NCBI GenBank assembly: GCA_963555985.3
Contig: OY820591.1
Coordinates: forward strand, 128,001-192,000
Direction of reading: 5' to 3'
From: Dehalococcoidia bacterium
GTDB lineage: Bacteria > Chloroflexota > Dehalococcoidia > Bin125
Length of the DNA stretch: 64,000 bases
Part shown: positions 1 to 64,000 of the stretch, piece by piece
How positions within the stretch are numbered: the stretch's first letter is position 1
Layout: the number at the start of each line of letters is the position of its first letter
The notes under the pieces: model-generated
What the model saw: only the letters and a program-made list of their open reading frames with translations
Told to the model about the DNA's origin: nothing
Database searches by the model: none
Position numbers and translations under genes: made by a program

Positions 1-302
1 AGGTGAACGCCGACCTCACGCTCGGAGACCGCATCCTCTTCGTCGATCAGTCCAACGACGACCGTCTAGGCGCGCCGGACGGGATGAAGGTGGATAGCGA
101 GGGTCGGCTGTGGACGACGGGCGCGGGTGGGGTCTCAGTCCACGCCGCCGACGGCGCCTACCTCGGTGTCTTCGAGATGGACGAACACGCCGCCAACCTC
201 ACCTTCGGTGGCGATGATTTTTCGACGCTCTACATGACGGCGGGGACGAGTCTCTACAGCATTGAGACGTCGGTGCGCGGGATCGTGCCGGGTTCGCGGT
301 AG
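1..302 (+). CDS. SMP-30/gluconolactonase/LRE family protein, C-terminal part
   Basis: GAPDGMKVDSEGRLW and ANLTFGG motifs; truncated by the window edge. Confidence 0.85.
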   Translation, partial: VNADLTLGDRILFVDQSNDDRLGAPDGMKVDSEGRLWTTGAGGVSVHAADGAYLGVFEMDEHAANLTFGGDDFSTLYMTAGTSLYSIETSVRGIVPGSR

Positions 303-311
303 GGCAATGCT

Positions 312-342
312 CCGTCATTGCCGCGCTTGCCGCGGCAATCTC
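312..342. repeat. GTCAT-type REP-like palindrome
   Basis: CCGTCATTGCCGCG-CTTGC-CGCGGCAATCTC; same family recurs more than 10 times in the window. Confidence 0.85.
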
Positions 343-525
343 GCCGCGCTGTGCACTGACGTCCGAGCTGGAACGGCGAGTGATCCCCGCCTTTGGAGGC
401 CTGTGCAAAACGCCCGTTTCCGTCATTCCCGCGCAGGGAGGCCTTTGCAAAACAGCCATTTCCGTCATTCCAGGCTTGACCTGGAATCTCGTTCGGAGTT
501 CGGTCTATCCGGTCGGGCGAGATTC

Positions 526-1565
526 CCTAGTCTCACAGACGAAGTGCGACAGATGATTGAGGTGAGCCCATGGGCGCGCAGTACACGCAGTTGGACCTGG
601 CGGAGCGATGCGCGGTTGCCCGCTTACAGGCCGAGGGGCGCTCGATCCGGCAGATCGCTGCAGCTCTGGATCGCTCGCCATCGACGATTGCTCGAGAGCT
701 GAAACGCAACACGGCGCGCGACGGCTACCGTCCCGACTACGCCCAGCAACAGGCCCAGGCGCGGCGCTGGCGCGGTTCGCGGCTGGAACGCGACGATCAG
801 CTGCGCGCGCGGGTGCTGCGCGAGTTGGCCCGCGGGCTCTCGCCGCAACAGGTCGCAGGCCGGCTGGCGCGCGAGGCGGGCGCGCCGGTGATCTCGCACG
901 AGAGCATCTATCGCTTCATCTACGCCCAAGCCTCGCGGGCCAAGCCCGGCCGCGGCGGCGGTTGGCGCCAGTATCTGCCGCGGCGCAAGGCGAAACGCGG
1001 TTGGCGCGGGCGCAAAGGCGGCAGTTCGGTCGAGCGCATCCAACTGCGGCGGCCCCTGAGCGAGCGCCCGGCGGCGGCCGCCGGGCGGCTCGAAGCCGGT
1101 CACTGGGAGGCCGACCTGATGCTCTTCGGGCGCGGCGGTCCGCTCCTGCTGATGCTGCACGAGCGCTCCTCGCGGCTGCTCGTGGGCTTGCCCGTGGCGG
1201 GCAAGGCGGCCGCTCCGGTCGCGCGCCTGCTGCTCAGCCTGCTCCGCGCCTGGCCGCCCGCCCTGCGGCGCACGGTCGCGTTCGACAACGGGACCGAGTT
1301 CGCCCGCCACTACGAACTGCACCGGCTGGGCGTGGAGACCTTCTTCTGCGACCCCTACGCGCCCTGGCAGAAGGGCGGGATCGAGAATGCGATCGGACGC
1401 CTGCGCCGGGTCCTGCCGCGCCGGCTCGACCTCGCCCAACTCAGCCTCGCGCGTTTGATCGAAGTGCTGCAGTTGTACAACAACACCCCCCGCCAGTGCC
1501 TCGACTACCTCTCCCCGGCCGAAGTCTTCGGTCGGCAGTTGTTGCAGTTGCAATGTGAACCCACC
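526..1565 (+). mobile_element. IS30-family insertion sequence
   Basis: Imperfect ~25-bp IRs (526-550; 1541-1565); TTC(C) target duplication deduced from the empty site near 44200-44216. Confidence 0.85.
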
Positions 1566-1586
1566 TTCCAGCTTTCGCTGGAATGA
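570..1586 (+). CDS. IS30-family transposase
   Basis: HTH (SIRQIAAALDRSPSTIARELKRN), ISHESIY, GHWEAD, DNGTEF, PWQKGGIEN DDE motifs. Confidence 0.95.
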   Translation: MGAQYTQLDLAERCAVARLQAEGRSIRQIAAALDRSPSTIARELKRNTARDGYRPDYAQQQAQARRWRGSRLERDDQLRARVLRELARGLSPQQVAGRLAREAGAPVISHESIYRFIYAQASRAKPGRGGGWRQYLPRRKAKRGWRGRKGGSSVERIQLRRPLSERPAAAAGRLEAGHWEADLMLFGRGGPLLLMLHERSSRLLVGLPVAGKAAAPVARLLLSLLRAWPPALRRTVAFDNGTEFARHYELHRLGVETFFCDPYAPWQKGGIENAIGRLRRVLPRRLDLAQLSLARLIEVLQLYNNTPRQCLDYLSPAEVFGRQLLQLQCEPTFQLSLE

Positions 1587-1990
1587 CGAGAGCAGCGGGA
1601 ATGCCAATTTGCAAAGGCCTCCGCAGGCGGGAATCTCGAAGCAACCAAGCCCGAAGCCACCTCCACATCTGGTCGTACCGCCAAATTCACATCGCGCGAT
1701 CCGCTCCTCCGAGTCCTCAGCCGCCCGCAGTGGATTTTCGCAAACGTTTCCTCGGGCCTGTTCACACAACCACGAGCGCGGTCGGCCCGCACGCGCGCCG
1801 GTCTCGAGGCTGAGCCTCGGCGCTCCGCTCCCCGCCCTCCGCAACCGAGCCGAAACCGGGTATGCTCAGAACATATACGCGCACGAATCCAATGGGAGCT
1901 CGCGATGTTCCGTGAACGACTCGCGCCAAACCTGGACGCTGCTGGACAGGCCCGGATTCTTCGGGAAAAATCTGCCCGAATCGAGATCAA

Positions 1991-2040
1991 TCCAGACGGA
2001 TCTGGACAAATCTGGACAGATCTGGACAAATCCAGACCCG
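1991..2040. repeat. 10-bp-period tandem repeat (TCTGGACAAA-like x5)
   Basis: TCCAGACGGA TCTGGACAAA TCTGGACAGA TCTGGACAAA TCCAGACCCG. Confidence 0.8.
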
Positions 2041-2140
2041 CGAACGCGCGATCCTCAGCGCTCAACAGGAGATCCGCTCAATCCCTCCGAAATTCTCCCG
2101 CCAAACAGCGCCGACACACTTCGCGCAGTGTGAACACGTC

Positions 2141-2632
2141 CTAGCCCGCCTCGCGCAGCACCGACTCGAACACCGCCAGCGTCCGCTTCGTGAACAGCCA
2201 CATGTTCTCTTCGCGGTCTTCGAGGCCGGTTTCGAGGGTTTCGACATATTCCGTCGGGCCGGCGATCGCGATGCAGGTGTGGCCGGAGGCATCCCCATAA
2301 ACATTCCCGCCCGGACCCGCCGCGCCCGTCTCGCCGATGCCCCAGGTCGCGCCGAGCCGCTCGCGGATCGTCTCGGCGATGATCTGCGCGTAGGGTTCGC
2401 TGCTGGATCGGACACCCGGGTAGTCGTCAAGCTCGATTTCGAGGAAGGTCGAGCGCGCCACCCCCGTGTAGGTCACGGCCGCGCCCGCGTAGTAGCGCGA
2501 GGCGCCCGGGATCGAGAGCAGCGCCGCCGAGACCAGCCCGCCCGCCGTCGTCTCGCAGATGGCGACGGTCTCGCCCCGCTCTCGCAACAGTCCCGCGATC
2601 GCCTCGGCCATCGGTTGCAGTGATTCGGCCAT
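2141..2632 (-). CDS. CinA C-terminal domain / NMN deamidase (PncC)-like protein
   Basis: TVAICETTAGGLVSAALLSIPGASRYY, GETGAAGPGG; start moved to ATG at 2632. Confidence 0.85.
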   Translation of the reverse strand: MAESLQPMAEAIAGLLRERGETVAICETTAGGLVSAALLSIPGASRYYAGAAVTYTGVARSTFLEIELDDYPGVRSSSEPYAQIIAETIRERLGATWGIGETGAAGPGGNVYGDASGHTCIAIAGPTEYVETLETGLEDREENMWLFTKRTLAVFESVLREAG

Positions 2633-2701
2633 GATTCCTCCGTCCGCGTTCGCCCAGGCGATAGTATCGGGCAAGATTGCAGCGCTTGCAGGAGGACCGT
2701 C

Positions 2702-3520
2702 ATGAGCACACCGATCCGCGTCCACGTCGTCGCCGGAGGATTCCCGCCCGGCAAACACGCCGGACATGACATCGACTACGCGCGGATGCGCATCCTGATG
2801 GCGTTGCAGTCGAACGAGGACGTGCACACCACCGTGAGCAGCGACTTCAGCGACTGCCACAAGTGGATCCGCGACGCTCACCTGCTGATCTGCTATGTGG
2901 CGGGGCCGTTCGCGGACGAGTACCAGACCGGCATAATCCGCGACTGGCTTGGCGAGGGCGGTCGCTGGCTGGCGCTGCACGGGAGCACCGGCGGCAAGGC
3001 CGAGCGCATCGGCCGCGACGACAACCGGCGACGCCTCGTCAAGATGGACTACCACGAGGCGCTAGGCGGATTCTTCATGACTCACCCGCCGATCCGCGAG
3101 ATGGACGTCAAGGTCTCCGACCACAACCACCCGCTCACCTACAACCTGCCCAACAACTTCCCAGTCCAGGACGAGCCCTACATGGTCGAGGTGATCCACC
3201 CCGACACGCAGGTGTTGCTGACCACCGAAGACATCGAGTCGCCGCCTTACGTCGAGGAGATCTACGGCGGCGACCTCTCGCTCTTGCCCGACGGCAAGTC
3301 GCACGCGCTCGGTTTCGCTCGCAAGGTCGGGGAGGGCGAAGTCGCCTACATCGCGCCGGGCCACTGCCACACGCCGCTGACCAACGGCCAGCGATCGGTG
3401 CATGAGAGCATCTCGCCGGACGGCAGCGTGCCGCTGCACTTCCGCGGTCCGTGGGAGACCGACGCTTACGAGCAACTGCTGAAGAATGCGATCGACTGGG
3501 GCACGGGGGTCAATGGGTAG
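2702..3520 (+). CDS. ThuA-like domain protein
   Basis: GGRWLALHG, GGFFMTHPP, DEPY, YIAPGH pattern. Confidence 0.75.
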   Translation: MSTPIRVHVVAGGFPPGKHAGHDIDYARMRILMALQSNEDVHTTVSSDFSDCHKWIRDAHLLICYVAGPFADEYQTGIIRDWLGEGGRWLALHGSTGGKAERIGRDDNRRRLVKMDYHEALGGFFMTHPPIREMDVKVSDHNHPLTYNLPNNFPVQDEPYMVEVIHPDTQVLLTTEDIESPPYVEEIYGGDLSLLPDGKSHALGFARKVGEGEVAYIAPGHCHTPLTNGQRSVHESISPDGSVPLHFRGPWETDAYEQLLKNAIDWGTGVNG

Positions 3521-3565
3521 CGCAGCCGACTGCCCAGGTGGCGGCATTCGATGTACAATGACTGA

Positions 3566-3642
3566 GCACATTTGCAGAGGCGCTTAGGCATCGAGCCGAA
3601 CGCCGCACCCTACGGCCGCTTTCGGGCGGTCGTAGTCGTTTC
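3566..3642 (+). ncRNA. Putative DUF3800-associated structured RNA / terminator-like leader
   Basis: TACAAT -10 at 3554-3559; hairpin 3579-3604; 11-bp stem with UUCG loop 3610-3635 followed by UCGUUU. Confidence 0.55.
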
Positions 3643-3650
3643 ACACTCCT

Positions 3651-4475
3651 ATGTACGTTTGCTACGTCGACGAGTCAGGTGGGTTTGAGGCGCCGAATTC
3701 GGGAAGCGGCGCAACGCCGCTGATGGTGATCGCTGGGTTGATCGTCCCGGCAACGGCCATTTCTGCGATGACTGAGGATCTTCTGTTCTTGAACCGCGAA
3801 TTTTACCCGAACCGAACGTCGCGGAGACTCGACGATGTTCTGCTGGAGATCAAAGGGTCGGCGCTTCGCGCGCAGGCTCGCTCAGACCGGCGCCGCAGCC
3901 GGCGACATGCGATTCAGCTCCTCGATCGCATTGTTGGACTCCTAGAGCGGCATGAAGTCCGGCTGTTGGGCCGCGTATGGATCAAAGAGCCAACCGAGGG
4001 GCTGGAGCCGCGAGCGACCTATACATTCTCGATTCAAGACATCGCAAGGCACTTCAACCACTTTTTGGAGGCGCAGGATTCAGAGGGCATCATCTTGTGC
4101 GACAGCAGAAGGCACGCCCAAGACGTCCAGGTCGCGCACTCCATCTTTACCCAGAAGCACAAGGCTTCCGGAGATGAGTTTCCTCGCCTCATCGAACCGG
4201 TCGTGTTCGGCCGAAGTGAGAATCATGCCGGCCTGCAGATCGCGGATATCGTGGCATCAAGCCTGCTCTTCCCGATCGGGGCGCGCGTGTATTGCAGCCA
4301 AGAGACAGGCGGAGTCCACTCGGATCCGAGATTTGACGACCTTCGCCTGAGATACTCCTCCCGCCTGGGCGCTCGCCGGTATCTCTACGTTGATTCCGCC
4401 GGGAAGACGCGGGGCGGTGTGGTAGTCAGCGACAGACTGACCAGAAAACCGTCCGGGTTACTCTTTCGGTTGTGA
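3651..4475 (+). CDS. DUF3800 domain protein (RNase H-like fold)
   Basis: N-terminal YVDESG, EIKGS, C-terminal LQIADIVA; less GC-biased codons than neighbours. Confidence 0.85.
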   Translation: MYVCYVDESGGFEAPNSGSGATPLMVIAGLIVPATAISAMTEDLLFLNREFYPNRTSRRLDDVLLEIKGSALRAQARSDRRRSRRHAIQLLDRIVGLLERHEVRLLGRVWIKEPTEGLEPRATYTFSIQDIARHFNHFLEAQDSEGIILCDSRRHAQDVQVAHSIFTQKHKASGDEFPRLIEPVVFGRSENHAGLQIADIVASSLLFPIGARVYCSQETGGVHSDPRFDDLRLRYSSRLGARRYLYVDSAGKTRGGVVVSDRLTRKPSGLLFRL

Positions 4476-4586
4476 TCGCAGCGAATTGCATCCCGTAGCC
4501 TGCCTTTGGCTCGAACAGAGGCGCAATCAGGACTCCCGCCCAATCATGATCCCTCCGATTCCCACACACCCGAACAGACCCGACCC

Positions 4587-6089
4587 ATGACCACCAACGC
4601 CGACCTCGAACACCTCGCCGAACTCCGCCGCCGCCGCGACGAATTCTTCGCACCCAATCCTGACGCCGAAGAACGCGCGCACGGACGCGGACTCCTCACC
4701 GCCAACGAGCGAATCAACCTGCTGCTCGATCCCGGCAGCCAGTGGGCGTTCGGCTACGGCCTGGGACCAACTCCGCTGCAGCTGGGCTTCGGCGAGATTC
4801 ACGGCCGGCCGGTGCTCTACAAGGCGCACGACGCGTCCGGCGGCGTAGGCGCGTACAACCTGCGCTCGCGGGTCAACATGCGCGCCGTCGGACACATCGT
4901 CGACAAGGCCGCCCTGCCCATGTTCTACCTCTTCCAGGGCGCGGGTGGACAGATCGAGGACCACATCATGTCCTCGGGTTTCTCCGCCGTCGGCGGCCAG
5001 AACGTCGGTGCCCGCTCCAGCGTGCCCCGACGCGGCGGCGTCTATACCGCCATCCTCGGCAACTCGTTCGCTCCTTGGGCCGCGTCGGTCGCCGACTTCT
5101 CGGTGATGACCCCACGCGCCACGGCGACTTTCGTTAGTCCCTTCATCATCGAGTTCGCCACCGGCAAACGCCCCGATCTCTACGAGATGGGCGGCGTCGA
5201 CGTCCATACCAAGCTCACGGGACAGATCTGCCGACGCGCCGAGGACGAAGCCGAGGCGATGGAAACGCTCCGCACCTGCTTCTCCTATCTCCCCGGCCAC
5301 GCCTTCGAGTCCGCCCCCCGCGTCATGTCCGGCGACCCCAAGGATCGCTGTGACGAAGAGCTGCGCACGCTGGTACCGAAGTATCCCAACCGTCCCTATG
5401 AAGTGCGCAAGATCATCGAGCGGGTCGTCGACCGCGACAGCTTCTTCGAGTGGCAGCCCGAGTTCGGCATGAACCTGGTCACGGGCTTCGCCCGCCTGGA
5501 CGGGCACACAGTCGCGATCATGGCGAATCAGCCCAGAGTGCGCGGCGGCGCGATCGACATGAACGCCTTAATCAAGGCGCGGCGCATGGTCAAGACCGCC
5601 CGAACCTTCTCTCTGCCGCTACTTACCTTCTGCGACACGCCGGGAATCATGACCACGCAGGAAGAAGAACACAAAGGGCTGCTGACCGAGACCACGATCT
5701 ACATCTCCGAGAAGATGGCCTCAGAGGTACAGACCGTCTGCGTCACGCTGGGCAAAGGCATCGGCATGGGCTACTTCATCATGGGCGGCAGCGATCCGGA
5801 GGCGATCACGCTCTCCTGGCCGACGACCCAGATCGCTTATCTGGGACCGGAAGGCGGCGCGGCGGTCGTGTATCGCAAGGCCTTGGCTGCGGCAGAGCCG
5901 GACGACCATCGCCGATTGCTCGACGAACTGGCCGAGCCCTTCCGCCGCAACATGAACCCCTGGCGCGGCGCTCAGATGGCCACGATCGACAACATCATCG
6001 ATCCCGTAGAGACGCGACCGCGCGTGATTCAGGCGTTTGAAGCCCTGCGCCGCAGATCAACTCACCGGGGACGTGGAGGACGCAGATGA
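4587..6089 (+). CDS. Divergent acyl-CoA carboxylase carboxyltransferase (beta-like) subunit
   Basis: LTANERINLLLD, VTGFARLDG, ANQP..GGAID, DTPG, IIDPVETR. Confidence 0.85.
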   Translation: MTTNADLEHLAELRRRRDEFFAPNPDAEERAHGRGLLTANERINLLLDPGSQWAFGYGLGPTPLQLGFGEIHGRPVLYKAHDASGGVGAYNLRSRVNMRAVGHIVDKAALPMFYLFQGAGGQIEDHIMSSGFSAVGGQNVGARSSVPRRGGVYTAILGNSFAPWAASVADFSVMTPRATATFVSPFIIEFATGKRPDLYEMGGVDVHTKLTGQICRRAEDEAEAMETLRTCFSYLPGHAFESAPRVMSGDPKDRCDEELRTLVPKYPNRPYEVRKIIERVVDRDSFFEWQPEFGMNLVTGFARLDGHTVAIMANQPRVRGGAIDMNALIKARRMVKTARTFSLPLLTFCDTPGIMTTQEEEHKGLLTETTIYISEKMASEVQTVCVTLGKGIGMGYFIMGGSDPEAITLSWPTTQIAYLGPEGGAAVVYRKALAAAEPDDHRRLLDELAEPFRRNMNPWRGAQMATIDNIIDPVETRPRVIQAFEALRRRSTHRGRGGRR

Positions 6090-7519
6090 CCACCCGACCA
6101 AAACGACACATCAGCCCCGAGAAGAACCTGACCATGGAGCAGCGGCTCCAGCGGGTTGATGCGGAACGGGCGCGTATTGAGTCGTTCGACCGCGACCGCG
6201 AATTGCAGCCGGGTCAGCTCACGCCGCGCGAGCGGATCGCCGCGCTGGTCGACGCGGGCACGTTCCTCGAAATCGGCGCGTTCGCCAAGAGCCAGCATCG
6301 TGAGGCGGCGGCGCAGACGCCCGCCGACGGCGTGATCACGGGCTATGCCGAGATCGGCGGTCGCCGCGTCATCGTTCTGGCCGAGGATCCGGTTGCGCTG
6401 GCTCGCACCGATGCGCAGGTGGGTAAGGTCAAGCGCAACCGGATGCTCTCCAGCGCGGTCTACCGCCGCTTGCCGCTGGTCTATCTGGCCGACGGCACGC
6501 CTGAGGAGTCGCCCGAGTTCGACATGCACCGGGGCTACCTGCTCAGCCGCGTGGCGGAGCAGGCGCCCGCCCGCGACATCGCCGAGCGTGAAGCGCCGTT
6601 CGTGACGATTGCCTTCGGCCTGTGCGCTGGCCAGAACGGATCGCTGGCGGTGCGCTCCGACCTGCTGATCGCCACGCCGGCGGCGCGTCTGGGCGGACTG
6701 GGCGGCTCGCCGGAGAGCATCGCCGACCTGGTCTGCGACGACGAGTCCGGCGCGATCGCCAGCGCGCGACGGTTCCTGAGCACTGTTCCCGAAGAGCTCG
6801 ACACACCGCTAGCGCCGCTCAGCGATACGCCGGCGGCGCCGATCCGCGTCCTCGCGGAGGAGGAGCTGTCGGCGACGCCGCGCGAGCAGTTCGAAGCCAT
6901 CTTTGACTTCGAGGGAGCAGTCCTGCTCAGTCCGGCGGACGGGAACTGCTTTGTGGGTCTGGGCCGGATTAGGGGTTTTCCAGTCGCGTTCGCCTTGACC
7001 GGCGGTTCGCCTCGTCCGGCGCTCAACACAGCCGACATGAAACGGATCGCCCGCGCTGCGAGCTGGAGCGCTAACTACCAGATCCCCTTCTTCTCAACTC
7101 AGGACACGCTCGGTTACGACCCGCATGACGCAGCGACACCGGAGTTCATGCACGCCGCTGCGCGCGCGGTGGAGTCGTTGCGGGCGTCGCACGCAGCCAA
7201 GATCACGATCATCACCGGCTGGGGCTACATGCTGGGCGATTTCGCCCTGGGCGGAATGGGTACCGGCTTCGATCTGCTCTGGTGCTGGCCCTCGGGCCGG
7301 GTGGGCGTGACCGAGAGTCCGGGCTACCTGGCTCGTGATCCGGATTCGCCGCCTGCCGATGATCCCTGGTCGGCGGCGGAGCTGGGCATCGTCTCGGAGA
7401 TGCTCACGCCTGCGGATACTCGCGATTGGCTGGTGCGGGCGCTGCGGCTGATTGGTCCGGGGCGGGCGCTGCCCGCTGCCCACTACGATCGCGGCCAGCA
7501 GATCCACGACATGACCTGA
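6086..7519 (+). CDS. Highly divergent carboxyltransferase-domain protein
   Basis: LTPRERIAALVDAGTFLEIG, PADGVITG; ATGA overlap with previous gene. Confidence 0.75.
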   Translation: MTTRPKRHISPEKNLTMEQRLQRVDAERARIESFDRDRELQPGQLTPRERIAALVDAGTFLEIGAFAKSQHREAAAQTPADGVITGYAEIGGRRVIVLAEDPVALARTDAQVGKVKRNRMLSSAVYRRLPLVYLADGTPEESPEFDMHRGYLLSRVAEQAPARDIAEREAPFVTIAFGLCAGQNGSLAVRSDLLIATPAARLGGLGGSPESIADLVCDDESGAIASARRFLSTVPEELDTPLAPLSDTPAAPIRVLAEEELSATPREQFEAIFDFEGAVLLSPADGNCFVGLGRIRGFPVAFALTGGSPRPALNTADMKRIARAASWSANYQIPFFSTQDTLGYDPHDAATPEFMHAAARAVESLRASHAAKITIITGWGYMLGDFALGGMGTGFDLLWCWPSGRVGVTESPGYLARDPDSPPADDPWSAAELGIVSEMLTPADTRDWLVRALRLIGPGRALPAAHYDRGQQIHDMT

Positions 7520-7563
7520 GCCTGCCTACGAGCATCCTCCCTCAAGCAGCTTGCCTGCTTCGT

Positions 7564-8391
7564 CTACCGATCCTCAACTCCCTCAAACAGCACCTCGCGC
7601 ATGATCTTGCCGTTCCCGCGGACACGCTCGAAGTCGGCTTCGTTCAGCCGACCGCTTGGGAGTGGGGCGTGAGTGAAGTGGCCGTAGCGATCTTCTCCGC
7701 TGACGTGGGCGACCAGCGGCTTGATTCCGCTGCGCTGGGCCATGGATGGGGTGATGTAGCGCAACGCGGCACCGATCCGGCGATCGTCGCTGCCGTTCGG
7801 GTTGGAGGCGTGGAAGAGGTGTCCGTGGTGCAGCGAGACCTGCCCGGGTCTGAGCACCACGTCGACCGCATCGTCCTCGTCGACTTCGACCTCAATCTCC
7901 TGCCCGCGCGTGAGCAGATTCTGCTCCGCGTGGGTATCGAAGTGACTGACGATCGGCTCCTTGTGCGTACCCGCCACGAAGCGCATACAGCCGCTCTCAA
8001 TCGTGGCTGGTGAGAGCGCCACCCAGGCGGTGACCTCCATTTGCTGGTCAAGTCCCCAGTAGGTCAGATCCTGGTGCCAACTCACGTAATCCGGAGTGCG
8101 CGGCTCCTTGATGAAGAGTCCGCTGCCCCAGACGAGCAGATCAGGGCCGAGTACCTCGGAGACCGCCTCGATCAGACGCGGATGCCGGATCAGTTCAGCG
8201 AAGGAGGGGAGGACGTGAGCGGGGCTGCTGCGCAGCATGGCAAGCTCAGCGGGACGGTCGGCGAGTTCGGCCTCGGCAGCCTCAAAGTCGTCGCGGACGA
8301 CCCGGGCCTCCGCCTCGGTCAGGATGTCGACGGGGAAGTAGAAGCCGTCGCGCTCGTAGACGTGGGCGATCTCAGAGGTCGATGTGGTCAT
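7564..8391 (-). CDS. Phytanoyl-CoA dioxygenase (PhyH) family 2OG-Fe(II) dioxygenase
   Basis: WHQD (HxD), TAWVAL, H..HASNPN..DRR. Confidence 0.9.
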   Translation of the reverse strand: MTTSTSEIAHVYERDGFYFPVDILTEAEARVVRDDFEAAEAELADRPAELAMLRSSPAHVLPSFAELIRHPRLIEAVSEVLGPDLLVWGSGLFIKEPRTPDYVSWHQDLTYWGLDQQMEVTAWVALSPATIESGCMRFVAGTHKEPIVSHFDTHAEQNLLTRGQEIEVEVDEDDAVDVVLRPGQVSLHHGHLFHASNPNGSDDRRIGAALRYITPSMAQRSGIKPLVAHVSGEDRYGHFTHAPLPSGRLNEADFERVRGNGKIMREVLFEGVEDR

Positions 8392-8485
8392 GCTGCGCGT
8401 GCTCCGCTGAACGGTGGTGAACTGCGTCTCTCAGGCGCGAGTCTACCCCGTTCCCTTTCCCTCCTCACGCATCGTGAGGAAGAGC

Positions 8486-9232
8486 CTACGGAATCCCGAT
8501 CAACTCCGTGTCCGCGCCGAACCAGATGGTCTCAGCCGTATCCACCATCGGACCGAACGCATCCGGCGTGATCGTCTCGCCGTAGCGCGTCCAGCCTGAG
8601 GGGTCGCGGAAGTAGAGCTCCGCCATGCCCGCGTAGGGCTCGTCGTCGGGATCCATGCTGTGGCTGACCACGTAGCGCAGTCCTCCGACCTGGTGCATGG
8701 TCTGCTCGACGTTGGGCGCGTGGTCATCCAGCCAGGTAGCGAAGAACTCGTCCCAGTCGACTCCTTCTTTGGCTTTGACCAGGAATGTGACCTTGAACAG
8801 GTTGCTGCGAGTCGTCGGGAAGGGCTCGTTCAGCGTCAGCGGCACGACCGGCAAATCCTCGGCCCCGTCGATCACGACGTGCTCGGTCGTCGCCCAGGGC
8901 ACGAACGGCTCGACCTTCTGGTCGAACGTGTCCCTCGGCTCGGTGAACATGGGACCGTTGGGCTTGCGCAGCGGCCGGTCGAACCAGAGCTGGGCCATGC
9001 CGTCGTAGGTTGGCCGCTGCTCCTGCTTGCCCCGCTCGCCGTTGAACAGGGTGACTAGGTACTTGCGCGCCGGCTTGCGGCCGGCCGCTTTCGCGTCCTC
9101 TTGAGCCTGGAGCACGCCGGGCATGTGGTTCTTGTACCAGTGCGCGATCATCTCGTCGCGCGTGGCGTCTTCGCGCCGCCGGATCATGAACATCATCTTT
9201 GCGCCGGGCGTCGTTGTGATGGTGTCGCTCAT
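8486..9232 (-). CDS. Tandem EthD-domain protein
   Basis: Two repeats: HWYKNH...YDGMAQLWF and WLDDH...YAGMAELYF. Confidence 0.75.
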   Translation of the reverse strand: MSDTITTTPGAKMMFMIRRREDATRDEMIAHWYKNHMPGVLQAQEDAKAAGRKPARKYLVTLFNGERGKQEQRPTYDGMAQLWFDRPLRKPNGPMFTEPRDTFDQKVEPFVPWATTEHVVIDGAEDLPVVPLTLNEPFPTTRSNLFKVTFLVKAKEGVDWDEFFATWLDDHAPNVEQTMHQVGGLRYVVSHSMDPDDEPYAGMAELYFRDPSGWTRYGETITPDAFGPMVDTAETIWFGADTELIGIP

Positions 9233-9328
9233 CGTTAGCTCCTTGCGCACGGGCGAGCGCTGTTGAGTTTTGGCCGAGTCTACGCGCTGGAGCTTGCAAC
9301 CGTGCGGCCGAGCGCCCACAATCGCCAC

Positions 9329-10612
9329 ATGACTACACCAACCACCGAAGAACTGCTGGCCCGCCGCGAACGACTGCTCGGGACGGGCATCGCCACGTTC
9401 TACCAATACCCGGTCCACATCGTGCGCGGCGAAGGCGTCTGGCTCTATGACGCCGAGGGACGGCGCTACCTCGACCTCTACAACAACGTGCCCTGCGTGG
9501 GGCACGCGCACCCCCATGTGGTCGAGGCAATGCGGCGCCAGACCGAGACGCTCAACGTTCATGCGCGCTACCTGCACGAGGGCATCCTCGACTATGCGGA
9601 GCGCTTGACGGGGCTGCACGCGGACCCGATCACGACTGCGGTCTTCACCTGTAGCGGCACCGAGGCCAACGAAGTCGCGATCCTGATGGCCCGCGCCGCC
9701 ACCGAGGGACGCGGGCTGATCCACACCGACGGCGCCTACCACGGCAACTCAACCGAGGTGCGCAAGCTCTCGCGGCTGCGCGGCGAAGACGAGCGGGAGA
9801 TCCGCTCGATCCCGGTCCCACAGCACTACCGCGCGATCGCTGATGAGCTTGAAGGCGAGGCCCTGACCGACGCATACCTCGCCCGTCTGCAAGCCGAGAT
9901 CGACGGCTTCGCCGAAGACGGCGTGCCCTTCGCGGGCGTGATCTTCTGCTCGATCCTCGCCAACGAGGGTCTGCCTGACATCCCACCGAACTTCATGGCT
10001 CGCGCGGCAGACCTGGTGCATGAGGCCGGCGGGTTGTTCATCTGCGACGAGGTGCAGGCCGGCTTCGCCCGCAGCGGTCGCTGGTGGGGCTACGAGACCT
10101 CCGGCGTAGTGCCCGACATCGTCAGCATGGGCAAGCCGATGGGGAACGGCCTGCCGCTGGCGGGAGTGGTCGCCTCGCAGGAGTTGGTCAACACCTTCCG
10201 CGCCAAGACGCACTACTTCAACACGTTTGCCTCCAGTCCCTTGCAGGCCGCGGTCGGACAAGCCGTGATCGACGTGATCGAACAGGAGGGCCTGGTCGAG
10301 AGCGTCGCCTCCGTGGGCGCCTACGTGCGCGACGGATTGCGGGCCATCCAGGAGCACTGCGAGCCGATGGCCGAGGTGCGCGGACCGGGACTGTTCATCG
10401 GGGTTGAGTGGGTTAAGGATCGTCAGAGCAAAGAGCCGGATCGCACGGGCGCATACGAGATCGTCAACCGCATGAGGCAGGCAGGCTTCCTGATGGGCCA
10501 ATCCGGGGAGCACGGCAACGTGCTCAAGCTGCGGCCTCCGCTGGTCTTGCAGCGGGAACACGCCGACCTGTTCCTCGAAGCGTTCGAGACCGCCGTCGCC
10601 ACGCCCGTCTGA
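9329..10612 (+). CDS. Class-III PLP aminotransferase / phospho-lyase-like (AGXT2L type)
   Basis: YLDLYNNVPCVGH, CSGTEANE, DEVQAGFAR, MGKPMGNG, NVLKLRPPL. Confidence 0.9.
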   Translation: MTTPTTEELLARRERLLGTGIATFYQYPVHIVRGEGVWLYDAEGRRYLDLYNNVPCVGHAHPHVVEAMRRQTETLNVHARYLHEGILDYAERLTGLHADPITTAVFTCSGTEANEVAILMARAATEGRGLIHTDGAYHGNSTEVRKLSRLRGEDEREIRSIPVPQHYRAIADELEGEALTDAYLARLQAEIDGFAEDGVPFAGVIFCSILANEGLPDIPPNFMARAADLVHEAGGLFICDEVQAGFARSGRWWGYETSGVVPDIVSMGKPMGNGLPLAGVVASQELVNTFRAKTHYFNTFASSPLQAAVGQAVIDVIEQEGLVESVASVGAYVRDGLRAIQEHCEPMAEVRGPGLFIGVEWVKDRQSKEPDRTGAYEIVNRMRQAGFLMGQSGEHGNVLKLRPPLVLQREHADLFLEAFETAVATPV

Positions 10613-10626
10613 GCCCACATAGAACT

Positions 10627-10745
10627 CCGTCATACCCGCGCTCCGTCGCGGAGCCTGTCTCCGTCCTGTGGGATATCTCACTGTCCAGAGCACCGCCGTC
10701 GCGCGCAGATCGAGATTGCCGCGGCGGGGCACGGCAATGACGGAG
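10627..10745. repeat. REPIN-like paired GTCAT palindromes
   Basis: CCGTCATACCCGCG...GAGATTGCCGCG...GGCAATGACGG. Confidence 0.8.
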
Positions 10746-10772
10746 GGGGGCGATCTTTGTAAGGATCCGTCA

Positions 10773-11774
10773 ATGCCTGAGCCGACCAATCTCAGCGACG
10801 CTGAGCTGCGGACAATCGCGGAGCGCGCCCTGCCCTACTGGGGACTCAAGCCCGAAGCAATCGAGCTCGTCTCGCGCAGCGAGAACACCGTCTACCGGCT
10901 CGACATGCCCAGCGGCAATCGCTACGCGCTGCGCATCCACCGTCCCGGCTACCACACGCTGCCCGAGCTCGAGTCGGAGCTGCTCTGGACGCAGGCGCTC
11001 AACGACGCCGGCATCAGCGTCCCGGTCGGCGTGAGAACATTGGACGGCCCCGGCTACGCCACCATTCCCACGCCCGACGGGAAGTCGTCGCGGGCGGTTG
11101 GACTGGTCGAGTGGATCGACGGCGAAATCCTCGGCCCCTCACTGCAAGGTGAGACCGACGCAGAGCGGATCGTCCCCCACTTCGAGCAGATGGGCCGCAT
11201 CGCGGCGGCGATGAACAATCAAGCCACCGTTTGGACACCACCGGATGGATTCACGCGGCACGCCTTCGATGTGCCGGGTTACGTGGGCGAAGCGCCGTTC
11301 TGGGGCCGGTTCTGGGATATTCCCCCGGTGCAACCCGCTCAGCGCCGGATGCTCGGTCGCGCCCGCGAGCAGATCCGCGGCATCCTCAGCGACTACGGCA
11401 AGGATCGCGGCACCTATTCGATGATCCACGCCGACCTCCACCTCCACAACATCCTCGTCGCCGACGACGGCTCCCTGCACGTGATCGACTTCGACGACGC
11501 CGGTTTTGGCTGGCACCAGTACGACTTCGCCACCGCCTTGTTCGGTTACGACGATCAGCCCTACTTCGACGCCATCCAGGACGCCATGATTCGCGGCTAC
11601 CGCACCGTGAGGCCGTTCGGCGACGAAGGGGTCTCGTTGCTGCCGCTGTTCCTGCTGATCCGTCGCCTCGTCCTGATCAGCTGGCAGTGGGATCGTCCCG
11701 AACTCGGTCGGAGAGAGGGTCTGGAGGCCTACATCGCGGATGCCTGCGAGCGGGTGGAGGCGTTTGGGTTCTGA
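10773..11774 (+). CDS. APH/homoserine-kinase-II-like phosphotransferase
   Basis: SENTVY, LRIHRPG, IHADLHLHN, VIDFDD. Confidence 0.88.
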   Translation: MPEPTNLSDAELRTIAERALPYWGLKPEAIELVSRSENTVYRLDMPSGNRYALRIHRPGYHTLPELESELLWTQALNDAGISVPVGVRTLDGPGYATIPTPDGKSSRAVGLVEWIDGEILGPSLQGETDAERIVPHFEQMGRIAAAMNNQATVWTPPDGFTRHAFDVPGYVGEAPFWGRFWDIPPVQPAQRRMLGRAREQIRGILSDYGKDRGTYSMIHADLHLHNILVADDGSLHVIDFDDAGFGWHQYDFATALFGYDDQPYFDAIQDAMIRGYRTVRPFGDEGVSLLPLFLLIRRLVLISWQWDRPELGRREGLEAYIADACERVEAFGF

Positions 11775-11810
11775 GGCCCGATGCACTCTGCTTCTGGCCC
11801 CCTCTCTCTA

Positions 11811-11954
11811 GAGACCTGCGCGTAAATCAAAGCTCCGTCATACCCGCGCTTGCCGCGGGTATCTCGCCGTGATCTGCACCGTCGTCGCTCACACGGCGAG
11901 ATTGCCGCGGCGGAGCGCGGCAATGACGGAATCGAGGATTTACACGCAACTCTC
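11811..11954. mobile_element. 144-bp MITE-like element enclosing paired REP palindromes
   Basis: TIR GAGACCTGCGCGTAAAT / ATTTACACGCAACTCTC (14/17); sits inside a CCCTCTCTC..GAGAGAGGG palindrome. Confidence 0.7.
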
Positions 11955-12004
11955 CCTTGAGAGAGGGAATCCCGCGCAGGAATGACGGATCTGCGACGTG
12001 CTGC

Positions 12005-12062
12005 TTGACATGACCGCTGGATCTCTGTACTTTACTAATAGGTTATATAATCGATTGGTGAA
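12005..12062 (+). promoter_or_regulatory. Sigma70 promoter and AT-rich operator of the ArsR-SRPBCC operon
   Basis: TTGACA (12005-12010)-17 bp-TACTTT (12028-12033), followed by AT-rich imperfect repeats. Confidence 0.6.
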
Positions 12063-12067
12063 ATACC

Positions 12068-12481
12068 GTGCCGAGCGCCAGAACCACCCGCGACCCACTC
12101 AGCGCGACCTTCGCGGCCCTCGCCGATCCGACCCGCCGCGCGATCCTGACCACGCTGGCCGACGGTGAGGCGACTGTCACCGCCCTGGCCGAGCCCTTTG
12201 ATATGACCCTGCCGGCCGTCTCCAAGCACCTCAAGGTGCTGGAGCGGGCCGGCCTGATTAAACGCAGCAGCCGCGCCCAGTGGCGTCCCTGTCGGCTCGC
12301 GCCGGAGCCGCTCAAGGACGTCTCCGACTGGGTGGAGCGCTACCGCGATCTCTGGGAACCACGCCTCGACCGTCTCGACGACTACCTCAGCGACATGCAG
12401 AGGAGCGCCGAAGCGGACGGGCGCGAGCAACCACAGCAGGATCCAGCCGAAGAACAGGAGACCGGCAATGACGACAGCTAA
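12068..12481 (+). CDS. ArsR/SmtB family regulator
   Basis: FAALADPTRRAIL...AVSKHLKVLERAGLI. Confidence 0.93.
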   Translation: MPSARTTRDPLSATFAALADPTRRAILTTLADGEATVTALAEPFDMTLPAVSKHLKVLERAGLIKRSSRAQWRPCRLAPEPLKDVSDWVERYRDLWEPRLDRLDDYLSDMQRSAEADGREQPQQDPAEEQETGNDDS

Positions 12482-12920
12482 CAGCACCATCACCGCAGAC
12501 GAGCAGGGCGTGATGATCGAGCGCATCTTCGACGCGCCGCCCGAGCTCGTCTGGCGCGCCTGGACCGAAGCCGAGCATTTTGCTCGCTGGTATGGCCCCG
12601 ACGGGTTCACCGTGCCCGAATGCGAGATCGACTTCCGCGTCGGCGGCAGCTACTCCCTCACAATGCACTCGCCCGACGGCTGGGAGGTGAAGAACACCGG
12701 CGTCTACCGCGAGATCGTCCCGAACGAGCGCTTCGTCGCCACGATGGCGGCGGACATGCACGAAGAGACTGTGCTCACGGTCGCGCTCGAAGATCTGGGC
12801 GACGGCCGCACCAAGCTGACCATGCGCCAAGACGGCTGGGCAAACGCGGACATGGCCGCCGGCGCCGGCGGGGGCTGGTCGCAGGCGCTTGAGAAGCTGG
12901 CTGCGGAGTTGGCGCGTTAG
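12468..12920 (+). CDS. SRPBCC/AHSA1 domain protein
   Basis: IERIFDAPPELVWRAWT, DFRVGG, GW..ALEKL. Confidence 0.9.
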   Translation: MTTANSTITADEQGVMIERIFDAPPELVWRAWTEAEHFARWYGPDGFTVPECEIDFRVGGSYSLTMHSPDGWEVKNTGVYREIVPNERFVATMAADMHEETVLTVALEDLGDGRTKLTMRQDGWANADMAAGAGGGWSQALEKLAAELAR

Positions 12921-12990
12921 GAGCGCCGAATCCTGCGTCGATCCGTATACGACTGGTTACGCTGCAAGCAGTCTCGGAGAGGACGGCGCG

Positions 12991-13221
12991 ATGTGCTGGA
13001 AAGACCGAATTGAGCTGAACCCCGACGTGTTGGTCGGCAAGCCGATCATCAAAGGCACGCGCATCTCGGTTGAGTTTGTCATTCAGCTGCTCGCCGACGA
13101 CCTGTCCGTCGACGACGTCCTCGAGAACTACCCCCACCTCTGCCGCGAGGATGTACTTGCCTGTCTCAGCTATGCGAGTCACTGGCTGCAAACCGAGCGC
13201 GTCTACCCGCTCAAGACATAG
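12991..13221 (+). CDS. DUF433 antitoxin
   Basis: GKPIIKGTRISV..YPHL..EDV.ACL.YA. Confidence 0.9.
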   Translation: MCWKDRIELNPDVLVGKPIIKGTRISVEFVIQLLADDLSVDDVLENYPHLCREDVLACLSYASHWLQTERVYPLKT

Positions 13222-13227
13222 CCGCGC

Positions 13228-13590
13228 ATGAGAGTCCTCGCCGACGAAAACATCTGGCCGGGCGCCGTTGACGCGTTGCGTATGCGCGGAGACGATGTGG
13301 CCTGGGTGCTCCAGGATGCACCTGGCACGATCGACGAAGAGGTACTGGCCCGAGCGGGCAGAGAACGGCGCCTGTTGATCACAGCCGACAAAGGCTTCGG
13401 AGACTTGGTCTTCGTACGGTTGTTGCCCGCAGACCACGGCGTCATCTTGATCCGGACCGAAGGCCCGCTTGACTTTCGAACCGCTCGATTGCTTGAGACG
13501 ATCAACATGCGCGAAGACTGGAGCGGCCTGTTCGCATCGGTCGGCGACACCAGCGTACGCATACGGCCAGTACCGCCGTCGAGCGCCTGA
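13228..13590 (+). CDS. DUF5615 PIN-like toxin
   Basis: VLADEN, DEEVL..A, LITADKGFG; adjacent to DUF433. Confidence 0.88.
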   Translation: MRVLADENIWPGAVDALRMRGDDVAWVLQDAPGTIDEEVLARAGRERRLLITADKGFGDLVFVRLLPADHGVILIRTEGPLDFRTARLLETINMREDWSGLFASVGDTSVRIRPVPPSSA

Positions 13591-13649
13591 ATCTGCGAAA
13601 CATCCCGCTCCGGAGCGCCACTATCCTGCCTCCCGACGGAGGAACTGCC

Positions 13650-16600
13650 ATGCCCATCACCAAGCTCCTGGTCGCCAATCGCGGCGAAATTGCGATCCGC
13701 ATCATCCGCGCCGCGCGCGAACTGGGGCTGGACTCCATTGCCATTCACTCGCAGGACGACGCGAGCTCGCTCCACGTGCGCCGCGCGGACGAGGCGATCG
13801 CGCTCGAAGGCGTCGGCGCGCGAGCATACCTCGATGTCGAGGCCGTAATCGATGCGGTCAAGTCCTCAGGCTGCGACGCACTCCACCCGGGCTACGGCTT
13901 CCTCGCCGAGAGCGCGGAACTGGCGCGGCGCTGTGAGCAGGAAGGCATCACCTTCGCCGGACCGACCGTCGCTTCGCTCGAACTGTTCGGCGACAAGGCG
14001 CGCGCGCGGGCGCTGGCGGCGGAGCATGACGTGCCGGTTCTACCGGGCAGCGCCGGAGCAGTTGATCTGGCCGGAGCCGCCGCATTCTTCGACTCGCTCG
14101 GCGACGGCGGCGCGATGATCATCAAAGCGATCGCTGGAGGCGGCGGCCGCGGGATGCGCATGGTCACGGCGGCCGATCAGCTTGAGGAGGCGTTCGAGCG
14201 CTGCCAATCCGAAGCCGCCGCCGCCTTCGGCAACGGAGCAGTCCTGGTCGAGCGCCTGATGACCCGCGCCCGCCACGTCGAAGTCCAGATCATCGGCGAC
14301 GGAACCGGCGCGGTCTCCCACCTCGGCGAACGCGAGTGCAGCTTGCAGCGGCGTCATCAGAAGGTCGTCGAATGGGCGCCCAGCCCGTCGATCAGCGCAG
14401 AGACGCGCGAGCGACTGACCGCCTCCGCCGTACGCATAGCGGCTGCGGCGAACTACCGCACCCTGGGCACGTTCGAGTTCCTCGTCAACGGCAATGACGA
14501 GCGCGATTTCTCCTTCATTGAGGCGAATCCGCGACTCCAAGTCGAACACACCGTGACCGAGGAGGTCACCGGCGTCGATCTGGTGCGAGCGCAGCTACGA
14601 ATCGCTGGCGGCCAAAGCCTTGCCGAGGTCGGCCTGGCCCAAGACAACGTGCCCGCCGCGCGCGGTTACGCGATCCAGGCGCGGGTCAACATGGAGCGGA
14701 TGGAGCCGAGCGGCGAGGTGCGGCCCTCGGGCGGGATGCTGACCACCTTCGAGCCGCCCTCGGGTCCGGGCGTGCGCGTGGACACCTACGGCTACCCGGG
14801 CTACACGACCAACCCCAACTTCGACTCGCTGCTGGCGAAAGTGATCGCATACTCCGCCTCGTCCGACTTCGGCGATGCCGTGACGCGGGCGCAGCGAGCG
14901 CTAGCCGAGTTCCGAATCGAGGGCGTCGAAGCCAATCTGCCCTTCCTCGAACGAGCCCTGGCTCACGGCGACTTCGCCGCAGGCGAGATCTACACCCGCT
15001 GGGTCGATGACCAGATCGCCGATCTGGCAGCGCCCGCGACATCCGGCGCGGCTTCCCAGAATGGCGCAGCCGATCTCGCCGCCGGACTGGCGGGAGCGCA
15101 ACTGGATACCCGCGATCCGCTGGCTGGACTGAATTACTTCCGCGAAGGCTCAGGTACCAGAGCGCAGCAGGCGGTCGCAACCGTCGCGCCGGGCACGCAG
15201 CCCACACCCCAGATCGCCGGACCGCCGGGCACCGAGCCGGTGCGCTCGCCCTTGCAAGGCACGATCATCCAGATTCTCGTGGAAGAGGGCGACGCAGTGC
15301 GCGAGGGTCAGCAGATGTTCGTGATGGACTCCATGAAGATGGAGCACGTGATCAACTCCGACCTGGGCGGCTACCTGCGCCAGCTCACGGTCGCAGTCGG
15401 CGATGTGGTCTATGAGGGACATCCGCTCGCCTTCATCGAAGCGGCGGACGTCGGCGATGCGATCCGCGAAGAAGTCGCCGAGATCGACCTCGACTACATC
15501 CGCCCCGACCTGCAAAAGCTGCTCGACAATCTCGCCGCCGGCAAGGACGAGAACCGCCAACCATGGGTCGAGCGCCGACACGCCAAAGGCAAGCTCACCC
15601 AGCGCGAGAGCCTGGCCGAACTGGTCGATGAGGGCAGTTGGGTCGAGCTGGGCGAACTGGTCCTGCCCGCCCGCCACCGGATCATGTCGATCGAGGAGAT
15701 GCGCGTGCGCGCTCCCGCCGACGGCATGATCACCGGCATCGGCACCGTCAACGGCAACCTCTTCGACGAACACCGCGCGACCACCCTGGTGGCGATGTAC
15801 GACGAAACGGTCTGGGCCGGCACCCAGGGGATGATGGGTCACCAGAAGACCGACCGGATCATCAAGTTCGCCGACGAGCAGGCGACGCCCCTAATCGTCT
15901 GGGCCGAGGGCGCAGGCGGACGCTCCGGCGACACCGACTTCGGCGACATCTCCGCCGCCGGTCAGTGGGTGCCGACCTACGACATGATGGCGCGGATCAG
16001 CGGCACCGTCCCGATGATCGGGATCACCGCCGGCCGCACCTTCGCCGGCAACGCCTCAATCCTCGGCATCACCGACTGCATCATCGCCACCCGCGACGCC
16101 AACATCGGCATGGGCGGCCCCGCCACAATCGAGGGCGGCGGTCTCGGTCTGTTCACGCCCGAAGAGATCGGCCCGATGTCCGATCTCGGCCCCGCCGGCA
16201 GCGTCGACATCCTCGTCGACGATGAGCACGAAGCCATCGCCGCCGCCAAGCAGTACCTCTCCTACTTCCAGGGCTCGATCCCAAGCTGGGACTGCGTCGA
16301 CCAACGCCTCCTGCGCCACGCCATCCCCGAAAACCGCAAGCGACCCTTCAGCGTGCGCAAGGTGATCGAGCAGATGGCGGACATCGACTCCGTACTGGAG
16401 TTACGCGCCGAATTCGGCGTCGGCATCATCACCTCGCTGATCCGGATCGAGGGCCACCCGATCGGCGTGATCGCGAACAACAACGAGCACCTCGGCGGCG
16501 CGGTCGACAGCCCCGGCGCGGACAAGCTCTGCCGCTTCGCCCAGCTCTGCGACTGCTTCAACATCCCCATCCTCGTCCTGGTCGACACGACCGGCATGAT

Positions 16601-17060
16601 GGTCGGCCCCGATGTCGAGCGCACCGGCCTCGCCCGCAAGTGCAATAACGTCTTCGTCACGTTGGCCAACGCTCAGTCGCCGCGCTTCACAGTGATCCTG
16701 CGCAAGTCCTACGGACTGGCCGCGCAAGCGATGATGACCGGCAGCTCGCGCGCCCCGCTCTTCGCCCTTGCCTGGCCGACCGCCGAACTGGGCGGCATGA
16801 ACCTCGAAGCGGCAATCCGGTTGGGCAACCGAGCCGAGTTGGAGGCGATCGAGGACATCGAGCAACGTGCTGCCCGCTATGAGGCGCTGGTTGCCAACGC
16901 CTATTGGAGGGGCAACGCGATCAACTCCGCCTCCGTCCACGAAAACGACGGCGTGATCGACCCCGCCGAAACCCGCCGCTGGATCGTCCGAGGCCTGATG
17001 GCCTGCGAAAACCCCGAACCAATCCGCCGCGGCCGCCGCCCCAACATCGACACCTGGTAG
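13650..17060 (+). CDS. Single-chain biotin-dependent acyl-CoA carboxylase (BC-BCCP-CT fusion)
   Basis: ANRGEIA, HPGYGFLAE, GGGGRGM, RLQVEH; SMKME biotin site; C-terminal CT domains. Confidence 0.93.
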   Translation: MPITKLLVANRGEIAIRIIRAARELGLDSIAIHSQDDASSLHVRRADEAIALEGVGARAYLDVEAVIDAVKSSGCDALHPGYGFLAESAELARRCEQEGITFAGPTVASLELFGDKARARALAAEHDVPVLPGSAGAVDLAGAAAFFDSLGDGGAMIIKAIAGGGGRGMRMVTAADQLEEAFERCQSEAAAAFGNGAVLVERLMTRARHVEVQIIGDGTGAVSHLGERECSLQRRHQKVVEWAPSPSISAETRERLTASAVRIAAAANYRTLGTFEFLVNGNDERDFSFIEANPRLQVEHTVTEEVTGVDLVRAQLRIAGGQSLAEVGLAQDNVPAARGYAIQARVNMERMEPSGEVRPSGGMLTTFEPPSGPGVRVDTYGYPGYTTNPNFDSLLAKVIAYSASSDFGDAVTRAQRALAEFRIEGVEANLPFLERALAHGDFAAGEIYTRWVDDQIADLAAPATSGAASQNGAADLAAGLAGAQLDTRDPLAGLNYFREGSGTRAQQAVATVAPGTQPTPQIAGPPGTEPVRSPLQGTIIQILVEEGDAVREGQQMFVMDSMKMEHVINSDLGGYLRQLTVAVGDVVYEGHPLAFIEAADVGDAIREEVAEIDLDYIRPDLQKLLDNLAAGKDENRQPWVERRHAKGKLTQRESLAELVDEGSWVELGELVLPARHRIMSIEEMRVRAPADGMITGIGTVNGNLFDEHRATTLVAMYDETVWAGTQGMMGHQKTDRIIKFADEQATPLIVWAEGAGGRSGDTDFGDISAAGQWVPTYDMMARISGTVPMIGITAGRTFAGNASILGITDCIIATRDANIGMGGPATIEGGGLGLFTPEEIGPMSDLGPAGSVDILVDDEHEAIAAAKQYLSYFQGSIPSWDCVDQRLLRHAIPENRKRPFSVRKVIEQMADIDSVLELRAEFGVGIITSLIRIEGHPIGVIANNNEHLGGAVDSPGADKLCRFAQLCDCFNIPILVLVDTTGMMVGPDVERTGLARKCNNVFVTLANAQSPRFTVILRKSYGLAAQAMMTGSSRAPLFALAWPTAELGGMNLEAAIRLGNRAELEAIEDIEQRAARYEALVANAYWRGNAINSASVHENDGVIDPAETRRWIVRGLMACENPEPIRRGRRPNIDTW

Positions 17061-17198
17061 AGACCAATCACAACATCGCCCCTCTCCTCTGCACCCTCAC
17101 CGTCATACCCGAGCTTGCCGCAGACAGGTTGAACTGCACAGCGAGCGGGCGTAGGGTCAGCCCCAGACCTGAGTGGATGCAGCGCGAGGAGTCAAGCA

Positions 17199-18368
17199 AT
17201 GTCTGAACAACCGTCGGGCGACGCGATGCTGCGCGAACGCATCGGCCAAATGCCCGTGCCCGAATTCGCCGAAACCGCCTGGACTACGCCGCCCCCGCTC
17301 TCCGAGGCGCGCGTCGCAGTCGTCACCTCTGCCGCTCTTTACCCGCGCGACGGCGACGCCTTCATCCCCGGCGACACCAGCTACCGCGCGCTCGATCCCG
17401 CCGTGCGTGAGCTGGTGCTGGGCCACTGGAGTCCGAACTTCGACCGCTCCGCCTTCGCAATCGACTACAACGTGGTCTATCCGCTCGCTCGCCTGGACGA
17501 ACTGGCCGAACAGGGCGTCATCGGATCAGTCGCCTCGAAGCACTACTCGTTCGCGGGCAATCAGCCCGACGATGTGGCCACCGTCCGGCTCGATTCCGGT
17601 CCGGCCTGCGCCGCCGAGCTCAAGGCCGACGGCGTGGACGTCGTGCTGCTGACACCGGTTTGACCGCTCTGTACTCGTACCGTGTGTACGCTCGCCCACG
17701 TCTTCGAGGCAGCCGGCCTCACCACCGTCACGATCTCCGCCATTCGCCGCGTCCCCGAGCGCATGCGCCCGCCCCGCGTCCTGCACGGCGAGTTCCCGCT
17801 CGGACGACCGCTGGGCAAGCCCAACGATCCCGACTTCCAGCACGATGTCCTCCGCCGCGCCTTCGCGCTGCTCGAGCGCGACGCCGGCCCCGTGCTCGAA
17901 GACCACCCGGAGACCATCGTCGCCGACGAAGAGCCGCTCAGTTGCACCGTCCCACCGCGCTTCGATCCCGATCTCGCGCCCGCCGTCGATGAGGCTGGCG
18001 GTCTGCGCAAGGCCTACGACCGCGCGCTCGCGCGGCGCGGTGTCAGCAATGTCGGCCGCGCCGTCGACGCCGACGGCGTCCCCGCCGCGCTTGACGTCCT
18101 CCAGCAGATCGTCGATGGCACGCCCTGGAAGACAGCCGGCATCCCGGGCGGCAACACCATGGCTATCGCCCACGACATCCGCTCCTACTACGAGGAGGCC
18201 GCGCTAGAGCTCACCGACGCGCCCAACCCGGGCGGTCGCCAGGCCGAAGCCTGGTTCTTCGAGCGCACCGAAGCCGGCAAGCTGATGCTCGCCGTCCGCA
18301 AAGCCCTCGCCGCACAGGGCGCCCCACAAGGAGTTTGGTTCTACATGGCCCCAGGCCACCGCAGCTAA
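17199..18368 (+). CDS. PrdB/GrdB-like selenoprotein (Sec at UGA 17661-17663, UxxC), 389 aa
   Basis: ORFs 17199-17663 and 17682-18368 are in one frame: VLLTPV-U-PLCTRTV; family motifs on both sides; hairpin 17 nt after the UGA. Confidence 0.85.
17676..17690 (+). promoter_or_regulatory. Putative bacterial SECIS hairpin
   Basis: CGTAC-CGTGT-GTACG stem-loop; G at loop position 2; loop starts 17 nt after the UGA. Confidence 0.6.
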
Positions 18369-18400
18369 CCGCCCTCCCTTCGAGAGAGGCTGTCTCGCGG

Positions 18401-18563
18401 GAGACCTGTGCGCAAATCAAACACCGTCGTCGCGCACGCGGCGAGATTGCCGCGGCGGAGCGCGGCAATGACGGAGCCGGGCGGTTCCCATCTCCCCCCG
18501 CACTGCGGGGGGAGAAGTCACGAAGTGCCTGCCCCCGCGTAGGCGGGGGACAGAGGGGGGTCC
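18401..18563. repeat. Composite repeat: partial MITE/GTCAT palindrome plus CCCCC-type palindrome
   Basis: GAGACCTGTGCGCAAAT...GGCAATGACGG; TCTCCCCCCGCACTGCGGGGGGAGA...GACAGAGGGGGG. Confidence 0.75.
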
Positions 18564-18585
18564 GCCCACCTGAGAGGGAGCTCCG

Positions 18586-19575
18586 ATGACGCTCCGAATC
18601 GGCATCCTCGGAGCCGCCAACATCACCCCCCGCTCACTGATCGCGCCGGCGGCGGCGATGGACGACATCGAACTCGTCTGCGTCGCCGCCCGCGACCGCA
18701 ACCGCGCCGAGCGCTTCGCCGCCGAACACGGCATCCCCGTCGTCCACGACCGCTACGAGGAGGTAGTCGCCGATCCGGGGATCGACGCCGTCTACAACCC
18801 GCTCCCGATCAGCGGGCACAAGCCCTGGACCATCGCCGCGCTCGAAGCCGGCAAGCATGTCCTTTGCGAGAAGCCGCTGGCGATGAACGAGGCTGAGGCG
18901 CAGGAGATCGCCGATACCGCCCGCCGCACCGGACTGGTCTGCATCGAGGGCTTCCACTACTGGTATCACCCGGTGGCGTACCGAATGCGCGAACTCGTGC
19001 AGAGCGGCCGGCTGGGCAACGTGCTCTCAGCCGATGCCCATTTCCAGAACACCGCCCCGGACACGCCTACCCAGATCCGCTACCGAATCGAGCTGGGCGG
19101 CGGCGCGACGATGGACTTGGGCTGCTATCCGCTGCACATGCTCCGTCACATCTTCCAGGCCGAGCCGGAGGTGGTCAGCGCCCGCCCGGAGATCGTCTAC
19201 GACACCATCGATGTGGCGATGGAGATCGATCTGCGCTTCCCCGGAGACATCCCCGCCCAAGCCAAGTGCCGCATGTCGCCCGGCACGCCGCGCTCTGTCG
19301 AGGTCGTCGTCATCGGCGAGACTGGGCGGATGCGCGTGGTCGATCCGCTCACACCCCATCGCGGCCACCGAATCGAACTGGAGACAGAGTTCGGCCGAGT
19401 AGTCGAAACGCTCACGCTCCGCCCTACCTTCGAGTTCCAACTACAAGCGTTCGCCAATCAGATCGCGGGCGGCGAACCAATGCCCACCGACGCCGACGAC
19501 GGCGTGATCAGCATGAGAGTGATCGACAACGTCTACCGCGCAGCCGGCCTGCCCCTGCGCGGCAATCTGGAATAG
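18586..19575 (+). CDS. Gfo/Idh/MocA oxidoreductase
   Basis: IGILGAANI, GKHVLCEKP, GGATMDLGCY. Confidence 0.92.
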   Translation: MTLRIGILGAANITPRSLIAPAAAMDDIELVCVAARDRNRAERFAAEHGIPVVHDRYEEVVADPGIDAVYNPLPISGHKPWTIAALEAGKHVLCEKPLAMNEAEAQEIADTARRTGLVCIEGFHYWYHPVAYRMRELVQSGRLGNVLSADAHFQNTAPDTPTQIRYRIELGGGATMDLGCYPLHMLRHIFQAEPEVVSARPEIVYDTIDVAMEIDLRFPGDIPAQAKCRMSPGTPRSVEVVVIGETGRMRVVDPLTPHRGHRIELETEFGRVVETLTLRPTFEFQLQAFANQIAGGEPMPTDADDGVISMRVIDNVYRAAGLPLRGNLE

Positions 19576-19625
19576 CTCGCCATTACCCTCCCCGCAACCT
19601 CGAGCTCCCTGCTTTTCCCCCTCTG

Positions 19626-19769
19626 GAGACCTGCGCGTCAACCAAGGCTCCGTCATACCCGCGCTTGCCGCGGGTATCTCGCTGTTATCTGCACCGTCGT
19701 AGCCAGCACCGCGAGATTGCCGCGGCGGGGCGCGGCAATGACGGAAAAACCGAACTACGCACGGGTCTT
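19626..19769. mobile_element. 144-bp MITE, 5-bp TSD CTCTG
   Basis: GAGACCTGCGCGT / ACGCACGGGTCTT ends; CTCTG at 19621-19625 and 19770-19774; internal paired palindromes like 11811-11954. Confidence 0.75.
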
Positions 19770-19793
19770 CTCTGGGGGCACAGCCAATCTCCC

Positions 19794-20960
19794 CTACCAA
19801 AACGGCGCAGCAGGCTCCTGACCCAGCAACACTCGCCCCGCCGCCGCATAGTTCGACACCCCCAGCACCACGTGCTGATTCATCGCATGCATATCGCGCA
19901 GCCGCCGATCCAGACTCGAACGCTCCGTATACAGCGCCGTCGAACCGGCGATTGCGTACAGCTCGTTCATCACCTTCAGACTCTCCTGGTGGACCCAGGT
20001 AATGGCGAGCCGTAGGTGTGCTCGGTTCCGATCCGACATGGCTCCGGTTTCGCAGACCTCCTGCCAGGCCGTATCCGCCGCCGACAGCGCATACGCGCGG
20101 CAGGCTCCGATCCGCGCGGCAGTCTCCCCCAACGTCGCCTGCGTGAGCGGATCGTCTCGCAGGGCACCGCGTACTGCCCTGCGATCGCGGCTCAGCTCGA
20201 CCACCTCCTCGTGTGCCGCCTGCACGAGTCCAAGCGGCACGCCCATGTGCTTGGGCAACAGCCAGGCCGGATGCCGCAGCGGATCGCCGGGTACCGACCG
20301 CTGCGAAGGTCGCGGTGCGACGCTGCGCTCGTTCGGGATGAAGAGGTCGTTCACTTCGACATCATGGCTGCCGCTGCCGCGCATCCCCGTCGTGCGCCAG
20401 GTGTCCAGCACCGTGACTTCGCTGGTCGGCGCGACCAGCCGCACGAATGCAGGCGCAGCCGACCGATCCGAGCCGTCGCCGACGAGCCGGCAGCTGAACT
20501 GCATCCAGGCAGCGTGAGTGATCCCGCTCACATACGGCCAGCGACCCGTCGCCAGATAGCCGCCGTCAACAGCGACCGCCTTGCCCGGCGGAAATGCTGC
20601 GCCGCAGGTGGCGGCGTCAATGTCGGCGTACAGCTCACGCGCCACAGCCGACTCGAGTTCGCGGCTGAGCAGGCCGCCGTCGCAGCCGATCATCACACAC
20701 CAGGCCGCCGACGCATCAGCCTTGGCGATCGCTTCGATAAAGAGAATCTGCGTCACCGGATCGGCGTCGTGCCCGCCCATCGCCTTGGGCTGAATCATCC
20801 GAAACGCGCCCGCCTCCTTCAGCAGCTGCACGACATGCGGCGGGAGCTGGCGCCCCGCCTCAATCTCGTCGGCGGCCTCGCGGATCTGCGGCACAATCCG
20901 GCGGGCGGCGGCGAGCAGCGCCTCGCGTTCCTCGGGGGTCGGTCCGAAGGCCGTGCTCAT
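19794..20960 (-). CDS. Acyl-CoA dehydrogenase-fold flavin-dependent hydroxylase
   Basis: GRWPYVSG, DTWRTTGMRGSGSHD, RRLRDMHAMNQH. Confidence 0.85.
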   Translation of the reverse strand: MSTAFGPTPEEREALLAAARRIVPQIREAADEIEAGRQLPPHVVQLLKEAGAFRMIQPKAMGGHDADPVTQILFIEAIAKADASAAWCVMIGCDGGLLSRELESAVARELYADIDAATCGAAFPPGKAVAVDGGYLATGRWPYVSGITHAAWMQFSCRLVGDGSDRSAAPAFVRLVAPTSEVTVLDTWRTTGMRGSGSHDVEVNDLFIPNERSVAPRPSQRSVPGDPLRHPAWLLPKHMGVPLGLVQAAHEEVVELSRDRRAVRGALRDDPLTQATLGETAARIGACRAYALSAADTAWQEVCETGAMSDRNRAHLRLAITWVHQESLKVMNELYAIAGSTALYTERSSLDRRLRDMHAMNQHVVLGVSNYAAAGRVLLGQEPAAPFW

Positions 20961-21026
20961 GCGTTGGTCCTGCTTCCCCGCCGCGCAGGTCGTGACGATC
21001 AGCAGGCTAGGACTTGTTGATCCCTC

Positions 21027-21809
21027 CTAGTGCATCACCAGACCGCCGTCGACGTTGTAAGCCTGGCCGGTGATGTTGCGCGCGCCGGGACCGGCGAGGA
21101 ACCGCGCCATCGCCGCGATGTCGTCGGGCGCGTTGGCTCGGCCGATCGGGATCCGCGCGTCGCGGGCCTGCTCCAGTTCGGCGATGCTCACACCGGAGCG
21201 CTCGGCGCGGCCGCGCATGTTGTCGAGCGACAGGTCGGTCACCGTCACGCCCGGACAGATCGCGTTGACGTTGATCGCGTGCTGCGCCAACTGGTGGGCG
21301 GCGATCATCGTCATCGCCAGCACCGCGCCCTTGCTGGCCGCGTAGGCCGCGTTGGAGGTGCCCGAGTAGCCCTTGCCGGCGATCGAGGCGATGTTGATAA
21401 TCCGACCGCCGCCGCCCTGCTCAATCATCTCGCGCGCGGCGCCCTGCATACAGAAGAACACGCCCTTGGCATTCACCCGGTGGATCCGGTCCCAGTCCTC
21501 TTCCTCCACGTCCATCACGTACAGGTAGCGGGTCACGCCGGCGTTGTTGACAATGATGTCGATCCGTCCGAAGGCGTCCCGGGCTTGACCGATCATGCGG
21601 TCGATCTCCGCGAGGCTGCCCACATCGGCGTGGATCGCCAGACTCTCACGGCCCAGCTCCCCGATCGCAGCGCCGGTGTCTTCCACATTCGCGGCGTTGA
21701 TGTCGGCCACCGCCAGGCTGGCTCCGGCTTCGGCCAGTTGCAGCGCAATCGCCCGGCCGATCCCGCGCCCCGCGCCGGTCACCACCGCAATCTTGTCCTG
21801 AAGTTCCAT
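21027..21809 (-). CDS. SDR family oxidoreductase
   Basis: TGAGRGIG, NNAG, YAASK. Confidence 0.93.
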   Translation of the reverse strand: MELQDKIAVVTGAGRGIGRAIALQLAEAGASLAVADINAANVEDTGAAIGELGRESLAIHADVGSLAEIDRMIGQARDAFGRIDIIVNNAGVTRYLYVMDVEEEDWDRIHRVNAKGVFFCMQGAAREMIEQGGGGRIINIASIAGKGYSGTSNAAYAASKGAVLAMTMIAAHQLAQHAINVNAICPGVTVTDLSLDNMRGRAERSGVSIAELEQARDARIPIGRANAPDDIAAMARFLAGPGARNITGQAYNVDGGLVMH

Positions 21810-21960
21810 GAGGGCGCGTCCTCCTTGCTCGAATGCGTGGCGAGTGTAGATGCGGCGCTAGGAATTTCTCTACTCCCGCAAACAGGCGGAGGAGGATTGT
21901 TCGGCGCATTCCTAGAATGCGCTGCACGGACAACGGATCGCCGAAACTGAGAGGGCGCTC

Positions 21961-22716
21961 GTGATGGATGAAGTGCAGTACGACGTCGACGGACGAATCG
22001 CCACGGTCACCCTGAATCGACCTGAAAAGCTCAACGCGATGACGGATGAGATGTACCGCGCCATCGCCGACGCCCTGCTCGAAGCCGACGCCGACCCCGA
22101 GGTGCGTTGCAGCATCATCGCCGGTACCGGCCGCGCCTTTACCTCAGGCCACGATCTGGGAGAGTTCGCCGGCCGCAGCCAGTGGATGCCCTGGCGCGGC
22201 GAGCGCTTCGATAACGGCCTCGAGACCGCCAAACCCACAATCGCCGCAATCAACGGCTACTGCCTCGCCGGCGGCCTCGAATTGGCCCTCTACTGCGACA
22301 TCCGCATCGCCGACGAGACCGCCCAGTTCGGCTGCCCCGAAGTTCGCTGGGCGATCCTGCACGGCTACGGCGCGCTGCGTCTGCCCGGATTAATCGGCGG
22401 CTCCGACGCGATGCGGCTGCTGCTGACGGGCGCGTTCATCGACGCACAGGAAGCCCTGCGGATCGGTCTGATCAGCGAGGTGGTGGCGCCCTCCGACCTG
22501 CTCACGACTGCCCGCAGCATCGCCGATCAGATCGCGGCCAACGGCCCAATGGCAATCCGCATGACCAAAGAGTTGGCCCGCCGCGGCCGCGACCTGCCCC
22601 TAGCCGACGGTCTCCGCATCTATCAGGAGTACTCCCGCCAAGCCTTCGCCTCCGACGACGCCCGCGAGGGAATCCAAGCCTTCGCCGAACGGCGCGATCC
22701 GCAGTACGGCGCTTAA
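21961..22716 (+). CDS. Enoyl-CoA hydratase/isomerase
   Basis: LNRPEKLNA, AAINGYCLAGGLELAL, PE motif. Confidence 0.93.
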   Translation: MMDEVQYDVDGRIATVTLNRPEKLNAMTDEMYRAIADALLEADADPEVRCSIIAGTGRAFTSGHDLGEFAGRSQWMPWRGERFDNGLETAKPTIAAINGYCLAGGLELALYCDIRIADETAQFGCPEVRWAILHGYGALRLPGLIGGSDAMRLLLTGAFIDAQEALRIGLISEVVAPSDLLTTARSIADQIAANGPMAIRMTKELARRGRDLPLADGLRIYQEYSRQAFASDDAREGIQAFAERRDPQYGA

Positions 22717-22743
22717 GATGAAGGGGATGCTGGAGGAGCCCTC

Positions 22744-22968
22744 ATGCCGAAACCAAAGACCGTGGATCCCCGACTGGAGTTAGTCAACTTCGATGTCCTC
22801 GACATGGACAAGTTCCCGCCGGTTGAAGAGTGGACCGAGGACGACTGGGAAGAAGCGGGCCTGCTGACGCTGGCGGCGCTAGGGCGCGAAGAAGCCGAGC
22901 GGGATGGCTGGGTTCCCGGCGAAGAGATTGATGCGAAGTACGGTCCGCTTACCGATGCCGCGGACTGA
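22744..22968 (+). CDS. Putative antitoxin (DPRxEL...PPxxEW family), copy 1
   Basis: GGAGG RBS; small acidic ORF upstream of relE; three paralogs in window. Confidence 0.75.
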   Translation: MPKPKTVDPRLELVNFDVLDMDKFPPVEEWTEDDWEEAGLLTLAALGREEAERDGWVPGEEIDAKYGPLTDAAD

Positions 22969-22974
22969 TCGACT

Positions 22975-23250
22975 GTGGCGTATCACTACGAATACTCGCC
23001 GCGCGCGGAACGGCAGTTGGCCAGACTCCCACAACGGGAACGCGAGCGCGTACTTCGCCGAGTGAAACAGCTCTCCGAAGATCCAACCGGGCGCTTGGCG
23101 AAGCAACTGAAGGGCCGCCCTGTTCTGTGGACATCACGAATAGGCAGCCTGCGAGTCGTGTACGAGATCGACGAGGTGGCCGAACTGATCTACATCGAAG
23201 CGATCGGCAACCGCGACCGAATCTACGAGCTGATGCGCCGGCGACGCTGA
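22975..23250 (+). CDS. relE: RelE/ParE toxin, copy 1
   Basis: KQLKG..SRIGSLRVVYEID..IGNRDRIY. Confidence 0.88.
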   Translation: MAYHYEYSPRAERQLARLPQRERERVLRRVKQLSEDPTGRLAKQLKGRPVLWTSRIGSLRVVYEIDEVAELIYIEAIGNRDRIYELMRRRR

Positions 23251-23257
23251 CTGAGCC

Positions 23258-23698
23258 CTACAACTCCAACGGCGCTCCCTGCGCGACCTGCTGCGGGTCG
23301 GTCTTCCAGACATCGGAGCCGTCCACGTACAGCTCCACTCCGTTCCCGTCGGGATCGTTCAGGTAGAGCGACTGCGAGACCACGTGGTCGATCGTGGCGA
23401 AGACCTTCACGCCGGCCGCTTCGAGTTCCTCGCGCGCATCGCGGAGCTCGTCCAGCGTGTCGCCGATGCAGAAGGCGAGGTGATAGAGGCCCGGAGCCTT
23501 CGGGTCGGCCGTCTCGGGACCCTCTTCGCCCACCTCGAGCAGGGCGAGGTCGTGGTGGTTGCCGAGCGTGTAGAAGGTCATCGGCATCGATTCGTGGCGC
23601 GCGGCCAGCTTCATCCCCAGCACATCGCCGTAGAACGCCTCCGAGCGCTCGCGGTTGCGCACTTTGATCACCGCGTGACCAAGTTCTCGAACCTTCAT
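23258..23698 (-). CDS. VOC/glyoxalase family protein
   Basis: LGHAVIKV, HHDLAL, GLYHLAF, DPDGNGVEL. Confidence 0.9.
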   Translation of the reverse strand: MKVRELGHAVIKVRNRERSEAFYGDVLGMKLAARHESMPMTFYTLGNHHDLALLEVGEEGPETADPKAPGLYHLAFCIGDTLDELRDAREELEAAGVKVFATIDHVVSQSLYLNDPDGNGVELYVDGSDVWKTDPQQVAQGAPLEL

Positions 23699-23795
23699 CG
23701 ATCTCTCCTTCGACGCTGAACCTCAAGGCGAATCGAGTATACGTCCGCCGCCGCCGCTACGCCTGCCCTACGATTGAGACAGACGGAGACGAGCC

Positions 23796-24023
23796 ATGCC
23801 CAAACCGGCGACAGCAGACCCCCGCGCGGAACTGATTGACTGGGACGAGATCGATCTCAGCGAACTACCGCCCATCGACGAGTGGACGGACGAGGAGTGG
23901 GAGGACGCGGTGCTTGGAACGATGGCAGTGCGTAGCCGCAAGCGGCGCGAAGCTGGGCTCGACGGGCCGGGAATCACGCTTGGAGAGTACCTCAAGACGC
24001 GCGGAATCAAGCTCGATCCCTGA
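23796..24023 (+). CDS. Putative antitoxin, copy 2
   Basis: DPRAELIDWDEIDLSELPPIDEWTDEEWEDA. Confidence 0.75.
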   Translation: MPKPATADPRAELIDWDEIDLSELPPIDEWTDEEWEDAVLGTMAVRSRKRREAGLDGPGITLGEYLKTRGIKLDP

Positions 24024-24035
24024 GACTTGGCAATC

Positions 24036-24320
24036 GTGCCCTACCGTTTCATCCTCTCTGATCAAGCCACGGACCAGCTTGACGAGTTGCCTGAGACGGT
24101 TCAGTTGCGGGTGCTCAATCGGATCACGCAGATTCCGGATGCGCCTAGAGGGCGTAGATCTAAGAAGTTGCAGGGATTCGAGACGGTCTGGGCAGTGCGT
24201 GTCGGCGACTATCGTCTCGCGTACGCGATTGATGACGATCGCCAGACCATCACGCTGGAATCGATCGGCCATCGGCGCGACTTCTATCCGAGCCTCCGCC
24301 GACTCCCCCATCTGCGCTAA
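24036..24320 (+). CDS. relE: RelE/ParE toxin, copy 2
   Basis: KKLQG..RVGDYRLAYAID..IGHRRDFY; start GTG 24036 or TTG 24027. Confidence 0.88.
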   Translation: MPYRFILSDQATDQLDELPETVQLRVLNRITQIPDAPRGRRSKKLQGFETVWAVRVGDYRLAYAIDDDRQTITLESIGHRRDFYPSLRRLPHLR

Positions 24321-24386
24321 CCCGCATCAGATCTGCGCTGCGACGCCGCGCGCCTGCCCTACGATTGAGGCAGATGGAGGCAAGCC

Positions 24387-24641
24387 ATGCCCAGACCAGC
24401 CACAGCCGACCCCCGCGCGGAATTGATCAACTGGGATGTGATCGATCTCAGTCAGCTGCCCCCGATCGAGGAGTGGACGGATGACGAGTGGGATGATGCG
24501 GCGTTAGGCACATATGTGCATTGGTGCATTCAAGAACGAGAAGCGGGCCGAGGCGGACCGCTGATCACGTTTGAAGAGCTCCTCGACCGGCTCGGGATCA
24601 GGCCTGAGCAACTGGACCTGCCGCTATCCGATACCGACTAG
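24387..24641 (+). CDS. Putative antitoxin, copy 3
   Basis: Close paralog of copy 2, including upstream GCCTGCCCTACGATTGAG. Confidence 0.75.
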   Translation: MPRPATADPRAELINWDVIDLSQLPPIEEWTDDEWDDAALGTYVHWCIQEREAGRGGPLITFEELLDRLGIRPEQLDLPLSDTD

Positions 24642-24910
24642 CGTCCCCTGATGAGATCGAAGGCCACATTCGCGATCTCCCGGAGGAGATCCAGTTGCGG
24701 GTGCTCAACCGAATCGCGCGGATTCCACTCGATCCGCGCGGACGAGGCAGCAACAAGCTCAGCAACTACGTAGCAGTCTGGGCGGTTCGCGTCGGCGACT
24801 ATCGAATCGCTTACACGATCGACGATGTGACCGCAGAAGTTCGGATTGCAGCGGTCGGCCACCGCCGCGACTTCTACCGACGTCTCCGCCGGATCCCCCA
24901 TCTGCGCTGA
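24626..24910 (+). CDS. relE: RelE toxin, copy 3; no canonical start (ATC at 24626?), possibly a pseudogene
   Basis: Frame is open and homologous to copy 2 upstream of the TTG at 24695 (IRYRLASPDEIEGHIRDLPEEIQLRVLNRI). Confidence 0.7.
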   Translation: MRYRLASPDEIEGHIRDLPEEIQLRVLNRIARIPLDPRGRGSNKLSNYVAVWAVRVGDYRIAYTIDDVTAEVRIAAVGHRRDFYRRLRRIPHLR

Positions 24911-24914
24911 GTGC

Positions 24915-25715
<801 letters not shown>

Positions 25716-25790
25716 GCGAACCTCCAGATGCTGAACGCGCCCGACCGCCTACGAGTCGCCGCGCAGTAATCATCCTAGCGAGGGGTCGGC

Positions 25791-26213
25791 TCAGTCCGCC
25801 GCCGGCTGCCAGATGACCTGCCAGCCGATCCCGAAGCGATCCCTGCACGAGCCGAAGTAATCGCCCCAGAACATCTCCGCCATCGGCATATCGACCTCGC
25901 CCCCGTCGCAGAGCGCCGCGAACTTCCGATCAGCGTCGTCGCGTCCGCCGGCGCTGTAGGAGATCGTGAAGTTCGTCCCCACGACCGGCCCCGGACCGAA
26001 CGCCGGGTTGGAATCGCTGCCCATCAACACGCTCTCGCCAATCGGCAGCGAGACGTGCATGATCCGCCCCTTCGCCTCCTCTGGCACGCCCATGTCGGGC
26101 GGACCATCGCCGAACGTCTGCAACTCCGAGAACTCCCCGCCGAACACGGAACGGTAGAACTCGAACGCCTCGCGGCAACTGTCTTCGAACGTGAGATAGG
26201 TATTCAGGGTCAT
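25791..26213 (-). CDS. VOC/PhnB-like protein
   Basis: REAFEFYRSVFGG, IMH..L, FWG..DRFGIGW. Confidence 0.88.
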   Translation of the reverse strand: MTLNTYLTFEDSCREAFEFYRSVFGGEFSELQTFGDGPPDMGVPEEAKGRIMHVSLPIGESVLMGSDSNPAFGPGPVVGTNFTISYSAGGRDDADRKFAALCDGGEVDMPMAEMFWGDYFGSCRDRFGIGWQVIWQPAAD

Positions 26214-26406
26214 CGTCGTCTCCGTTGTTGGCCTCGTTGGTCGCTGTGGCCACTCTAGGTGTGCAAGCTTCGGATCGCAGTGCCACCAGATACAGAGAGG
26301 GCGACGTCGGGGCCTGGCGCATAGCGGATCGCGGAGCTGCGACATACCCGCCGCGATTCTTCTAATCTGCGCGAGCAGTTGGCTCGTGAACACGTGAGGT
26401 ATCGAA

Positions 26407-26841
26407 ATGCCGCTTTCCGCCGAAGACCGCTCCGAAATCCAGAACCTGGCCGGACGCTATTCACACGCCCTCGACCTCGGCGAACCCGAGGCCTGGCGCT
26501 CCGTCTTCACCGGCGACGCCGTGATGGAAATGATCACCCAGAGGCGTTGGATCACCGGCGACGAGCTCTGGGGCCTGTCCGCAGACCGCGACCCCGACGC
26601 CCCGCAGAGCCGCCACATACCCTCCACCTTCCACATCGAAGGCGACGGCGACGACGCCACCATGCGCTCCTACGTCACCGTGATGCGAACCGGCGACGGC
26701 GGACCCGCCCATGTCGTCTTCCAGGGCCGCTACGAAGACGTCCTGAGGCGCGAAAGCGGGGCCTGGAAAATCGCCCACCGCACCATCCACACCGACTGGA
26801 TCGACGCCGACACCGCCCGCGAGGTCACAGCAGAGGAATAG
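26407..26841 (+). CDS. NTF2/SnoaL-like protein
   Basis: DRSEIQNL..RY..LD, GRYED.L.R..G.WKI. Confidence 0.85.
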   Translation: MPLSAEDRSEIQNLAGRYSHALDLGEPEAWRSVFTGDAVMEMITQRRWITGDELWGLSADRDPDAPQSRHIPSTFHIEGDGDDATMRSYVTVMRTGDGGPAHVVFQGRYEDVLRRESGAWKIAHRTIHTDWIDADTAREVTAEE

Positions 26842-26886
26842 CCCCGCAGCTCGGTATCGTGGAGGCTCAGTGAAGGGGTGTGCCCC

Positions 26887-27267
26887 GTGGCCGAGCCTGT
26901 CCACGCCGATCCGCGACTTGAGCTCGTCGACATGGACGCGCTCGATCTGGATGACTTCCCGCCGCTCAAAGAGTGGGACGAGTTCGATTGGCAAGAGGCG
27001 ATCGTGATCACCCGCTACGACCGCGCCCGAGCGGCGCACCGGCCGGGCGACCCCGACCCGCGCCTGCACTTGATCGATCTACAGGTCCTCGATCTGGACA
27101 AATTCCCACCGCTGGAGCAGTGGAGCGAAGACGACTGGGACGAGGCCATGCTGATCACGCGCTCGGCGATGATCGAGAAGTACACGACTGAGTGGATTCC
27201 ACTTGAGCAACTGATCGAGAAATACGGGTTCGAGGTCGTGGATGGCGAACTGCGGCGGCGCGAGTGA
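26887..27267 (+). CDS. Putative antitoxin, copy 4, with internally duplicated motif
   Basis: Two DPRL.L...PPL..W...DW.EA units; GTGA overlap with relE. Confidence 0.75.
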   Translation: MAEPVHADPRLELVDMDALDLDDFPPLKEWDEFDWQEAIVITRYDRARAAHRPGDPDPRLHLIDLQVLDLDKFPPLEQWSEDDWDEAMLITRSAMIEKYTTEWIPLEQLIEKYGFEVVDGELRRRE

Positions 27268-27530
27268 ACTATCGCGTTCTTCCCACTCCCGACTTCGACC
27301 GTGACTTGGCCAAGTTGGACGTCCGCACACAGGAACGCATCATGCTGAGGGCGCTCAGACTCGTCGCGGATCCACGTGGGTCCGGAACGAAGCAGTTGCA
27401 GGGCCGCCCAATTCGTTGGTCTATGCGTGTTGGTCAGTACCGGGTCATCTTTCGGATTGTTGAGGATGAAGAGATCGTGTACCTCACCGGCATCGATCTC
27501 CGCGACCGCATCTACCGTAGAATTCGCTAA
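27264..27530 (+). CDS. relE: RelE/ParE toxin, copy 4
   Basis: KQLQG..RVGQYRVIF..RDRIY. Confidence 0.87.
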   Translation: MNYRVLPTPDFDRDLAKLDVRTQERIMLRALRLVADPRGSGTKQLQGRPIRWSMRVGQYRVIFRIVEDEEIVYLTGIDLRDRIYRRIR

Positions 27531-27555
27531 ACCCCCACTCTCAGGACAACACCAC

Positions 27556-28683
27556 ATGACCAACACCTCTGTCCGCTTCGGCTGGTACATCCCCACGCAT
27601 GGAGATTTGACCAACTTCGCCGATCCCGATCAGTTCATTCCAGCCTCGATGGAGATGTTCGAGCGCGTCGCGCTGGCCGCAGAAGCGGCCGGCTTCGAGT
27701 ACGCGCTCGTGCCCGTCACCCCGACCTGCTGGGAAGCCTGGATCTCGACCGCGATGATGTCGGCCAAGACCACGAAGCTGAAGATGCTGGTCGCTGCCCG
27801 CCCCGGATACATCCTGCCCACCCAGATGGCGCGCATGATCGGCGCCTTCGACAACCTCAGCGACGGCCGCGTCTACATCAACCTGATCGCCGGCGGCAAT
27901 CCCCGCGATCTCGCCGGCGACGGCATCACCTACTCGCACGACGAGCGCTATGAGGTGATGGACGAGAGCGTCGAGATCATGAAGGCGCTCTGGACCGCCG
28001 ACGGCCCGCTGAACTGGGACAGCCGCCACTTCCAGTTACAGGGCGCGCGCTCCTATCCGCCGCCCTTGCAGAAACCCTGGCCGCGCTTCTACATCGGCGG
28101 CGAGTCCGACGCCGCCCGCGACGTCGGCGCGAAACACGCCGACTGCTACCTCTTCTGGGGCGACACACCCGAACGCACCGCCGAGAAAGTCATCGACATC
28201 CGCCGCCGCGCCGATCGCTTCGGGCGCGAAGGCATCGACTTCGGCATGAGGCTCCAAGTCTGCGTGCGCGAGACCGAGGACGAAGCCTGGGCAGCCGCCA
28301 ACGACCTGATCGCCGGTACCACCGACCGCCAGCGCGCAGCCCGCGCCACCTGGCGCGGTGACTCCCGCGCCGATACCCGTATGTGGGAGCTGGCCAACGG
28401 TTCACGCGACAACGACTACAAGATCGCGCCCCACATCTGGAGCGGTCTGAGCACGGTCCGCGGCGGCGCCGGCGTCTGCATCGTCGGCGACCCGCAGCAG
28501 GTCGCCGACACCTTCCAGCAGTTCATCGAGATCGGCTGCACCGAATTCTGCCTCTCCGGCTACCCCCACGACGACGAAGCCACCCGCTTCGGCAAGTGGG
28601 TCATGCCCCTCATCCAGGAACGCAACCGCAACGGACTGCCACAGCCGACACACACGCCCGCTCTGGTTGCAACCGCCGACTGA
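27556..28683 (+). CDS. LLM flavin-dependent oxidoreductase (SsuD-like)
   Basis: FGWYIPTHGD, LVAARPG, GGES, LSGYPH. Confidence 0.9.
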   Translation: MTNTSVRFGWYIPTHGDLTNFADPDQFIPASMEMFERVALAAEAAGFEYALVPVTPTCWEAWISTAMMSAKTTKLKMLVAARPGYILPTQMARMIGAFDNLSDGRVYINLIAGGNPRDLAGDGITYSHDERYEVMDESVEIMKALWTADGPLNWDSRHFQLQGARSYPPPLQKPWPRFYIGGESDAARDVGAKHADCYLFWGDTPERTAEKVIDIRRRADRFGREGIDFGMRLQVCVRETEDEAWAAANDLIAGTTDRQRAARATWRGDSRADTRMWELANGSRDNDYKIAPHIWSGLSTVRGGAGVCIVGDPQQVADTFQQFIEIGCTEFCLSGYPHDDEATRFGKWVMPLIQERNRNGLPQPTHTPALVATAD

Positions 28684-28727
28684 CTGCCGCCGCGTTAGGC
28701 TCAGAAGCAGAGGATTGGAGCCGCCCT

Positions 28728-29174
28728 ATGTCCCGTGTCCAACTCGCCCTCAACGTCGCCGAGCTTGACTCCGCGATTGATTTCTACTCCCAGCTTTTCA
28801 AGACCGACCCGCACAAGGTGCGTCCCGGCTACGCCAACTTCGAGGTCGCCGACCCGCCGCTCAAGCTCGTCCTGATCGAGCATCCCGACGCTGGCGGGCC
28901 GCTCAACCATCTCGGCGTTGAGGTCGAGTCCACCGCCCAGGTCGTCGCCGAGACCCAGCGCCTGGGCGAACTCGGCCATCCCATCGAGGTCGAGGACGCT
29001 ATCGTCTGCTGCCACGCCGAGCAGGACAAGGTCTGGACCAGCGACCCCTCGGGCACCCGCTGGGAGGTCTACACCATCACCGACGACGCGCCCGTCGCCG
29101 ACACCGCCGTCCTGGTGCCGCTGATCGAGACGAACGGCGTCCTCAGCCCGTCCGGCGCCTGCGTCTGCGACTGA
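28728..29174 (+). CDS. ArsI/CadI family metalloenzyme
   Basis: RVQLALNV, RPGYANF, CCHAEQDKVW..WEVY. Confidence 0.88.
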   Translation: MSRVQLALNVAELDSAIDFYSQLFKTDPHKVRPGYANFEVADPPLKLVLIEHPDAGGPLNHLGVEVESTAQVVAETQRLGELGHPIEVEDAIVCCHAEQDKVWTSDPSGTRWEVYTITDDAPVADTAVLVPLIETNGVLSPSGACVCD

Positions 29175-29211
29175 GTGAGCGCCAGCGCTCGCATCTGCAT
29201 AGACTGAGATC

Positions 29212-30213
29212 GTGCCCCCGATCCTCAGCATCTCCGACCTCAGCATCGAGTACCGCACCCGCGAGGGTCCGGTCCGCGCCGTGCGCAACGCCTCCCTCGA
29301 ACTCGAACGCGGACAGATCGTCGCCCTCGTCGGCGAGAGCGGCTCCGGCAAAACCACGCTCGGACTCAGCATCCTCCGCATCCTGCCCCGCAACGCTGCC
29401 GTCACCAGCGGCGAAATCCACTACCAACGCCAGAACATCGCCGAACTGAGCCGCGAGGAATTGCAGCGCATTCGCGGCGACCAGATCTCAATGATCTTCC
29501 AGGACCCGATCGCCGGCCTGAACCCAATTATCTCGGTCGGTCAACAAGTCGAAGAAGTAATCACCTCGCACCGCCCCGTCGATAAGAAGGAAGCCCGCGC
29601 CCGCGCCCTCGATGCGCTCGCCGCCATGCAACTGCCCGACCCCAAGCGAATCGCCAAAGCCTACCCCGGCGAACTCTCCGGCGGCATGTGCCAGCGCATC
29701 ATGATCGCCATCGCCACCGCCCTCGATCCGCAGGTTTTGATCGCCGACGAACCCACCGCCTCACTCGACGTCACCGTCCAGGCCCAGATCCTCTACGAAC
29801 TCGAGCGCCTGCGCGACGAGCGCGGCACCGCAATCCTGCTGATTACGCACGACATGGGCGTCGTCGCCCAGATCGCCGAGCGCGTCGCCATCATCTACGC
29901 CGGGCGGATGATGGAGATCGACGAGATCATCCCGCTCTACCGCGAGCCGCGCCATCCCTACACCTGGGCCCTGCTCGACACCCTGCCCCGGCTCGACCGC
30001 CGCCGCCGCTCACGCCTCACTCAAATCCCCGGCACACTCCCCGACCTCGCCGACACCGAAATCGGCGAGCACTGCGCCTATCTCGCCCGCTGCCCCAAAG
30101 CTCTCACCCAGTGCCGCACCGATCCCGAACCCGAACTGACCCACGTCCCCGGCGGACGCATTGGTCAACGGCTCGCCTGCTACAACCCGGTCGAAGTGGT
30201 CAACGCCGTCTAG
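29212..30213 (+). CDS. Oligopeptide/dipeptide ABC ATP-binding protein (DppD/OppD-like)
   Basis: [22 protein letters not shown]-terminal Cys cluster. Confidence 0.93.
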
Positions 30214-31207
30214 ACCGTCCGCCGCTCGCCCCCGCCAGTTCCGCCACCAACAATTCCACCGCCACATTCTCCGGCAACCCGCCCTCTCCCCGGCGGTAGT
30301 CGATGATCGCCGTCTCCGCCTCCAAAATTCTCGCCAGCGCCCCATCCGCCGACGCCTGCGTATACGCCTGCGCCTGCCGGCGCATTCGCCGCGCCAGCCA
30401 CTCGAAGTTCGTCTTCAGCGCCGCCTGAATCTCCTGGTCTCGCCCGCCCGAATCCAGCACTTCGCGCGTAACAATGATCTGCCGGTACTGCCGCGCCAGC
30501 ATCTGCATAATCCGCTGCTCCGATTCGCCCTCCGCCCGTACCCCCTCCAACGCCTGCATCGCCGTCGCCAGCCGACCCTCCGCCACCGCGTCGACCAGAT
30601 TGAAGATCGTGACCGAGCGCATCGCCGGCGTCATCGTCTCCACCAGCGCCTCGTCAATCTGAGCATCGCCCGCATACAACGCCAACTTCTCCAACGCCTG
30701 CGTCAGCCCTCCCCGATCACCCCCGGTCCGATCCACCAACATCCGCGCCGCGTTCATGCTCAGATGCAACCCTCGAGTTCGCACTTCCCCCCGCAGCCAC
30801 TCCAACGCCTGCTCAGGCTTCAGCCGCGCAAACTCCTGCACCTCCACATACGGCTCAATCAGCTGCCGCAGCGGATTATTCCGCCGCAACCGATCATCCA
30901 CGAACACCAACACCGTCGAAGCCGGAATCCCTTGCAACAGATCGTCAAGCTGCGCCCATTCCCCAATCCCCCGCCGTCCGCCCTGCTCAAACCGCCCCAA
31001 CAACCCATCTACTCGAACCCAGCGGATATCCCCCAAAAACGGAGCCGCCGAAGCCGCCCCCGCAAGCTCCCCAAGCGTCACCCGCTGCCCCTCAAACGAG
31101 ACCGAGTTGTTGCCCAGCGAACCGTCTGAGTCAAGCGAAGCCCGAAGCTGAGCCACCGCCTCAAGCCGAGCAAAACGATCCTCGCCAAAAATCAGATAAG
31201 CCGGCAT
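30200..31207 (-). CDS. holA: DNA polymerase III delta subunit
   Basis: YLIFGED, APFLG, LEKLALY, IFNLVDAV, LARQYR. Confidence 0.85.
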   Translation of the reverse strand: MPAYLIFGEDRFARLEAVAQLRASLDSDGSLGNNSVSFEGQRVTLGELAGAASAAPFLGDIRWVRVDGLLGRFEQGGRRGIGEWAQLDDLLQGIPASTVLVFVDDRLRRNNPLRQLIEPYVEVQEFARLKPEQALEWLRGEVRTRGLHLSMNAARMLVDRTGGDRGGLTQALEKLALYAGDAQIDEALVETMTPAMRSVTIFNLVDAVAEGRLATAMQALEGVRAEGESEQRIMQMLARQYRQIIVTREVLDSGGRDQEIQAALKTNFEWLARRMRRQAQAYTQASADGALARILEAETAIIDYRRGEGGLPENVAVELLVAELAGASGGRSRRR

Positions 31208-31262
31208 CCCCTCCACTCTAAACAGACCAACCCCCCAACAGAAAGCTCACCCCAAAAGAGCT

Positions 31263-31462
31263 CCGTCATACCCGCGCTCCGCCGCGGGTATCTCGCCGTG
31301 ACCAGCCCCCAACCCTCATCCCACCTCCCCAAAATCTCCCCCTTGAGGGGGAGATGCCCCGTAGGGGCAGAGGGGGTGAAACGCCACACCCAGCACAGAC
31401 GCCCTGCACCTCCCTCCCCGCCCCCACTTCCGTCATACCCGCGCTCCGTCGCGGGTATCTCG
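31263..31462. repeat. Repeat cluster: two GTCAT palindromes flanking a CCCCC-type palindrome
   Basis: CCGTCATACCCGCGCTCCGYCGCGGGTATCTCGCCGTGACCAGC x2; ATCTCCCCCTTGAGGGGGAGATG. Confidence 0.85.
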
Positions 31463-31581
31463 CCGTGACCAGCACCCAACCTTCCGACAACCGCAACACA
31501 CCATCGGTTTGCAACCCGAACATCAGAACATATAAACTCACCTATCCAAAACACAGGTTCCCAAGAAAGGAACACCCCACC

Positions 31582-31950
31582 ATGCCCTTCGACTACACCT
31601 ACCAGTCCAGCATGACCGGCGTCGGCCAACTCGCCCACTCCAACGAAGCCGGCCACGTCCGCATCAAAGCGCTCGCCCTCCTCATCCGCGAACTCTCCCC
31701 CTCCAACTCCAAGAGCCGCGAGATCCACCACGCGCTCGACATCCCACCACATCCCGAACCCGCGCCCAAACCCCGAGCCAACCACTCTCCCCGCCTGCCC
31801 GAAGCTCCGCTCACTCCCGAGCAGAAGAAGGACTTCCACCTCCACCCGATGTTCGAGATCTACGACGAAGTCGTCGCCTTCATGCGCGGCGAAGACGTGC
31901 CCCTGCTGGACGACGACGACAGCCTCGAAGAAGAGGAAGAGCCGCAGTAA
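31582..31950 (+). CDS. Hypothetical protein with acidic tail
   Basis: AAGGA RBS and coding-like codon usage. Confidence 0.55.
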   Translation: MPFDYTYQSSMTGVGQLAHSNEAGHVRIKALALLIRELSPSNSKSREIHHALDIPPHPEPAPKPRANHSPRLPEAPLTPEQKKDFHLHPMFEIYDEVVAFMRGEDVPLLDDDDSLEEEEEPQ

Positions 31951-32135
31951 TCCCCCGACCGCAAGCGGCAAACCCAACCTCGTTTTTTTCTCACAGCCCC
32001 CGCGAGGCCGCGAACCGCGACCGCCCAGTCCCTACCGTGCCCTGCGTTACACACGCTCCCCCCGTTCACACGACCGCCGCCTGCGTAAACCGGTATGCAA
32101 CAGCTGCGGACAAGCCGGACGCCGAGGAGACTCGC

Positions 32136-33764
32136 ATGGCCGTCAACAAGATCGAAGTCATCAAGTCCGCCAAAGACGGACTCGACGTCCTCCCCGACTT
32201 GCACCGCTACGCCGCGCTCGCCGCCGCCGGCCAAGACCACCAAATCCCCGCCGACGACTTCGAGCGGCTCAAGTGGTACGGCCTCTTCCACCGCAAGCGC
32301 ACCCCGGGCTACTTCATGCTCCGCATGAGAATCCCCAACGGCGTCCTCAACTCCGAACAGATCCAAGCCGTCGCCGAAATCTCCGAGACCGCCGGGCGCG
32401 CTACCGCCGATATCACCACCCGCATGAACATCCAGCTCCGCTGGATCACCATCGCCGACGCCCCTTGGGTCTTGCAGCGCCTGGCCGCTGCCGGACTCAA
32501 CACCCAACAGTCCGGCATGGACAACGTGCGCAACCTGGTCGGCTGTCCCCTCTCCGGCCTCACCGCCGACGAGCTGATCGACACCCGCCGCCTGACCGTC
32601 CGAATGCAGCAAGCCATCGTGGGCGGCAAGCGCTTCTCCAACCTCCCCCGCAAGTTCAATCTCTCCATCACCGGCTGCCGCGACGACTGCTCGCACGCCC
32701 AGACCCACGATCTCTCCTTCACCCCCGCCGTCAAACACAGCGCCGAGGGCGAGACCATCGGCTTCAACGTGCTCGTCGGCGGCGCGCTGGGCGGGATGCA
32801 GCCCGAACTCGCCCGCCCGCTCGATGTCTTCGTGCCCGAGCGCGATGTAGTCGAGTTGGGTACGACCATCCTTGCCGTCTACCGCGACCACGGCCTGCGC
32901 GAGAAGCGCAAAGAGTCGCGCCTCAAGTGGCTGCTGCGCGCCTGGGGCATCGAGAAGTTCCGCGCCGCCGTCGAAGAACGCTTCGGACGCCCGCTCGAAC
33001 GCGCCGGCAAGTCGCTCTCGATTCGGCACGGCGGCGACCACATCGGTGTCACCAAACAAGCCGACCCCGGCTTGCGAGTCGTCGGCTGCCACGTCCCCGT
33101 CGGACGAGTCACCTCGGACGACCTCTACGAGTTCGGCCGCCTCGCGCGCGAATACGGCAACGCCGAACTCCGCCTCACCGTCCAGCAAAACCTGCTGATC
33201 CCCAATATCCCCGCCGAACGCCTGCAAGCGCTCCGAGCCGAGCCGCTGCTGGAGAAATACAGCCCGTCCCCCTCAGCCTGGTCGCGCGCCATGGTCACCT
33301 GCACTGGCAACGACTACTGCCACTTCTCCCTCATCGACACCAAGGGCGAAGCGCTCAAGCTCGCCGCCGCCCTCGAACAGCGCTACGAGGTCGCCGATCA
33401 CACCCCAATCCGCATCCAAATGTCCGGTTGCCCCCACGCCTGCGGACAGCACCGCGCCGGAGAGATCGGCCTACTCGGACACAAAGTGCGAGTCGGTGGC
33501 CAGGTCATGGACGGCATTGACATCTTCACCGGCGGAAAGCTCGGCGCCGACGCCCAACTCGGCGAGCTCGCCGACAAGGGCATCCTGATCGACGATCTCC
33601 CCGAAGCCGTCGCCGCCCAAGTCCGAACCCTGCGCGGTCAATCCGCTCTCAAGCAGCTCCCATCTCCCCCCGCATCGCGGGGGGAGATGTCGCGTAGCAG
33701 CCTGCCCTCGGCTCGAACGGGGGACAGAGGGGGGTCCAACCGCCAACCCACCCTGAGAACCTAG
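32136..33764 (+). CDS. nirA: Ferredoxin-nitrite/sulfite reductase (siroheme)
   Basis: FMLRMRIPNG, NLPRKF, CTGNDYC...SGCPHAC; repeat-derived C-terminal tail. Confidence 0.85.
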   Translation: MAVNKIEVIKSAKDGLDVLPDLHRYAALAAAGQDHQIPADDFERLKWYGLFHRKRTPGYFMLRMRIPNGVLNSEQIQAVAEISETAGRATADITTRMNIQLRWITIADAPWVLQRLAAAGLNTQQSGMDNVRNLVGCPLSGLTADELIDTRRLTVRMQQAIVGGKRFSNLPRKFNLSITGCRDDCSHAQTHDLSFTPAVKHSAEGETIGFNVLVGGALGGMQPELARPLDVFVPERDVVELGTTILAVYRDHGLREKRKESRLKWLLRAWGIEKFRAAVEERFGRPLERAGKSLSIRHGGDHIGVTKQADPGLRVVGCHVPVGRVTSDDLYEFGRLAREYGNAELRLTVQQNLLIPNIPAERLQALRAEPLLEKYSPSPSAWSRAMVTCTGNDYCHFSLIDTKGEALKLAAALEQRYEVADHTPIRIQMSGCPHACGQHRAGEIGLLGHKVRVGGQVMDGIDIFTGGKLGADAQLGELADKGILIDDLPEAVAAQVRTLRGQSALKQLPSPPASRGEMSRSSLPSARTGDRGGSNRQPTLRT

Positions 33765-33867
33765 CCAACCATGGCCCGCCTCCCCTCCTCCGTCCGCGTT
33801 GACAGCTGCCTAGACTGCGCTCACCCCGCGATTCGCGCAGCCAGGCACATCCCCGAGGAGAGCCAAG

Positions 33868-35166
33868 ATGTTCATCGGCTACTTCACCGAACGGCCCTAT
33901 CAAGACCCCAACTCCGGCTACTTCGGAGCGACCGGACGCGACATCCAGGACCTCGGCATGAGCAACGACAGCTACGATCCCCGGATCGGCGCCGAGCTCT
34001 ACAACCGCTACTTCGACGAGAAGCTCTACGCCGAGGAGATGGGCTTCGACGGCCTCATGCTCAACGAGCATCACTCCACCCCCTTCTGCATGGGCGGCGT
34101 GATGAACGTCGAAGCCGCGATCCTTGCCCGCATCACCAAGCGCGCCAAGATCGTCCTGCTCGGCAACGTCCTCCCGATCTGGGACGACCCGCTCTGGTTG
34201 GCCGAGGAACTCGCCGAGATCGACATGATCTCGCGCGGCCGCCTGGTCAGCGGCTGGGTGCGCGGCACCGGCCGCGAATCCGTCGCCCACAACACCGCCT
34301 CGCCCTTCAACTGGGAGCGCTACCAGGAGGCCCACGACTTCATCGTCAAAGCCTGGACCACACCCGGCCCCTTCCGCTGGGAGGGCGAGCACTTCCAGTA
34401 CCGCTACGTCAATCCCTGGGCGCGCCCCTACTCCGATCCGCATCCGCCGATCTGGATCCCCGGTGTGATGAGCCGCAACACGGTCAAGTGGGCCGCCGAG
34501 CGCCGCTACCCCTACATCATGCTGGCAACGGAAATGGAGCCGACCAAGCTGTCATTCGCCTATTACCGGGACTGTGCGCGCGAAGCCGGTTACGAAGCCG
34601 GAACCCAGCACACCGGCTACGTGTTCAAGATTCACGTCGACGAAACCGAAGAACTTGCGGAAGCGACCGCGCGCAAATTCCTCCAGGGCCCGAGCAACCC
34701 CTTCCTCGAGGGCAACCAGGGCAAAGTCCGCCCCTTCCTCCAGTCGCTCCCTGGTCTGACCTCCCGCACCGAGGTGCTGCCGACATCCCAGATCCCGGCC
34801 CTCGCCGCTTCGCGCGGGCGGATCGAACTCGAACGAGCGCTCGAACAACGCAGGCAGGATGCGGGGGAGGAGCAGCCCAAGAAGAGCGACCCCTTCAAGG
34901 AACAAGTCGACAAACAGGCCATCATCCACGGCACGCCAACCACCGTCCTGCCCAAGATTCGCCACATACTGGAGGAAATCCGCCCCGGCTCAATCACCTT
35001 CTGGGACGGCGACGGCTCGATGGACCACGAAGACGCGATGCGCAGTCTGCGCCTGATGGGCGAGGAAGTCCTCCCCGCCGTCCGCGAGATGGGCGCCGAA
35101 CTCGCGCTCGACAGCCCCTTCGAGGTCGATCCGGCCAACAACGAGCGGATCACCGCAGCCGGCTGA
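33868..35166 (+). CDS. LLM flavin-dependent oxidoreductase
   Basis: GFDGLMLNEHH, AEELAEIDMISRGRL, PHPPIWIPG. Confidence 0.9.
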   Translation: MFIGYFTERPYQDPNSGYFGATGRDIQDLGMSNDSYDPRIGAELYNRYFDEKLYAEEMGFDGLMLNEHHSTPFCMGGVMNVEAAILARITKRAKIVLLGNVLPIWDDPLWLAEELAEIDMISRGRLVSGWVRGTGRESVAHNTASPFNWERYQEAHDFIVKAWTTPGPFRWEGEHFQYRYVNPWARPYSDPHPPIWIPGVMSRNTVKWAAERRYPYIMLATEMEPTKLSFAYYRDCAREAGYEAGTQHTGYVFKIHVDETEELAEATARKFLQGPSNPFLEGNQGKVRPFLQSLPGLTSRTEVLPTSQIPALAASRGRIELERALEQRRQDAGEEQPKKSDPFKEQVDKQAIIHGTPTTVLPKIRHILEEIRPGSITFWDGDGSMDHEDAMRSLRLMGEEVLPAVREMGAELALDSPFEVDPANNERITAAG

Positions 35167-35262
35167 GAACACGCGCCGATCGCGCCCTTCATCCGCTTCC
35201 CCAAGCGAGTCGAAGCAATCGAACGCCGGCGGATGCGCGAAGCATTGGGCGAGCTCCGCACC

Positions 35263-38200
35263 TCAGTCGCCGTGGCCGACGAGTTCGCGCACCTGCGCGA
35301 CTGCGCCCGCAAGATCCTCTACATCGCGTTCGGCGTTGGCGTGGAGGAAGAGGAAGCGGCAGGCGGACACCGGGCGGCCCAGCGACTGCTCCAGCGCCAG
35401 CGCGTAGGTTGCGCCCTGGAGTTGATAGCGCTCCAGCGCTGCGTCGACCGCCTCGCCGTCGCGCAAGGCATCGGTCTTGTAGTCAACCACCACGAGCTCG
35501 CCCTCGGCGGTCTCGTAGAGCAGGTCGATGAAGCCCTCCACCAAGACCTCACCGCCGTTACCGTCCGAGATTGGCGCGGCTACAAAGAGCTCGCGCCAGT
35601 AGCGATCCGAAGCGACGGCTTCGCGCACGCTGGCGCTGTCGAGCGCGACGCGGATCAGGCGGGCGACTTCGGCGGCGGCGCGGGGAGGCAGCCCTTCGGC
35701 GGCGCTCTGCGCATTCGCAGCAGCGAGAATCTCCGCTGGATCGGGTTGTTCGATCTGGATCGTCTGGAGCGCGGAGTGAACCGCGCGCCCGATGCTGGTG
35801 CCCGCCCGTCCTCTGCGCCAGGGCGGGAGGTCGTCGGGCGGTTCGTCCTTCTCAAGGTTGGGATCTTCGGCGCTGGCGCGCTTGGCGATGCTGGTGGCGG
35901 ACTGCACCGCGAAGCCGGCGTTGGCCTGGATCGCGGCCTGACGTTCGGCGAGCCAGCGGTCGCGGTCGTCGGCGGTCTCGGCGGGAGCAGGGGACTCCCC
36001 TCTGCCTTCGGCATCTCCCCCCGCACCGCGGGGGGGGAGAAACTGCGGTTCTCGCCCCAAGCGGCGGAAGAGGGGAGTGTCCGGATCGATTGGCAGCCGA
36101 TCCAGCTGCTCGGCGATGCGGTGTGCGTCGGACTTCTTGTCGTTGGCTCTGCGGTAGAGGCTGACCACCAGATGATCGCGAGCGCGGGTGGCGGCGACAT
36201 AGTTGAGCCGCACCCGTTCGGCCTGTTGCAGGGACTCTTCGCGCTCGTAGAGCGCAACGTATGCGGGCGTTTCGAGGCCGCCTCCGAAGTTCAACTGCGG
36301 TGCGCCGTCAGCGCTCCAGAGCAGCAGCGGACGCTCATTCCTCGGCGCCGCACTGAGACCGGCCAGCACGACCACCGGAAATTCCAGCCCCTTGGCCGCA
36401 TGGATTGTGAGGATGCGCACGGCGTCGCTATCCCGTTCGGGCACGACCGACTCGATTACGCGGGTGTCTTCGTCGGCCTGGCGCTGCGCCCATTCGAGGA
36501 ACTCGTGCAGTGTGCGTCCGCCGCGGTCGCAGAAGTCGCGGGCCTGATCGAGCAGGAAGCGCAGCCGCTGCCAACGGTCGCGCGGTCGCCGATCGACGAC
36601 AGCGAGTTCCAGCAGCCGGCGCTCGCGGATGACGTGTTCGACCAGGGCGCTGACCGACAGCCGCCACTGCGCGGCGGAGGCGTCGCGGAGCCAGCGCAGC
36701 GCATCGGCGACAGGGTGATCGTTGGCAATCCCGGCCGGAACGTCGGCGCGGTAGTCCCACTTGCCGCCTGCTTCGTGCCAGCGGAACAGCTCGGCGTCGG
36801 AGCAGGCGAAGGCGGGCGAGCGCAGCGATCCGACCAGCGCGAGCTCGTCGGTGGGATCGTCAATCGCGCGGAGGATGCCGAGCAGTCCGCGCACTTCCTC
36901 GGTGTGGTAGACGAGCGAGCGGCTCTCAAGTCGGTAGGGGATGTCTCGCTCTTCCAGTTCGGGCAGTAGTTGCGTCAAGCCGGTGCGAGTCGGGACGAGC
37001 ACGGCGATATCGGCGTAGTTCAGCGCTCGCCAGGCGCCGTCATCCTGATCGAGCACCTGCCACTCCGAGTCGCGCGCCTCGGCTATCAAAGCGGACAATG
37101 TCTCGGCCTCAGACTGGCGCACCAGCGGAGCGAGCGCTTCGAGTTCGTCGCCTACCACAGTCACGACAGGCTGCTGGCTGCCTTCCAGGGGCTCGCGGTC
37201 GGCGCGCAGGTCTTCCCAAGCGGCCTGTCCGCCGTTCTGATCGGCCTGCATCAGCGGCCCGAAGATCGCGTTGACGAACTCGGTGACGCCCGGCTGGGAG
37301 CGGAAGTTCTGGGTCAGATGCACACGCGAGTCGGCGTAGCGCACGCGCACGCGGTTGTACTGCTCGATATCGGCGCGGCGGAAGCGGTAGATCGACTGCT
37401 TCGGATCGCCGACGAAGAAGAGGCGTCCTTCCTCGCCTTGAGCAATCGCGTCTGCAATCTCGGTCTGGAGCGGATCGGTGTCCTGAAATTCGTCGATCAG
37501 CAGATAGCGGTAACGCTTGCGGACTTCGGCGGCGACATCGAGGTTTGCAGTCAGCAGATCGCGGCAGTGGACGAGCAGGTCTTGGAAGCCAAGCCGTCCA
37601 CGTCGTCGGCGTTCGTCGGCGTAGTCGAGCACGAACTGGCGAACGGCGTTGTAGATCGGTGCGATGCAGCTCAGCACCGCCTGGCGGCGGAGTTCCTCGC
37701 GGGCTTCGGCAAGCGCCGTCAACGATTCTCGAATGGCGAGGTGGGCGTCGTCGGGCCAATTTCGCTTCGCCCCCACGTTGCCCACCCGCATGGAGGTAGG
37801 CGTCGTGTGCTCTAGCAGCTTGGCTGCTCCGCCCGGATGCTGCGCTGCCTCGTCCAATTGCGTTGCAAACTCCTCCAATGCCGTCAGACGCTGATAGAGC
37901 TTGTCCGACTGATCGATGCACGCATCTCGCTGCTGAATGACCGAGCGCAGATCGGACACGAACGGGGTGAGATTGACGCTAGCTCCGGTCATCACTGACG
38001 ACTCGGACTCGGCCCGATCCCAGTCCTCATGCAGTTTGCGAGCGACGTTGCCGAGATGCGCCAGTGTGACGCCTGCGTCCAGCGCGTTGCGCAGCGGCAT
38101 GGCCAGCGCGGGGTCTTCGAGCAGCTCGTCAAGCCGGTCTCGCCAGCGTTCGGCGAACTCGATGCCCGACTCGGTGTCGTCGATGATCTCGAAGCCCGGC

Positions 38201-38577
38201 GGCAGCTTCGCCTCGATTGGGTAGAGCGAGAGGATGCGTCCGGCGAAGGCGTGGATGGTCTCGATCGCGGCGCGGTCGAGTTGGTCGAGCGCGTCGCGGC
38301 AGCGTTGTTGGCGCTCTAGATCGCGAGGCTGGTCGGATTCTGTTTCGAGGCGTTCGAGGATGCGGTCGCGGAGTTCGGCGGCGGCCTTTTCGGTGAAAGT
38401 GATCGCAGCGATCGCGGAAGGATCGGCGCGGCCCGAAGCGATCAGATTGACGATCCGCTCGACCAGTTGGCGCGTCTTGCCGGTGCCGGCGCCCGCTTCG
38501 ACGAAGAGAGTTTCGCCGAGCGCCTGCTCAATGCGGTCGCGGTCTGCCTGATCGGGAAGTGTTGGAGCGGCGCTCAC
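35263..38577 (-). CDS. addA: UvrD-like helicase with PD-(D/E)xK nuclease (AddA-like)
   Basis: AGAGTGKT, DEFQDT, GDPKQSIYRFR, TIHAAKGLEFP, YVAATRA, GFID..VDYKT. Confidence 0.85.
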   Translation of the reverse strand: MSAAPTLPDQADRDRIEQALGETLFVEAGAGTGKTRQLVERIVNLIASGRADPSAIAAITFTEKAAAELRDRILERLETESDQPRDLERQQRCRDALDQLDRAAIETIHAFAGRILSLYPIEAKLPPGFEIIDDTESGIEFAERWRDRLDELLEDPALAMPLRNALDAGVTLAHLGNVARKLHEDWDRAESESSVMTGASVNLTPFVSDLRSVIQQRDACIDQSDKLYQRLTALEEFATQLDEAAQHPGGAAKLLEHTTPTSMRVGNVGAKRNWPDDAHLAIRESLTALAEAREELRRQAVLSCIAPIYNAVRQFVLDYADERRRRGRLGFQDLLVHCRDLLTANLDVAAEVRKRYRYLLIDEFQDTDPLQTEIADAIAQGEEGRLFFVGDPKQSIYRFRRADIEQYNRVRVRYADSRVHLTQNFRSQPGVTEFVNAIFGPLMQADQNGGQAAWEDLRADREPLEGSQQPVVTVVGDELEALAPLVRQSEAETLSALIAEARDSEWQVLDQDDGAWRALNYADIAVLVPTRTGLTQLLPELEERDIPYRLESRSLVYHTEEVRGLLGILRAIDDPTDELALVGSLRSPAFACSDAELFRWHEAGGKWDYRADVPAGIANDHPVADALRWLRDASAAQWRLSVSALVEHVIRERRLLELAVVDRRPRDRWQRLRFLLDQARDFCDRGGRTLHEFLEWAQRQADEDTRVIESVVPERDSDAVRILTIHAAKGLEFPVVVLAGLSAAPRNERPLLLWSADGAPQLNFGGGLETPAYVALYEREESLQQAERVRLNYVAATRARDHLVVSLYRRANDKKSDAHRIAEQLDRLPIDPDTPLFRRLGREPQFLPPRGAGGDAEGRGESPAPAETADDRDRWLAERQAAIQANAGFAVQSATSIAKRASAEDPNLEKDEPPDDLPPWRRGRAGTSIGRAVHSALQTIQIEQPDPAEILAAANAQSAAEGLPPRAAAEVARLIRVALDSASVREAVASDRYWRELFVAAPISDGNGGEVLVEGFIDLLYETAEGELVVVDYKTDALRDGEAVDAALERYQLQGATYALALEQSLGRPVSACRFLFLHANAERDVEDLAGAVAQVRELVGHGD

Positions 38578-41500
38578 GATGGCTCGCCTTCCACGAGCTC
38601 GACGTAGCGAATCAACTGACGGTCGCGCTTGGTCGCGTCCCAGGCGCGCTGACGGTCGCGTGAGCAGACCGCGTCGTAGGGGCAGTATTGGCAGTGCTCG
38701 GGGCCGCGGCTGGAATCTCGCCCGGGATGCGCGGGGAACAGTCCCTGACCAATGCCGTCGATGATCCGGCTGAGCACGTCGTGGAAGCGGTCGCTGGCCT
38801 CGGCGCCCCAGTCAACCTCACGCAACGCAAATCCTCCGCGCTCAGTGATGAACCAGTAGGCCGTCGAAACCTGGGCGGCAGCGGAGTCTGGGTGGCGCGC
38901 GCTCGCGGCAACGGCGTAGATCGGGAGTTGGAGGTATTGCCCGGCCACGACCGGATCCGCCTCAAGGTGGTTCTTGGCCGGAAGCGCCCGCCCCGTCTTG
39001 TAGTCGATCACATCGAGGCGCGAGCCGTCCTCGGAGCGGTCGATCCGGTCGATCTTGCCGCGCAGCCGGACGGTGCGGCCGTCGGGCAAGGTGATTGGTA
39101 CGGGCGGATCTGCTCCGAGGCCAAAGGCGAACTCGCTCTCGGTTTGGACGACATTGCGCTCCTTCCGGCGCTTGTCATCTCTCGTGAGTAGTGCTTGCAG
39201 GTCGTTCTGGATCAGCTCGCGCTCGCGGGTCCAGAGCAGATCGCGTCCGGTGACGCCGCGTCCTTCGGCGGCATTCATCTTTGCGTCGGCAATTTCCGCG
39301 AGCTGGTCACGGTGCTGATCCGACCATTGCTCGCCCGGACTGGCGAGCGGGTCGACTGCGCGGAAGAAGGTATCGAGGATGTCGTGGATTAATGCGCCCT
39401 TTTCGAGCGGGGAGATCGTGAGTTCGTCCTCGGCCTGATCGCGTTCCGCGACTCGGAGTACGCGACCGAGGAAGTAGCGGTAGGGGCAGACGGCCCAGTC
39501 TTGCAGGGCGGTGGGGGAGTGCGGGCGTTCGGCGTACTTGGCGGTGTTGTCCGTGATCCGCCCGTCCCACTCGCCGAAGGATGGCCGCCGGCGCGCCTGT
39601 TGCAACTCGAATCCGCACTGCAAGGCCGGCTCGTTGAGTGCGAGGAAGTGTGTTTGAGGAGTTGCCGCCTGGCGCAGACTGCGGAGGTCGTATTCCTGGA
39701 TTGCGCCCGGCTGCGATGCGTTCCGGATCGACCACTCGAAGGAGGGAGCGGCGTGGAACCAGTCGCTGCGTTCGAGCGTGTCGATCTTGGAGCCGTAGAC
39801 GCGCTCGCCGCGACGTGCGGAGGCGGATTCGAGCAGCCAGCGGCTGGGCAGGCGGGCGCGCTGTCCGCGTACGTCGGCGCGGGGGTAGCTGAGTTGGCGT
39901 TCCTGCGCCGACCAGAGCGCGGCGAGATACTCGGAGCGCTGACGGCGCGCGCGATCGTCCGCGCCGTTGAGTCCGACCTGTCCCCGCAGCGCTTCGGGCA
40001 AGAGCGGGTCTTCGCGCTGCGCAGGAGGCAGCGAGCGTTCCGCAGCGCCGAGGATGTAGACGATCTCCCAGTCCGTACCCGCCGCCTCTGAGAGCGAGCC
40101 GACGAAGACGCCCTGGCCGAAACGTCCCACCCGTCCGGCGGGGCGCGTCAGCCCACGCTCAACGGCGGCGAGGAAGCGGGCCGGGTCGGTCTCGCCCAGT
40201 TCGTCCAGTTGGGGGAGGGAGCGGAGGAGGTCGTGGATGGTGTCCCAGGCTTCGAGCTCGCGTTCGCTGTCGGTGGTCTGGTTGCGCTCCACGTCAGAGG
40301 AGACGGGGTCGTTCTCCCCCCCTCTGTCGCTGCGCGACATCTCCCCCCGATGGGGGGAGAGGGGAAGCTGGCTGGGCGACGGCTCCTCCCGGCGGGGGGA
40401 GAGGGGATGGTTGCCCAGGCGGTTGGCGAAGGCGGTGCGGCTGCCCAGGTAGCGTTCCAGCAGTTTCTGGGCGCGATCCGTGTAGGCGGACCAGGAGGCT
40501 GAGATTGGCGCGCTCTGGATCTCTTCTACGAGCGTGGCGACGAATGCCTGAAATCCCCGCAATTCGCGTAGATCGCGCTCGATTCCCCGCGCGCGCCAGG
40601 GCTGCTCGTCGTCGGCGTCGGCGAGCAGCCGGTCACGCTCCTCTGTGAGCTTTGCTCCGTACTGATCCAGGCGCTCCAGCCACTGCTGCGGATCGCGGAG
40701 CAGGTTGGCCTTGCGCGCGATCTGATTCCAGCGCGCGGCGGGGACTGGTTGTGCGTAGGTGTCGAGGATCGGCGCACCCGCAAGCCACGGGGCGACGATC
40801 TCGCTCCACGAGATTCGCGGCGGCGTTCGCGCGGCCCGCTCTGCGAGCTGGAGCAGCGAGAGCAGGGTGCGCCCCACGATCGTCTGGCCGTAGCTGACGG
40901 GCAGGCGTCCGTTCCAGGGGATGCCGGCGGCGTCGAGTTGTTCGGCGGCGATGCGTTGGTAGGGATCGCGCTGGGCGTAGAGGATGGCGGCGCGGTGCAA
41001 GGACTGCCCGTTGCGGGCCCGCTCGCCGAGTTGACGGATTGTGTCTCGCACCTCCTCCTCCGCGTCGGGGGCTTGGAGGATGCGCTCGGCGATCGGCGGC
41101 GCGTCAACCGCAGCCGACGCGGGCGGCGCAGACCATTGCGCGAGTGCGTGCTCGTCTACGACCGGATCGCCGCTGAGTCCGAGGATGACTTCGAGCTGTA
41201 CGCGGCTGGCGAGTTGTTCGAGGAAGCTGCGCTGTTGGGGCGTGAGATCGGGGGGGAGATAGAGCACGGCGTCGCCGAGATCGCGCAGGCTGGGGGCGTC
41301 GTGATTGAGCGCGGCGGCGGCGGCTTGGGCGAGTTCCCGATCGTCGTAGAAGTTGCGTACGCGCTCGCGGAATTCGCGGTAGCGGTTGACGAGATAGCGC
41401 TGTTGCGGGGAGTTGGCGGCGATTTGGTTGAGGGCGTCGTCGTTGCACTGGTCGAAGTCGGAGAAGGCGGCGTCCAGACTGCGCAGAGCCGGGCCTTCAA

Positions 41501-41846
41501 GCGGTACGTCTCCGAGGAACTCCTGTCGGGTATTGCTGACGACGGCGCGGATGGCCTCGATGCGGAAGGAGTCGGAGAGGGGTCGGTGTCCCTGGGCGGC
41601 GAGCCGGGGCGCGCCGATGAACTCGATCAGGCGGGGCAGGACGAGGAAGCGAACGTTGACCAGGCCTCCGGGCCGCATCCCAAACGTGCGCCGCAGGCTC
41701 AGTCCGCTGAGTGTGTTGGGCGGCACGACGGTGACGGGTTTGAGGCGGTCGCCGTCTTTGAGGCGCTCAATTGCGGCTTCGAGCGCGGCGCGCGCGTCCT
41801 GTCCCATTGCCGCTGTGGTGACGTGCGCAACTGTCATGCGGCTCAC
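38574..41846 (-). CDS. addB: AddB-like protein with C-terminal Fe-S PD-(D/E)xK nuclease
   Basis: CPYRYF, GKIDRID, IDYKTG, QLPIY, CQYCPY..C; coupled to addA. Confidence 0.8.
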   Translation of the reverse strand: MSRMTVAHVTTAAMGQDARAALEAAIERLKDGDRLKPVTVVPPNTLSGLSLRRTFGMRPGGLVNVRFLVLPRLIEFIGAPRLAAQGHRPLSDSFRIEAIRAVVSNTRQEFLGDVPLEGPALRSLDAAFSDFDQCNDDALNQIAANSPQQRYLVNRYREFRERVRNFYDDRELAQAAAAALNHDAPSLRDLGDAVLYLPPDLTPQQRSFLEQLASRVQLEVILGLSGDPVVDEHALAQWSAPPASAAVDAPPIAERILQAPDAEEEVRDTIRQLGERARNGQSLHRAAILYAQRDPYQRIAAEQLDAAGIPWNGRLPVSYGQTIVGRTLLSLLQLAERAARTPPRISWSEIVAPWLAGAPILDTYAQPVPAARWNQIARKANLLRDPQQWLERLDQYGAKLTEERDRLLADADDEQPWRARGIERDLRELRGFQAFVATLVEEIQSAPISASWSAYTDRAQKLLERYLGSRTAFANRLGNHPLSPRREEPSPSQLPLSPHRGEMSRSDRGGENDPVSSDVERNQTTDSERELEAWDTIHDLLRSLPQLDELGETDPARFLAAVERGLTRPAGRVGRFGQGVFVGSLSEAAGTDWEIVYILGAAERSLPPAQREDPLLPEALRGQVGLNGADDRARRQRSEYLAALWSAQERQLSYPRADVRGQRARLPSRWLLESASARRGERVYGSKIDTLERSDWFHAAPSFEWSIRNASQPGAIQEYDLRSLRQAATPQTHFLALNEPALQCGFELQQARRRPSFGEWDGRITDNTAKYAERPHSPTALQDWAVCPYRYFLGRVLRVAERDQAEDELTISPLEKGALIHDILDTFFRAVDPLASPGEQWSDQHRDQLAEIADAKMNAAEGRGVTGRDLLWTRERELIQNDLQALLTRDDKRRKERNVVQTESEFAFGLGADPPVPITLPDGRTVRLRGKIDRIDRSEDGSRLDVIDYKTGRALPAKNHLEADPVVAGQYLQLPIYAVAASARHPDSAAAQVSTAYWFITERGGFALREVDWGAEASDRFHDVLSRIIDGIGQGLFPAHPGRDSSRGPEHCQYCPYDAVCSRDRQRAWDATKRDRQLIRYVELVEGEPS

Positions 41847-41916
41847 TGTATCGGGGCTGTTTGGGAGTCAGGAACACTCTGGACAGCTTGATCCGGGTCA
41901 TGTCTGTGGAGGTCGG

Positions 41917-41969
41917 ACCCCCCTCTGTCGCTGCGCGACATCTCCCCCCGCACTGCGGGGGGAGAGAGG
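41917..41969. repeat. CCCCC-type palindromic repeat (intergenic copy)
   Basis: CCCCCCTCTGTCGCTGCGCGACATCTCCCCCCGCACTGCGGGGGGAGA. Confidence 0.85.
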
Positions 41970-41973
41970 TGGT

Positions 41974-42234
41974 TCAGCAGTTGGGCAGACTGACGAGCAA
42001 GTCGTCGCCGGCGGCGGGATCGGTGCGGATGATCTTGCCTTCATCGGTGAGGGCGACGACTACGGCGACCGGGCCGGTTTGGCCTGCCACGAAGTAGCGG
42101 TAGCGATCGCCCTCGATGTCGTCGACGACGTCGGCGATCCAGACCGACCAGGTGAAGGGTTTGGAGCCGCAGATGCCCATCATCAGGCCGGTGCGGTTGC
42201 GGGAGACGGCTTCGACTTCGAAGGTTTGGATCAT
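41974..42234 (-). CDS. DUF3892-like small protein
   Basis: IEG..Y.V..G...V.V...G.IIRT.P....L..LPNC pattern. Confidence 0.6.
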   Translation of the reverse strand: MIQTFEVEAVSRNRTGLMMGICGSKPFTWSVWIADVVDDIEGDRYRYFVAGQTGPVAVVVALTDEGKIIRTDPAAGDDLLVSLPNC

Positions 42235-42271
42235 GGGTTCAGGCGATCCGGATTCGCTTCTGGAGACCAGC

Positions 42272-42348
42272 GCGTGGTATCTCGCCGTGACTTATACCCT
42301 CGTCGTCAGCGCCACGAGATTGCCGCGACAAGCGCGGCAATGACGGAG
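42272..42348. repeat. GTCAT-type REP pair (partial)
   Basis: GAGATTGCCGCGACAAGCGCGGCAATGACGG. Confidence 0.75.
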
Positions 42349-42350
42349 CA

Positions 42351-43511
42351 TTAGCTGTCTTCCCATTGGACGAACATGGGCATGAGGACGTGGACGTAGT
42401 TGTCGCGTCCGACGACTCGGAAGACGCCTGGGTTGGAGGGGCCGGAGGTCTCCATCGCGATCTCGGCGGAGGTGCCGGAGGCGACCTGGAGGACTTCCTG
42501 GAGGTAGCGGACGTTGTAGGCGATGCGGGAGTCGGAGCCTTCGATTGCGGCGGAAACGCGGCCGCGGTGGTTGCCCAGTTCTTCGGCGCGGGCGGTGAGG
42601 GTGATTTCGCCCTCGCCGGCGCCGTTGCCGTTCTGTTCGCTGTTGAAGAGCAGGCGGATGATGCCGCTCGACTCGCGGGCGAAGACGGCGGCGGAGCGGA
42701 CTTTCTGTTGCAAGGCGGAACCGGGCAGCACGGCGCGGGTCTGATACTCGCTCGGGACCAGCTGGTTGTAGCTGGGATAATTGCCCTGGATCAGCTGCGC
42801 GGTCATCTGCACGTTGCGCAGGTGGAAGCGGACGTAGCTGCGGTCGTGGTGGATGTACATCTCGACCGAGGCGTCTTCTTCGCTGAGCAGGCGTTCGAGT
42901 TCGCTGAGGGCGCGGGCGGGGACGGTCAGTTCGAGCGCTTCGCTGAGTTCGGAGGCGACGCTCATGTCGTAGACGGCGAGGCGGAAGCCGTCGGCGGCGG
43001 CGAGGGTCATGGTGTCGCCCTCGAAGCGGAAGTGGACGCCGGTGAGGACGGGGCGGCCGTCGTCGGTGGCGGCGGCGAAGACGACGTGGCGCAGCGCTTC
43101 GCGGAGGTCGGAGGCAACGATCTTGATCCAGTCGCCCTCGCCCACGCCGGGGATGTTGGGGTAGCTGCTGGCGCTCATGCCGTGGATCGAGGACTCGTTG
43201 GCGTCGGAGGCGCGGATCTGGGTGACGAGCGAGCCATCGGCCACGTCGATGATCAGGTCGGCGGCGTCGAGCGCGGAGACGAGATCGTTGATGAAGCGGT
43301 GGGGGACGGTGATCGTGCCGGGTTCGTCGACGGCGGCGTCGATCTGCACGATCAGCGCAATTTCGGTGTCGGTGGCGGTGAGGCGGACGCCCTCCTCGTC
43401 GGCAGCAAGGTGGACGTGCCGGAGCTGATCGAGGCTGTGGCGCGCGGCGACGGCGCGGCTGACGGTAGAGAGTCCGCGTTCGAGCGCGGCCTGGCTGGTC
43501 TGGATGCGCAT
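42351..43511 (-). CDS. dnaN: DNA polymerase III beta sliding clamp
   Basis: LTATDTEI, RPVLTGV, AADGFRLA, LIQGNYP.Y, VLMPM. Confidence 0.95.
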   Translation of the reverse strand: MRIQTSQAALERGLSTVSRAVAARHSLDQLRHVHLAADEEGVRLTATDTEIALIVQIDAAVDEPGTITVPHRFINDLVSALDAADLIIDVADGSLVTQIRASDANESSIHGMSASSYPNIPGVGEGDWIKIVASDLREALRHVVFAAATDDGRPVLTGVHFRFEGDTMTLAAADGFRLAVYDMSVASELSEALELTVPARALSELERLLSEEDASVEMYIHHDRSYVRFHLRNVQMTAQLIQGNYPSYNQLVPSEYQTRAVLPGSALQQKVRSAAVFARESSGIIRLLFNSEQNGNGAGEGEITLTARAEELGNHRGRVSAAIEGSDSRIAYNVRYLQEVLQVASGTSAEIAMETSGPSNPGVFRVVGRDNYVHVLMPMFVQWEDS

Positions 43512-43920
43512 CTGAGTTCCTCTTCGTTGCGCCGCCAAAGCGGCGGTTTGGAGTCGGCCTGTAAATGATCACCCGTGTGATCGATATGGCCTGATGCAGA
43601 TACAGTATGCCTATGCAGCCGCTCGCACTGCCCGCCCGTGTTACTCACCATAGGTAGCGGGGGAAAGGGTGGATGATGGGGATGTTTGAGTGCGTAGGCA
43701 AGGCGCGGCGGGGGTGTTCAGGTTGTTCAGCAAGAATTTTTTTCGGAGCGGCGGAATTGCGAATTTGCTGCTGTGGCTGGGAGATGAGCGTTCAGGGTGT
43801 TCAGAGATGTTCAGGGCTGAGCGGGCGGGTGGAGATTGGGCGGGGCTGAATTCGGATGAGGTCTTGTTGAGATGACGCCGACCGGGAGATGCCGAGGGCA
43901 GCACGGCAGTCCCGATCCTC

Positions 43921-43951
43921 GTCATACCCGCACTCCGTCGCGGGTATCTCG
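43921..43951. repeat. GTCAT-type REP
   Basis: GTCATACCCGCACTCCGTCGCGGGTATCTCG. Confidence 0.75.
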
Positions 43952-44154
43952 ATGTGTTCAGGTCCATGTTCGGTCGAAGCAGGAGCGGCGACATGGAGCC
44001 TCCCGTTGAGGCGTTTGTCATACTGATGTGCGACTAGTATAGCTGGTTTGGGCTTTGGTGTGGGTGTGTCGTGGTTGGCAGTGGTGGTTAGGACGTTCGG
44101 GGTATGGCGAGAATCCATGTCCGATGCGATGCGCTGCATGGATTCCCGCTTTCG

Positions 44155-44295
44155 GAGGCCTTTGCAAATTGGCATTCCCGCTGCTCTCGTCATTCCAGCG
44201 AAAGCTGGAATCTCGCCCGACCAGATAGACCGAACTCCGAACGAGATTCCAGGTCAAGCCTGGAATGACGGAAATGGGGGTTTCGCAAAGGCCTC
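44155..44295 (-). mobile_element. 141-bp MITE (intact copy), 6-bp TSD CTTTCG, inside a REP loop
   Basis: GATTCCCG-CTTTCG|GAGGCCTTTGCAAA...TTCGCAAAGGCCTC|CTTTCG-CGGGAATGAC. Confidence 0.85.
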
Positions 44296-44421
44296 CTTTC
44301 GCGGGAATGACGGAGGGTGGGGAAGTGGGATAGGGCTTGGGTGCGGTACTCAGCGAGTGATCCCCGCCGTCGCGGAGCCTGTCCCCGCGACGGAGCGCGG
44401 GTATGACGGAGTTCTTTGAGA

Positions 44422-45378
44422 TCAGCGAGGCGCTTGCGCTGGCAGGGCTTCGAGGATGCCTCGGAGATCGGGGCCTCTCCAGGTGGGGAGAGCTCTCATC
44501 ATGCGTTCTCGTTCGGGATCGGGGTAGCGGCTGACCCAGTAGACGGGGAGTCCGGCGTGGTTGGCTCCGGTGACGTCGGCCCAGGGGCTGTCGCCGACGT
44601 AGAGGACGGCTTCGGGGGCTAGATCGAGGCGTTGGCAGAGTTGCTCGAAGAAGGGTCGGCGGGGCTTGTAGGACTGCGCCTCCTCCGAGGAGAGCACCAG
44701 CTCGACCTCGTGTCCGGCGCGGATGCTGGCTTCGGCCAGCGCCGCTTCGAGGTGGTCGTCGTCGGCGTTGCTGCCGATGGCGACGCGGTAGCCGCGCTCG
44801 CGCAGTTCGCTCAGCACCGGCAGCACTTCGGGGTAGGCGGGCGCTTGCGAGAGCACATCCCAGAGGTGCTGGAAGGCGGTCATGGGCGGGATCGTCTCGA
44901 CGGCGTGGGTTTTGAAGGCGTCGGCGAAGAAGATCGGCCAAGTCTCGGAGAAGGGGCGGAAGACCGGTTCGGGGCCTTCGAGCGGCCGGTCGGGGTTGCG
45001 GCCCTCTTTGCGCGACATTTCGCGGGAGGCGTCGAGCCAGGCTTGCCAGACCTGCTCGCCGGTGGCGTGTTCGACGCCGTGTTGGAGCAGCAGCTCGTGG
45101 ACGAGGGTGGCGAACTGGCGCTCTTCGAGTTGGAGCAGGGTGCCGTAGCAGTCGAAAGCGACGGCGCGGACGGTCTCGCTGGCGCGTTCGGGTGCGACGG
45201 TGGGCGGGGAGGGTTTGGGGGGAGGGTCGGGGGTTGTGGAGTTTTGGGCGGACCCCGCTCTGTCGCTACGCGACCTCTCCCCCCGCGATGCGGGGGGAGA
45301 GGGGGATTGGTCTTGTGACATCTTCTCCCGTGATGCGGGGGGAGAGAATTTTGCCTGTGCGTCGGTGGTTTCGCTCAT
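44422..45378 (-). CDS. HAD-family hydrolase with repeat-derived N-terminus
   Basis: FDCYGTL, SN, KP, YVGDS..D; ATGA overlap with hemB stop. Confidence 0.85.
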
Positions 45379-46397
45379 GAGGGTCGCCGTGCGAGCCAGC
45401 GGGCGGCGTCTTTGGCGTGGTAGGTGAGAATCATGTCCGCTCCGGCGCGGCGGAGGCCGGTCAGGGTTTCCAGGACGATCCGTTCTTCGTCCAGCCAGCC
45501 GTTGGCGGCGGCGGCCTTCACCATCGCATACTCCCCGCTGACGTTGTATGCCGCCAGGGGCACATTGACCGACTCCCGCGCGGCTCGCACCAGATCGAGG
45601 TAGGCGAGCGCGGGTTTGACCATCACCATGTCCGCGCCCTCGGCTAGATCGCGCTCGATCGCGCGCAAGGCTTCGCGTCCGTTGGGCGGATCCATCTGGT
45701 AGCCGCGCCGGTCGCCGAAGGCGGGGGCGGAGTCGGCGGCGTCGCGGAAGGGGCCGTAGTAGGCCGAGGCGAACTTGGCGGCATAAGAGAGCAGCGTGCG
45801 GTCGGCGTAGCCGGCGTCGTCAAGCGCCTCTCGGATCACGCCGATGCGTCCGTCCATCATGTCGGAGGGAGCGATGATGTCCGCTCCCGCTTCGGCCTGG
45901 CTGACGGCGGTCTGGGCGAGCAGCTCGACCGAGGCGTCGTTGATCACGGAGCCGTCGTCGTCCAGCAGACCGCAGTGACCGTGATCGGTGTACTCGCAGA
46001 GGCAGACGTCGGTGACGACGATCAGGTCGGGGTTGGCGTCCTTGAGCGTGCGCACGGCCTGCTGGATCACGCCGTCGTGAATCCAGGCGCCGCTGCCCTC
46101 GAAGTCCTTCGTGTCAGGCAGACCGAAAAGCAGGATCGCGGGGATGTCGAGCGAGCGCAGTTCGGCTGCTTCCTGCGGGAGCTGGTCAATTGAGAGTCGG
46201 AACTGTCCGGGCATTGAGGGGATCGGCTCGCGCTCGTTGTGTCCGAGCGTGACGAAGATCGGGTAGATGAAGTCGGCTGGGGCGAGGCGGGTCTCGCGCA
46301 CCATCCGGCGCAGACCCTCGCTGCGGCGCAGGCGGCGCATTCGGTGGGCGCTGGGAATTGCAGTGTTGCTTGTGGACGGACGCACTGTAGATACCAT
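45375..46397 (-). CDS. hemB: Porphobilinogen synthase
   Basis: [44 protein letters not shown]. Confidence 0.97.
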
Positions 46398-46405
46398 GCC
46401 GTCGC

Positions 46406-48019
46406 TCACTCTTCCTGAACGTGACGCGCGATTGCGTCTAGCAATCCGCCGACCGTATGCGTCTGCGCGACCACGCTGACTGACCAACCCAATTCACGCG
46501 CGGCGGCAGCCGTGACCGGACCGATGCAGGCGATTGTTGCGCCTTTGATCGCGCGCTGCACTGAGTCTACGCGGGTCAGTTCATGCAGACCGCGAGCGGT
46601 GGACGGGGATGTCAAGGTGACCACATCAACGCCGTCTGCGAGCGCGTCCAGCGCTGACGGATCGGGTTGGGCGGTGACGCTGTCGTAGAGGGGGATGTCG
46701 TCGATCATTGCTCCGCGCTCGCGGAGGCCGTCGCTGAGCCGCCGGCTGCCCTGGGCGGCGCGGGCGAGCAGGATTCGGCGTCCGCTCAGGTCTTCCTGGG
46801 CGAGCTCCTCCAAGAGGGCGGCGGAGGTGTAGGTCGCGGGTATGAGATCGGCGCTGAAGCCGCGCTGCTTCAGGGCGTGGGCGGTGGCTGCGCCGATCGC
46901 CGCGATGCGGGTTGTACCGCAGGCGCGGGCGTCCAATCCGGCCTGGCGCAGGGCTGTCCAGAGACGCTCGACGCCGTTGACGCTGGTGAGGATGAGGTCG
47001 TCGAAGCGGCCGGCGGTTAAGGTTCGCACGGCCCAGCCAATGAGGGCGGGGTCGGTGTCGATCAGCTCGATCGTGGGGAGGAGGACGGGTTCGGCGCCGT
47101 GTTGGCGGAGGAGGGTGGCGAACTCGGCGGACTGTGCTTTGGGGCGGGTGATCAGGATTCGGAGGTCTTGGAGGGGAGAGACCGTATGAGGGTAGAGATC
47201 GCGTTGTTGCGGGGATGGTGATCCGTCGTGGCGCTGGTCTGCGTCTGGAGCTTGGGAGGTTCGAGATTCCCGCCTGCGCGGGAATGACGGAATAGGGGCT
47301 TGGGCAAGAGCGACCACTTGCCCGATCACGACTGTCATGGGTGGTCGAAGGTTGGCCTCGGACACGGCTTGCGGCAGATCGGCGAGTGTTGTGGTGAGGC
47401 TTTGCTGTTGTGGAGTTGAGGCTTGTTCGATTGCGGCTGCGGGGGTGTTGGGATCGAGGCCGGCGGCGATCAGACGATCTGTGATCTGGGGCAGGTTTCG
47501 CCAGCCCATCAGGATCACGATTGTGCCTCCGGTTCGGGCGAGGGCGTTCCAGTTGAGCTCGGGCGCTCCTTCGGCGGCTTCATGGCCGGTGACGACGGTG
47601 AAGGCGGAGGCGGCGCGGCGATCGGTGACGGGGATACCGGCGAGGGCGGCTGCTGCGGAGGCGCTGCTGACGCCTGGGATCACTTCGTACTCCAGGCCGG
47701 CCTCGTGGAGCGCGGTCGCCTCTTCGCCGCCGCGTCCGAAGACGAATGGATCGCCGCCCTTGAGTCGGACGACGCGCAACCCTTGGCGAGCGCGGTCGAT
47801 CAGGAGGGCGTTGATCTGGTCTTGCGAGAGGCGGGCGTCGCCGGCGCGCTTGCCCGCGTCGATTCGTTCGGCGTTGGGCGCTTCGTCCAGGAGGCTGAGG
47901 GGGATCAGGCGGTCGTGGATGATCACGTCGGCGCGTCGGATCGCTTCCAGACCGGCCAGGGTGATGAGCTTGGGATCGCCCGGTCCCGCGCCGACGAGGA
48001 TGATCGGCGGCGGTTTCAT
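46406..48019 (-). CDS. cobA: Uroporphyrinogen-III methyltransferase / synthase fusion (CobA-HemD)
   Basis: [25 protein letters not shown]; then ILITRP, TSVNGV, CIGPVT. Confidence 0.93.
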
Positions 48020-48942
48020 GACGACTGCTCCATCAGGGCGCGTCCGCCGCGATCGAGCAGGGCTTGGCCGAGTTCGCGGCCTACCGCTTCGGGATCGTCG
48101 CCGGGGCCGCTGCGCTGGAGTTCGATCCGACGGGTTCCGTCCAGGCTGAGCATTCGTCCGGCGACGACGACTTCATCCAAGCGCACATGTCCCAGGGCGG
48201 CGACGGGCAGCGTGCAGCCCGCGCCAAGCTGGGAGAGCGCCGCCCGTTCGGCGCGAACTGCCAACTCGGTCGGACGATGATTTGCGGCGGTCAAGGATGC
48301 GATCAGCGTGTCGTCGTCCGAGCGCGACTGCAAGGCGATTGCGCCCTGTCCGGGCGCGGGCAGCATCAGGTCGATTGGCAGCGGCGCGATCGTGACGCCC
48401 GACTGCTGTCCAAGCCGCGCGAGACCTGCGACCGCGAGCACGATTGCGTCGAACTCTCCGGCCAAGAGCTTGCGGATGCGGGTATCGACGTTGCCGCGAA
48501 TGTCGGCGATTTGCAGATCGGGTCTGCGCGAGCGCAGTTGCGCGGCGCGTCGGCGGGAGCCGGTGCCGACTCGCGCGCCGTGGGATAGATCGTCAACTCC
48601 CGCCCAGCCGCGTTCGGTTGGGGTAACCAGCGCGTCGCGGACATCGGCGCGGGGGAGGAATGCCGCCAGCGTCGTGCCTGCTTGGAGCGCGGAGGGGATG
48701 TCCTTGGCGCTGTGCGCGGCGAGATCGATCTCGCCGTTGAGCAGGGCGGTCTCGATGGCGCGGACGAAGACGCCGCGTCCGCCGAGGACGCGCAGGGAGG
48801 TGGCGCGGTCGCGGTCGCCTTCGGTGCGGATGATCACTGCTTCGGCTTCGAGGCCGGCGTTGCGCAGGGCAGCAAGCGCGAGCTCGGTTTGAGCGCGCGA
48901 GAGGGCGCTGCCGCGCGTGCCGACTCGTAGCGGGGCGCTCAT
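48016..48942 (-). CDS. hemC: Hydroxymethylbilane synthase
   Basis: GTRGSAL, HSAKD, GTGSRRR, IRGNVDTR, GAGCTLP. Confidence 0.96.
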   Translation of the reverse strand: MSAPLRVGTRGSALSRAQTELALAALRNAGLEAEAVIIRTEGDRDRATSLRVLGGRGVFVRAIETALLNGEIDLAAHSAKDIPSALQAGTTLAAFLPRADVRDALVTPTERGWAGVDDLSHGARVGTGSRRRAAQLRSRRPDLQIADIRGNVDTRIRKLLAGEFDAIVLAVAGLARLGQQSGVTIAPLPIDLMLPAPGQGAIALQSRSDDDTLIASLTAANHRPTELAVRAERAALSQLGAGCTLPVAALGHVRLDEVVVAGRMLSLDGTRRIELQRSGPGDDPEAVGRELGQALLDRGGRALMEQSS

Positions 48943-49634
48943 GGCTGCTCGTTGCGGCAGGCGACGAGTGGGGCGTCGCTCGCCTCGGGGGCTGTGATGG
49001 GAGCGCCCAGACGACCCAGTAGCAGCGCCTTGGCGCGGCCTCGTCTTCGTTGCGAGAGGAGGACGCGCAAATGTCCGTCCATCGCTGTCTGCCACTGTTC
49101 CGAGGGGATTGGACGGAAGACGCTGCGCTTGCGCAGATCGGCGCGGACTTCCGCGACTAATTCTGCCATCGGTGCGGTGTCGGCGCTGAGGTAGTGGGAG
49201 AGTTCCTCACGCAACCGCCGGGCGATCGCGGGACTGCCGCCGCCGGTCGAGATGGCGAGCGTGAGCGGCGGTTCGCGCACGACGGCGGGGAGGATGAAGT
49301 CGCAATAGGCGGGATCGTCGGCGGCGTTGATGGGTACGCCGATCGCGCGGGCGTCCTGTTGGAGTTGGGCGTTGGCGCTGCGGTCTTCTTGGGCGGCCAT
49401 GATGATCGCGCAGCCGTCCATGTCGCCGCATTGGTAGGGGCGGGCGATGTGTCTCAGTGCGCCTCGATCGCGAAGATCGGCGAGTGCGGGGATGAGTTCG
49501 GGCGCGACCACGGTGATTGCCGCCTGAGCCGCCAAGAGCCCGCGCACCTTCTCCAGCGCCAGCGCGCCGCCGCCGATCACCAGCACGGGGCGGTCGGCGA
49601 GATCGAGGAAGATGGGGTAGTAGGGCCGGGTCAC
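48939..49634 (-). CDS. cysG: Precorrin-2 dehydrogenase / sirohydrochlorin ferrochelatase (SirC/CysG-N)
   Basis: YPIFLDL, IGGGALA, NAADDP..CDF..PA, ISTGGGSP. Confidence 0.88.
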   Translation of the reverse strand: MTRPYYPIFLDLADRPVLVIGGGALALEKVRGLLAAQAAITVVAPELIPALADLRDRGALRHIARPYQCGDMDGCAIIMAAQEDRSANAQLQQDARAIGVPINAADDPAYCDFILPAVVREPPLTLAISTGGGSPAIARRLREELSHYLSADTAPMAELVAEVRADLRKRSVFRPIPSEQWQTAMDGHLRVLLSQRRRGRAKALLLGRLGAPITAPEASDAPLVACRNEQP

Positions 49635-49654
49635 GGGAGGGAGTTCAGGGGCGG

Positions 49655-50599
49655 TCAAGCGAGATCGAGTTGGGCGATGGCGATGCCGCGCTCGCCCTGG
49701 ACGGTGTAGAGCAGCCAGGCGCCGGCGTTCTGTTCGAAGACGGCGGGGTCGCGCAGTTCGTGGACGGGTTTGGGCGCGTAGCCGCGCACGCTGGGCGCGA
49801 TCGGCAAGGTCGCGCCCTCCCAGTCGTAGGCCGGGCGGAGCACGTCCTGCGCGGGTCCGGCGCTCCACTCGCGCCAATCGCCGTCAAGCGCGACCGGCGA
49901 GGCGAGGATGCGCTCCGGGGTGTCGCCGACATTGCTCCAGAAGACCCAGAGCGTGTCGCCGCGCCGCAAGAGGGCGCAGTGGCGCATCGTGTCGGGGAAG
50001 AGTTGCGGCCCCTGCTCGAACTCACTCAGGCCGTCCTCGGAGCGGTAGAGGATGCCCGGCATCGACATCCCGTACCAGCCCGGCTGGTCAACGTCGTCGA
50101 GCCGGATCATGCGCAGGTAGCTGGTCGAAAGCACCTCCTCGCGCGCCTCGAAGTGGATCCCGTCGGAGGAGAGCGCGAGACGGGAGACCTGGCGTCCGTC
50201 GGTCAGCTGACCGTGGTAGTAGAGACGAATTTGGCCTGTGTCTTCGTCAACTTGCGCATCGGGCGAAGCGACGTGGGGGTAGACCCAGCCTTTGGCGGCG
50301 AGCTCAGCGAGTTCGGGCGCGAACTGGCCGGGCGTGGTGGGGAAGTGCGACTGTTCGAGCTGAAGCGTGCCCGGTTCGTAGGTGGTCCAGGGGCCGATCA
50401 GTTGATCTGCGTAGGCGAGCCGGATGTAGCGGCCCTTGTGGTCGGCGAAGTAGAGGTAGTACTCGCCCAGCCGTCCGGTTTCGGTGTCGGCCAGCCATGC
50501 GGGTGCGCGGATTAATGAGGGGCCGTTGATGTTGTCGCCCATGCGGGCGTCCATGTCGGGACGGATGATCGGTTCGTCGGCGAGTCGGGTCGCGCGCAT
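49655..50599 (-). CDS. Beta-propeller glycoside-hydrolase-like conserved protein
   Basis: NINGPSLI, YYLYFADHKG, HVASPD, LRDPAVF. Confidence 0.65.
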   Translation of the reverse strand: MRATRLADEPIIRPDMDARMGDNINGPSLIRAPAWLADTETGRLGEYYLYFADHKGRYIRLAYADQLIGPWTTYEPGTLQLEQSHFPTTPGQFAPELAELAAKGWVYPHVASPDAQVDEDTGQIRLYYHGQLTDGRQVSRLALSSDGIHFEAREEVLSTSYLRMIRLDDVDQPGWYGMSMPGILYRSEDGLSEFEQGPQLFPDTMRHCALLRRGDTLWVFWSNVGDTPERILASPVALDGDWREWSAGPAQDVLRPAYDWEGATLPIAPSVRGYAPKPVHELRDPAVFEQNAGAWLLYTVQGERGIAIAQLDLA

Positions 50600-50691
50600 C
50601 TGCTTCGTACACTCTCGCTGCTGCGCGACCACCCGGCCGCCGCTTGGTTCATGGTAGGGCGCAGGCGAACTCACCGGTAAGCTGGAAGGTG

Positions 50692-51306
50692 ATGAACCTG
50701 CAATACGGTCCTCTGCGCGAGATCATCGAGACCGCGATTCTCGGCCTGATCGTGTTCCTGCTCGCACGCGAGGCGGTGCAGAACTTCCAGGTCGAGGGCA
50801 GCTCGATGCAGCCCACGCTGGAGACCTCCGAGCTGGTGCTGGTCAACAAGATCGGCTACTGGGAGATCGACCTCGGCCCCTTCGACGCGCTGATTCCCGG
50901 CCGCAGCAATGGCGACTTCCTCTTCAGCACGCCCCAGCGCGGCAGCGTGATCATCCTGCATCCGCCCTACCGCTCGGAGCACGATTTCGTGAAGCGGATC
51001 ATCGGCTTACCCGGCGACGAGGTTGAGATCAGCGGCGGGCGGGTCTACGTCAACGGGGTCGCGCTGGCCGAGTACGACTACATTTCGCAGCAGCCCAACT
51101 ACCGCTGGGGCCCCGCGATTATCCCGCCGGAGCACTATTTCGTGCTCGGCGACAACCGCAACAGCAGCCAGGACAGCCACGTCTTCGGCCCGATCCACCA
51201 AGACCAGATCGTGGGTGAGGTGATGTTCCGCTGGTTCCCCTTCGACAAGCTCACGAGCGGGATCAGCCGCGATGTGGTCGATGCGGCCGGAATGACGCTG
51301 CCATGA
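50692..51306 (+). CDS. lepB: Signal peptidase I
   Basis: SSMQPTL, FVKRIIGLPGD, GDNRNSSQDS. Confidence 0.95.
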   Translation: MNLQYGPLREIIETAILGLIVFLLAREAVQNFQVEGSSMQPTLETSELVLVNKIGYWEIDLGPFDALIPGRSNGDFLFSTPQRGSVIILHPPYRSEHDFVKRIIGLPGDEVEISGGRVYVNGVALAEYDYISQQPNYRWGPAIIPPEHYFVLGDNRNSSQDSHVFGPIHQDQIVGEVMFRWFPFDKLTSGISRDVVDAAGMTLP

Positions 51307-51866
51307 GCGTTACCGATCCGCTCGAACTGCTGCGCGACGCCGGCGCGGTGCTGGAGGGACATTTCCAGTACGCGAGCGGTCGCCACGGCGATCGCTACAT
51401 CGAGAAGTTCCGCCTGTTGGAGCGTCCCGCCACCACCGCCGATCTCTGCGCTCAGATCGCCGCCGCATTCCGGCAGGCCAACGTCGAAGTCGTGGTCGGG
51501 CCGACCACCGGCGGCATCCTGCTCTCGCACGAGACGGCCAAGAACCTCGGCACGAAGGCGTTCTTCGCCGAGTCGTCGGACGAGGGCGGGCGCTACCTCG
51601 GGCGAGGCTTCACGTTCGCCCCGGGCCAGCGCACGCTGGTCGTCGATGACGTGCTCACGACCGGCGGCTCAATCCGGGACACCATCGCCGCAGTCAGAGC
51701 ATCGGGCGGAGAGCCAATCGGCGTAGGGGTAGTAGTGGATCGAACCAACGGCCAGACGAGCTTCGAGGAGCTGCCCTTCTTCGCCTGTCTCACGATCGAG
51801 GTGGCGAGTTGGGATGCGAGCGAGTGTCCACTCTGTCGTGAGGGTGTGGAGTTGGTGGTGACCTAG
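51303..51866 (+). CDS. pyrE: Orotate phosphoribosyltransferase
   Basis: GHF..SGRH, VVDDVLTTGGS. Confidence 0.9.
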   Translation: MSVTDPLELLRDAGAVLEGHFQYASGRHGDRYIEKFRLLERPATTADLCAQIAAAFRQANVEVVVGPTTGGILLSHETAKNLGTKAFFAESSDEGGRYLGRGFTFAPGQRTLVVDDVLTTGGSIRDTIAAVRASGGEPIGVGVVVDRTNGQTSFEELPFFACLTIEVASWDASECPLCREGVELVVT

Positions 51867-51895
51867 CGTGGTGCGCGGATCTGTTCAGCGCGCTG

Positions 51896-52417
51896 CTATA
51901 CCGTTTCTGAATCCTCGACTGGTATTTCTTGGATCAATTCGACAATGCGCAGAGGCGGAGAGATTGTCAGCGTGAAGTCGTTGAGGATGTCCCTGCCCAA
52001 CAGGGAAGGCATGTACTGATTCACGATTGTTCCCCGTTCGTCCTTAAGCTCCAAAGCGATCCACAGGCTCTGATTCACAACAACAGGCGGACTCGTCTCC
52101 GTACGAAACACCAAGAGCAGTTCACGTTCAACCACCTCGCCTCCGGCCCCGACGCCACCGACCGGAATCCGGCCCTCGGATTGGCGGTTCAGCGCATGGT
52201 ATTGACGCTCTCCAAGAATAGTGACAGCGTCTCGCGGAGAGATCATTGTGCGATCAGCCCCGGTATCGATCAGAAACTCAATGTCGACAAATCGTTGATC
52301 GTGAAAGGCCGTGACGGGGAGGTATGGAGCTGGAGGTTGGCTGGCGTGAGTTTGTCGGAAGTGACCCAAGAGCCGTGGCTTTAGAGGATCCACAGGCCCT
52401 CCCGTTGCCATCGGCAT
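51896..52417 (-). CDS. Retropepsin-like aspartic protease
   Basis: FLIDTGAD and SLLGRDIL; start uncertain. Confidence 0.8.
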   Translation of the reverse strand: MPMATGGPVDPLKPRLLGHFRQTHASQPPAPYLPVTAFHDQRFVDIEFLIDTGADRTMISPRDAVTILGERQYHALNRQSEGRIPVGGVGAGGEVVERELLLVFRTETSPPVVVNQSLWIALELKDERGTIVNQYMPSLLGRDILNDFTLTISPPLRIVELIQEIPVEDSETV

Positions 52418-52671
52418 AACGACCCGTCACGAGTGACTGGATCTAGGCTCTCTCGTCGTCTGATCAGATCGGAGAATTCTGCGAACGCCTCAACCTCTGT
52501 TCCGCTGTGGATCAACACAGTCTTCGCAGGGTGCCGGTCCCAGATATCGCGTTCGTTCGCCAGGAAAAACTCGTTGTTCCGCTGAATTTCTTTGATCACA
52601 ACGTCCAGGTACTCAGGATCAATCTCGAATTCCGCTAAGGCCTCGGCAGGCAGTCTTTGTGCCGTCGTCAT
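52381..52671 (-). CDS. Small DUF5678-like protein
   Basis: N.EFF..N...IW..HP.K.VLI..G pattern; GGAG RBS; overlaps protease gene. Confidence 0.55.
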   Translation of the reverse strand: MTTAQRLPAEALAEFEIDPEYLDVVIKEIQRNNEFFLANERDIWDRHPAKTVLIHSGTEVEAFAEFSDLIRRRESLDPVTRDGSLCRWQREGLWIL

Positions 52672-52773
52672 CGGATTGCCTCTCCGCAGCGCGTTCCGTG
52701 AGCGCATTCTAGTCATCTTCGAGAGTAAGCCGGCGGATGAACTTGAGAGGCCCACGCAGGACGCTTTTCAGGA

Positions 52774-53673
52774 TCAGTATCCCGCGTGGACGAAGACGCC
52801 CGGTGCGATCCCGGCGAGGTTCGCCGCCAGCGTCAGCAGCAGCACGTAGACGCTGAAGCCGATCCCGACCGAGATCACCGCCCCGCGCTCGTCGAGTTCG
52901 GGCGACGCTGCCCGCACCGCCACGACCGAGAGCAGGAACCAGGCCATCAACCCCAGGAGGCCGACCGCAAACGAGATGCCGGGCACCAGGAGCACGAGCT
53001 GCCAGACCCCGAACCCGGCCGCCAGCGCCAGCGGACGCGCCAGCCGCTGCAATTCCACCCGCACATCGAACAGCCGCTGCATCGTCCACCAGGTCGCGGC
53101 GGCGAAGGCCGCCCAAGCCGCAACCGAGCAGACCAGACCCAGACCGACCACGCGCGCGGCGGCGTAGCCGGCGCTCACCTCTCCGCTGTTGAAGACCAAC
53201 CAGAGCCACGCGCCCAAGGCTCCGGCCAACGCCGCCAGCGCCATCACGGCCAGAGTGGGCGCGCCGTCCGTCTCGTTCTCAGCCGTTTCGCGCAGCGTGC
53301 GCAGATCGCCGGCCAGCAGACGGCGGTGCAGACTGAACGCCCGTCCCCAGTCGAACGATCCCGCGAGTCTGCGCAGACCGGCGCCGACTGCGGAAGTTCG
53401 ACGCTGACTCAGCCGGGGAGTCGGCGGGGGCGGAGCAGGGGCGCGTCGCAGCGTCGGCGTGGCTGCAACCCGGCTCGGTTCGACCGGCAGCGGCGCCTGC
53501 GCCGGGGGCGCGCTGGGCATGGCGGCGGCGTGCGTCTGTCCGGAGCGCGAGTGCGCGAACTCCGGCAACGGCGAGTCGAAGGCCGGCGGCGGGGACGGAT
53601 CAGGCAAGCGAAAGTCGAAGGCCGGGTGCGCGGCAGGATCGGACGAGCTCGGGCTCGGCGTAGTCTGTGCCAT
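52774..53673 (-). CDS. Membrane protein (Yip1-like, Pro-rich N-terminus)
   Basis: About five hydrophobic segments in the C-terminal half. Confidence 0.6.
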   Translation of the reverse strand: MAQTTPSPSSSDPAAHPAFDFRLPDPSPPPAFDSPLPEFAHSRSGQTHAAAMPSAPPAQAPLPVEPSRVAATPTLRRAPAPPPPTPRLSQRRTSAVGAGLRRLAGSFDWGRAFSLHRRLLAGDLRTLRETAENETDGAPTLAVMALAALAGALGAWLWLVFNSGEVSAGYAAARVVGLGLVCSVAAWAAFAAATWWTMQRLFDVRVELQRLARPLALAAGFGVWQLVLLVPGISFAVGLLGLMAWFLLSVVAVRAASPELDERGAVISVGIGFSVYVLLLTLAANLAGIAPGVFVHAGY

Positions 53674-53751
53674 GTCGATTCACCAAGTGCGGCAAGCGCC
53701 CGCAGCCAATGTCACCGTACGGCGCGGCGAACGCGGGCGGCAACAGCGCGT

Positions 53752-54450
53752 ATGTCAAATCAGAGTGAGCGATCACGGGCGTCACAAACGGCGCTGGCCA
53801 GGCTCGACGCCGAAGTCGCGGTCTGCCGCCGCTGTCCGCGTCTGGTCGCATGGCGCGAGCGCATCGCCGCCGAGAAGCGGGCCGCCTACCGCGATCAGGA
53901 CTACTGGGGCCGCGCAGTGCCCAGCTTCGGTGCAGCCGGCGCTCGCGTGTTGATCGTGGGTCTCGCGCCGGCCGCGCACGGAGCCAACCGCACCGGGCGG
54001 ATGTTCACCGGCGATCGCTCGGGCGACTGGCTCTACCGCGCGCTCTGGCGGGCGGGTCTGGCGAATCAGGCGCAGTCGCGCTCGCGCGACGACGGCCTGG
54101 AGTTGATCGGAGCGCGGGTGACCGCGGTCGTCCACTGCGCGCCGCCTGAGAATCGGCCATCAACTGAGGAACGCGACCACTGCCTGCCCTATCTGCGGCG
54201 GGAACTGGGGGCGCTCACGGAGTTGCGCGTGATCCTCTGCCTCGGCGGCTACGCCTGGGAGAACGTGAGCCGAGAACTCGGTCTGCGTCCCCGCCCCAAG
54301 TTCGGCCACGGAGCCGAGGCGCAAGCGGGAGCGCTGACGCTGCTCGGTTCCTACCATCCCAGTCAGCAGAACACGTTCACCGGCCGCCTGACCGAGGAGA
54401 TGTTGGAGTCGGTCTGCCGGCGCGCCCACGCCCTGGCCTGGGGCGCGTGA
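53752..54450 (+). CDS. udgB: Uracil-DNA glycosylase family 5
   Basis: CRRCPRL, GLAPAAHGANRTGRMFTGD, YHPSQQNT. Confidence 0.9.
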   Translation: MSNQSERSRASQTALARLDAEVAVCRRCPRLVAWRERIAAEKRAAYRDQDYWGRAVPSFGAAGARVLIVGLAPAAHGANRTGRMFTGDRSGDWLYRALWRAGLANQAQSRSRDDGLELIGARVTAVVHCAPPENRPSTEERDHCLPYLRRELGALTELRVILCLGGYAWENVSRELGLRPRPKFGHGAEAQAGALTLLGSYHPSQQNTFTGRLTEEMLESVCRRAHALAWGA

Positions 54451-54467
54451 GCTCCGCTCAACCAACT

Positions 54468-54502
54468 CCGTCATTGCCGCGACGGAGCGCGGGTATGACG
54501 GA
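54468..54502. repeat. GTCAT palindrome between convergent genes
   Basis: CCGTCATTGCCGCGACGGAGCGCGGGTATGACGGA. Confidence 0.75.
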
Positions 54503-54567
54503 GTTGGACAGAGGGCTCCCTATGCAGAGACAAGCTCCGCGCCGGAGGGAGGCTTGATCTGGCTCGC

Positions 54568-55269
54568 TCAGTGCGGGCGGCGGATGATCGAGACGACGCG
54601 GCCCTGGACCTCGACATTGTCGGCGTGGGTGTAGATCGCGTCCATGGTCGGGTTCTCCGGCTGGAGCCGAATCTCGTCCTGCTCGCGGAAGAGCCGCTTG
54701 AGCGTGCAGAGATTCTCTTCGCGCAGCCAGACTGCGGCCATCTGGCCGTCTTCAACGGTGCTGGTTCGTTCCAGAATGACGGTGTCGTCATTGGCGATCA
54801 GCGCGTCAATCATGGAGTCGCCGCGCACAGTGAGCGCGAAGATGTTCTCCTGCTCGCGTCCGCCCAGCATGTCGAGTGTGACCCCGATGTGCTCCTCGGC
54901 GTGGTCGGCGTCGGCGCTGTCCGGGTCGAACACGCGCGTACCGGCGGCGATCCGGCCAAGTACCGGCACCATCTGCAAAGGCGACTCCGCGCTCACGCGG
55001 GCCGGAACGACCGGCTCGACCAGGGAGATCGTGCGGGCGCGCTCGCGGTCGCGGCGGATGTGCCCCTCGCGCTCGAGGATCTTGAGGTTGTAGTCGGCCA
55101 CGGAGGTCGAGGAGAGGCCGCAGCCCTCCACGATGTCGCGCACCGAGGGCGGGTAGTTGTGCTCCGTGAAGTACTGGCGCAGATAGGCGAGGATACGCTG
55201 CGGCTTGTCGGAGCGCGGCCCGCGCTTGCGGCGAACTGGCGGCGTGGTTTCGGACTCGGAGGTCGGCAT
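54568..55269 (-). CDS. lexA: SOS repressor LexA
   Basis: YPPSVRDI..GLSSTS, GRIAAG cleavage site, GDSM, TLKR. Confidence 0.95.
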   Translation of the reverse strand: MPTSESETTPPVRRKRGPRSDKPQRILAYLRQYFTEHNYPPSVRDIVEGCGLSSTSVADYNLKILEREGHIRRDRERARTISLVEPVVPARVSAESPLQMVPVLGRIAAGTRVFDPDSADADHAEEHIGVTLDMLGGREQENIFALTVRGDSMIDALIANDDTVILERTSTVEDGQMAAVWLREENLCTLKRLFREQDEIRLQPENPTMDAIYTHADNVEVQGRVVSIIRRPH

Positions 55270-55346
55270 GGTCTTTGTCCTTCCTTGGACAGCGGGCGGA
55301 TGCGCCCGAATGATTGCGCGAAACCGATATTCAGCGCTTGTGTGCG

Positions 55347-55403
55347 ATGGTGGACGATAGAACGTTATTTGTCAAGACCGCAACGTATTCTAGAACACGT
55401 TGC
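55347..55403 (-). promoter_or_regulatory. lexA promoter with putative LexA operators
   Basis: Minus strand TTGACA-17-CACCAT; GAACgttaTTTG in the spacer; 24-bp near-palindrome 55380-55403. Confidence 0.55.
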
Positions 55404-55541
55404 ATCGGCAATGCGGTCAACAGGACGGCTCTCCTCTGTTGCCCGCGCAGCGTTTCGCTGCTTGAAGAGCGTCCTGCCCCCTGCACTGAGAGCGCTTGAG
55501 CCGCCAGAATATGCATATCAGTGCATAGTGAGGACACCAGT

Positions 55542-56294
55542 ATGACTCAACCCCCGGACACCGAAAACAAGGTCGGCCTTGTGGTGGCCGCGCACCCCGA
55601 CGATCCCGATTTCGGCGCCGGCGGCACGGCCGCGCTCTGGAGCTCGCTCGGTTGGCAGATGCACTATCTCGTCGTCACCAACGGCGCGAAGGGCACCTCC
55701 GATCCGGAGATGAGCTCGGAACGACTGGTGCCGATGCGCGAAGAGGAGCAGCGCAACGCCGCCGCCGAGCTGGGCGTGCTCACCTGCACCTTCCTCGGCG
55801 CGGAGGACGGCGAACTCGAGTACACGCGCGAATATCTCGGCGGAATCGTGGAAGCGATCCGCCGGATCAAGCCGCATGCGGTCTTCACCCACTCGACCGA
55901 CATCATCCACCGTCGCGCGCTGGAGTCCGACCCCTCCGATCCGCTCTCCGAATACCGCGGCTTCATCAATCACCGTGATCACCGCTGCACCGGCGAAATG
56001 ACGATCGACGCGGTCTACCCCACGGCGCGGGATCGGCTGAACTTCCCCGAACATCTCGAGGCCGGTCTCGAATGTCATAAGGTGGCCGAGCTCTTCATCT
56101 GGGGCAGCCAGGACTCGAACTACGACGTGGATGTGACGGACATGCTCCGCACCAAGATCCGCGCGCTCTCGCGCCACGTCTCGCAATTCGGCGATCGCGG
56201 CGAAGACTTCATCGAGAACGTCGAAAAGCGCTGGGCCAGTCCCGACGGCCGCTTCTACGAGCGCTTCGAGCGGGTTTCGCTGCCGGTCTTCTAG
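55542..56294 (+). CDS. PIG-L family deacetylase
   Basis: AHPDD, TNG.KG, R..E..AA, HRDH, H.SQ. Confidence 0.9.
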   Translation: MTQPPDTENKVGLVVAAHPDDPDFGAGGTAALWSSLGWQMHYLVVTNGAKGTSDPEMSSERLVPMREEEQRNAAAELGVLTCTFLGAEDGELEYTREYLGGIVEAIRRIKPHAVFTHSTDIIHRRALESDPSDPLSEYRGFINHRDHRCTGEMTIDAVYPTARDRLNFPEHLEAGLECHKVAELFIWGSQDSNYDVDVTDMLRTKIRALSRHVSQFGDRGEDFIENVEKRWASPDGRFYERFERVSLPVF

Positions 56295-56320
56295 CCCCGC
56301 CCAAGCAAGGGAGCGCGCCG

Positions 56321-56830
56321 ATGCCGCCCCCGCCGCTCTACTGTCCCCAATGCCGCGCGACGCTGGCGCTGGACCAAGACGGCCGCCGCGCCTGCCCGCA
56401 GTGCGAGTTCGTCCACTATCTCGATCCCAAAGTCGCGGCGGTCGTCCTGGTCGGCGACGGCGACGGCTCGCTGCTCTACATCAAGCGCAACCACGAGCCG
56501 GCCATGCACCAATGGTGCTGGCCCTCAGGCTTCGTCGACGCCGGCGAGACCGTCGAAGCCGCCGCCGCCCGCGAGGTCCGGGAAGAGACCGGATTGCACG
56601 TGGCGCTGAGCGCGCTGCTGGGCGTCTGGTCGGCGGAAGGCGATCCGGTCGTAGTGATCGCCTATGCAGCCTCACCGAGCGGAGGCGAACTCGCCCCCGG
56701 CCCGGAGGCGACGGACGCGCGCTGGTTCCCGCTCGAGGCATTGCCGCCGCCCGCATTCCCGCACGACGAGGCGATTCTTGAGGCGTGGCGTCAGGATCGA
56801 ACCGATCAGAGCAGCGCTATCCGGCTCTGA
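56321..56830 (+). CDS. NUDIX hydrolase with N-terminal Zn ribbon
   Basis: CPQC..CPQC; GFVDAGETVEAAAAREVREETG. Confidence 0.92.
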   Translation: MPPPPLYCPQCRATLALDQDGRRACPQCEFVHYLDPKVAAVVLVGDGDGSLLYIKRNHEPAMHQWCWPSGFVDAGETVEAAAAREVREETGLHVALSALLGVWSAEGDPVVVIAYAASPSGGELAPGPEATDARWFPLEALPPPAFPHDEAILEAWRQDRTDQSSAIRL

Positions 56831-56888
56831 CGTTGCAGTGGGTGCGGGTATGACAGTTGCGCGGGGGAGAGAGATGGCGAGCCGGACG

Positions 56889-57314
56889 CTACTCCTCCGA
56901 CCACAACGGCAACCGCGCCCGGCAATGATCACAGATCAACTGCGCTTCGGTCGTCAGCTCGCCCCCGCGCGGGATCGTCAGGATCACCTGCTTCATGTGC
57001 TCGGCGCAGTAGCGGCAGACGCAACGATCACAGCGCGTCGCTGGGGACTCGGGACAGCCGTCCTCACCGCAGGTTCCGGCGGCGTTTCGCGCTCGCGCCT
57101 CGGCCTTGAAGACGAGGTGCCGCTCAACGTCGACGCGGAGCAACTCACAGCGCTTCTGAACGCAGATCTCCTGGCCGTCGTCGTAGACCTTGCCGTGCCT
57201 GGCGCAGAAACCCCGCGCGCAGTACTGACACTGACCCAAGAGTGTCCGGCGGCAACGCAGCAAGCGCCCGCCGTGTTCACAGCGGGTCGCCTTGCGGTAT
57301 TCGCGCAACTCCAC
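56889..57314 (-). CDS. Cys-rich putative zinc-finger protein
   Basis: Repeated CxxCxxxF/YCxxH units. Confidence 0.65.
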   Translation of the reverse strand: MELREYRKATRCEHGGRLLRCRRTLLGQCQYCARGFCARHGKVYDDGQEICVQKRCELLRVDVERHLVFKAEARARNAAGTCGEDGCPESPATRCDRCVCRYCAEHMKQVILTIPRGGELTTEAQLICDHCRARLPLWSEE

Positions 57315-57406
57315 GGAGCACTCTCCCGGCGAACGCGATCTTCGCCACGGGTCAGGCTATCCGCCGAGCAGCGTCGGCGTTGTGGAGCGTGGAGGGAACG
57401 GGAGGA

Positions 57407-57616
57407 TTAGAGGCGGAGCTTGCCGTGCGAAGGCTGGCGGCGGCGCTGGCGGCCCTCTTCGACAGCCTGTTCACGCTCAAGTTCGAAGACGGAGATGATG
57501 TTGCTCTCATAGACGTAGCCGCAGGCGAGGCAGCTGCTGTAGACGCTGTGCGCGTCCGACTCGGTCAACATCACTCCGCTGCAGCGAGGGCACTTGGATG
57601 GAGGCGTGACGGGCAT
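57407..57616 (-). CDS. Small zinc-ribbon protein
   Basis: CPRCSG...CLACGY; basic tail. Confidence 0.7.
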   Translation of the reverse strand: MPVTPPSKCPRCSGVMLTESDAHSVYSSCLACGYVYESNIISVFELEREQAVEEGRQRRRQPSHGKLRL

Positions 57617-57693
57617 CTGTGGAACTCTCTTCCGGTCGCCTGCCGCGCGGCGGGGAGCGGCGCGGACTCAGATTGTTCGGCTGCGCGAATCAT

Positions 57694-57857
57694 TTGTGAA
57701 ATTCCGCACAGCGATTGTGAAACCGCGCACATTGTGGGCAGCGCAACTCGAGTTGTCAAGGGTTGCAAACGGAATTCGCGCAATTTCCGCCCAACTCGCA
57801 CGTGTTACGCGCATGTAAACGGGCGGTTCGGGACTCCGTTTGTGAAATGCGACACAC
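57694..57857 (-). promoter_or_regulatory. Sigma70 promoter with three Rex/CRP-like sites
   Basis: TTGTGAA-N6-CACA at 57694, 57715, 57840; minus strand TTGACA (57759-57754)-17-CACAAT. Confidence 0.65.
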
Positions 57858-57970
57858 TTCCGCCCGCTGAACCGGCGGAATCGACTCTGCATCCGCCTAG
57901 CGGTTTCACTCTAGGCACTCTCGCAAACGGCTGCCGTACATCCGCGCCTTGCCGATATGCTCAGGTTCTG

Positions 57971-58891
57971 ATGCGACGCACCACCGATCGACTCGCCGTC
58001 TTTGGCCTGGCGCTGCTCTTCCAGACAGCAGCGCAAGCCTTTCTGGGGCCGCCGCCCGAAGGCCGTTCGAGCTGGCTCGCCTGGGCCATCGAACGCGCCG
58101 GGCGGGCGCTGGAACTGCCGCCGCGTCTGCGTCCGCTCGCGCCGCTTGCAGCGGCCGCCCTCGCCGTGCGCGGCGCGGCCCTATTGGAGCAGAACGTGTC
58201 GCGCCGGCGTCCCAGTGGTTGGACGCGATTCTTCGCTCTGACCAGCGAGGCGGCGCTGCTGGCCGCGACCTTTGACGCCTGGCGCTCGCTGGGCGCAGCC
58301 ACCGCCGCCGAGCGCGAACTGGAACAGAACAACGTTGATCCGGTTGCGCTCGAGGGACGAGTCGAGGCCGAGCTGGGCTCGCTCGCGCAGGGAGTGAGCG
58401 AAGGCGTGGTCGGCCCTTGGGCGGCCTACGCCGCGTTTGATCTGCCCGGAGCGGTCGCATATGCGGCGGTAGAGTCGTTGGGTGGACGCGCCGGCGGCGT
58501 CGAAGGTCCCTTGTCAACCCTGATCGATCCGCGCCGCCGTCTGGTCTCGGTGCGCCGCGCCCGCGACGCCATCGCCGGCGCAGCCACCCTCGCCGCTCGC
58601 GGCCGCGGCGAACTCGTCACGCTCGACCTGGAAGAATTCGCGCTCGGCTCCGAGACCCCGCTGCCGGTCACCGCGATGACGGTCGCGCTCGATCGGCGCG
58701 TCGCTTGGAACGGTCGCGTCGCCGGCTGGACCAGACCGGCCCCGTCGAAGCGAGACCTCTCACGCGGGCGGCGCCTGGCGCTGCGCTCGCTGGGCATCCT
58801 CGCCGGCGCAGCGGCGCTCTGCATCGCCGTGGGCGATCTACTCCGCCCGCTGCCGGCGGAATCGCCCAAGCGCGAGTCTGAGTGGAGCTAA
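57971..58891 (+). CDS. Degenerate CobD/CbiB-like membrane protein
   Basis: SLAQGVSEGVVGP..F.LPGAVAYAAVE resembles the CbiB core. Confidence 0.5.
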   Translation: MRRTTDRLAVFGLALLFQTAAQAFLGPPPEGRSSWLAWAIERAGRALELPPRLRPLAPLAAAALAVRGAALLEQNVSRRRPSGWTRFFALTSEAALLAATFDAWRSLGAATAAERELEQNNVDPVALEGRVEAELGSLAQGVSEGVVGPWAAYAAFDLPGAVAYAAVESLGGRAGGVEGPLSTLIDPRRRLVSVRRARDAIAGAATLAARGRGELVTLDLEEFALGSETPLPVTAMTVALDRRVAWNGRVAGWTRPAPSKRDLSRGRRLALRSLGILAGAAALCIAVGDLLRPLPAESPKRESEWS

Positions 58892-58957
58892 TTGCTAAGC
58901 TCTGCATAACGGTCGGCACGGACCGCACTGAAACAGAACTGAGACAGAAGGGGGCGG

Positions 58958-59404
58958 ATGATGCCGCAGTTTCCGTCAGTCGAATGGTTTGAAGCGCTGC
59001 GCGACACGGTCGAGGACGACCCCCACTGGCGCGACTTCGGAATGATGGATTGCGCCATGGGCGTGAACGTCGGCGAGACCACGATCAAGCTCGTCTTCGA
59101 CGGCTACGAAATCCCCGAAATCGCCGACATCTCTGCCAACCCCGAAGGCGAAGACCTCGATTTCACCCTCGTCATGCCGGCCGAACGCTGGCGCGAGATG
59201 ATCGAAAACATCCAGACCAACGGTCACGCCGACCTCCACCACACCCTCAACACAATCGACCTCGAAACCCCGGAAGAACTGGCCAAAGGCGAGGACTACA
59301 CCCGCCGCGACCTCTTCTACCGCTTCAACCAGACCCTGCAAGACTTCTTCGACGCCTCCTCGGAGATCGAAACCACCTTCCCCGAACCGGCAGCGACGGC
59401 CTAG
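58958..59404 (+). CDS. Hypothetical protein (SCP2-like fold suspected)
   Basis: FPSVEWF N-terminus; strongly coding-like codons. Confidence 0.6.
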   Translation: MMPQFPSVEWFEALRDTVEDDPHWRDFGMMDCAMGVNVGETTIKLVFDGYEIPEIADISANPEGEDLDFTLVMPAERWREMIENIQTNGHADLHHTLNTIDLETPEELAKGEDYTRRDLFYRFNQTLQDFFDASSEIETTFPEPAATA

Positions 59405-59435
59405 CGAGCGCTGAACAAGCCCCCGGTCTCCGAAT

Positions 59436-59552
59436 CCGTCATTGCCGCGCTCCGTCGCGGCAACCTTGCTGTGCGCGCGACGACGGTGCAGATCACGGCG
59501 AGATATCCCACAGGACGGGGACAGGCTCCGCGGCAAGCGCGGGTATGACGGA
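59436..59552. repeat. REPIN-like paired GTCAT palindromes
   Basis: CCGTCATTGCCGCG...CGCGGGTATGACGG. Confidence 0.8.
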
Positions 59553-59645
59553 GCTTTGTTACGTACAGGTCGTTACTGGGGAAAGCCTGTGGAGGGCTAA
59601 CCTACCCGTCTAGCAACCTACTGTTGATGGTGGCACGATAACTCC

Positions 59646-60458
59646 ATGGCCATTGAAGTCACCCTGATCGACCACACCGAAGACCCGATCCGCGCCCTCT
59701 ACATGGCTTATCGGGTCTGCTACTCCGCGCTCACTCCCCAACAGGTGCTCAAACGAATCGAATCCGAGCGCATCTCGCACGAGAAGATGCTCGAATTCGT
59801 CGAAGCCCGTCTGCTCACCGGACACATGTCGCCGCTCGAACAGGTTCACTTCGAGTTCGGCATCTCCGGCGTCTCCCGCGCCTTCTCGCACCAGTTCGTG
59901 CGCCACCGGATCGGGATCAGCTTCGAGCAGCAGAGCCAGCGCTACGTCACCTACAAAGGCGGCAAGTTCCCCTACAGCGTGCCCAAGACGGTCGAACGCG
60001 CAGGCATGGGCGACGAGATGGCCGCCCTCTTCGCCGAGGCGGGAGCGCTCTACGAGCGCATGGTCGAAGCCGGAATCCCCGCCGAAGACGCCCGTTTCCT
60101 CCTGCCCAACGCGACCAACACCAACTTCAAGATCACCGTCAACTTCGCCTCCCTGCTCCACATCGCCGACCTCCGCCTCTGCACCCGCGCCCAATGGGAG
60201 TTCCGCAAAGTCGTCTCGCTGATGCGCGCCGAAGTCGTCAAAGTCGCCCCCGAACTCGGCCGCCACCTCCAACCCAAATGCGGAGAACGCCGGCTCGGTT
60301 ACTGCGACGAAGACTACGAAGCTTGGGCCGACTGTCCGATCGGCCGCAAACGTCCCCACAAGACAGAACTGTTCCAGCTCTACGACGCCTACCGCAAAGG
60401 CGAACTAGACGACCTCGACGCCGAAGACATGGCCATCATCGCCTCGGAAGCAGGCTGA
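59646..60458 (+). CDS. thyX: FAD-dependent thymidylate synthase
   Basis: GHMSPLE, RHRIGISFEQQSQRY, EDARFLLP, AQWE. Confidence 0.93.
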   Translation: MAIEVTLIDHTEDPIRALYMAYRVCYSALTPQQVLKRIESERISHEKMLEFVEARLLTGHMSPLEQVHFEFGISGVSRAFSHQFVRHRIGISFEQQSQRYVTYKGGKFPYSVPKTVERAGMGDEMAALFAEAGALYERMVEAGIPAEDARFLLPNATNTNFKITVNFASLLHIADLRLCTRAQWEFRKVVSLMRAEVVKVAPELGRHLQPKCGERRLGYCDEDYEAWADCPIGRKRPHKTELFQLYDAYRKGELDDLDAEDMAIIASEAG

Positions 60459-60490
60459 GCGGGCTATGATCGCCCCAGCGGAGCGATCCC

Positions 60491-60898
60491 ATGACTACCA
60501 CCAACACCGTCCTGCCCGGCCAACTGATCCTCGAACAGTGCATCAAGGCGCACGATCTCACCATCCCCGAAGCCGCCGCTCGCGCCAACTTGACCGTTGA
60601 GGAGTTGGAATGGGTGGTCGCTGGGAGGATTCGGCTCACGCCGAGCATCGCTGAGCGCATGGAGAAGCATCTGGGCGGCTGCGCAGAAGAATGGTGGAGC
60701 GCTCAAGAGGCGCTCGATCTCGCCAATGGCGGCTACAGCCCCGCTCGCCTGCTTGTCGGAGAGACCAAGCCATGGTCTTGGCCCGAAGATTGGGAACCCA
60801 GCGCGACGCCGGAACAGATCGAAGCACATGAACGGTTCCTCCGCGATCTCCGCAGATGTCCTGAGTGCACAAACCGGGCTGACCAGGCTGAGACGTGA
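60491..60898 (+). CDS. HigA-like HTH antitoxin with C-terminal extension
   Basis: PGQLILE...LT...AERM...G..AEEW..AQ..LDL. Confidence 0.7.
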   Translation: MTTTNTVLPGQLILEQCIKAHDLTIPEAAARANLTVEELEWVVAGRIRLTPSIAERMEKHLGGCAEEWWSAQEALDLANGGYSPARLLVGETKPWSWPEDWEPSATPEQIEAHERFLRDLRRCPECTNRADQAET

Positions 60899-61302
60899 AC
60901 GGGCGCTTCGCTGATCTGATTGTCGACACCAACATTGTGTCCTACATCCTCAGAAACGCTCCTCTCGCAGTTCGCTATCGCCCGCTGATTGACGACAAGC
61001 GCATCGCCGTCTCGTTTCAAACCGTCGGCGAGCTCCGCCTCGGTCAGTTACTTGGTCACTACGACCGGCCCGCCCTCGAGGCGTGGGAGCGGCTGCGCTC
61101 CCAGTGGCGCATCATCGATTCCAATCATGAAATCGTGGAGATCTACGCCGCCCTCCGCGCCGACGCCAACCGCGCAGGACGCGAGCTCTCCTCTCAGGAC
61201 GCCTGGATCGCCGCCACCGCGCTCTGGCTGCGCGTCCCCCTGGTCAGCCACGACCGCGACTTTCGCAACGTCCCCGAACTCAACGTCATCACCTGCGCCT
61301 AA
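60895..61302 (+). CDS. vapC: PIN-domain (VapC) toxin
   Basis: VDTNIVS, TVGEL, DAWIAATA, SHDRDF. Confidence 0.9.
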   Translation: MNGRFADLIVDTNIVSYILRNAPLAVRYRPLIDDKRIAVSFQTVGELRLGQLLGHYDRPALEAWERLRSQWRIIDSNHEIVEIYAALRADANRAGRELSSQDAWIAATALWLRVPLVSHDRDFRNVPELNVITCA

Positions 61303-61661
61303 TCCACCAGCTCCAACAACTGCACGTAATTCCCGTCCGGATCCAGCAGCGTCGCCACCAGACCGCCCCACGCCTCCCGCTCCGGCGGACGATGCACTCG
61401 AACCGACGGATCAGCCTTCATCACCCGCGCGAACTCCGCCCCCACGTCGTCCACGAACAGATTGATCTGCATCCGCGCCGGCTCCATGGTCGGCCCTGCA
61501 ATCTCCGAGTGATCCAACAGCCGAATGAATCCGCCTGCCGCGACAAACACCGGATCCCGAAACCGCGCCACTCGCTCCAGACCCAGCGTCGGCCCGTAGA
61601 AGCGGCTCATCGCCTCAATCTGGCCGGTCCCGACCATCAGCGTCAGTTCACGCACCTGCAT
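61299..61661 (-). CDS. VOC family protein
   Basis: RFY..LGL, WGG..DPDGNYVQL. Confidence 0.8.
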   Translation of the reverse strand: MQVRELTLMVGTGQIEAMSRFYGPTLGLERVARFRDPVFVAAGGFIRLLDHSEIAGPTMEPARMQINLFVDDVGAEFARVMKADPSVRVHRPPEREAWGGLVATLLDPDGNYVQLLELVD

Positions 61662-61664
61662 CGC

Positions 61665-62489
61665 TCAGACCTCAATCGCCAGACCGTCCGCCGCGATCAC
61701 GATTGGCCCCTCAAACGCACTCCGCGCGTCGGCCAGCAGCTCGTCTTCGCGCTCGGTCGCCAGCAGATGCGTGAGCACGAGCAACTTCACCCCCGCCTGC
61801 TGCGCGATCCGGCCGGCGTCGACAGCGCTCGAGTGCGTAGCCCGCATCCCCGAGAACAGACCCTCGCGCGCCGACTGAGGCATCGGCGCGGCCAGCCGCT
61901 CCAGCCCGGCTTCGGTAAACGCCTCGTGCACGAGCAGGTCGGCCCCGTCCGCAAGCGGCACCATCGCCTCCGGCGCATAAGTCGTGTCGCCCGAGTAGAC
62001 CAGCGCTCGCCCATCCACCTCAAAGCGCCGCGCCAGACACTCCAGGTACGGCGCATGAGGCACCTCCACCGACCGCACCCGCATCCCCCGAATCTCTCGC
62101 TCGTCCCCCGCTCGGGTCAGCTCCACCGAGACCCCATCGAGCCACTCGTGCATCGAGGATCGAATCACATTCACCCTCGCAAACCCAACCGCCGCCGCGA
62201 TGTACGAATCCGTGTCCCGAGGCCCGTACACCGTCACCGGAGGCCCCGTCCGCCCCAACAGCCGGGAGAACAGGTCCACCACCCCCATCGCATGGTCGAA
62301 GTGCAGATGCGAGAAGACCACATCCGTCACCAGATCGGGATCCAACTGGGCCCCCGTCATCCGCTCCAGAAACCCCGGCCCGGAGTCGAGCAGCAAGTTC
62401 CGCCCGCGATGAGTCAGATGAATCGAGGCGTTACCCCGGTCGGGCCCAATCGATCCCCCAGCCCCGGTCCCGCAAAACGTGATCAGCAT
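61665..62489 (-). CDS. MBL-fold metallo-hydrolase (RNase Z-like)
   Basis: GTG, SHLHFDH, YSGDT, HEA, THS, LTH. Confidence 0.88.
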   Translation of the reverse strand: MLITFCGTGAGGSIGPDRGNASIHLTHRGRNLLLDSGPGFLERMTGAQLDPDLVTDVVFSHLHFDHAMGVVDLFSRLLGRTGPPVTVYGPRDTDSYIAAAVGFARVNVIRSSMHEWLDGVSVELTRAGDEREIRGMRVRSVEVPHAPYLECLARRFEVDGRALVYSGDTTYAPEAMVPLADGADLLVHEAFTEAGLERLAAPMPQSAREGLFSGMRATHSSAVDAGRIAQQAGVKLLVLTHLLATEREDELLADARSAFEGPIVIAADGLAIEV

Positions 62490-62606
62490 GATTCAAGCCT
62501 TCCCTCGCTGGGCTTAGAGTAGTCTCCTACATAAATAGAACCCTCGTGCGCCAGACGTGTATGATCACGCTGCGGCGACGGCGCGTTGGAGCCTGCACTT
62601 GGTGGA

Positions 62607-63767
62607 ATGATGGCGCAGTTCGCAGAATTCTTCGCCGGCATCGGCCTCGTCCGCGAGGCAATCGAGCCGCTCGGCTGGGACTGCGCCTTCGCCAACGACA
62701 TCGCCGAGGACAAGGCTGAGATGTACCGCGAGCGCTTCGGCGGCGAGCATCTGGTCGTGGACGACATCAGCAATCTCACCCTGGACGACCTACCCGACCA
62801 TCTCGACCTGCTGACCGCCTCTTTCCCTTGCATTGATCTCTCCCTGGCGGGAAATCGGCGTGGTCTGGCCGGTGAGCATTCCGGTACCGTCTGGCCGTTC
62901 CTCGACCTGACGACGGCGCTCGCCCGCGAACGAACCGCGCCCAGCGCGGTGCTGCTCGAAAATGTCACCGGCTTCGTCACCTCTCACGGCGGACAGGATC
63001 TCGCGGCGGTCTGCGAGCGACTGGGCGAGCTCGGATACCTGCTCGACCTGCTCGTCGTCGACGCCAAGTGGTTTGTGCCTCAAAGCCGCCCGCGACTCTT
63101 TGTCGTCGCGCTCCAACGCGGCATCGCCGGGGACGAGTTCCCTCCAACGGACGAAGTCACCCGACTGCGAAACGTCGCGATTCGTCGATTCCAGGATGCC
63201 CATCGCAATCTGCCGTTCGTCGAGTTTCCCTTGCCCGAGCCGCCTCAGAGATCAACCACGCGGCTGATCGACATCCTCGACGATGTTCCCGCCAATCACG
63301 GCTCGTGGTGGTCCACCGAGCAGGTGAACGCGCTCGCCATGCACGAGCGTCATGCAGCGCGGGTACAAGAACTGCTGCAAGGCCAACGCGACGGCGTGGC
63401 CACCATGTACCGGCGAGTGCGCAACGGTCGCACCGTCGGCGAAGTCCGCAGCGACCGCATCGCCGGCTGTCTGCGCACGGCAGTCGGCGGCAGCAGCGTG
63501 CAATTCCTCGTGGACTGTCGATCCGGCAGGCCGCGCGTCCGGCCCCTAACCGGTCGGGAGTACGCCCGTCTCCAGGGAGCCGGCGAATTCCCCATCAATG
63601 TGGGTCGGCGGCAAGCTCAGAACGGTTTCGGCGATGCCGTTTGCGTCCCTGCCCTGCGCTGGCTCGTGGATCACGCCTTCAGCTCGCTCGTGGGCGAAAC
63701 TCCCCAGCCCGCCGGCGTCCAGTCGCGTTTCGCCGAACGCCCCGCCGCCTACGCAGCGGGAAGTTAG
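62607..63767 (+). CDS. dcm: DNA (cytosine-5)-methyltransferase
   Basis: FAGIG, FPC, ENV, PQSRPR, RLQG, GDAV motifs. Confidence 0.93.
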   Translation: MMAQFAEFFAGIGLVREAIEPLGWDCAFANDIAEDKAEMYRERFGGEHLVVDDISNLTLDDLPDHLDLLTASFPCIDLSLAGNRRGLAGEHSGTVWPFLDLTTALARERTAPSAVLLENVTGFVTSHGGQDLAAVCERLGELGYLLDLLVVDAKWFVPQSRPRLFVVALQRGIAGDEFPPTDEVTRLRNVAIRRFQDAHRNLPFVEFPLPEPPQRSTTRLIDILDDVPANHGSWWSTEQVNALAMHERHAARVQELLQGQRDGVATMYRRVRNGRTVGEVRSDRIAGCLRTAVGGSSVQFLVDCRSGRPRVRPLTGREYARLQGAGEFPINVGRRQAQNGFGDAVCVPALRWLVDHAFSSLVGETPQPAGVQSRFAERPAAYAAGS

Positions 63768-63773
63768 AGCGCC

Positions 63774-64000
63774 ATGACCGCCGTGCGCCGCGATCCCCTG
63801 TCGCCCGAACAGCGCTCCGAAACCATGCGCCGCATTCGCCGTAAGGACACCAAGCCCGAACTCGCGCTGCGCAAGGAGCTCTTTCGTCGCGGCTTCCGCT
63901 ACCGGATTGACTACCCGAACGCGCCCGGACGCCCCGATATCGCCATGGTCGGACGCAAGCTCGCCATCTTCGTCGACGGCGAATTCTGGCACGGCAAGAA
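63774..64000 (+). CDS. vsr: Very-short-patch repair endonuclease (partial, absent from the ORF track)
   Basis: Hand translation: RSETMRRIRRKDTKPE...PGRPDI...IFVDGEFWHG. Confidence 0.93.
   Translation, partial: MTAVRRDPLSPEQRSETMRRIRRKDTKPELALRKELFRRGFRYRIDYPNAPGRPDIAMVGRKLAIFVDGEFWHGK

Follow-up and report, generated by a model that had tools for sequence, protein, structure and literature searches.

REP-like hairpins are already known as landing pads for insertion sequences (IS), and the nesting of one mobile element within another at such sites is in itself ordinary. IS1397 is said to duplicate a loop of 3–4 bp when it inserts. Members of the IS30 family are about 1–1.7 kb long, with imperfect terminal inverted repeats (TIRs) of 20–30 bp and a target duplication of 2–3 bp, and elements of the IS5 group usually produce a fixed 4-bp duplication at YTAR-type sites. 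REP-targeting elements named in the available part of the survey by Tobes and Pareja (2006, PMC1525189) are ISPsy8 (IS3), ISRm22 (IS4), ISPpu9, ISPpu10, ISPa11 and IS621 (IS110), and IS1397 and ISKpn1 (IS3), with ISPsy8 duplicating 3 bp where it enters a predicted hairpin on its symmetry axis. That part of the survey covers the IS3, IS110, IS4, IS256 and IS5 families and contains no IS30-family case; IS1655 scores only 2/13 and 2/6 there, and IS5 appears solely through a loose 'type 2' association, ISNm1106 being located near REPs and not in them.

Hairpins of a related kind, the NTS of Neisseria, are described in the available sections of PMC11893778 as the target of the recently described single-strand nuclease Ssn (GIY-YIG, cd10448). 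Ssn is a single-domain protein of about 94 aa, and the motif lies on either side of its gene. Cleavage of single-stranded DNA by SsnA falls a few nucleotides upstream of the hairpin, away from its loop, and the enzyme is inactive on double-stranded DNA; the sole account offered in those sections for the expansion of NTS-like repeats is a domestication hypothesis. Our literature search found no paper on REP targeting by the IS30 family or on target duplications of spacer length.

Here we analyse a window, a 64,000-nucleotide stretch of a Dehalococcoidia genome, in which a 1.84-kb gap between two convergent genes holds successive insertions stacked one upon another. We consider the locus, with a probability of about 0.85, to be a series of successive insertions nested through two targeting rules, designated A and B below.

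Anatomy of the locus

The outermost and oldest element is a MITE of a 166-bp type (395..1753, plus strand), recognised by end-to-end alignment with five complete copies. It is made up of a TIR module (395-421), the left arm (422-432) and loop (433-436) of a hairpin, the right arm of that hairpin (1627-1635), and a body with a degenerate right TIR that extends to 1753. With its insert removed (395-436 joined to 1627-1753) the element is 169 bp long and shares 131-136 identical columns of 170-172 with the five complete copies, which are 166-167 bp long. The initial annotation had read the split palindrome as a REP that formed the first layer, and a MITE-like left end at 396 as a possible fourth layer. 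The end is indeed that of a MITE, displaced by one position to 395, and the 169-bp element that it opens aligns with the five copies; the separate layer dissolves, as the two features belong to one older MITE of which the REP is the internal hairpin. The palindrome itself was correctly recognised: 422-436 joined to 1627-1635 is the reverse complement of 47265-47288 at 24/24 positions. That intact paralogous hairpin (47265..47288, minus strand) consists, when read along the minus strand, of GTCATTCCCGC, the loop GCAG and GCGGGAATC, and has no adjoining MITE terminal module. Folded as single-stranded DNA, it forms a 4-nt loop on a stem of 8 bp (-8.9 kcal/mol, z -5.0, 0/200 shuffles as stable), and its sequence agrees with the SRM motif used in published searches.

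Within the loop of the outer MITE's internal hairpin lies a second MITE of 143 bp (437..1622, plus strand, in two parts, 437-525 and 1569-1622), whose terminal repeats, GGAGGCCTTTGCAAA, are of IS5 type; the 4-nt loop GCAG is duplicated on its two sides (433..436 and 1623-1626, plus strand). Once the IS and one TTC are removed, the inner MITE is identical at 139/143 positions to the reverse complement of an intact paralogue (44154..44296, minus strand), which itself occupies a hairpin loop: GGATTCCCGC (44140-44149) and TTTC precede it, and TTTC (44297-44300) and GCGGGAATGACGG (44301-44313) follow. The core of the inner MITE is a doublet of GTCATTCCAG-type hairpins, and the same doublet flanks a GIY-YIG gene at C1:84724-85014. 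Both MITE copies had been noted before, at 438-1621 and, as a 141-bp element, at 44155-44295; their presence stands, and their bounds move outward by 1 bp on each side. The target duplication had likewise been seen, as a 6-bp CGCAGG core; it is better read as the 4-bp GCAG, as exact duplications are found in 16 of 37 complete MITEs of the genome under the 143-bp/4-bp reading and in 13 under the 141-bp/6-bp reading. The G and C at the ends of the element coincide with the C..G that closes the hairpin, so that either length can be read, and the discrepancy between 141 and 143 bp is a true ambiguity.

The innermost element is an IS30-family insertion sequence of 1040 bp with imperfect terminal inverted repeats (526..1565, plus strand), which splits a hairpin within the inner MITE, as originally proposed. 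It sits in the stem of that hairpin, with TTC duplicated at 523-525 and 1566-1568, and its transposase ORF (338 aa; 570..1586, plus strand) stops in the target hairpin's GGAATGAC. The two newcomers thus use different parts of a hairpin, the IS30-family element the stem and the MITE the loop. The window had been thought to contain both empty sites, a claim that does not survive: 44154-44296 and 47265-47288 are paralogues elsewhere in the window and not empty alleles of this site. In the short contigs from sequencing runs of two studies, a joint that leaves out the IS (522 to 1566) or the inner MITE is indistinguishable from a paralogous intact copy.

To the left of the nest, half of a second hairpin type (GGCGAGTGATCCCCGC) with a 4-nt spacer CTTT (375..394, plus strand) abuts the left end of the outer MITE and is probably its landing site. 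Other MITE copies sit in an intact GGCGAGTGATCCCCGC-type hairpin, as at C1:2898501, with CTGC/GCAG on both sides; at the outer MITE the other half of the hairpin was not found, the right flank being another element. This is an unrelated 386-bp MITE with ends GGCCTGTTCACAC...GTGTGAACACGTC (1755..2140, plus strand; flanks CTCG/CTAG), which has about 12 copies at 87-91% identity, with CTAG on both sides in 8/11 other listed copies. Its position directly against the right end of the outer MITE masks that flank, and because of this the outer MITE's own duplication cannot be demonstrated. Further to the left, a hairpin repeat of the GTCATTGCCGCG...CGCGGCAATC type (314..340, plus strand) was read directly and is separate from the nest. 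Hairpins of this type also flank the second GIY-YIG gene of the genome, at C1:2090340-2090627.

Sequence identity orders the layers by age: copies of the IS are 99.8-100% identical, the inner MITE is 97% identical to its paralogue, and the outer MITE is 77-79% identical to its paralogues, an order that agrees with the nesting. Most probably, an old IS5-type MITE (395-1753) came first and brought with it a small hairpin rich in G+C. Another MITE, with terminal repeats of the same family (437-1622), then entered the 4-nt loop and duplicated it, and most recently the IS30-family element (526-1565) entered the stem of the second MITE's hairpin. Three generations would be nested in this way because each newcomer aims at the hairpins of its predecessor. 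The proposed hierarchy, each element landing in a palindrome of the one before, is borne out by the genome-wide flanks of IS and MITE copies described below. The reciprocal form in which it was first put, with the elements targeting each other's palindromes, does not hold, for the targeting is one-way and nothing here targets the IS30-family element.

Insertion of the IS30-family element into the hairpin stem

The genome contains ten copies of this element at 99.8-100% identity, and its ends were set from the one copy that does not lie in a hairpin and that has AAG on either side. When the flanks of all copies were tabulated, nine of the ten lay at GATTC^CCGC-N4-GCGGGAATGAC or a close variant, at the same base of the hairpin stem and always in the same orientation. 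Seven of these nine have an exact TTC at each end, and the remaining two have TTT/TTC; overall, the 3-bp duplication is exact in 8/10 copies. The assignment to the IS30 family agrees with the size (1040 bp), the 3-bp duplication and terminal inverted repeats with 15 matches over their first 26 positions, as well as with matches of the transposase to NCBIfam transpos_IS30 (NF033563; 217.2 bits, cut-off 80) and Pfam HTH_38 (55.9 bits, cut-off 27). The rve domain is weak (21.2 bits, below the cut-off of 32.6).

The transposase ORF has no stop codon within the IS. The junction reads TTC CAG CTT TCG CTG GAA TGA, and the frame stops at the target's TGA in 9/10 copies, giving an open frame of 341 aa, compared with 411 aa in the non-hairpin copy. 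The gene thus terminates only because of its landing place, a situation that recalls IS870 of Agrobacterium, in which the stop codon is supplied by the target. Relatives with transposases 84%, 62% and about 60% identical occupy the same site in 3/3, 3/3 and 2/2 copies examined. On the basis of these flanks, we propose as rule A that the IS30 clade integrates between GATTC and CCGC of the left arm, in a single orientation and with duplication of TTC. Each insertion would regenerate a 7-bp hairpin directly behind the transposase gene, which, lacking a stop of its own, would terminate at the TGA of GGAATGAC.

Insertion of the MITEs between hairpin arms

The 143-bp element has 22 matches in the genome, of which the 13 covering at least 141 of the 143 positions are 87-100% alike. 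It has the hallmarks of a MITE, being 143 bp long, non-coding, bounded by 15-bp inverted ends and present in many copies, with an exact duplication in 16/37 complete elements of the superfamily. The IS30 transposase was rejected as its mobiliser, because the ends are unlike and the duplications differ (3 versus 4 bp). When the MITE flanks were collected, 27/37 complete copies were found between complementary arms, and 105/210 MITE terminal-repeat ends abut CCCGC plus 4 nt. Exact duplications are 4 bp long in 13 of the complete elements and 5 bp in three; 20/37 have no exact duplication and 10/37 no recognisable arms. Control searches for direct repeats at offsets of 4, 8 and 12 outside the MITE ends returned 0, 0 and 0 of 37. 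Two MITEs at non-hairpin sites of this genome have a 5-bp duplication. With an ambiguity of 1 bp at each end of the element, the absolute length of a duplication may be off by as much as 2 bp.

These flanks might also result from recombination among mosaics of the NIME/BIME kind, without any insertion, with the apparent duplications drawn from a small repertoire of loops. Loops are indeed of few kinds (GCAG 40 and GAAC 25 of 89), many MITEs have non-identical loops (the 20/37 above), two loci of relatives (L040, L046) have arms from different hairpins or inverted spacers, and the arrays in which 14 neighbouring MITE ends are spaced 42 bp apart require deletion or slippage. A patchwork would not, however, be expected to leave a loop on each side, equidistant from both ends, in 27/37 copies, and exact repeats of 7 and 8 bp exceed what coincidence within a loop repertoire would give. 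Removal of the inserts restores full-length paralogues (24/24 and 139/143 positions, and the end-to-end alignment of the outer MITE), and an autonomous IS with the same ends, described below, behaves identically. Recombination without insertion is thus very improbable.

Taking the flanks as the product of insertion, rule B would be that an IS5 clade and its MITEs integrate between two arms, CCCGC...GCGGG or CCCCC...GGGGG, and as integration falls between the arms, the whole spacer is duplicated. Since the MITEs carry such hairpins themselves, each insertion would destroy one target and add new ones, so that the family would nest in itself.

The IS5-family parent and duplication length in its relatives

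Judged by their terminal repeats, the MITEs derive from a clade of the IS5 family. An intact IS5-family IS with ends GGAGACCTTTGAAAA, which match the MITE end at 13/15 positions, is present in three copies in a genome of a sister genus (G072), one of them flanked as CTCCCCCC-GCAA-[IS]-GCAA-GGGGGG. Its transposase matches NF033581 transpos_IS5_4 with 262.8 bits (cut-off 140), and G072 contains 158 such ends against 6 for a reversed control pattern. Exact matches to the 15-mer in contigs of other genomes were, among the matches listed, chance single matches in unrelated phyla.

In the genome under study, no IS5-family transposase was detected: PF01609 had no match, a protein search returned none at 1e-20, and the best tblastn hit had E 0.09. 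Scans for Y1_Tnp, IS110 and rve were also without match, the last of these overlooking the weak rve domain of the IS30-family element. Inverted TIR pairs 200-4000 bp apart, searched for an autonomous partner, were IS30 insertions or unrelated genes, and the long TIR pairs L031, L034 and L190 enclose ordinary host genes. A terminase-like multicopy cassette was rejected as mobiliser, as it has an IS5-type module on the left only and no matching right end. An IS110-family gene within MITE ends (L032, L033, L189) was likewise dismissed as the autonomous form, being an insert of about 1160 bp in a complete MITE of 177-179 bp; inserts of that family lie at ...CAGAG^GGGGGG in G066, G059 and G072, and PF01548 has 0 matches in the present genome. 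As the assembly is 96.4% complete, an IS5 copy could be unassembled, and we infer that the MITEs were moved in trans by an enzyme since lost or lying outside the assembly.

IS5-clade transposases are carried by 19 genomes, in which 2-4 copies per genome were examined. Exact flanking repeats were found at 32/49 loci of relatives, with lengths of 3 bp (15 loci), 4 bp (9), 5 bp (1), 6 bp (1), 7 bp (5) and 8 bp (1); the remaining 17/49 loci have no duplication, and at two loci the spacer is inverted on one side. In 27/32 loci the repeat is the full palindrome spacer. Lengths vary within one genome and repeat type: 7, 7, 7, 7 and 8 in G066, 6 and 7 for MITEs of G071, 5 and 7 in G060, and, for one repeat type of the present genome (G000), 4 bp in 13 copies and 5 bp in a hairpin with a 5-nt spacer. 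A fixed subgroup length of 4 bp therefore does not hold across the clade and its MITEs, whose exact repeats span 3-8 bp, a spread that a 1-bp ambiguity of the ends on each side does not remove.

Two readings of these lengths have to be weighed, and we hold each only tentatively. According to one, which concerns the mechanism alone, the transposases make ordinary staggered cuts of fixed width, the 3-8 bp range arises from different subclades and times together with the ambiguity of the ends, and the hairpins are merely preferred sequences and not rulers. This would account for the constancy of some types, with 3 bp in 4/4 copies of the G022-type IS, a fit to 5 bp in 4/4 copies of the G071-type IS (one of them at a non-hairpin site), 4 bp in all eight G072 MITEs that have a duplication of at least 4 bp (8/8), and 5 bp at both non-hairpin sites of G000. 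It does not readily explain why lengths vary within a single genome and terminal-repeat type (G066, G071, G060, G000), or why the repeat ends exactly at the arms in 27/32 cases. According to the other reading, also possible at best, a DDE clade of the IS5 family reads the arms of a hairpin or cruciform and duplicates the 3-8 bp spacer between them, and its MITEs, with NTS/SRM hairpins as cargo, multiply these Ssn sites through genomes, each insertion also adding landing pads for the clade itself and for an IS30 clade. The coincidence of repeat and spacer would point to transposases that themselves read the hairpin arms, and to a duplication length set by the spacing of the arms and not by a fixed stagger. 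If so, a DDE clade whose duplication follows arm spacing would be a mechanistic oddity, and the multiplication of Ssn sites would account mechanistically for an expansion of NTS-like repeats that has so far gone unexplained.

Hairpin repeats and Ssn-like genes

The hairpin is present in 89 copies with exact arms in the genome, with GCAG (40) and GAAC (25) as the main loops. CCCGC-type, CCAGC-type and ATACCCGCG-type hairpins can be distinguished. With the NTS motif of 28 nt and the criterion of at most one mismatch taken from the available sections of PMC11893778, 75 sites were found on contig C1; the degenerate SRM motif occurs at 198 sites, compared with 29, 32 and 53 after three mononucleotide shuffles, and the dRS3 pattern ATTCCC-N8-GGGAAT at 89. 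The genome also contains two single-domain GIY-YIG ORFs of 96 aa (PF01541, 60.1 and 55.6 bits, cut-off 22.6), both with such hairpins on each side. Their proteins gave one weak NCBIfam match (18.3 bits against a curated cut-off of 508), and the nearest PDB matches are UPF0213 GIY-YIG proteins (E 4e-6). Judging by sequence, we predict that the two genes are Ssn-like.

Their presence raises the question of whether this resident nuclease, in place of an IS5 transposase, opens the hairpins and spreads the MITEs. Both genes are flanked by the hairpin doublets that form the core of the 143-bp MITE, and the MITEs appear young in a genome in which no IS5 transposase was found. SsnA, however, cuts single-stranded DNA upstream of the hairpin and not in the loop, and is inactive on double-stranded DNA, as far as the available sections of PMC11893778 describe it; moreover, TIRs accompanied by flanking duplications are a signature of DDE transposition, and the same ends and target rule occur on an element of the IS5 family with a transposase gene of its own. 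We therefore regard a nuclease-driven spread as improbable.

A further proposal would treat the hairpins and doublets as REPINs moved by a REP-associated tyrosine transposase (RAYT), with the MITE ends as conserved flanks. The arrangement has some resemblance to a REPIN, in that behind 36/82 intact hairpins comes a conserved spacer and then a second hairpin in inverted orientation, and yet no Y1 transposase was found in the 96.4% complete genome (PF01797, 0 matches; the control was positive in 6/14 genomes), and the ends are 15-bp inverted repeats shared with an IS5-family IS. To our knowledge, Y1 transposases (IS200/IS605) make no flanking duplications, unlike the elements described here. This proposal is highly improbable.

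Under the preferred reading of nested insertions, the distribution of hairpins on contig C1 can be set beside that of the MITEs: 53/82 intact hairpins directly adjoin an IS5-type terminal module, about 41 further hairpins are split by IS5-type ends, and the 42-bp spacing of 14 neighbouring ends likewise fits a family that nests in itself. The position of those 53 beside IS5-type MITE ends suggests that hitch-hiking on MITEs is one route for the expansion of NTS-like repeats.

Comparison with known systems

Transposons that aim at hairpins are a known bacterial habit, seen here in an unusually clear, layered form. The locus may also serve as an example for annotation, as most of a 1.84-kb stretch that would pass as 'intergenic' consists of at least four mobile elements.

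Like the REP-targeting IS treated in the available part of PMC1525189, the elements have all or nearly all of their copies at one position of a palindrome, and insertion at the axis duplicates a few bases. What sets them apart from the cases in that part of the survey is the use of the stem by an IS30-family element and of the loop by an IS5 clade, the latter with a duplication that tracks the spacer. With IS30 of E. coli and IS1655 of N. meningitidis, as described in the available part of PMC9333248, the innermost element shares its family, a preference for near-palindromic hot spots and a duplication of 2-3 bp. As far as that description extends, it differs in that its target is a dispersed genomic hairpin, entered in one orientation at a point of the stem away from the centre, and in that its gene is without a stop codon and ends in the target.

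The closest parallel to the hairpins themselves is the NTS/dRS3-Ssn system of Neisseria, which, in the available sections of PMC11893778, has the same motif and small GIY-YIG genes flanked by hairpins on both sides. The present lineage is a different one, of high G+C content, and its Ssn nucleases are putative; in contrast to the system described in those sections of PMC11893778, most hairpins here ride in IS5-type MITEs and are landing pads for two IS families. The NIMEs and the BIMEs of E. coli, in the available part of Delihas (2011, PMC3184786), are similar as intergenic mosaics whose short repeat units have small palindromes at their borders and which often lie between genes that converge, whereas the mosaic at this locus resolves into discrete insertions with inverted-repeat ends and duplications.

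Finally, the clade resembles the IS5 group in its transposase (NF033581), its size of 1.2-1.3 kb, ends that begin with GGA/GAG and a 4-bp duplication at many sites, and departs from it in its hairpin-spacer targets with duplications of 3-8 bp.

A nested insertion between two convergent genes

The gap between two convergent genes at 303–2140 of the window (C1:128001–192000, C1 being contig OY820591.1 of the genome under study, G000; 3.33 Mb, 65% G+C) consists mainly of repeats, which were dissected by reading the sequence and by comparison with all genomic copies of each repeat. A separate hairpin (314–340) and half of a second hairpin type with a 4-nt spacer (375–394) precede an outer MITE (395–1753). 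The loop of the hairpin of this outer element contains an inner MITE (437–1622), and an IS30-family element (526–1565) lies in the stem of a hairpin belonging to the inner MITE. Taking out each insert restores a full-length paralogue of the hairpin, the inner MITE or the outer MITE: the joined halves of the hairpin are identical to the copy at 47265–47288 at 24/24 positions, those of the inner MITE match the copy at 44154–44296 at 139/143 positions, and those of the outer MITE (169 bp) can be aligned over their whole length with five complete copies of 166–167 bp, with 131–136 identical columns of 170–172. Identity to paralogues drops from the innermost to the outermost element (IS, 99.8–100% over 10 copies; inner MITE, 97%; outer MITE, 77–79%), in agreement with the nesting order.

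The initial annotation, which described an IS30 element inside a MITE inside a REP palindrome, with a MITE-like left end as a possible fourth layer, was right about the nesting but misplaced several ends by one base. The left end is real; the "REP" and the "fourth layer", however, are not separate layers but one element, the outer MITE, and the two "empty sites" reported in the window are paralogues, not alleles of the nest site. The MITE had been read as 141 bp long with a 6-bp duplication, which yields exact duplications in 13 of 37 complete elements, against 16 under a 143-bp/4-bp reading; the two readings differ because the terminal G and C of the MITE repeat the closing pair of the hairpin.

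A further, unrelated MITE of 386 bp (1755–2140; ends GGCCTGTTCACAC...GTGTGAACACGTC; ~12 copies, 87–91% identity), with flanks of the CTAG type, adjoins the outer one. IS5-family elements with CTAG/CTAA flanks are present in relatives (loci L229–L233), with ends that are not obviously those of this MITE. Ten contigs of 11–55 kb (C2–C11) are near-duplicates of C1 stretches; they probably account for the 7.5% "contamination" figure of the assembly and slightly inflate repeat counts taken over the whole of it.

Site specificity of the IS30-family element

The transposase ORF (570–1586, 338 aa) scores 217 bits against NCBIfam transpos_IS30 (cut-off 80) and also matches Pfam HTH_38, with an rve match under the Pfam cut-off. 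One copy (C1:2308130–2309169) lies outside any hairpin, and its AAG/AAG flanks define the ends of the element as CCTAGTC...CCCACC and the duplication as 3 bp; the terminal repeats are imperfect (15 matches among the first 26 positions). Tabulated genome-wide, the flanks bear out the proposed targeting of a palindrome, since the other nine of the ten copies occupy GATTC^CCGC-N4-GCGGGAATGAC or a closely related sequence, at a constant base and in constant orientation, with flanks of TTC/TTC (exact, 7/9) or TTT/TTC (2/9). Because TTC belongs to the left arm, a 7-bp hairpin is retained at the right junction, directly at the end of the transposase gene. The ORF has no stop codon inside the element; in the nine hairpin-sited copies it ends six codons further, at the TGA of GGAATGAC, and the open frame of the tenth copy is 411 aa.

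The same site is used in three relatives. A transposase 84% identical (genome G022) is found there in 3/3 copies examined, with a 341-aa frame in all four copies; one 62% identical (G007) is there in 3/3 copies, with a 6-nt spacer that puts the TGA out of frame, so that open frames run to 354–494 aa; and IS30-type copies in G019 are there in 2/2. The part of Tobes & Pareja (PMC1525189) drawn on here lists REP targeting for five IS families, IS30 not among them.

Insertion of the MITEs into hairpin loops

The superfamily of the inner MITE has ends GGAGGCCTTTGCAAA and comprises families of 114, 135–136, 142–145, 165–167, 177 and 189–190 bp. Contig C1 carries 210 such ends (≤3 mismatches), adjoined by CCCGC + 4 nt in 105 cases, CCTGC in 11 and TCCGC in 4. 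As the annotation had anticipated for MITE flanks, 27 of the 37 complete elements lie between complementary 5-nt arms, positioned exactly 4 nt outside both ends. Exact duplications measure 4 bp in 13 of the 37 and 5 bp in 3, with none in 20, and control offsets outside the ends gave direct repeats in 0/37. The MITEs carry hairpins of the same kind as their landing sites; C1 has 82 intact hairpins, of which 53 are directly next to a MITE terminal module (35, 15 and 3 for three module variants), and ~41 more are split by MITE ends.

Among relatives, exact flanking repeats occur in 32 of 49 loci, with lengths of 3 bp (15), 4 (9), 5 (1), 6 (1), 7 (5) and 8 (1); 27 of these repeats comprise the entire spacer that separates two complementary arms. 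Lengths vary among elements of a single genome that share an end type, and on these sequence comparisons cutting guided by the arms is more likely to set the duplication length than a fixed stagger. The fixed stagger, which we regard as less likely, draws on two non-hairpin sites in G000 that give 5 bp, on two IS5 subclades that are each consistent with an unvarying length (5 bp in one, 3 bp in the other), and on the 1-bp ambiguity of the MITE ends.

Fourteen neighbouring MITE ends are spaced 42 bp apart, the length of terminal module, left arm and loop. Such spacing would arise through nested insertion followed, we infer, by deletion between directly repeated right halves. Tandem arrays of this period, composed of terminal module, hairpin arm and loop, occur at C1:1357126–1357344, 38032–38106, 262181–262398 and 2532771–2532846, each whole array being bracketed by one duplication, e.g. 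GTTC/GTTC. They fit nested insertion and subsequent deletion, slippage being a possible alternative origin. In two relatives' MITEs (L040 in G066, L046 in G071) the left and right spacers are reverse complements of each other, exactly or with one mismatch, and the arms come from different hairpin types; these MITEs probably arose by recombination between copies whose hairpins had opposite orientations.

The parent IS5 element

Searches of G000 for the Y1, IS110, DDE_Tnp_1 and rve families gave no match. Of 64 other genomes examined from the same family, 15 contain the MITE ends, and most of these belong to one sister genus (0–1 matches for a reversed control pattern). The sister-genus genome G072 has 158 ends (6 control matches) and three copies of a ~1.24–1.31-kb IS5-family element (NF033581, 262.8 bits; cut-off 140) whose ends are those of the MITEs and which is itself located in hairpin loops, with GCAA/GCAA between CTCCCCCC and GGGGGG and with TTGC/TTGC inside a MITE. 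Clade members with 57–62% identical transposases (2–4 copies per genome examined) bear the other two end variants found in G000. A protein search for IS5-clade transposases in G000 returned 0 matches, and tblastn gave nothing better than E 0.09; its MITEs are therefore orphans, barring a copy in the ~3.6% of the genome that is unassembled.

An IS110-family element (NF033542, 226.9 bits; ~1160 bp) is inserted at one and the same position, ...CAGAG^GGGGGG, inside 177–179-bp MITEs in three genomes (L032 in G066, L033 in G059, L189 and L191 in G072), and at L191 inside the autonomous IS5-family element. This adds a second IS that targets a motif carried by these MITEs.

Other dispersed repeats

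A terminase-large-subunit-like gene (472 aa; phrog_2, E 5.8e-23; Pfam Terminase_3 and Terminase_6N barely above cut-off) has ~7 dispersed copies in G000 with 88–90% DNA identity (C1:664411–666733 and six more, e.g. 106901–109166, 1688246–1690549, 1952630–1954869 and 2029161–2031240), and a short form lies at 31257–32045 of the window. The surroundings of these copies showed no further phage genes. Each is preceded by a 120-aa ORF without family match, which also occurs alone in ~15–17 further copies of 620–800 bp. A ~1-kb repeat with five copies (C1:1224422–1225408 and four more, including 261116–262178, 999331–1000134 and 2500307–2501287), several adjoining MITE arrays, encodes a 268–296-aa protein with an N-terminal helix-turn-helix, to which Pfam HTH models give weak matches that all fall short of the cut-off, and a repeated, Pro/Glu-rich tail.

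Comparison with Neisseria hairpin repeats

At 89 sites the hairpin conforms to the dRS3 pattern of Neisseria. With motifs as given in the sections of PMC11893778 used here, it fits the 28-nt NTS motif (≤1 mismatch) at 75 sites on C1, and 198 sites match the degenerate SRM motif, compared with 29–53 in three shuffles. G000 encodes two paralogous 96-aa single-domain GIY-YIG proteins. One gene (C1:84724–85014) is flanked on both sides by a hairpin doublet that is the core of the 143-bp MITE, and the other (C1:2090340–2090627) by the ATACCCGCG/ATTGCCGCG hairpin types, which suggests two nuclease–hairpin pairs in one genome. The hairpin directly downstream of the first gene itself carries a MITE insertion. 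According to the same sections, the GIY-YIG nuclease SsnA cleaves single-stranded DNA upstream of the hairpin, and the origin of the repeat expansion is posed as a domestication hypothesis (PMC11893778). The hairpins of G000, judged by their sequence context, appear to travel inside IS5-type MITEs.

Follow-up and report, generated by a model that had tools for sequence, protein, structure and literature searches.

Two adjacent gene calls in the window (the whole 64-kb stretch of DNA analysed) raise the question of whether they are in fact one gene, and, if so, what the single in-frame TGA between them encodes and what kind of enzyme results. Under translation table 11 the calls are two same-frame ORFs, 17199..17663 (154 aa) and 17682..18368 (228 aa), the second starting at a GTG that 18 nt separate from the TGA. 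Once the TGA is read as U, the product has 389 residues, with U155 (17661-17663) as the sole recoded codon, in the translated context LLTPV-U-PLC-TRTVC. This read-through translation bears out what an earlier sequence-only reading of the DNA had claimed, namely that the two ORFs are one frame interrupted by a single TGA. The intergenic gaps are 138 nt to the upstream gene and 217 nt to the next gene. We conclude that the two calls are one gene, whose internal TGA most likely encodes selenocysteine (Sec), with the following parts.

17186..17191, + strand: Shine-Dalgarno-like GAGGAG, 7 nt 5' of the ATG, recognised by sequence inspection only.
17199..18368, + strand: full coding sequence of 389 codons plus a TAA stop, with one in-frame TGA; homologs of ~380-400 aa align with it end to end.
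17661..17663, + strand: TGA codon 155, the proposed selenocysteine; TGA in 81/81 sequences, Cys in 87/105 spanning homologs.
17670..17672, + strand: codon for Cys158, the partner in U-x-x-C; invariant in two homolog alignments, Cys in 104/105.

AlphaFold2 folded the read-through protein into one compact model (pLDDT 95.5, pTM 0.93), with an alpha/beta core to residue 239, a loop at residues 240-260 that carries Cys249, and helices at residues 261-383. U155 lies in this model between the strand 148-152 and the helix 158-171, with Cys158 at the start of the helix. Modelled alone, the C-terminal domain was predicted with a pLDDT of 94.7. The three landmarks of this layout map to the DNA as follows.

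17253..17873, + strand: PrdB/GrdB-like alpha/beta core, residues ~19-225, from TIGR04483, Pfam GRDB, BLASTP and the AlphaFold2 model.
17943..17945, + strand: codon for Cys249, in a P-L-x-C-x-h-P-P motif of the inter-domain loop; invariant in one homolog alignment and at least 90% conserved in another.
17979..18347, + strand: family-specific all-helical C-terminal domain, residues 261-383, from the AlphaFold2 models (pLDDT 95.5 and 94.7).

The core can be placed in a known superfamily. Its BLASTP alignment with P0248, a true PrdB of 241 aa found among our search matches, covers residues 19-222 at 34% identity, sets U155/C158 (U-P-L-C) against C-G-T-C of P0248, and so puts Sec155 on the active-site Cys of that protein; the blocks F-D-x-S ... 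D-x-N ... P-x-D-R-L and P-R ... P-x-G ... G-x-P are shared as well. Pfam GRDB (PF07355) matches residues 18-152 at 29.5 bits (gathering score 22), through profile positions 206-345 of 347 only. The GrdB-type NCBIfam models (TIGR01917, TIGR01918, NF040794 and NF040795) all score below their cut-offs (score/cut-off 49.6/65.45, 37.6/602, 49.1/800 and 49.4/775). GrdB, GrdF and GrdH belong to the same superfamily and have the U-x-x-C in common with the window protein, which corresponds to the C-terminal half of the GrdB profile only. The PrdB/GrdB-like core with U-x-x-C that had been called from the sequence is confirmed by TIGR04483, by GRDB and by the P0248 alignment.

This likeness invites the reading that the gene encodes a genuine D-proline reductase B subunit whose PrdA proprotein has its gene at another place in the genome: its active site can be aligned with that of true PrdB, TIGR04483 (PrdB) is the best NCBIfam match (E 2.3e-33, residues 24-225), JGI labels homologs 'D-proline reductase (dithiol) PrdB', and the selenoproteome papers discussed below file the family under PrdB. 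The match to TIGR04483 is, however, one of 115.6 bits where the curated cut-off is 300 bits and P0248 reaches 453.2. By profile score it is a homolog of true PrdB and not an equivalog.

The architecture differs too. True PrdB and the window protein have a core of ~200 aa in common, at the above 34% identity and with Sec/Cys-x-x-Cys at the same position, but true PrdB is a single-domain protein of ~240 aa that lacks the C-terminal helical domain. On plasmids, true prdB genes show similarity to residues 17-231 and no further; 24 records match, not one of them over 80% or more of the query. Since the matches to P0248 and to plasmid prdB end by about residue 222-231, everything past residue ~226 has no counterpart in PrdB; this extra part runs from residue ~226-240 to 389. 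The extra C-terminal domain noticed in the sequence-only reading is therefore real, although its size, given there as ~130 aa, comes to ~150-165 aa when measured against true PrdB. It is also conserved. Full-length homologs of ~380-400 aa show 46-58% identity over 97-100% of the length (48-58% for those of ~395 aa), occur in Pseudomonadota, Solirubrobacterales, Acidimicrobiia and others, and have in common Cys249, E265, Y331, E333 and W352. When 1.84 billion representative proteins were searched exhaustively, 1893 matched at E up to 0.001 and 85 at E up to 1e-30. The window protein thus shows the marks by which we recognise a long-form family: a U/C-x-x-C core followed by a conserved C-terminal helical domain, in ~380-400 aa. 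Pfam holds no family for the helical domain. Nor did searches of the PDB find a resemblance: the best TM score for the whole model was 0.26, the best E-value for the C-terminal domain was 0.34, and by sequence there were only insignificant glutaredoxin matches (E 0.66-0.86, residues 144-170).

True PrdB depends on the pyruvoyl subunit PrdA and is encoded in a prd operon. The neighbours of the window gene are of another kind. Upstream lies a fused biotin carboxylase-BCCP-carboxyltransferase gene (1136 aa, 13650-17060) and downstream a GFO/IDH/MocA oxidoreductase gene (18586-19575), beyond which come an acyl-CoA dehydrogenase-like gene, an SDR, an enoyl-CoA hydratase and a glyoxalase. None of the 50 window ORFs scanned belongs to the PrdA, GrdA, GrdE or thioredoxin families, as had been claimed from the sequence, and the same ORFs include no grdC or grdD near the gene. 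For relatives we scanned one genome per species and took the closest 80 loci, at 60-83% identity: four from Chloroflexota/Dehalococcoidia (74-83%), one in a record titled Acidobacteria, and the remainder from Actinomycetota, mostly Acidimicrobiia (60-68%). Synteny with the window is limited to the closest Dehalococcoidia relatives, which lack the oxidoreductase gene. The 81 loci yielded 431 ORFs within 4.5 kb, in 302 clusters, by an ORF calling that is crude for such GC-rich DNA. The commonest neighbour clusters were an AMP-binding ligase (15 loci), an enoyl-CoA hydratase (12), an SDR (10) and a sulfatase (9). No Prd, Grd or thioredoxin family appeared among the 49 clusters present in at least two loci, to which the scan was confined (the other 253 are singletons), and likewise no PrdA or Gly_reductase family was found in the window ORFs or in these 49 recurrent clusters. 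Both the C-terminal domain and the lack of such partners had earlier been described as unusual; they turn out to be typical of the family. With score, architecture and neighbourhood all against it, a genuine D-proline reductase B subunit is an improbable identity for this protein.

We also considered taking the function from gene context, and rejected this, there being no conserved partner and the largest neighbour cluster occurring in only 15 of the 81 loci.

We turn to the TGA itself. It stands at codon 155 in 80 of the 80 related loci, and in 81 of 81 sequences when the window is included in the codon alignment. In 79 loci it was found by pattern and in the remaining one, L077, by eye, because the residue there at Arg160 is Leu. 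More distant relatives come from the databases, where we examined 268 proteins: 105 span the site, 21 are N-terminal pieces, 91 are C-terminal pieces and 51 are other fragments. The spanning homologs have Cys at the site in 87 cases, Gly in 5, Ser in 3, Trp in 3, Ala in 2, Arg in 2 and a gap in 3, and the full-length Cys homologs align across the TGA junction without a gap. Cys158 is kept in 104 of these 105, and Cys249 in 84 of the 89 that have a residue at that position. TGA in close relatives with Cys in distant homologs is, as a sequence pattern, the classic signature of a Sec/Cys family, and it answers the call made with the original reading for a comparison of homologs at this codon.

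The partial proteins carry information as well. All 21 N-terminal pieces stop at the site, with residue 154 as the last one in 17 of them, and the 91 C-terminal pieces begin at residues 157-170. Gene callers, by splitting the gene at the TGA, have left this footprint. Such halves make up 53 of the best 120 database matches and 112 of the 268 proteins examined. About one in six spanning homologs, by contrast with the Cys forms, has Gly, Ser, Ala or another residue at 155 and retains Cys158 and Cys249. These 18 of 105 without Cys at the site imply that the first redox residue is dispensable in some members, and any mechanism has to accommodate them.

A Sec codon in bacteria calls for a SECIS element, and the following hairpin lies just 3' of the TGA.

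17671..17695, + strand: SECIS-like hairpin, core stem 17676-17680 / 17686-17690, loop CGUGU at 17681-17685.

The hairpin is 17 nt long, its stem begins 12 nt past the TGA and its loop begins 17 nt past the last base of the TGA, which is where the sequence-only reading had put it; a possible lower stem would pair 17671-17673 with 17692, 17694 and 17695. This spacing of 12 nt and this length of 17 nt presumably resemble those of the minimal E. coli fdhF element. The loop has G at its second position. What is seen is thus a stem-loop just 3' of the TGA with a small G-containing apical loop, and such a loop is given as a common feature of bacterial SECIS elements in the accessible part of PMC1088965.

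For comparative evidence we took 51 nt spanning the TGA in the window and in 79 loci (L077 absent) and aligned them. RNAalifold predicted the same hairpin independently, with a 6-bp stem and a 5-nt loop of C-G-U-G-(A/U/G), plus two outer pairs. At the bottom of the stem the sixth pair (17675/17691) is mismatched (U-C) in the window, alone among the 80 sequences, and the window has the weakest version of the hairpin among them. In the 9-pair version 99.1% of cells are paired; sliding the 3' partner by 1-3 columns lowers this to 1.0-63.4%. At pair 21-31, 36 distinct rows have C-G, 28 have U-A and none is unpaired; the neighbouring pair alternates between G-U and G-C. On a quick protein tree, built without the hairpin codons, the U-A/C-G swap takes five changes, of which the well-supported branches force only one; we therefore count it as one to five events.

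The codons themselves speak more strongly. Over codons +3 to +10 the codon entropy drops to 0.29 bits (mean for the gene 1.23), which no other 8-codon window undercuts, and the seven lowest-entropy windows of this size all fall within codons +1 to +14. Three codons never vary, namely ACC at +6 (81/81), GTG at +7 (81/81) and AGT at +8 (67/67 of the Ser codons). This synonymous constraint is the strongest signal for the hairpin and, as judged from the codon alignment, is a constraint at the level of the RNA. Thermodynamics adds nothing to it. For the 40 nt of the window the folding energy is -4.2 kcal/mol, a value equalled or bettered by 194 of 200 shuffles; three relatives gave z-scores of -0.34 to +0.06, and the 86-nt fold a z of 0.19. 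Neither the 86-nt nor the 40-nt fold being better than shuffles, the case for a SECIS element is a purely comparative one. Rfam gave no match at gathering score over the window, and none at E up to 10 over 17500-17850.

A different decoding of UGA-155 has to be weighed here, as Cys or another standard residue, for instance by a Sec-like tRNA charged with Cys; Mukai et al. are said to have described UGA recoding of this kind in 2016. The Sec machinery itself was not seen in the window: ARAGORN found no tRNA-Sec in the 64-kb window or in the 80 loci, and the SelA, SelB and SelD families are absent from the 50 window ORFs, which represent 64 kb of the genome. The Cys in 87 of 105 homologs would suit Cys decoding, and the Trp at the site in three database entries presumably reflects TGA read under another table. 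A Cys-charged tRNA would, however, leave the hairpin to be explained, since a hairpin of this kind, conserved and with a small G-containing loop, is needed for SelB-dependent insertion, and the family is already listed among Sec proteins with SECIS elements. Nor is the code reassigned, for TGA is an ordinary stop that ends 24 of the 51 gene calls in the window. A scan of the window for genes with an in-frame TGA returned nine candidates, including the gene itself; the candidate TGA sites that were compared with gene calls (35164 and 61665) are junctions of neighbouring genes, and none of the other candidates has a Cys-containing redox motif around its TGA. We give the decoding of UGA-155 as Cys or another standard residue only a slim chance.

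Slimmer still is the chance that the TGA is a real stop and that the locus yields two separate polypeptides, one of 154 aa and one of 228 aa. The full-length Cys homologs cross the junction without a gap; the 18 nt between the TGA and the GTG encode conserved residues, among them the invariant Cys158; and the read-through model is one compact fold, with the TGA just past the strand 148-152. The GTG at 17682 is nevertheless there, and gene callers do predict exactly two ORFs, with the 21 N-terminal and 91 C-terminal database fragments to match. A pseudogene, or a sequencing or assembly error, can be set aside almost completely: a nonsense mutation would indeed look like a single internal stop, but the same TGA in 80 of 80 independent genomes already refutes it, as do the open downstream frame, the high GC3 on either side of the TGA (0.84 and 0.86) and the strong amino-acid conservation.

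We are left with a reading that we hold to be likely: a single gene for a cytoplasmic candidate selenoprotein of ~42 kDa, from the long-form, PrdB-like branch of the GrdB/PrdB superfamily, which would work independently of PrdA. The enzyme function is proposed purely by homology, and would run as follows. SelB with Sec-tRNA would read UGA-155 by way of the downstream hairpin, and Sec155 would join with Cys158 in a selenenylsulfide redox pair. The selenolate would attack an electrophilic atom of a small substrate, as it does in PrdB and GrdB; Cys158 would resolve the adduct, and a general thiol system would re-reduce the Sec155/Cys158 pair. No PrdA-type pyruvoyl subunit would be required, the substrate site probably being supplied by the helical domain and the Cys249 loop. 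The substrate would be a small molecule, and not the D-proline of a Stickland pathway.

The sequence-only reading had proposed a Sec redox enzyme with a non-Stickland role. We find this the most reasonable reading, and we infer it because the protein is not a PrdB equivalog, has a different architecture, lacks a conserved partner and is found in Chloroflexota and Acidimicrobiia; that it is a Stickland proline reductase is improbable. More tentatively, the long form may be a self-contained, single-polypeptide selenoenzyme of mostly aerobic heterotrophs, in which the helical domain and the Cys249 loop would replace the role of PrdA/GrdE; though possible, we consider this doubtful. The Cys249 loop and the helical domain might then serve as a substrate-activating site, or Cys249 as a third redox cysteine. 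We think it quite unlikely that Cys249 undergoes self-processing in the manner of the Cys-derived pyruvoyl of PrdA. The mostly aerobic heterotrophs meant here are the Acidimicrobiia and the Chloroflexota, with Cys forms in Pseudomonadota.

The D-proline reductase whose name the family bears is that of Clostridium sticklandii, reportedly described by Kabisch et al. in 1999, a study that PMC1088965 cites. The family entered the selenoprotein record with the Sargasso Sea selenoproteome of 2005 (Zhang, Fomenko and Gladyshev), in the accessible part of which 'Proline reductase PrdB, UXXC' is the third most abundant family, with 42 genes (PMC1088965). The supplement of that paper lists long-form members as 'Proline reductase PrdB'; 'PVuP' occurs 15 times in it, and one entry shares V-V-L-L-T-P-V-u-P-L-C-T-R-T-V with the window protein. 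The later GOS survey (Zhang and Gladyshev 2008) gives 235 Sec forms and 110 Cys forms in its Table 2 (PMC2398784), and later reviews, in the parts available, have a single row 'D-proline reductase, TIGR04483, UxxC' (PMC9312934, PMC13188914). As far as the accessible parts of PMC1088965 and PMC2398784 go, the family is treated as D-proline reductase and is not separated from the Stickland enzyme.

Judged by eye and by term search, the marine 'Proline reductase PrdB' entries are like the window protein. They have P-V-U-P-x-C-T, F-P-L-G-R-P-L-G and G-P-V-L-x-D-[FY]-P, and a C-terminal extension with a conserved Cys and Y-[YF]-x-E-A ... W-F-W/Y. Nothing essential differs between the two, and what the window adds is a Chloroflexota (Dehalococcoidia-like) member. 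The family is therefore not new, and the window gene is a further member of a catalogued selenoprotein family; the description of it as 'hidden' holds for gene callers, and not for the selenoprotein catalogue, in which the family has stood since 2005. In the literature covered, which excludes subscription journals, no paper came to light in which the long form is set apart from true PrdB or its function is tested.

The window gene and its relatives give a comparative picture of the SECIS hairpin of this family. Because gene callers split the gene, a selenoprotein is under-reported in Chloroflexota and Acidimicrobiia genomes, whose annotations show two 'hypothetical proteins' in its place. The family is named after a Stickland enzyme from which it differs in score, in architecture and in gene context. 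It is also among the commonest selenoproteins of ocean metagenomes, according to the accessible parts of PMC1088965 and PMC2398784. Given this abundance in the sea, identifying the substrate of the long form, should it indeed be a self-contained selenoenzyme, would define a selenium-dependent reaction of oxic habitats.

Upstream of the selenoprotein gene and on the same strand, the window and the loci of the three closest relatives, all Dehalococcoidia (L001, L002 and L003), carry a class-III aminotransferase gene together with an APH-type kinase gene (1512-3810 in L001, 2438-4736 in L002 and 1626-3915 in L003). The neighbouring features of the window are as follows.

4506-7519, two more carboxyltransferase genes
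9263-11774, the aminotransferase/kinase pair, same strand as the selenoprotein gene
12889-13590, DUF433/DUF5615 small gene pair, a toxin-antitoxin-like module
13650-17060, fused biotin carboxylase, BCCP and carboxyltransferase, a single 1136-aa ORF
18369-18585, spacer downstream of the selenoprotein gene, with palindrome hairpins at 18491-18515 and 18529-18550
18586-19575, GFO/IDH/MocA oxidoreductase gene, immediately 3' of the selenoprotein gene

The 1136-aa ORF is a one-chain acyl-CoA carboxylase; ORFs of L001 and L002 are 88% identical to it, and it has no counterpart in L003, where the selenoprotein gene directly adjoins the aminotransferase/kinase pair. The upstream arrangement of class-III aminotransferase and APH-type kinase is not found at the Acidimicrobiia loci. 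On a Haematobacter plasmid (L082), a gene of the class-III aminotransferase fold encoding about 900 aa (2042-4747) is followed by a distant short homolog, and the Roseomonas homolog is not preceded by a gene of this fold. As a clue to the function of the selenoprotein, the aminotransferase/kinase neighbourhood is weak at best.

The oxidoreductase gene has a counterpart at none of the 80 TGA-form loci, the syntenic L001-L003 included. It looks like a local insertion and is therefore no partner of the selenoprotein gene. Much of the 217-nt spacer between the two genes is taken up by the two hairpins of a GC-rich palindrome, CCCCCGC-NNN-GCGGGGG, and no T-run terminator was found. The 64-kb window holds five copies of this palindrome against 0.11 expected (in the spacer and at 33667, 36018, 41945 and 45280), and it looks like a REP-like intergenic repeat.

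Further into the window lie the following genes.

35263-41846, AddAB-like helicase-nuclease genes
42351-43538, minus strand, dnaN
60895-61302, PIN-domain gene, a toxin-antitoxin-like module

In the region of about 30000-44000, which holds the dnaN and AddAB-like genes, the sign of the GC skew flips at about 36-37 kb, the minimum of the cumulative skew; an origin of replication may lie nearby. No dnaA was identified.

Elsewhere, at 5782-7254 of L083 (Roseomonas plasmid p546-2), a short PrdB-like gene, a Cys form, is convergent with a gene annotated as protein adenylyltransferase SelO. Three database homologs (P0222, P0230 and P0237) have Trp at the Sec position; these were probably translated under a code in which TGA is Trp, and may therefore themselves be additional mis-read Sec forms.
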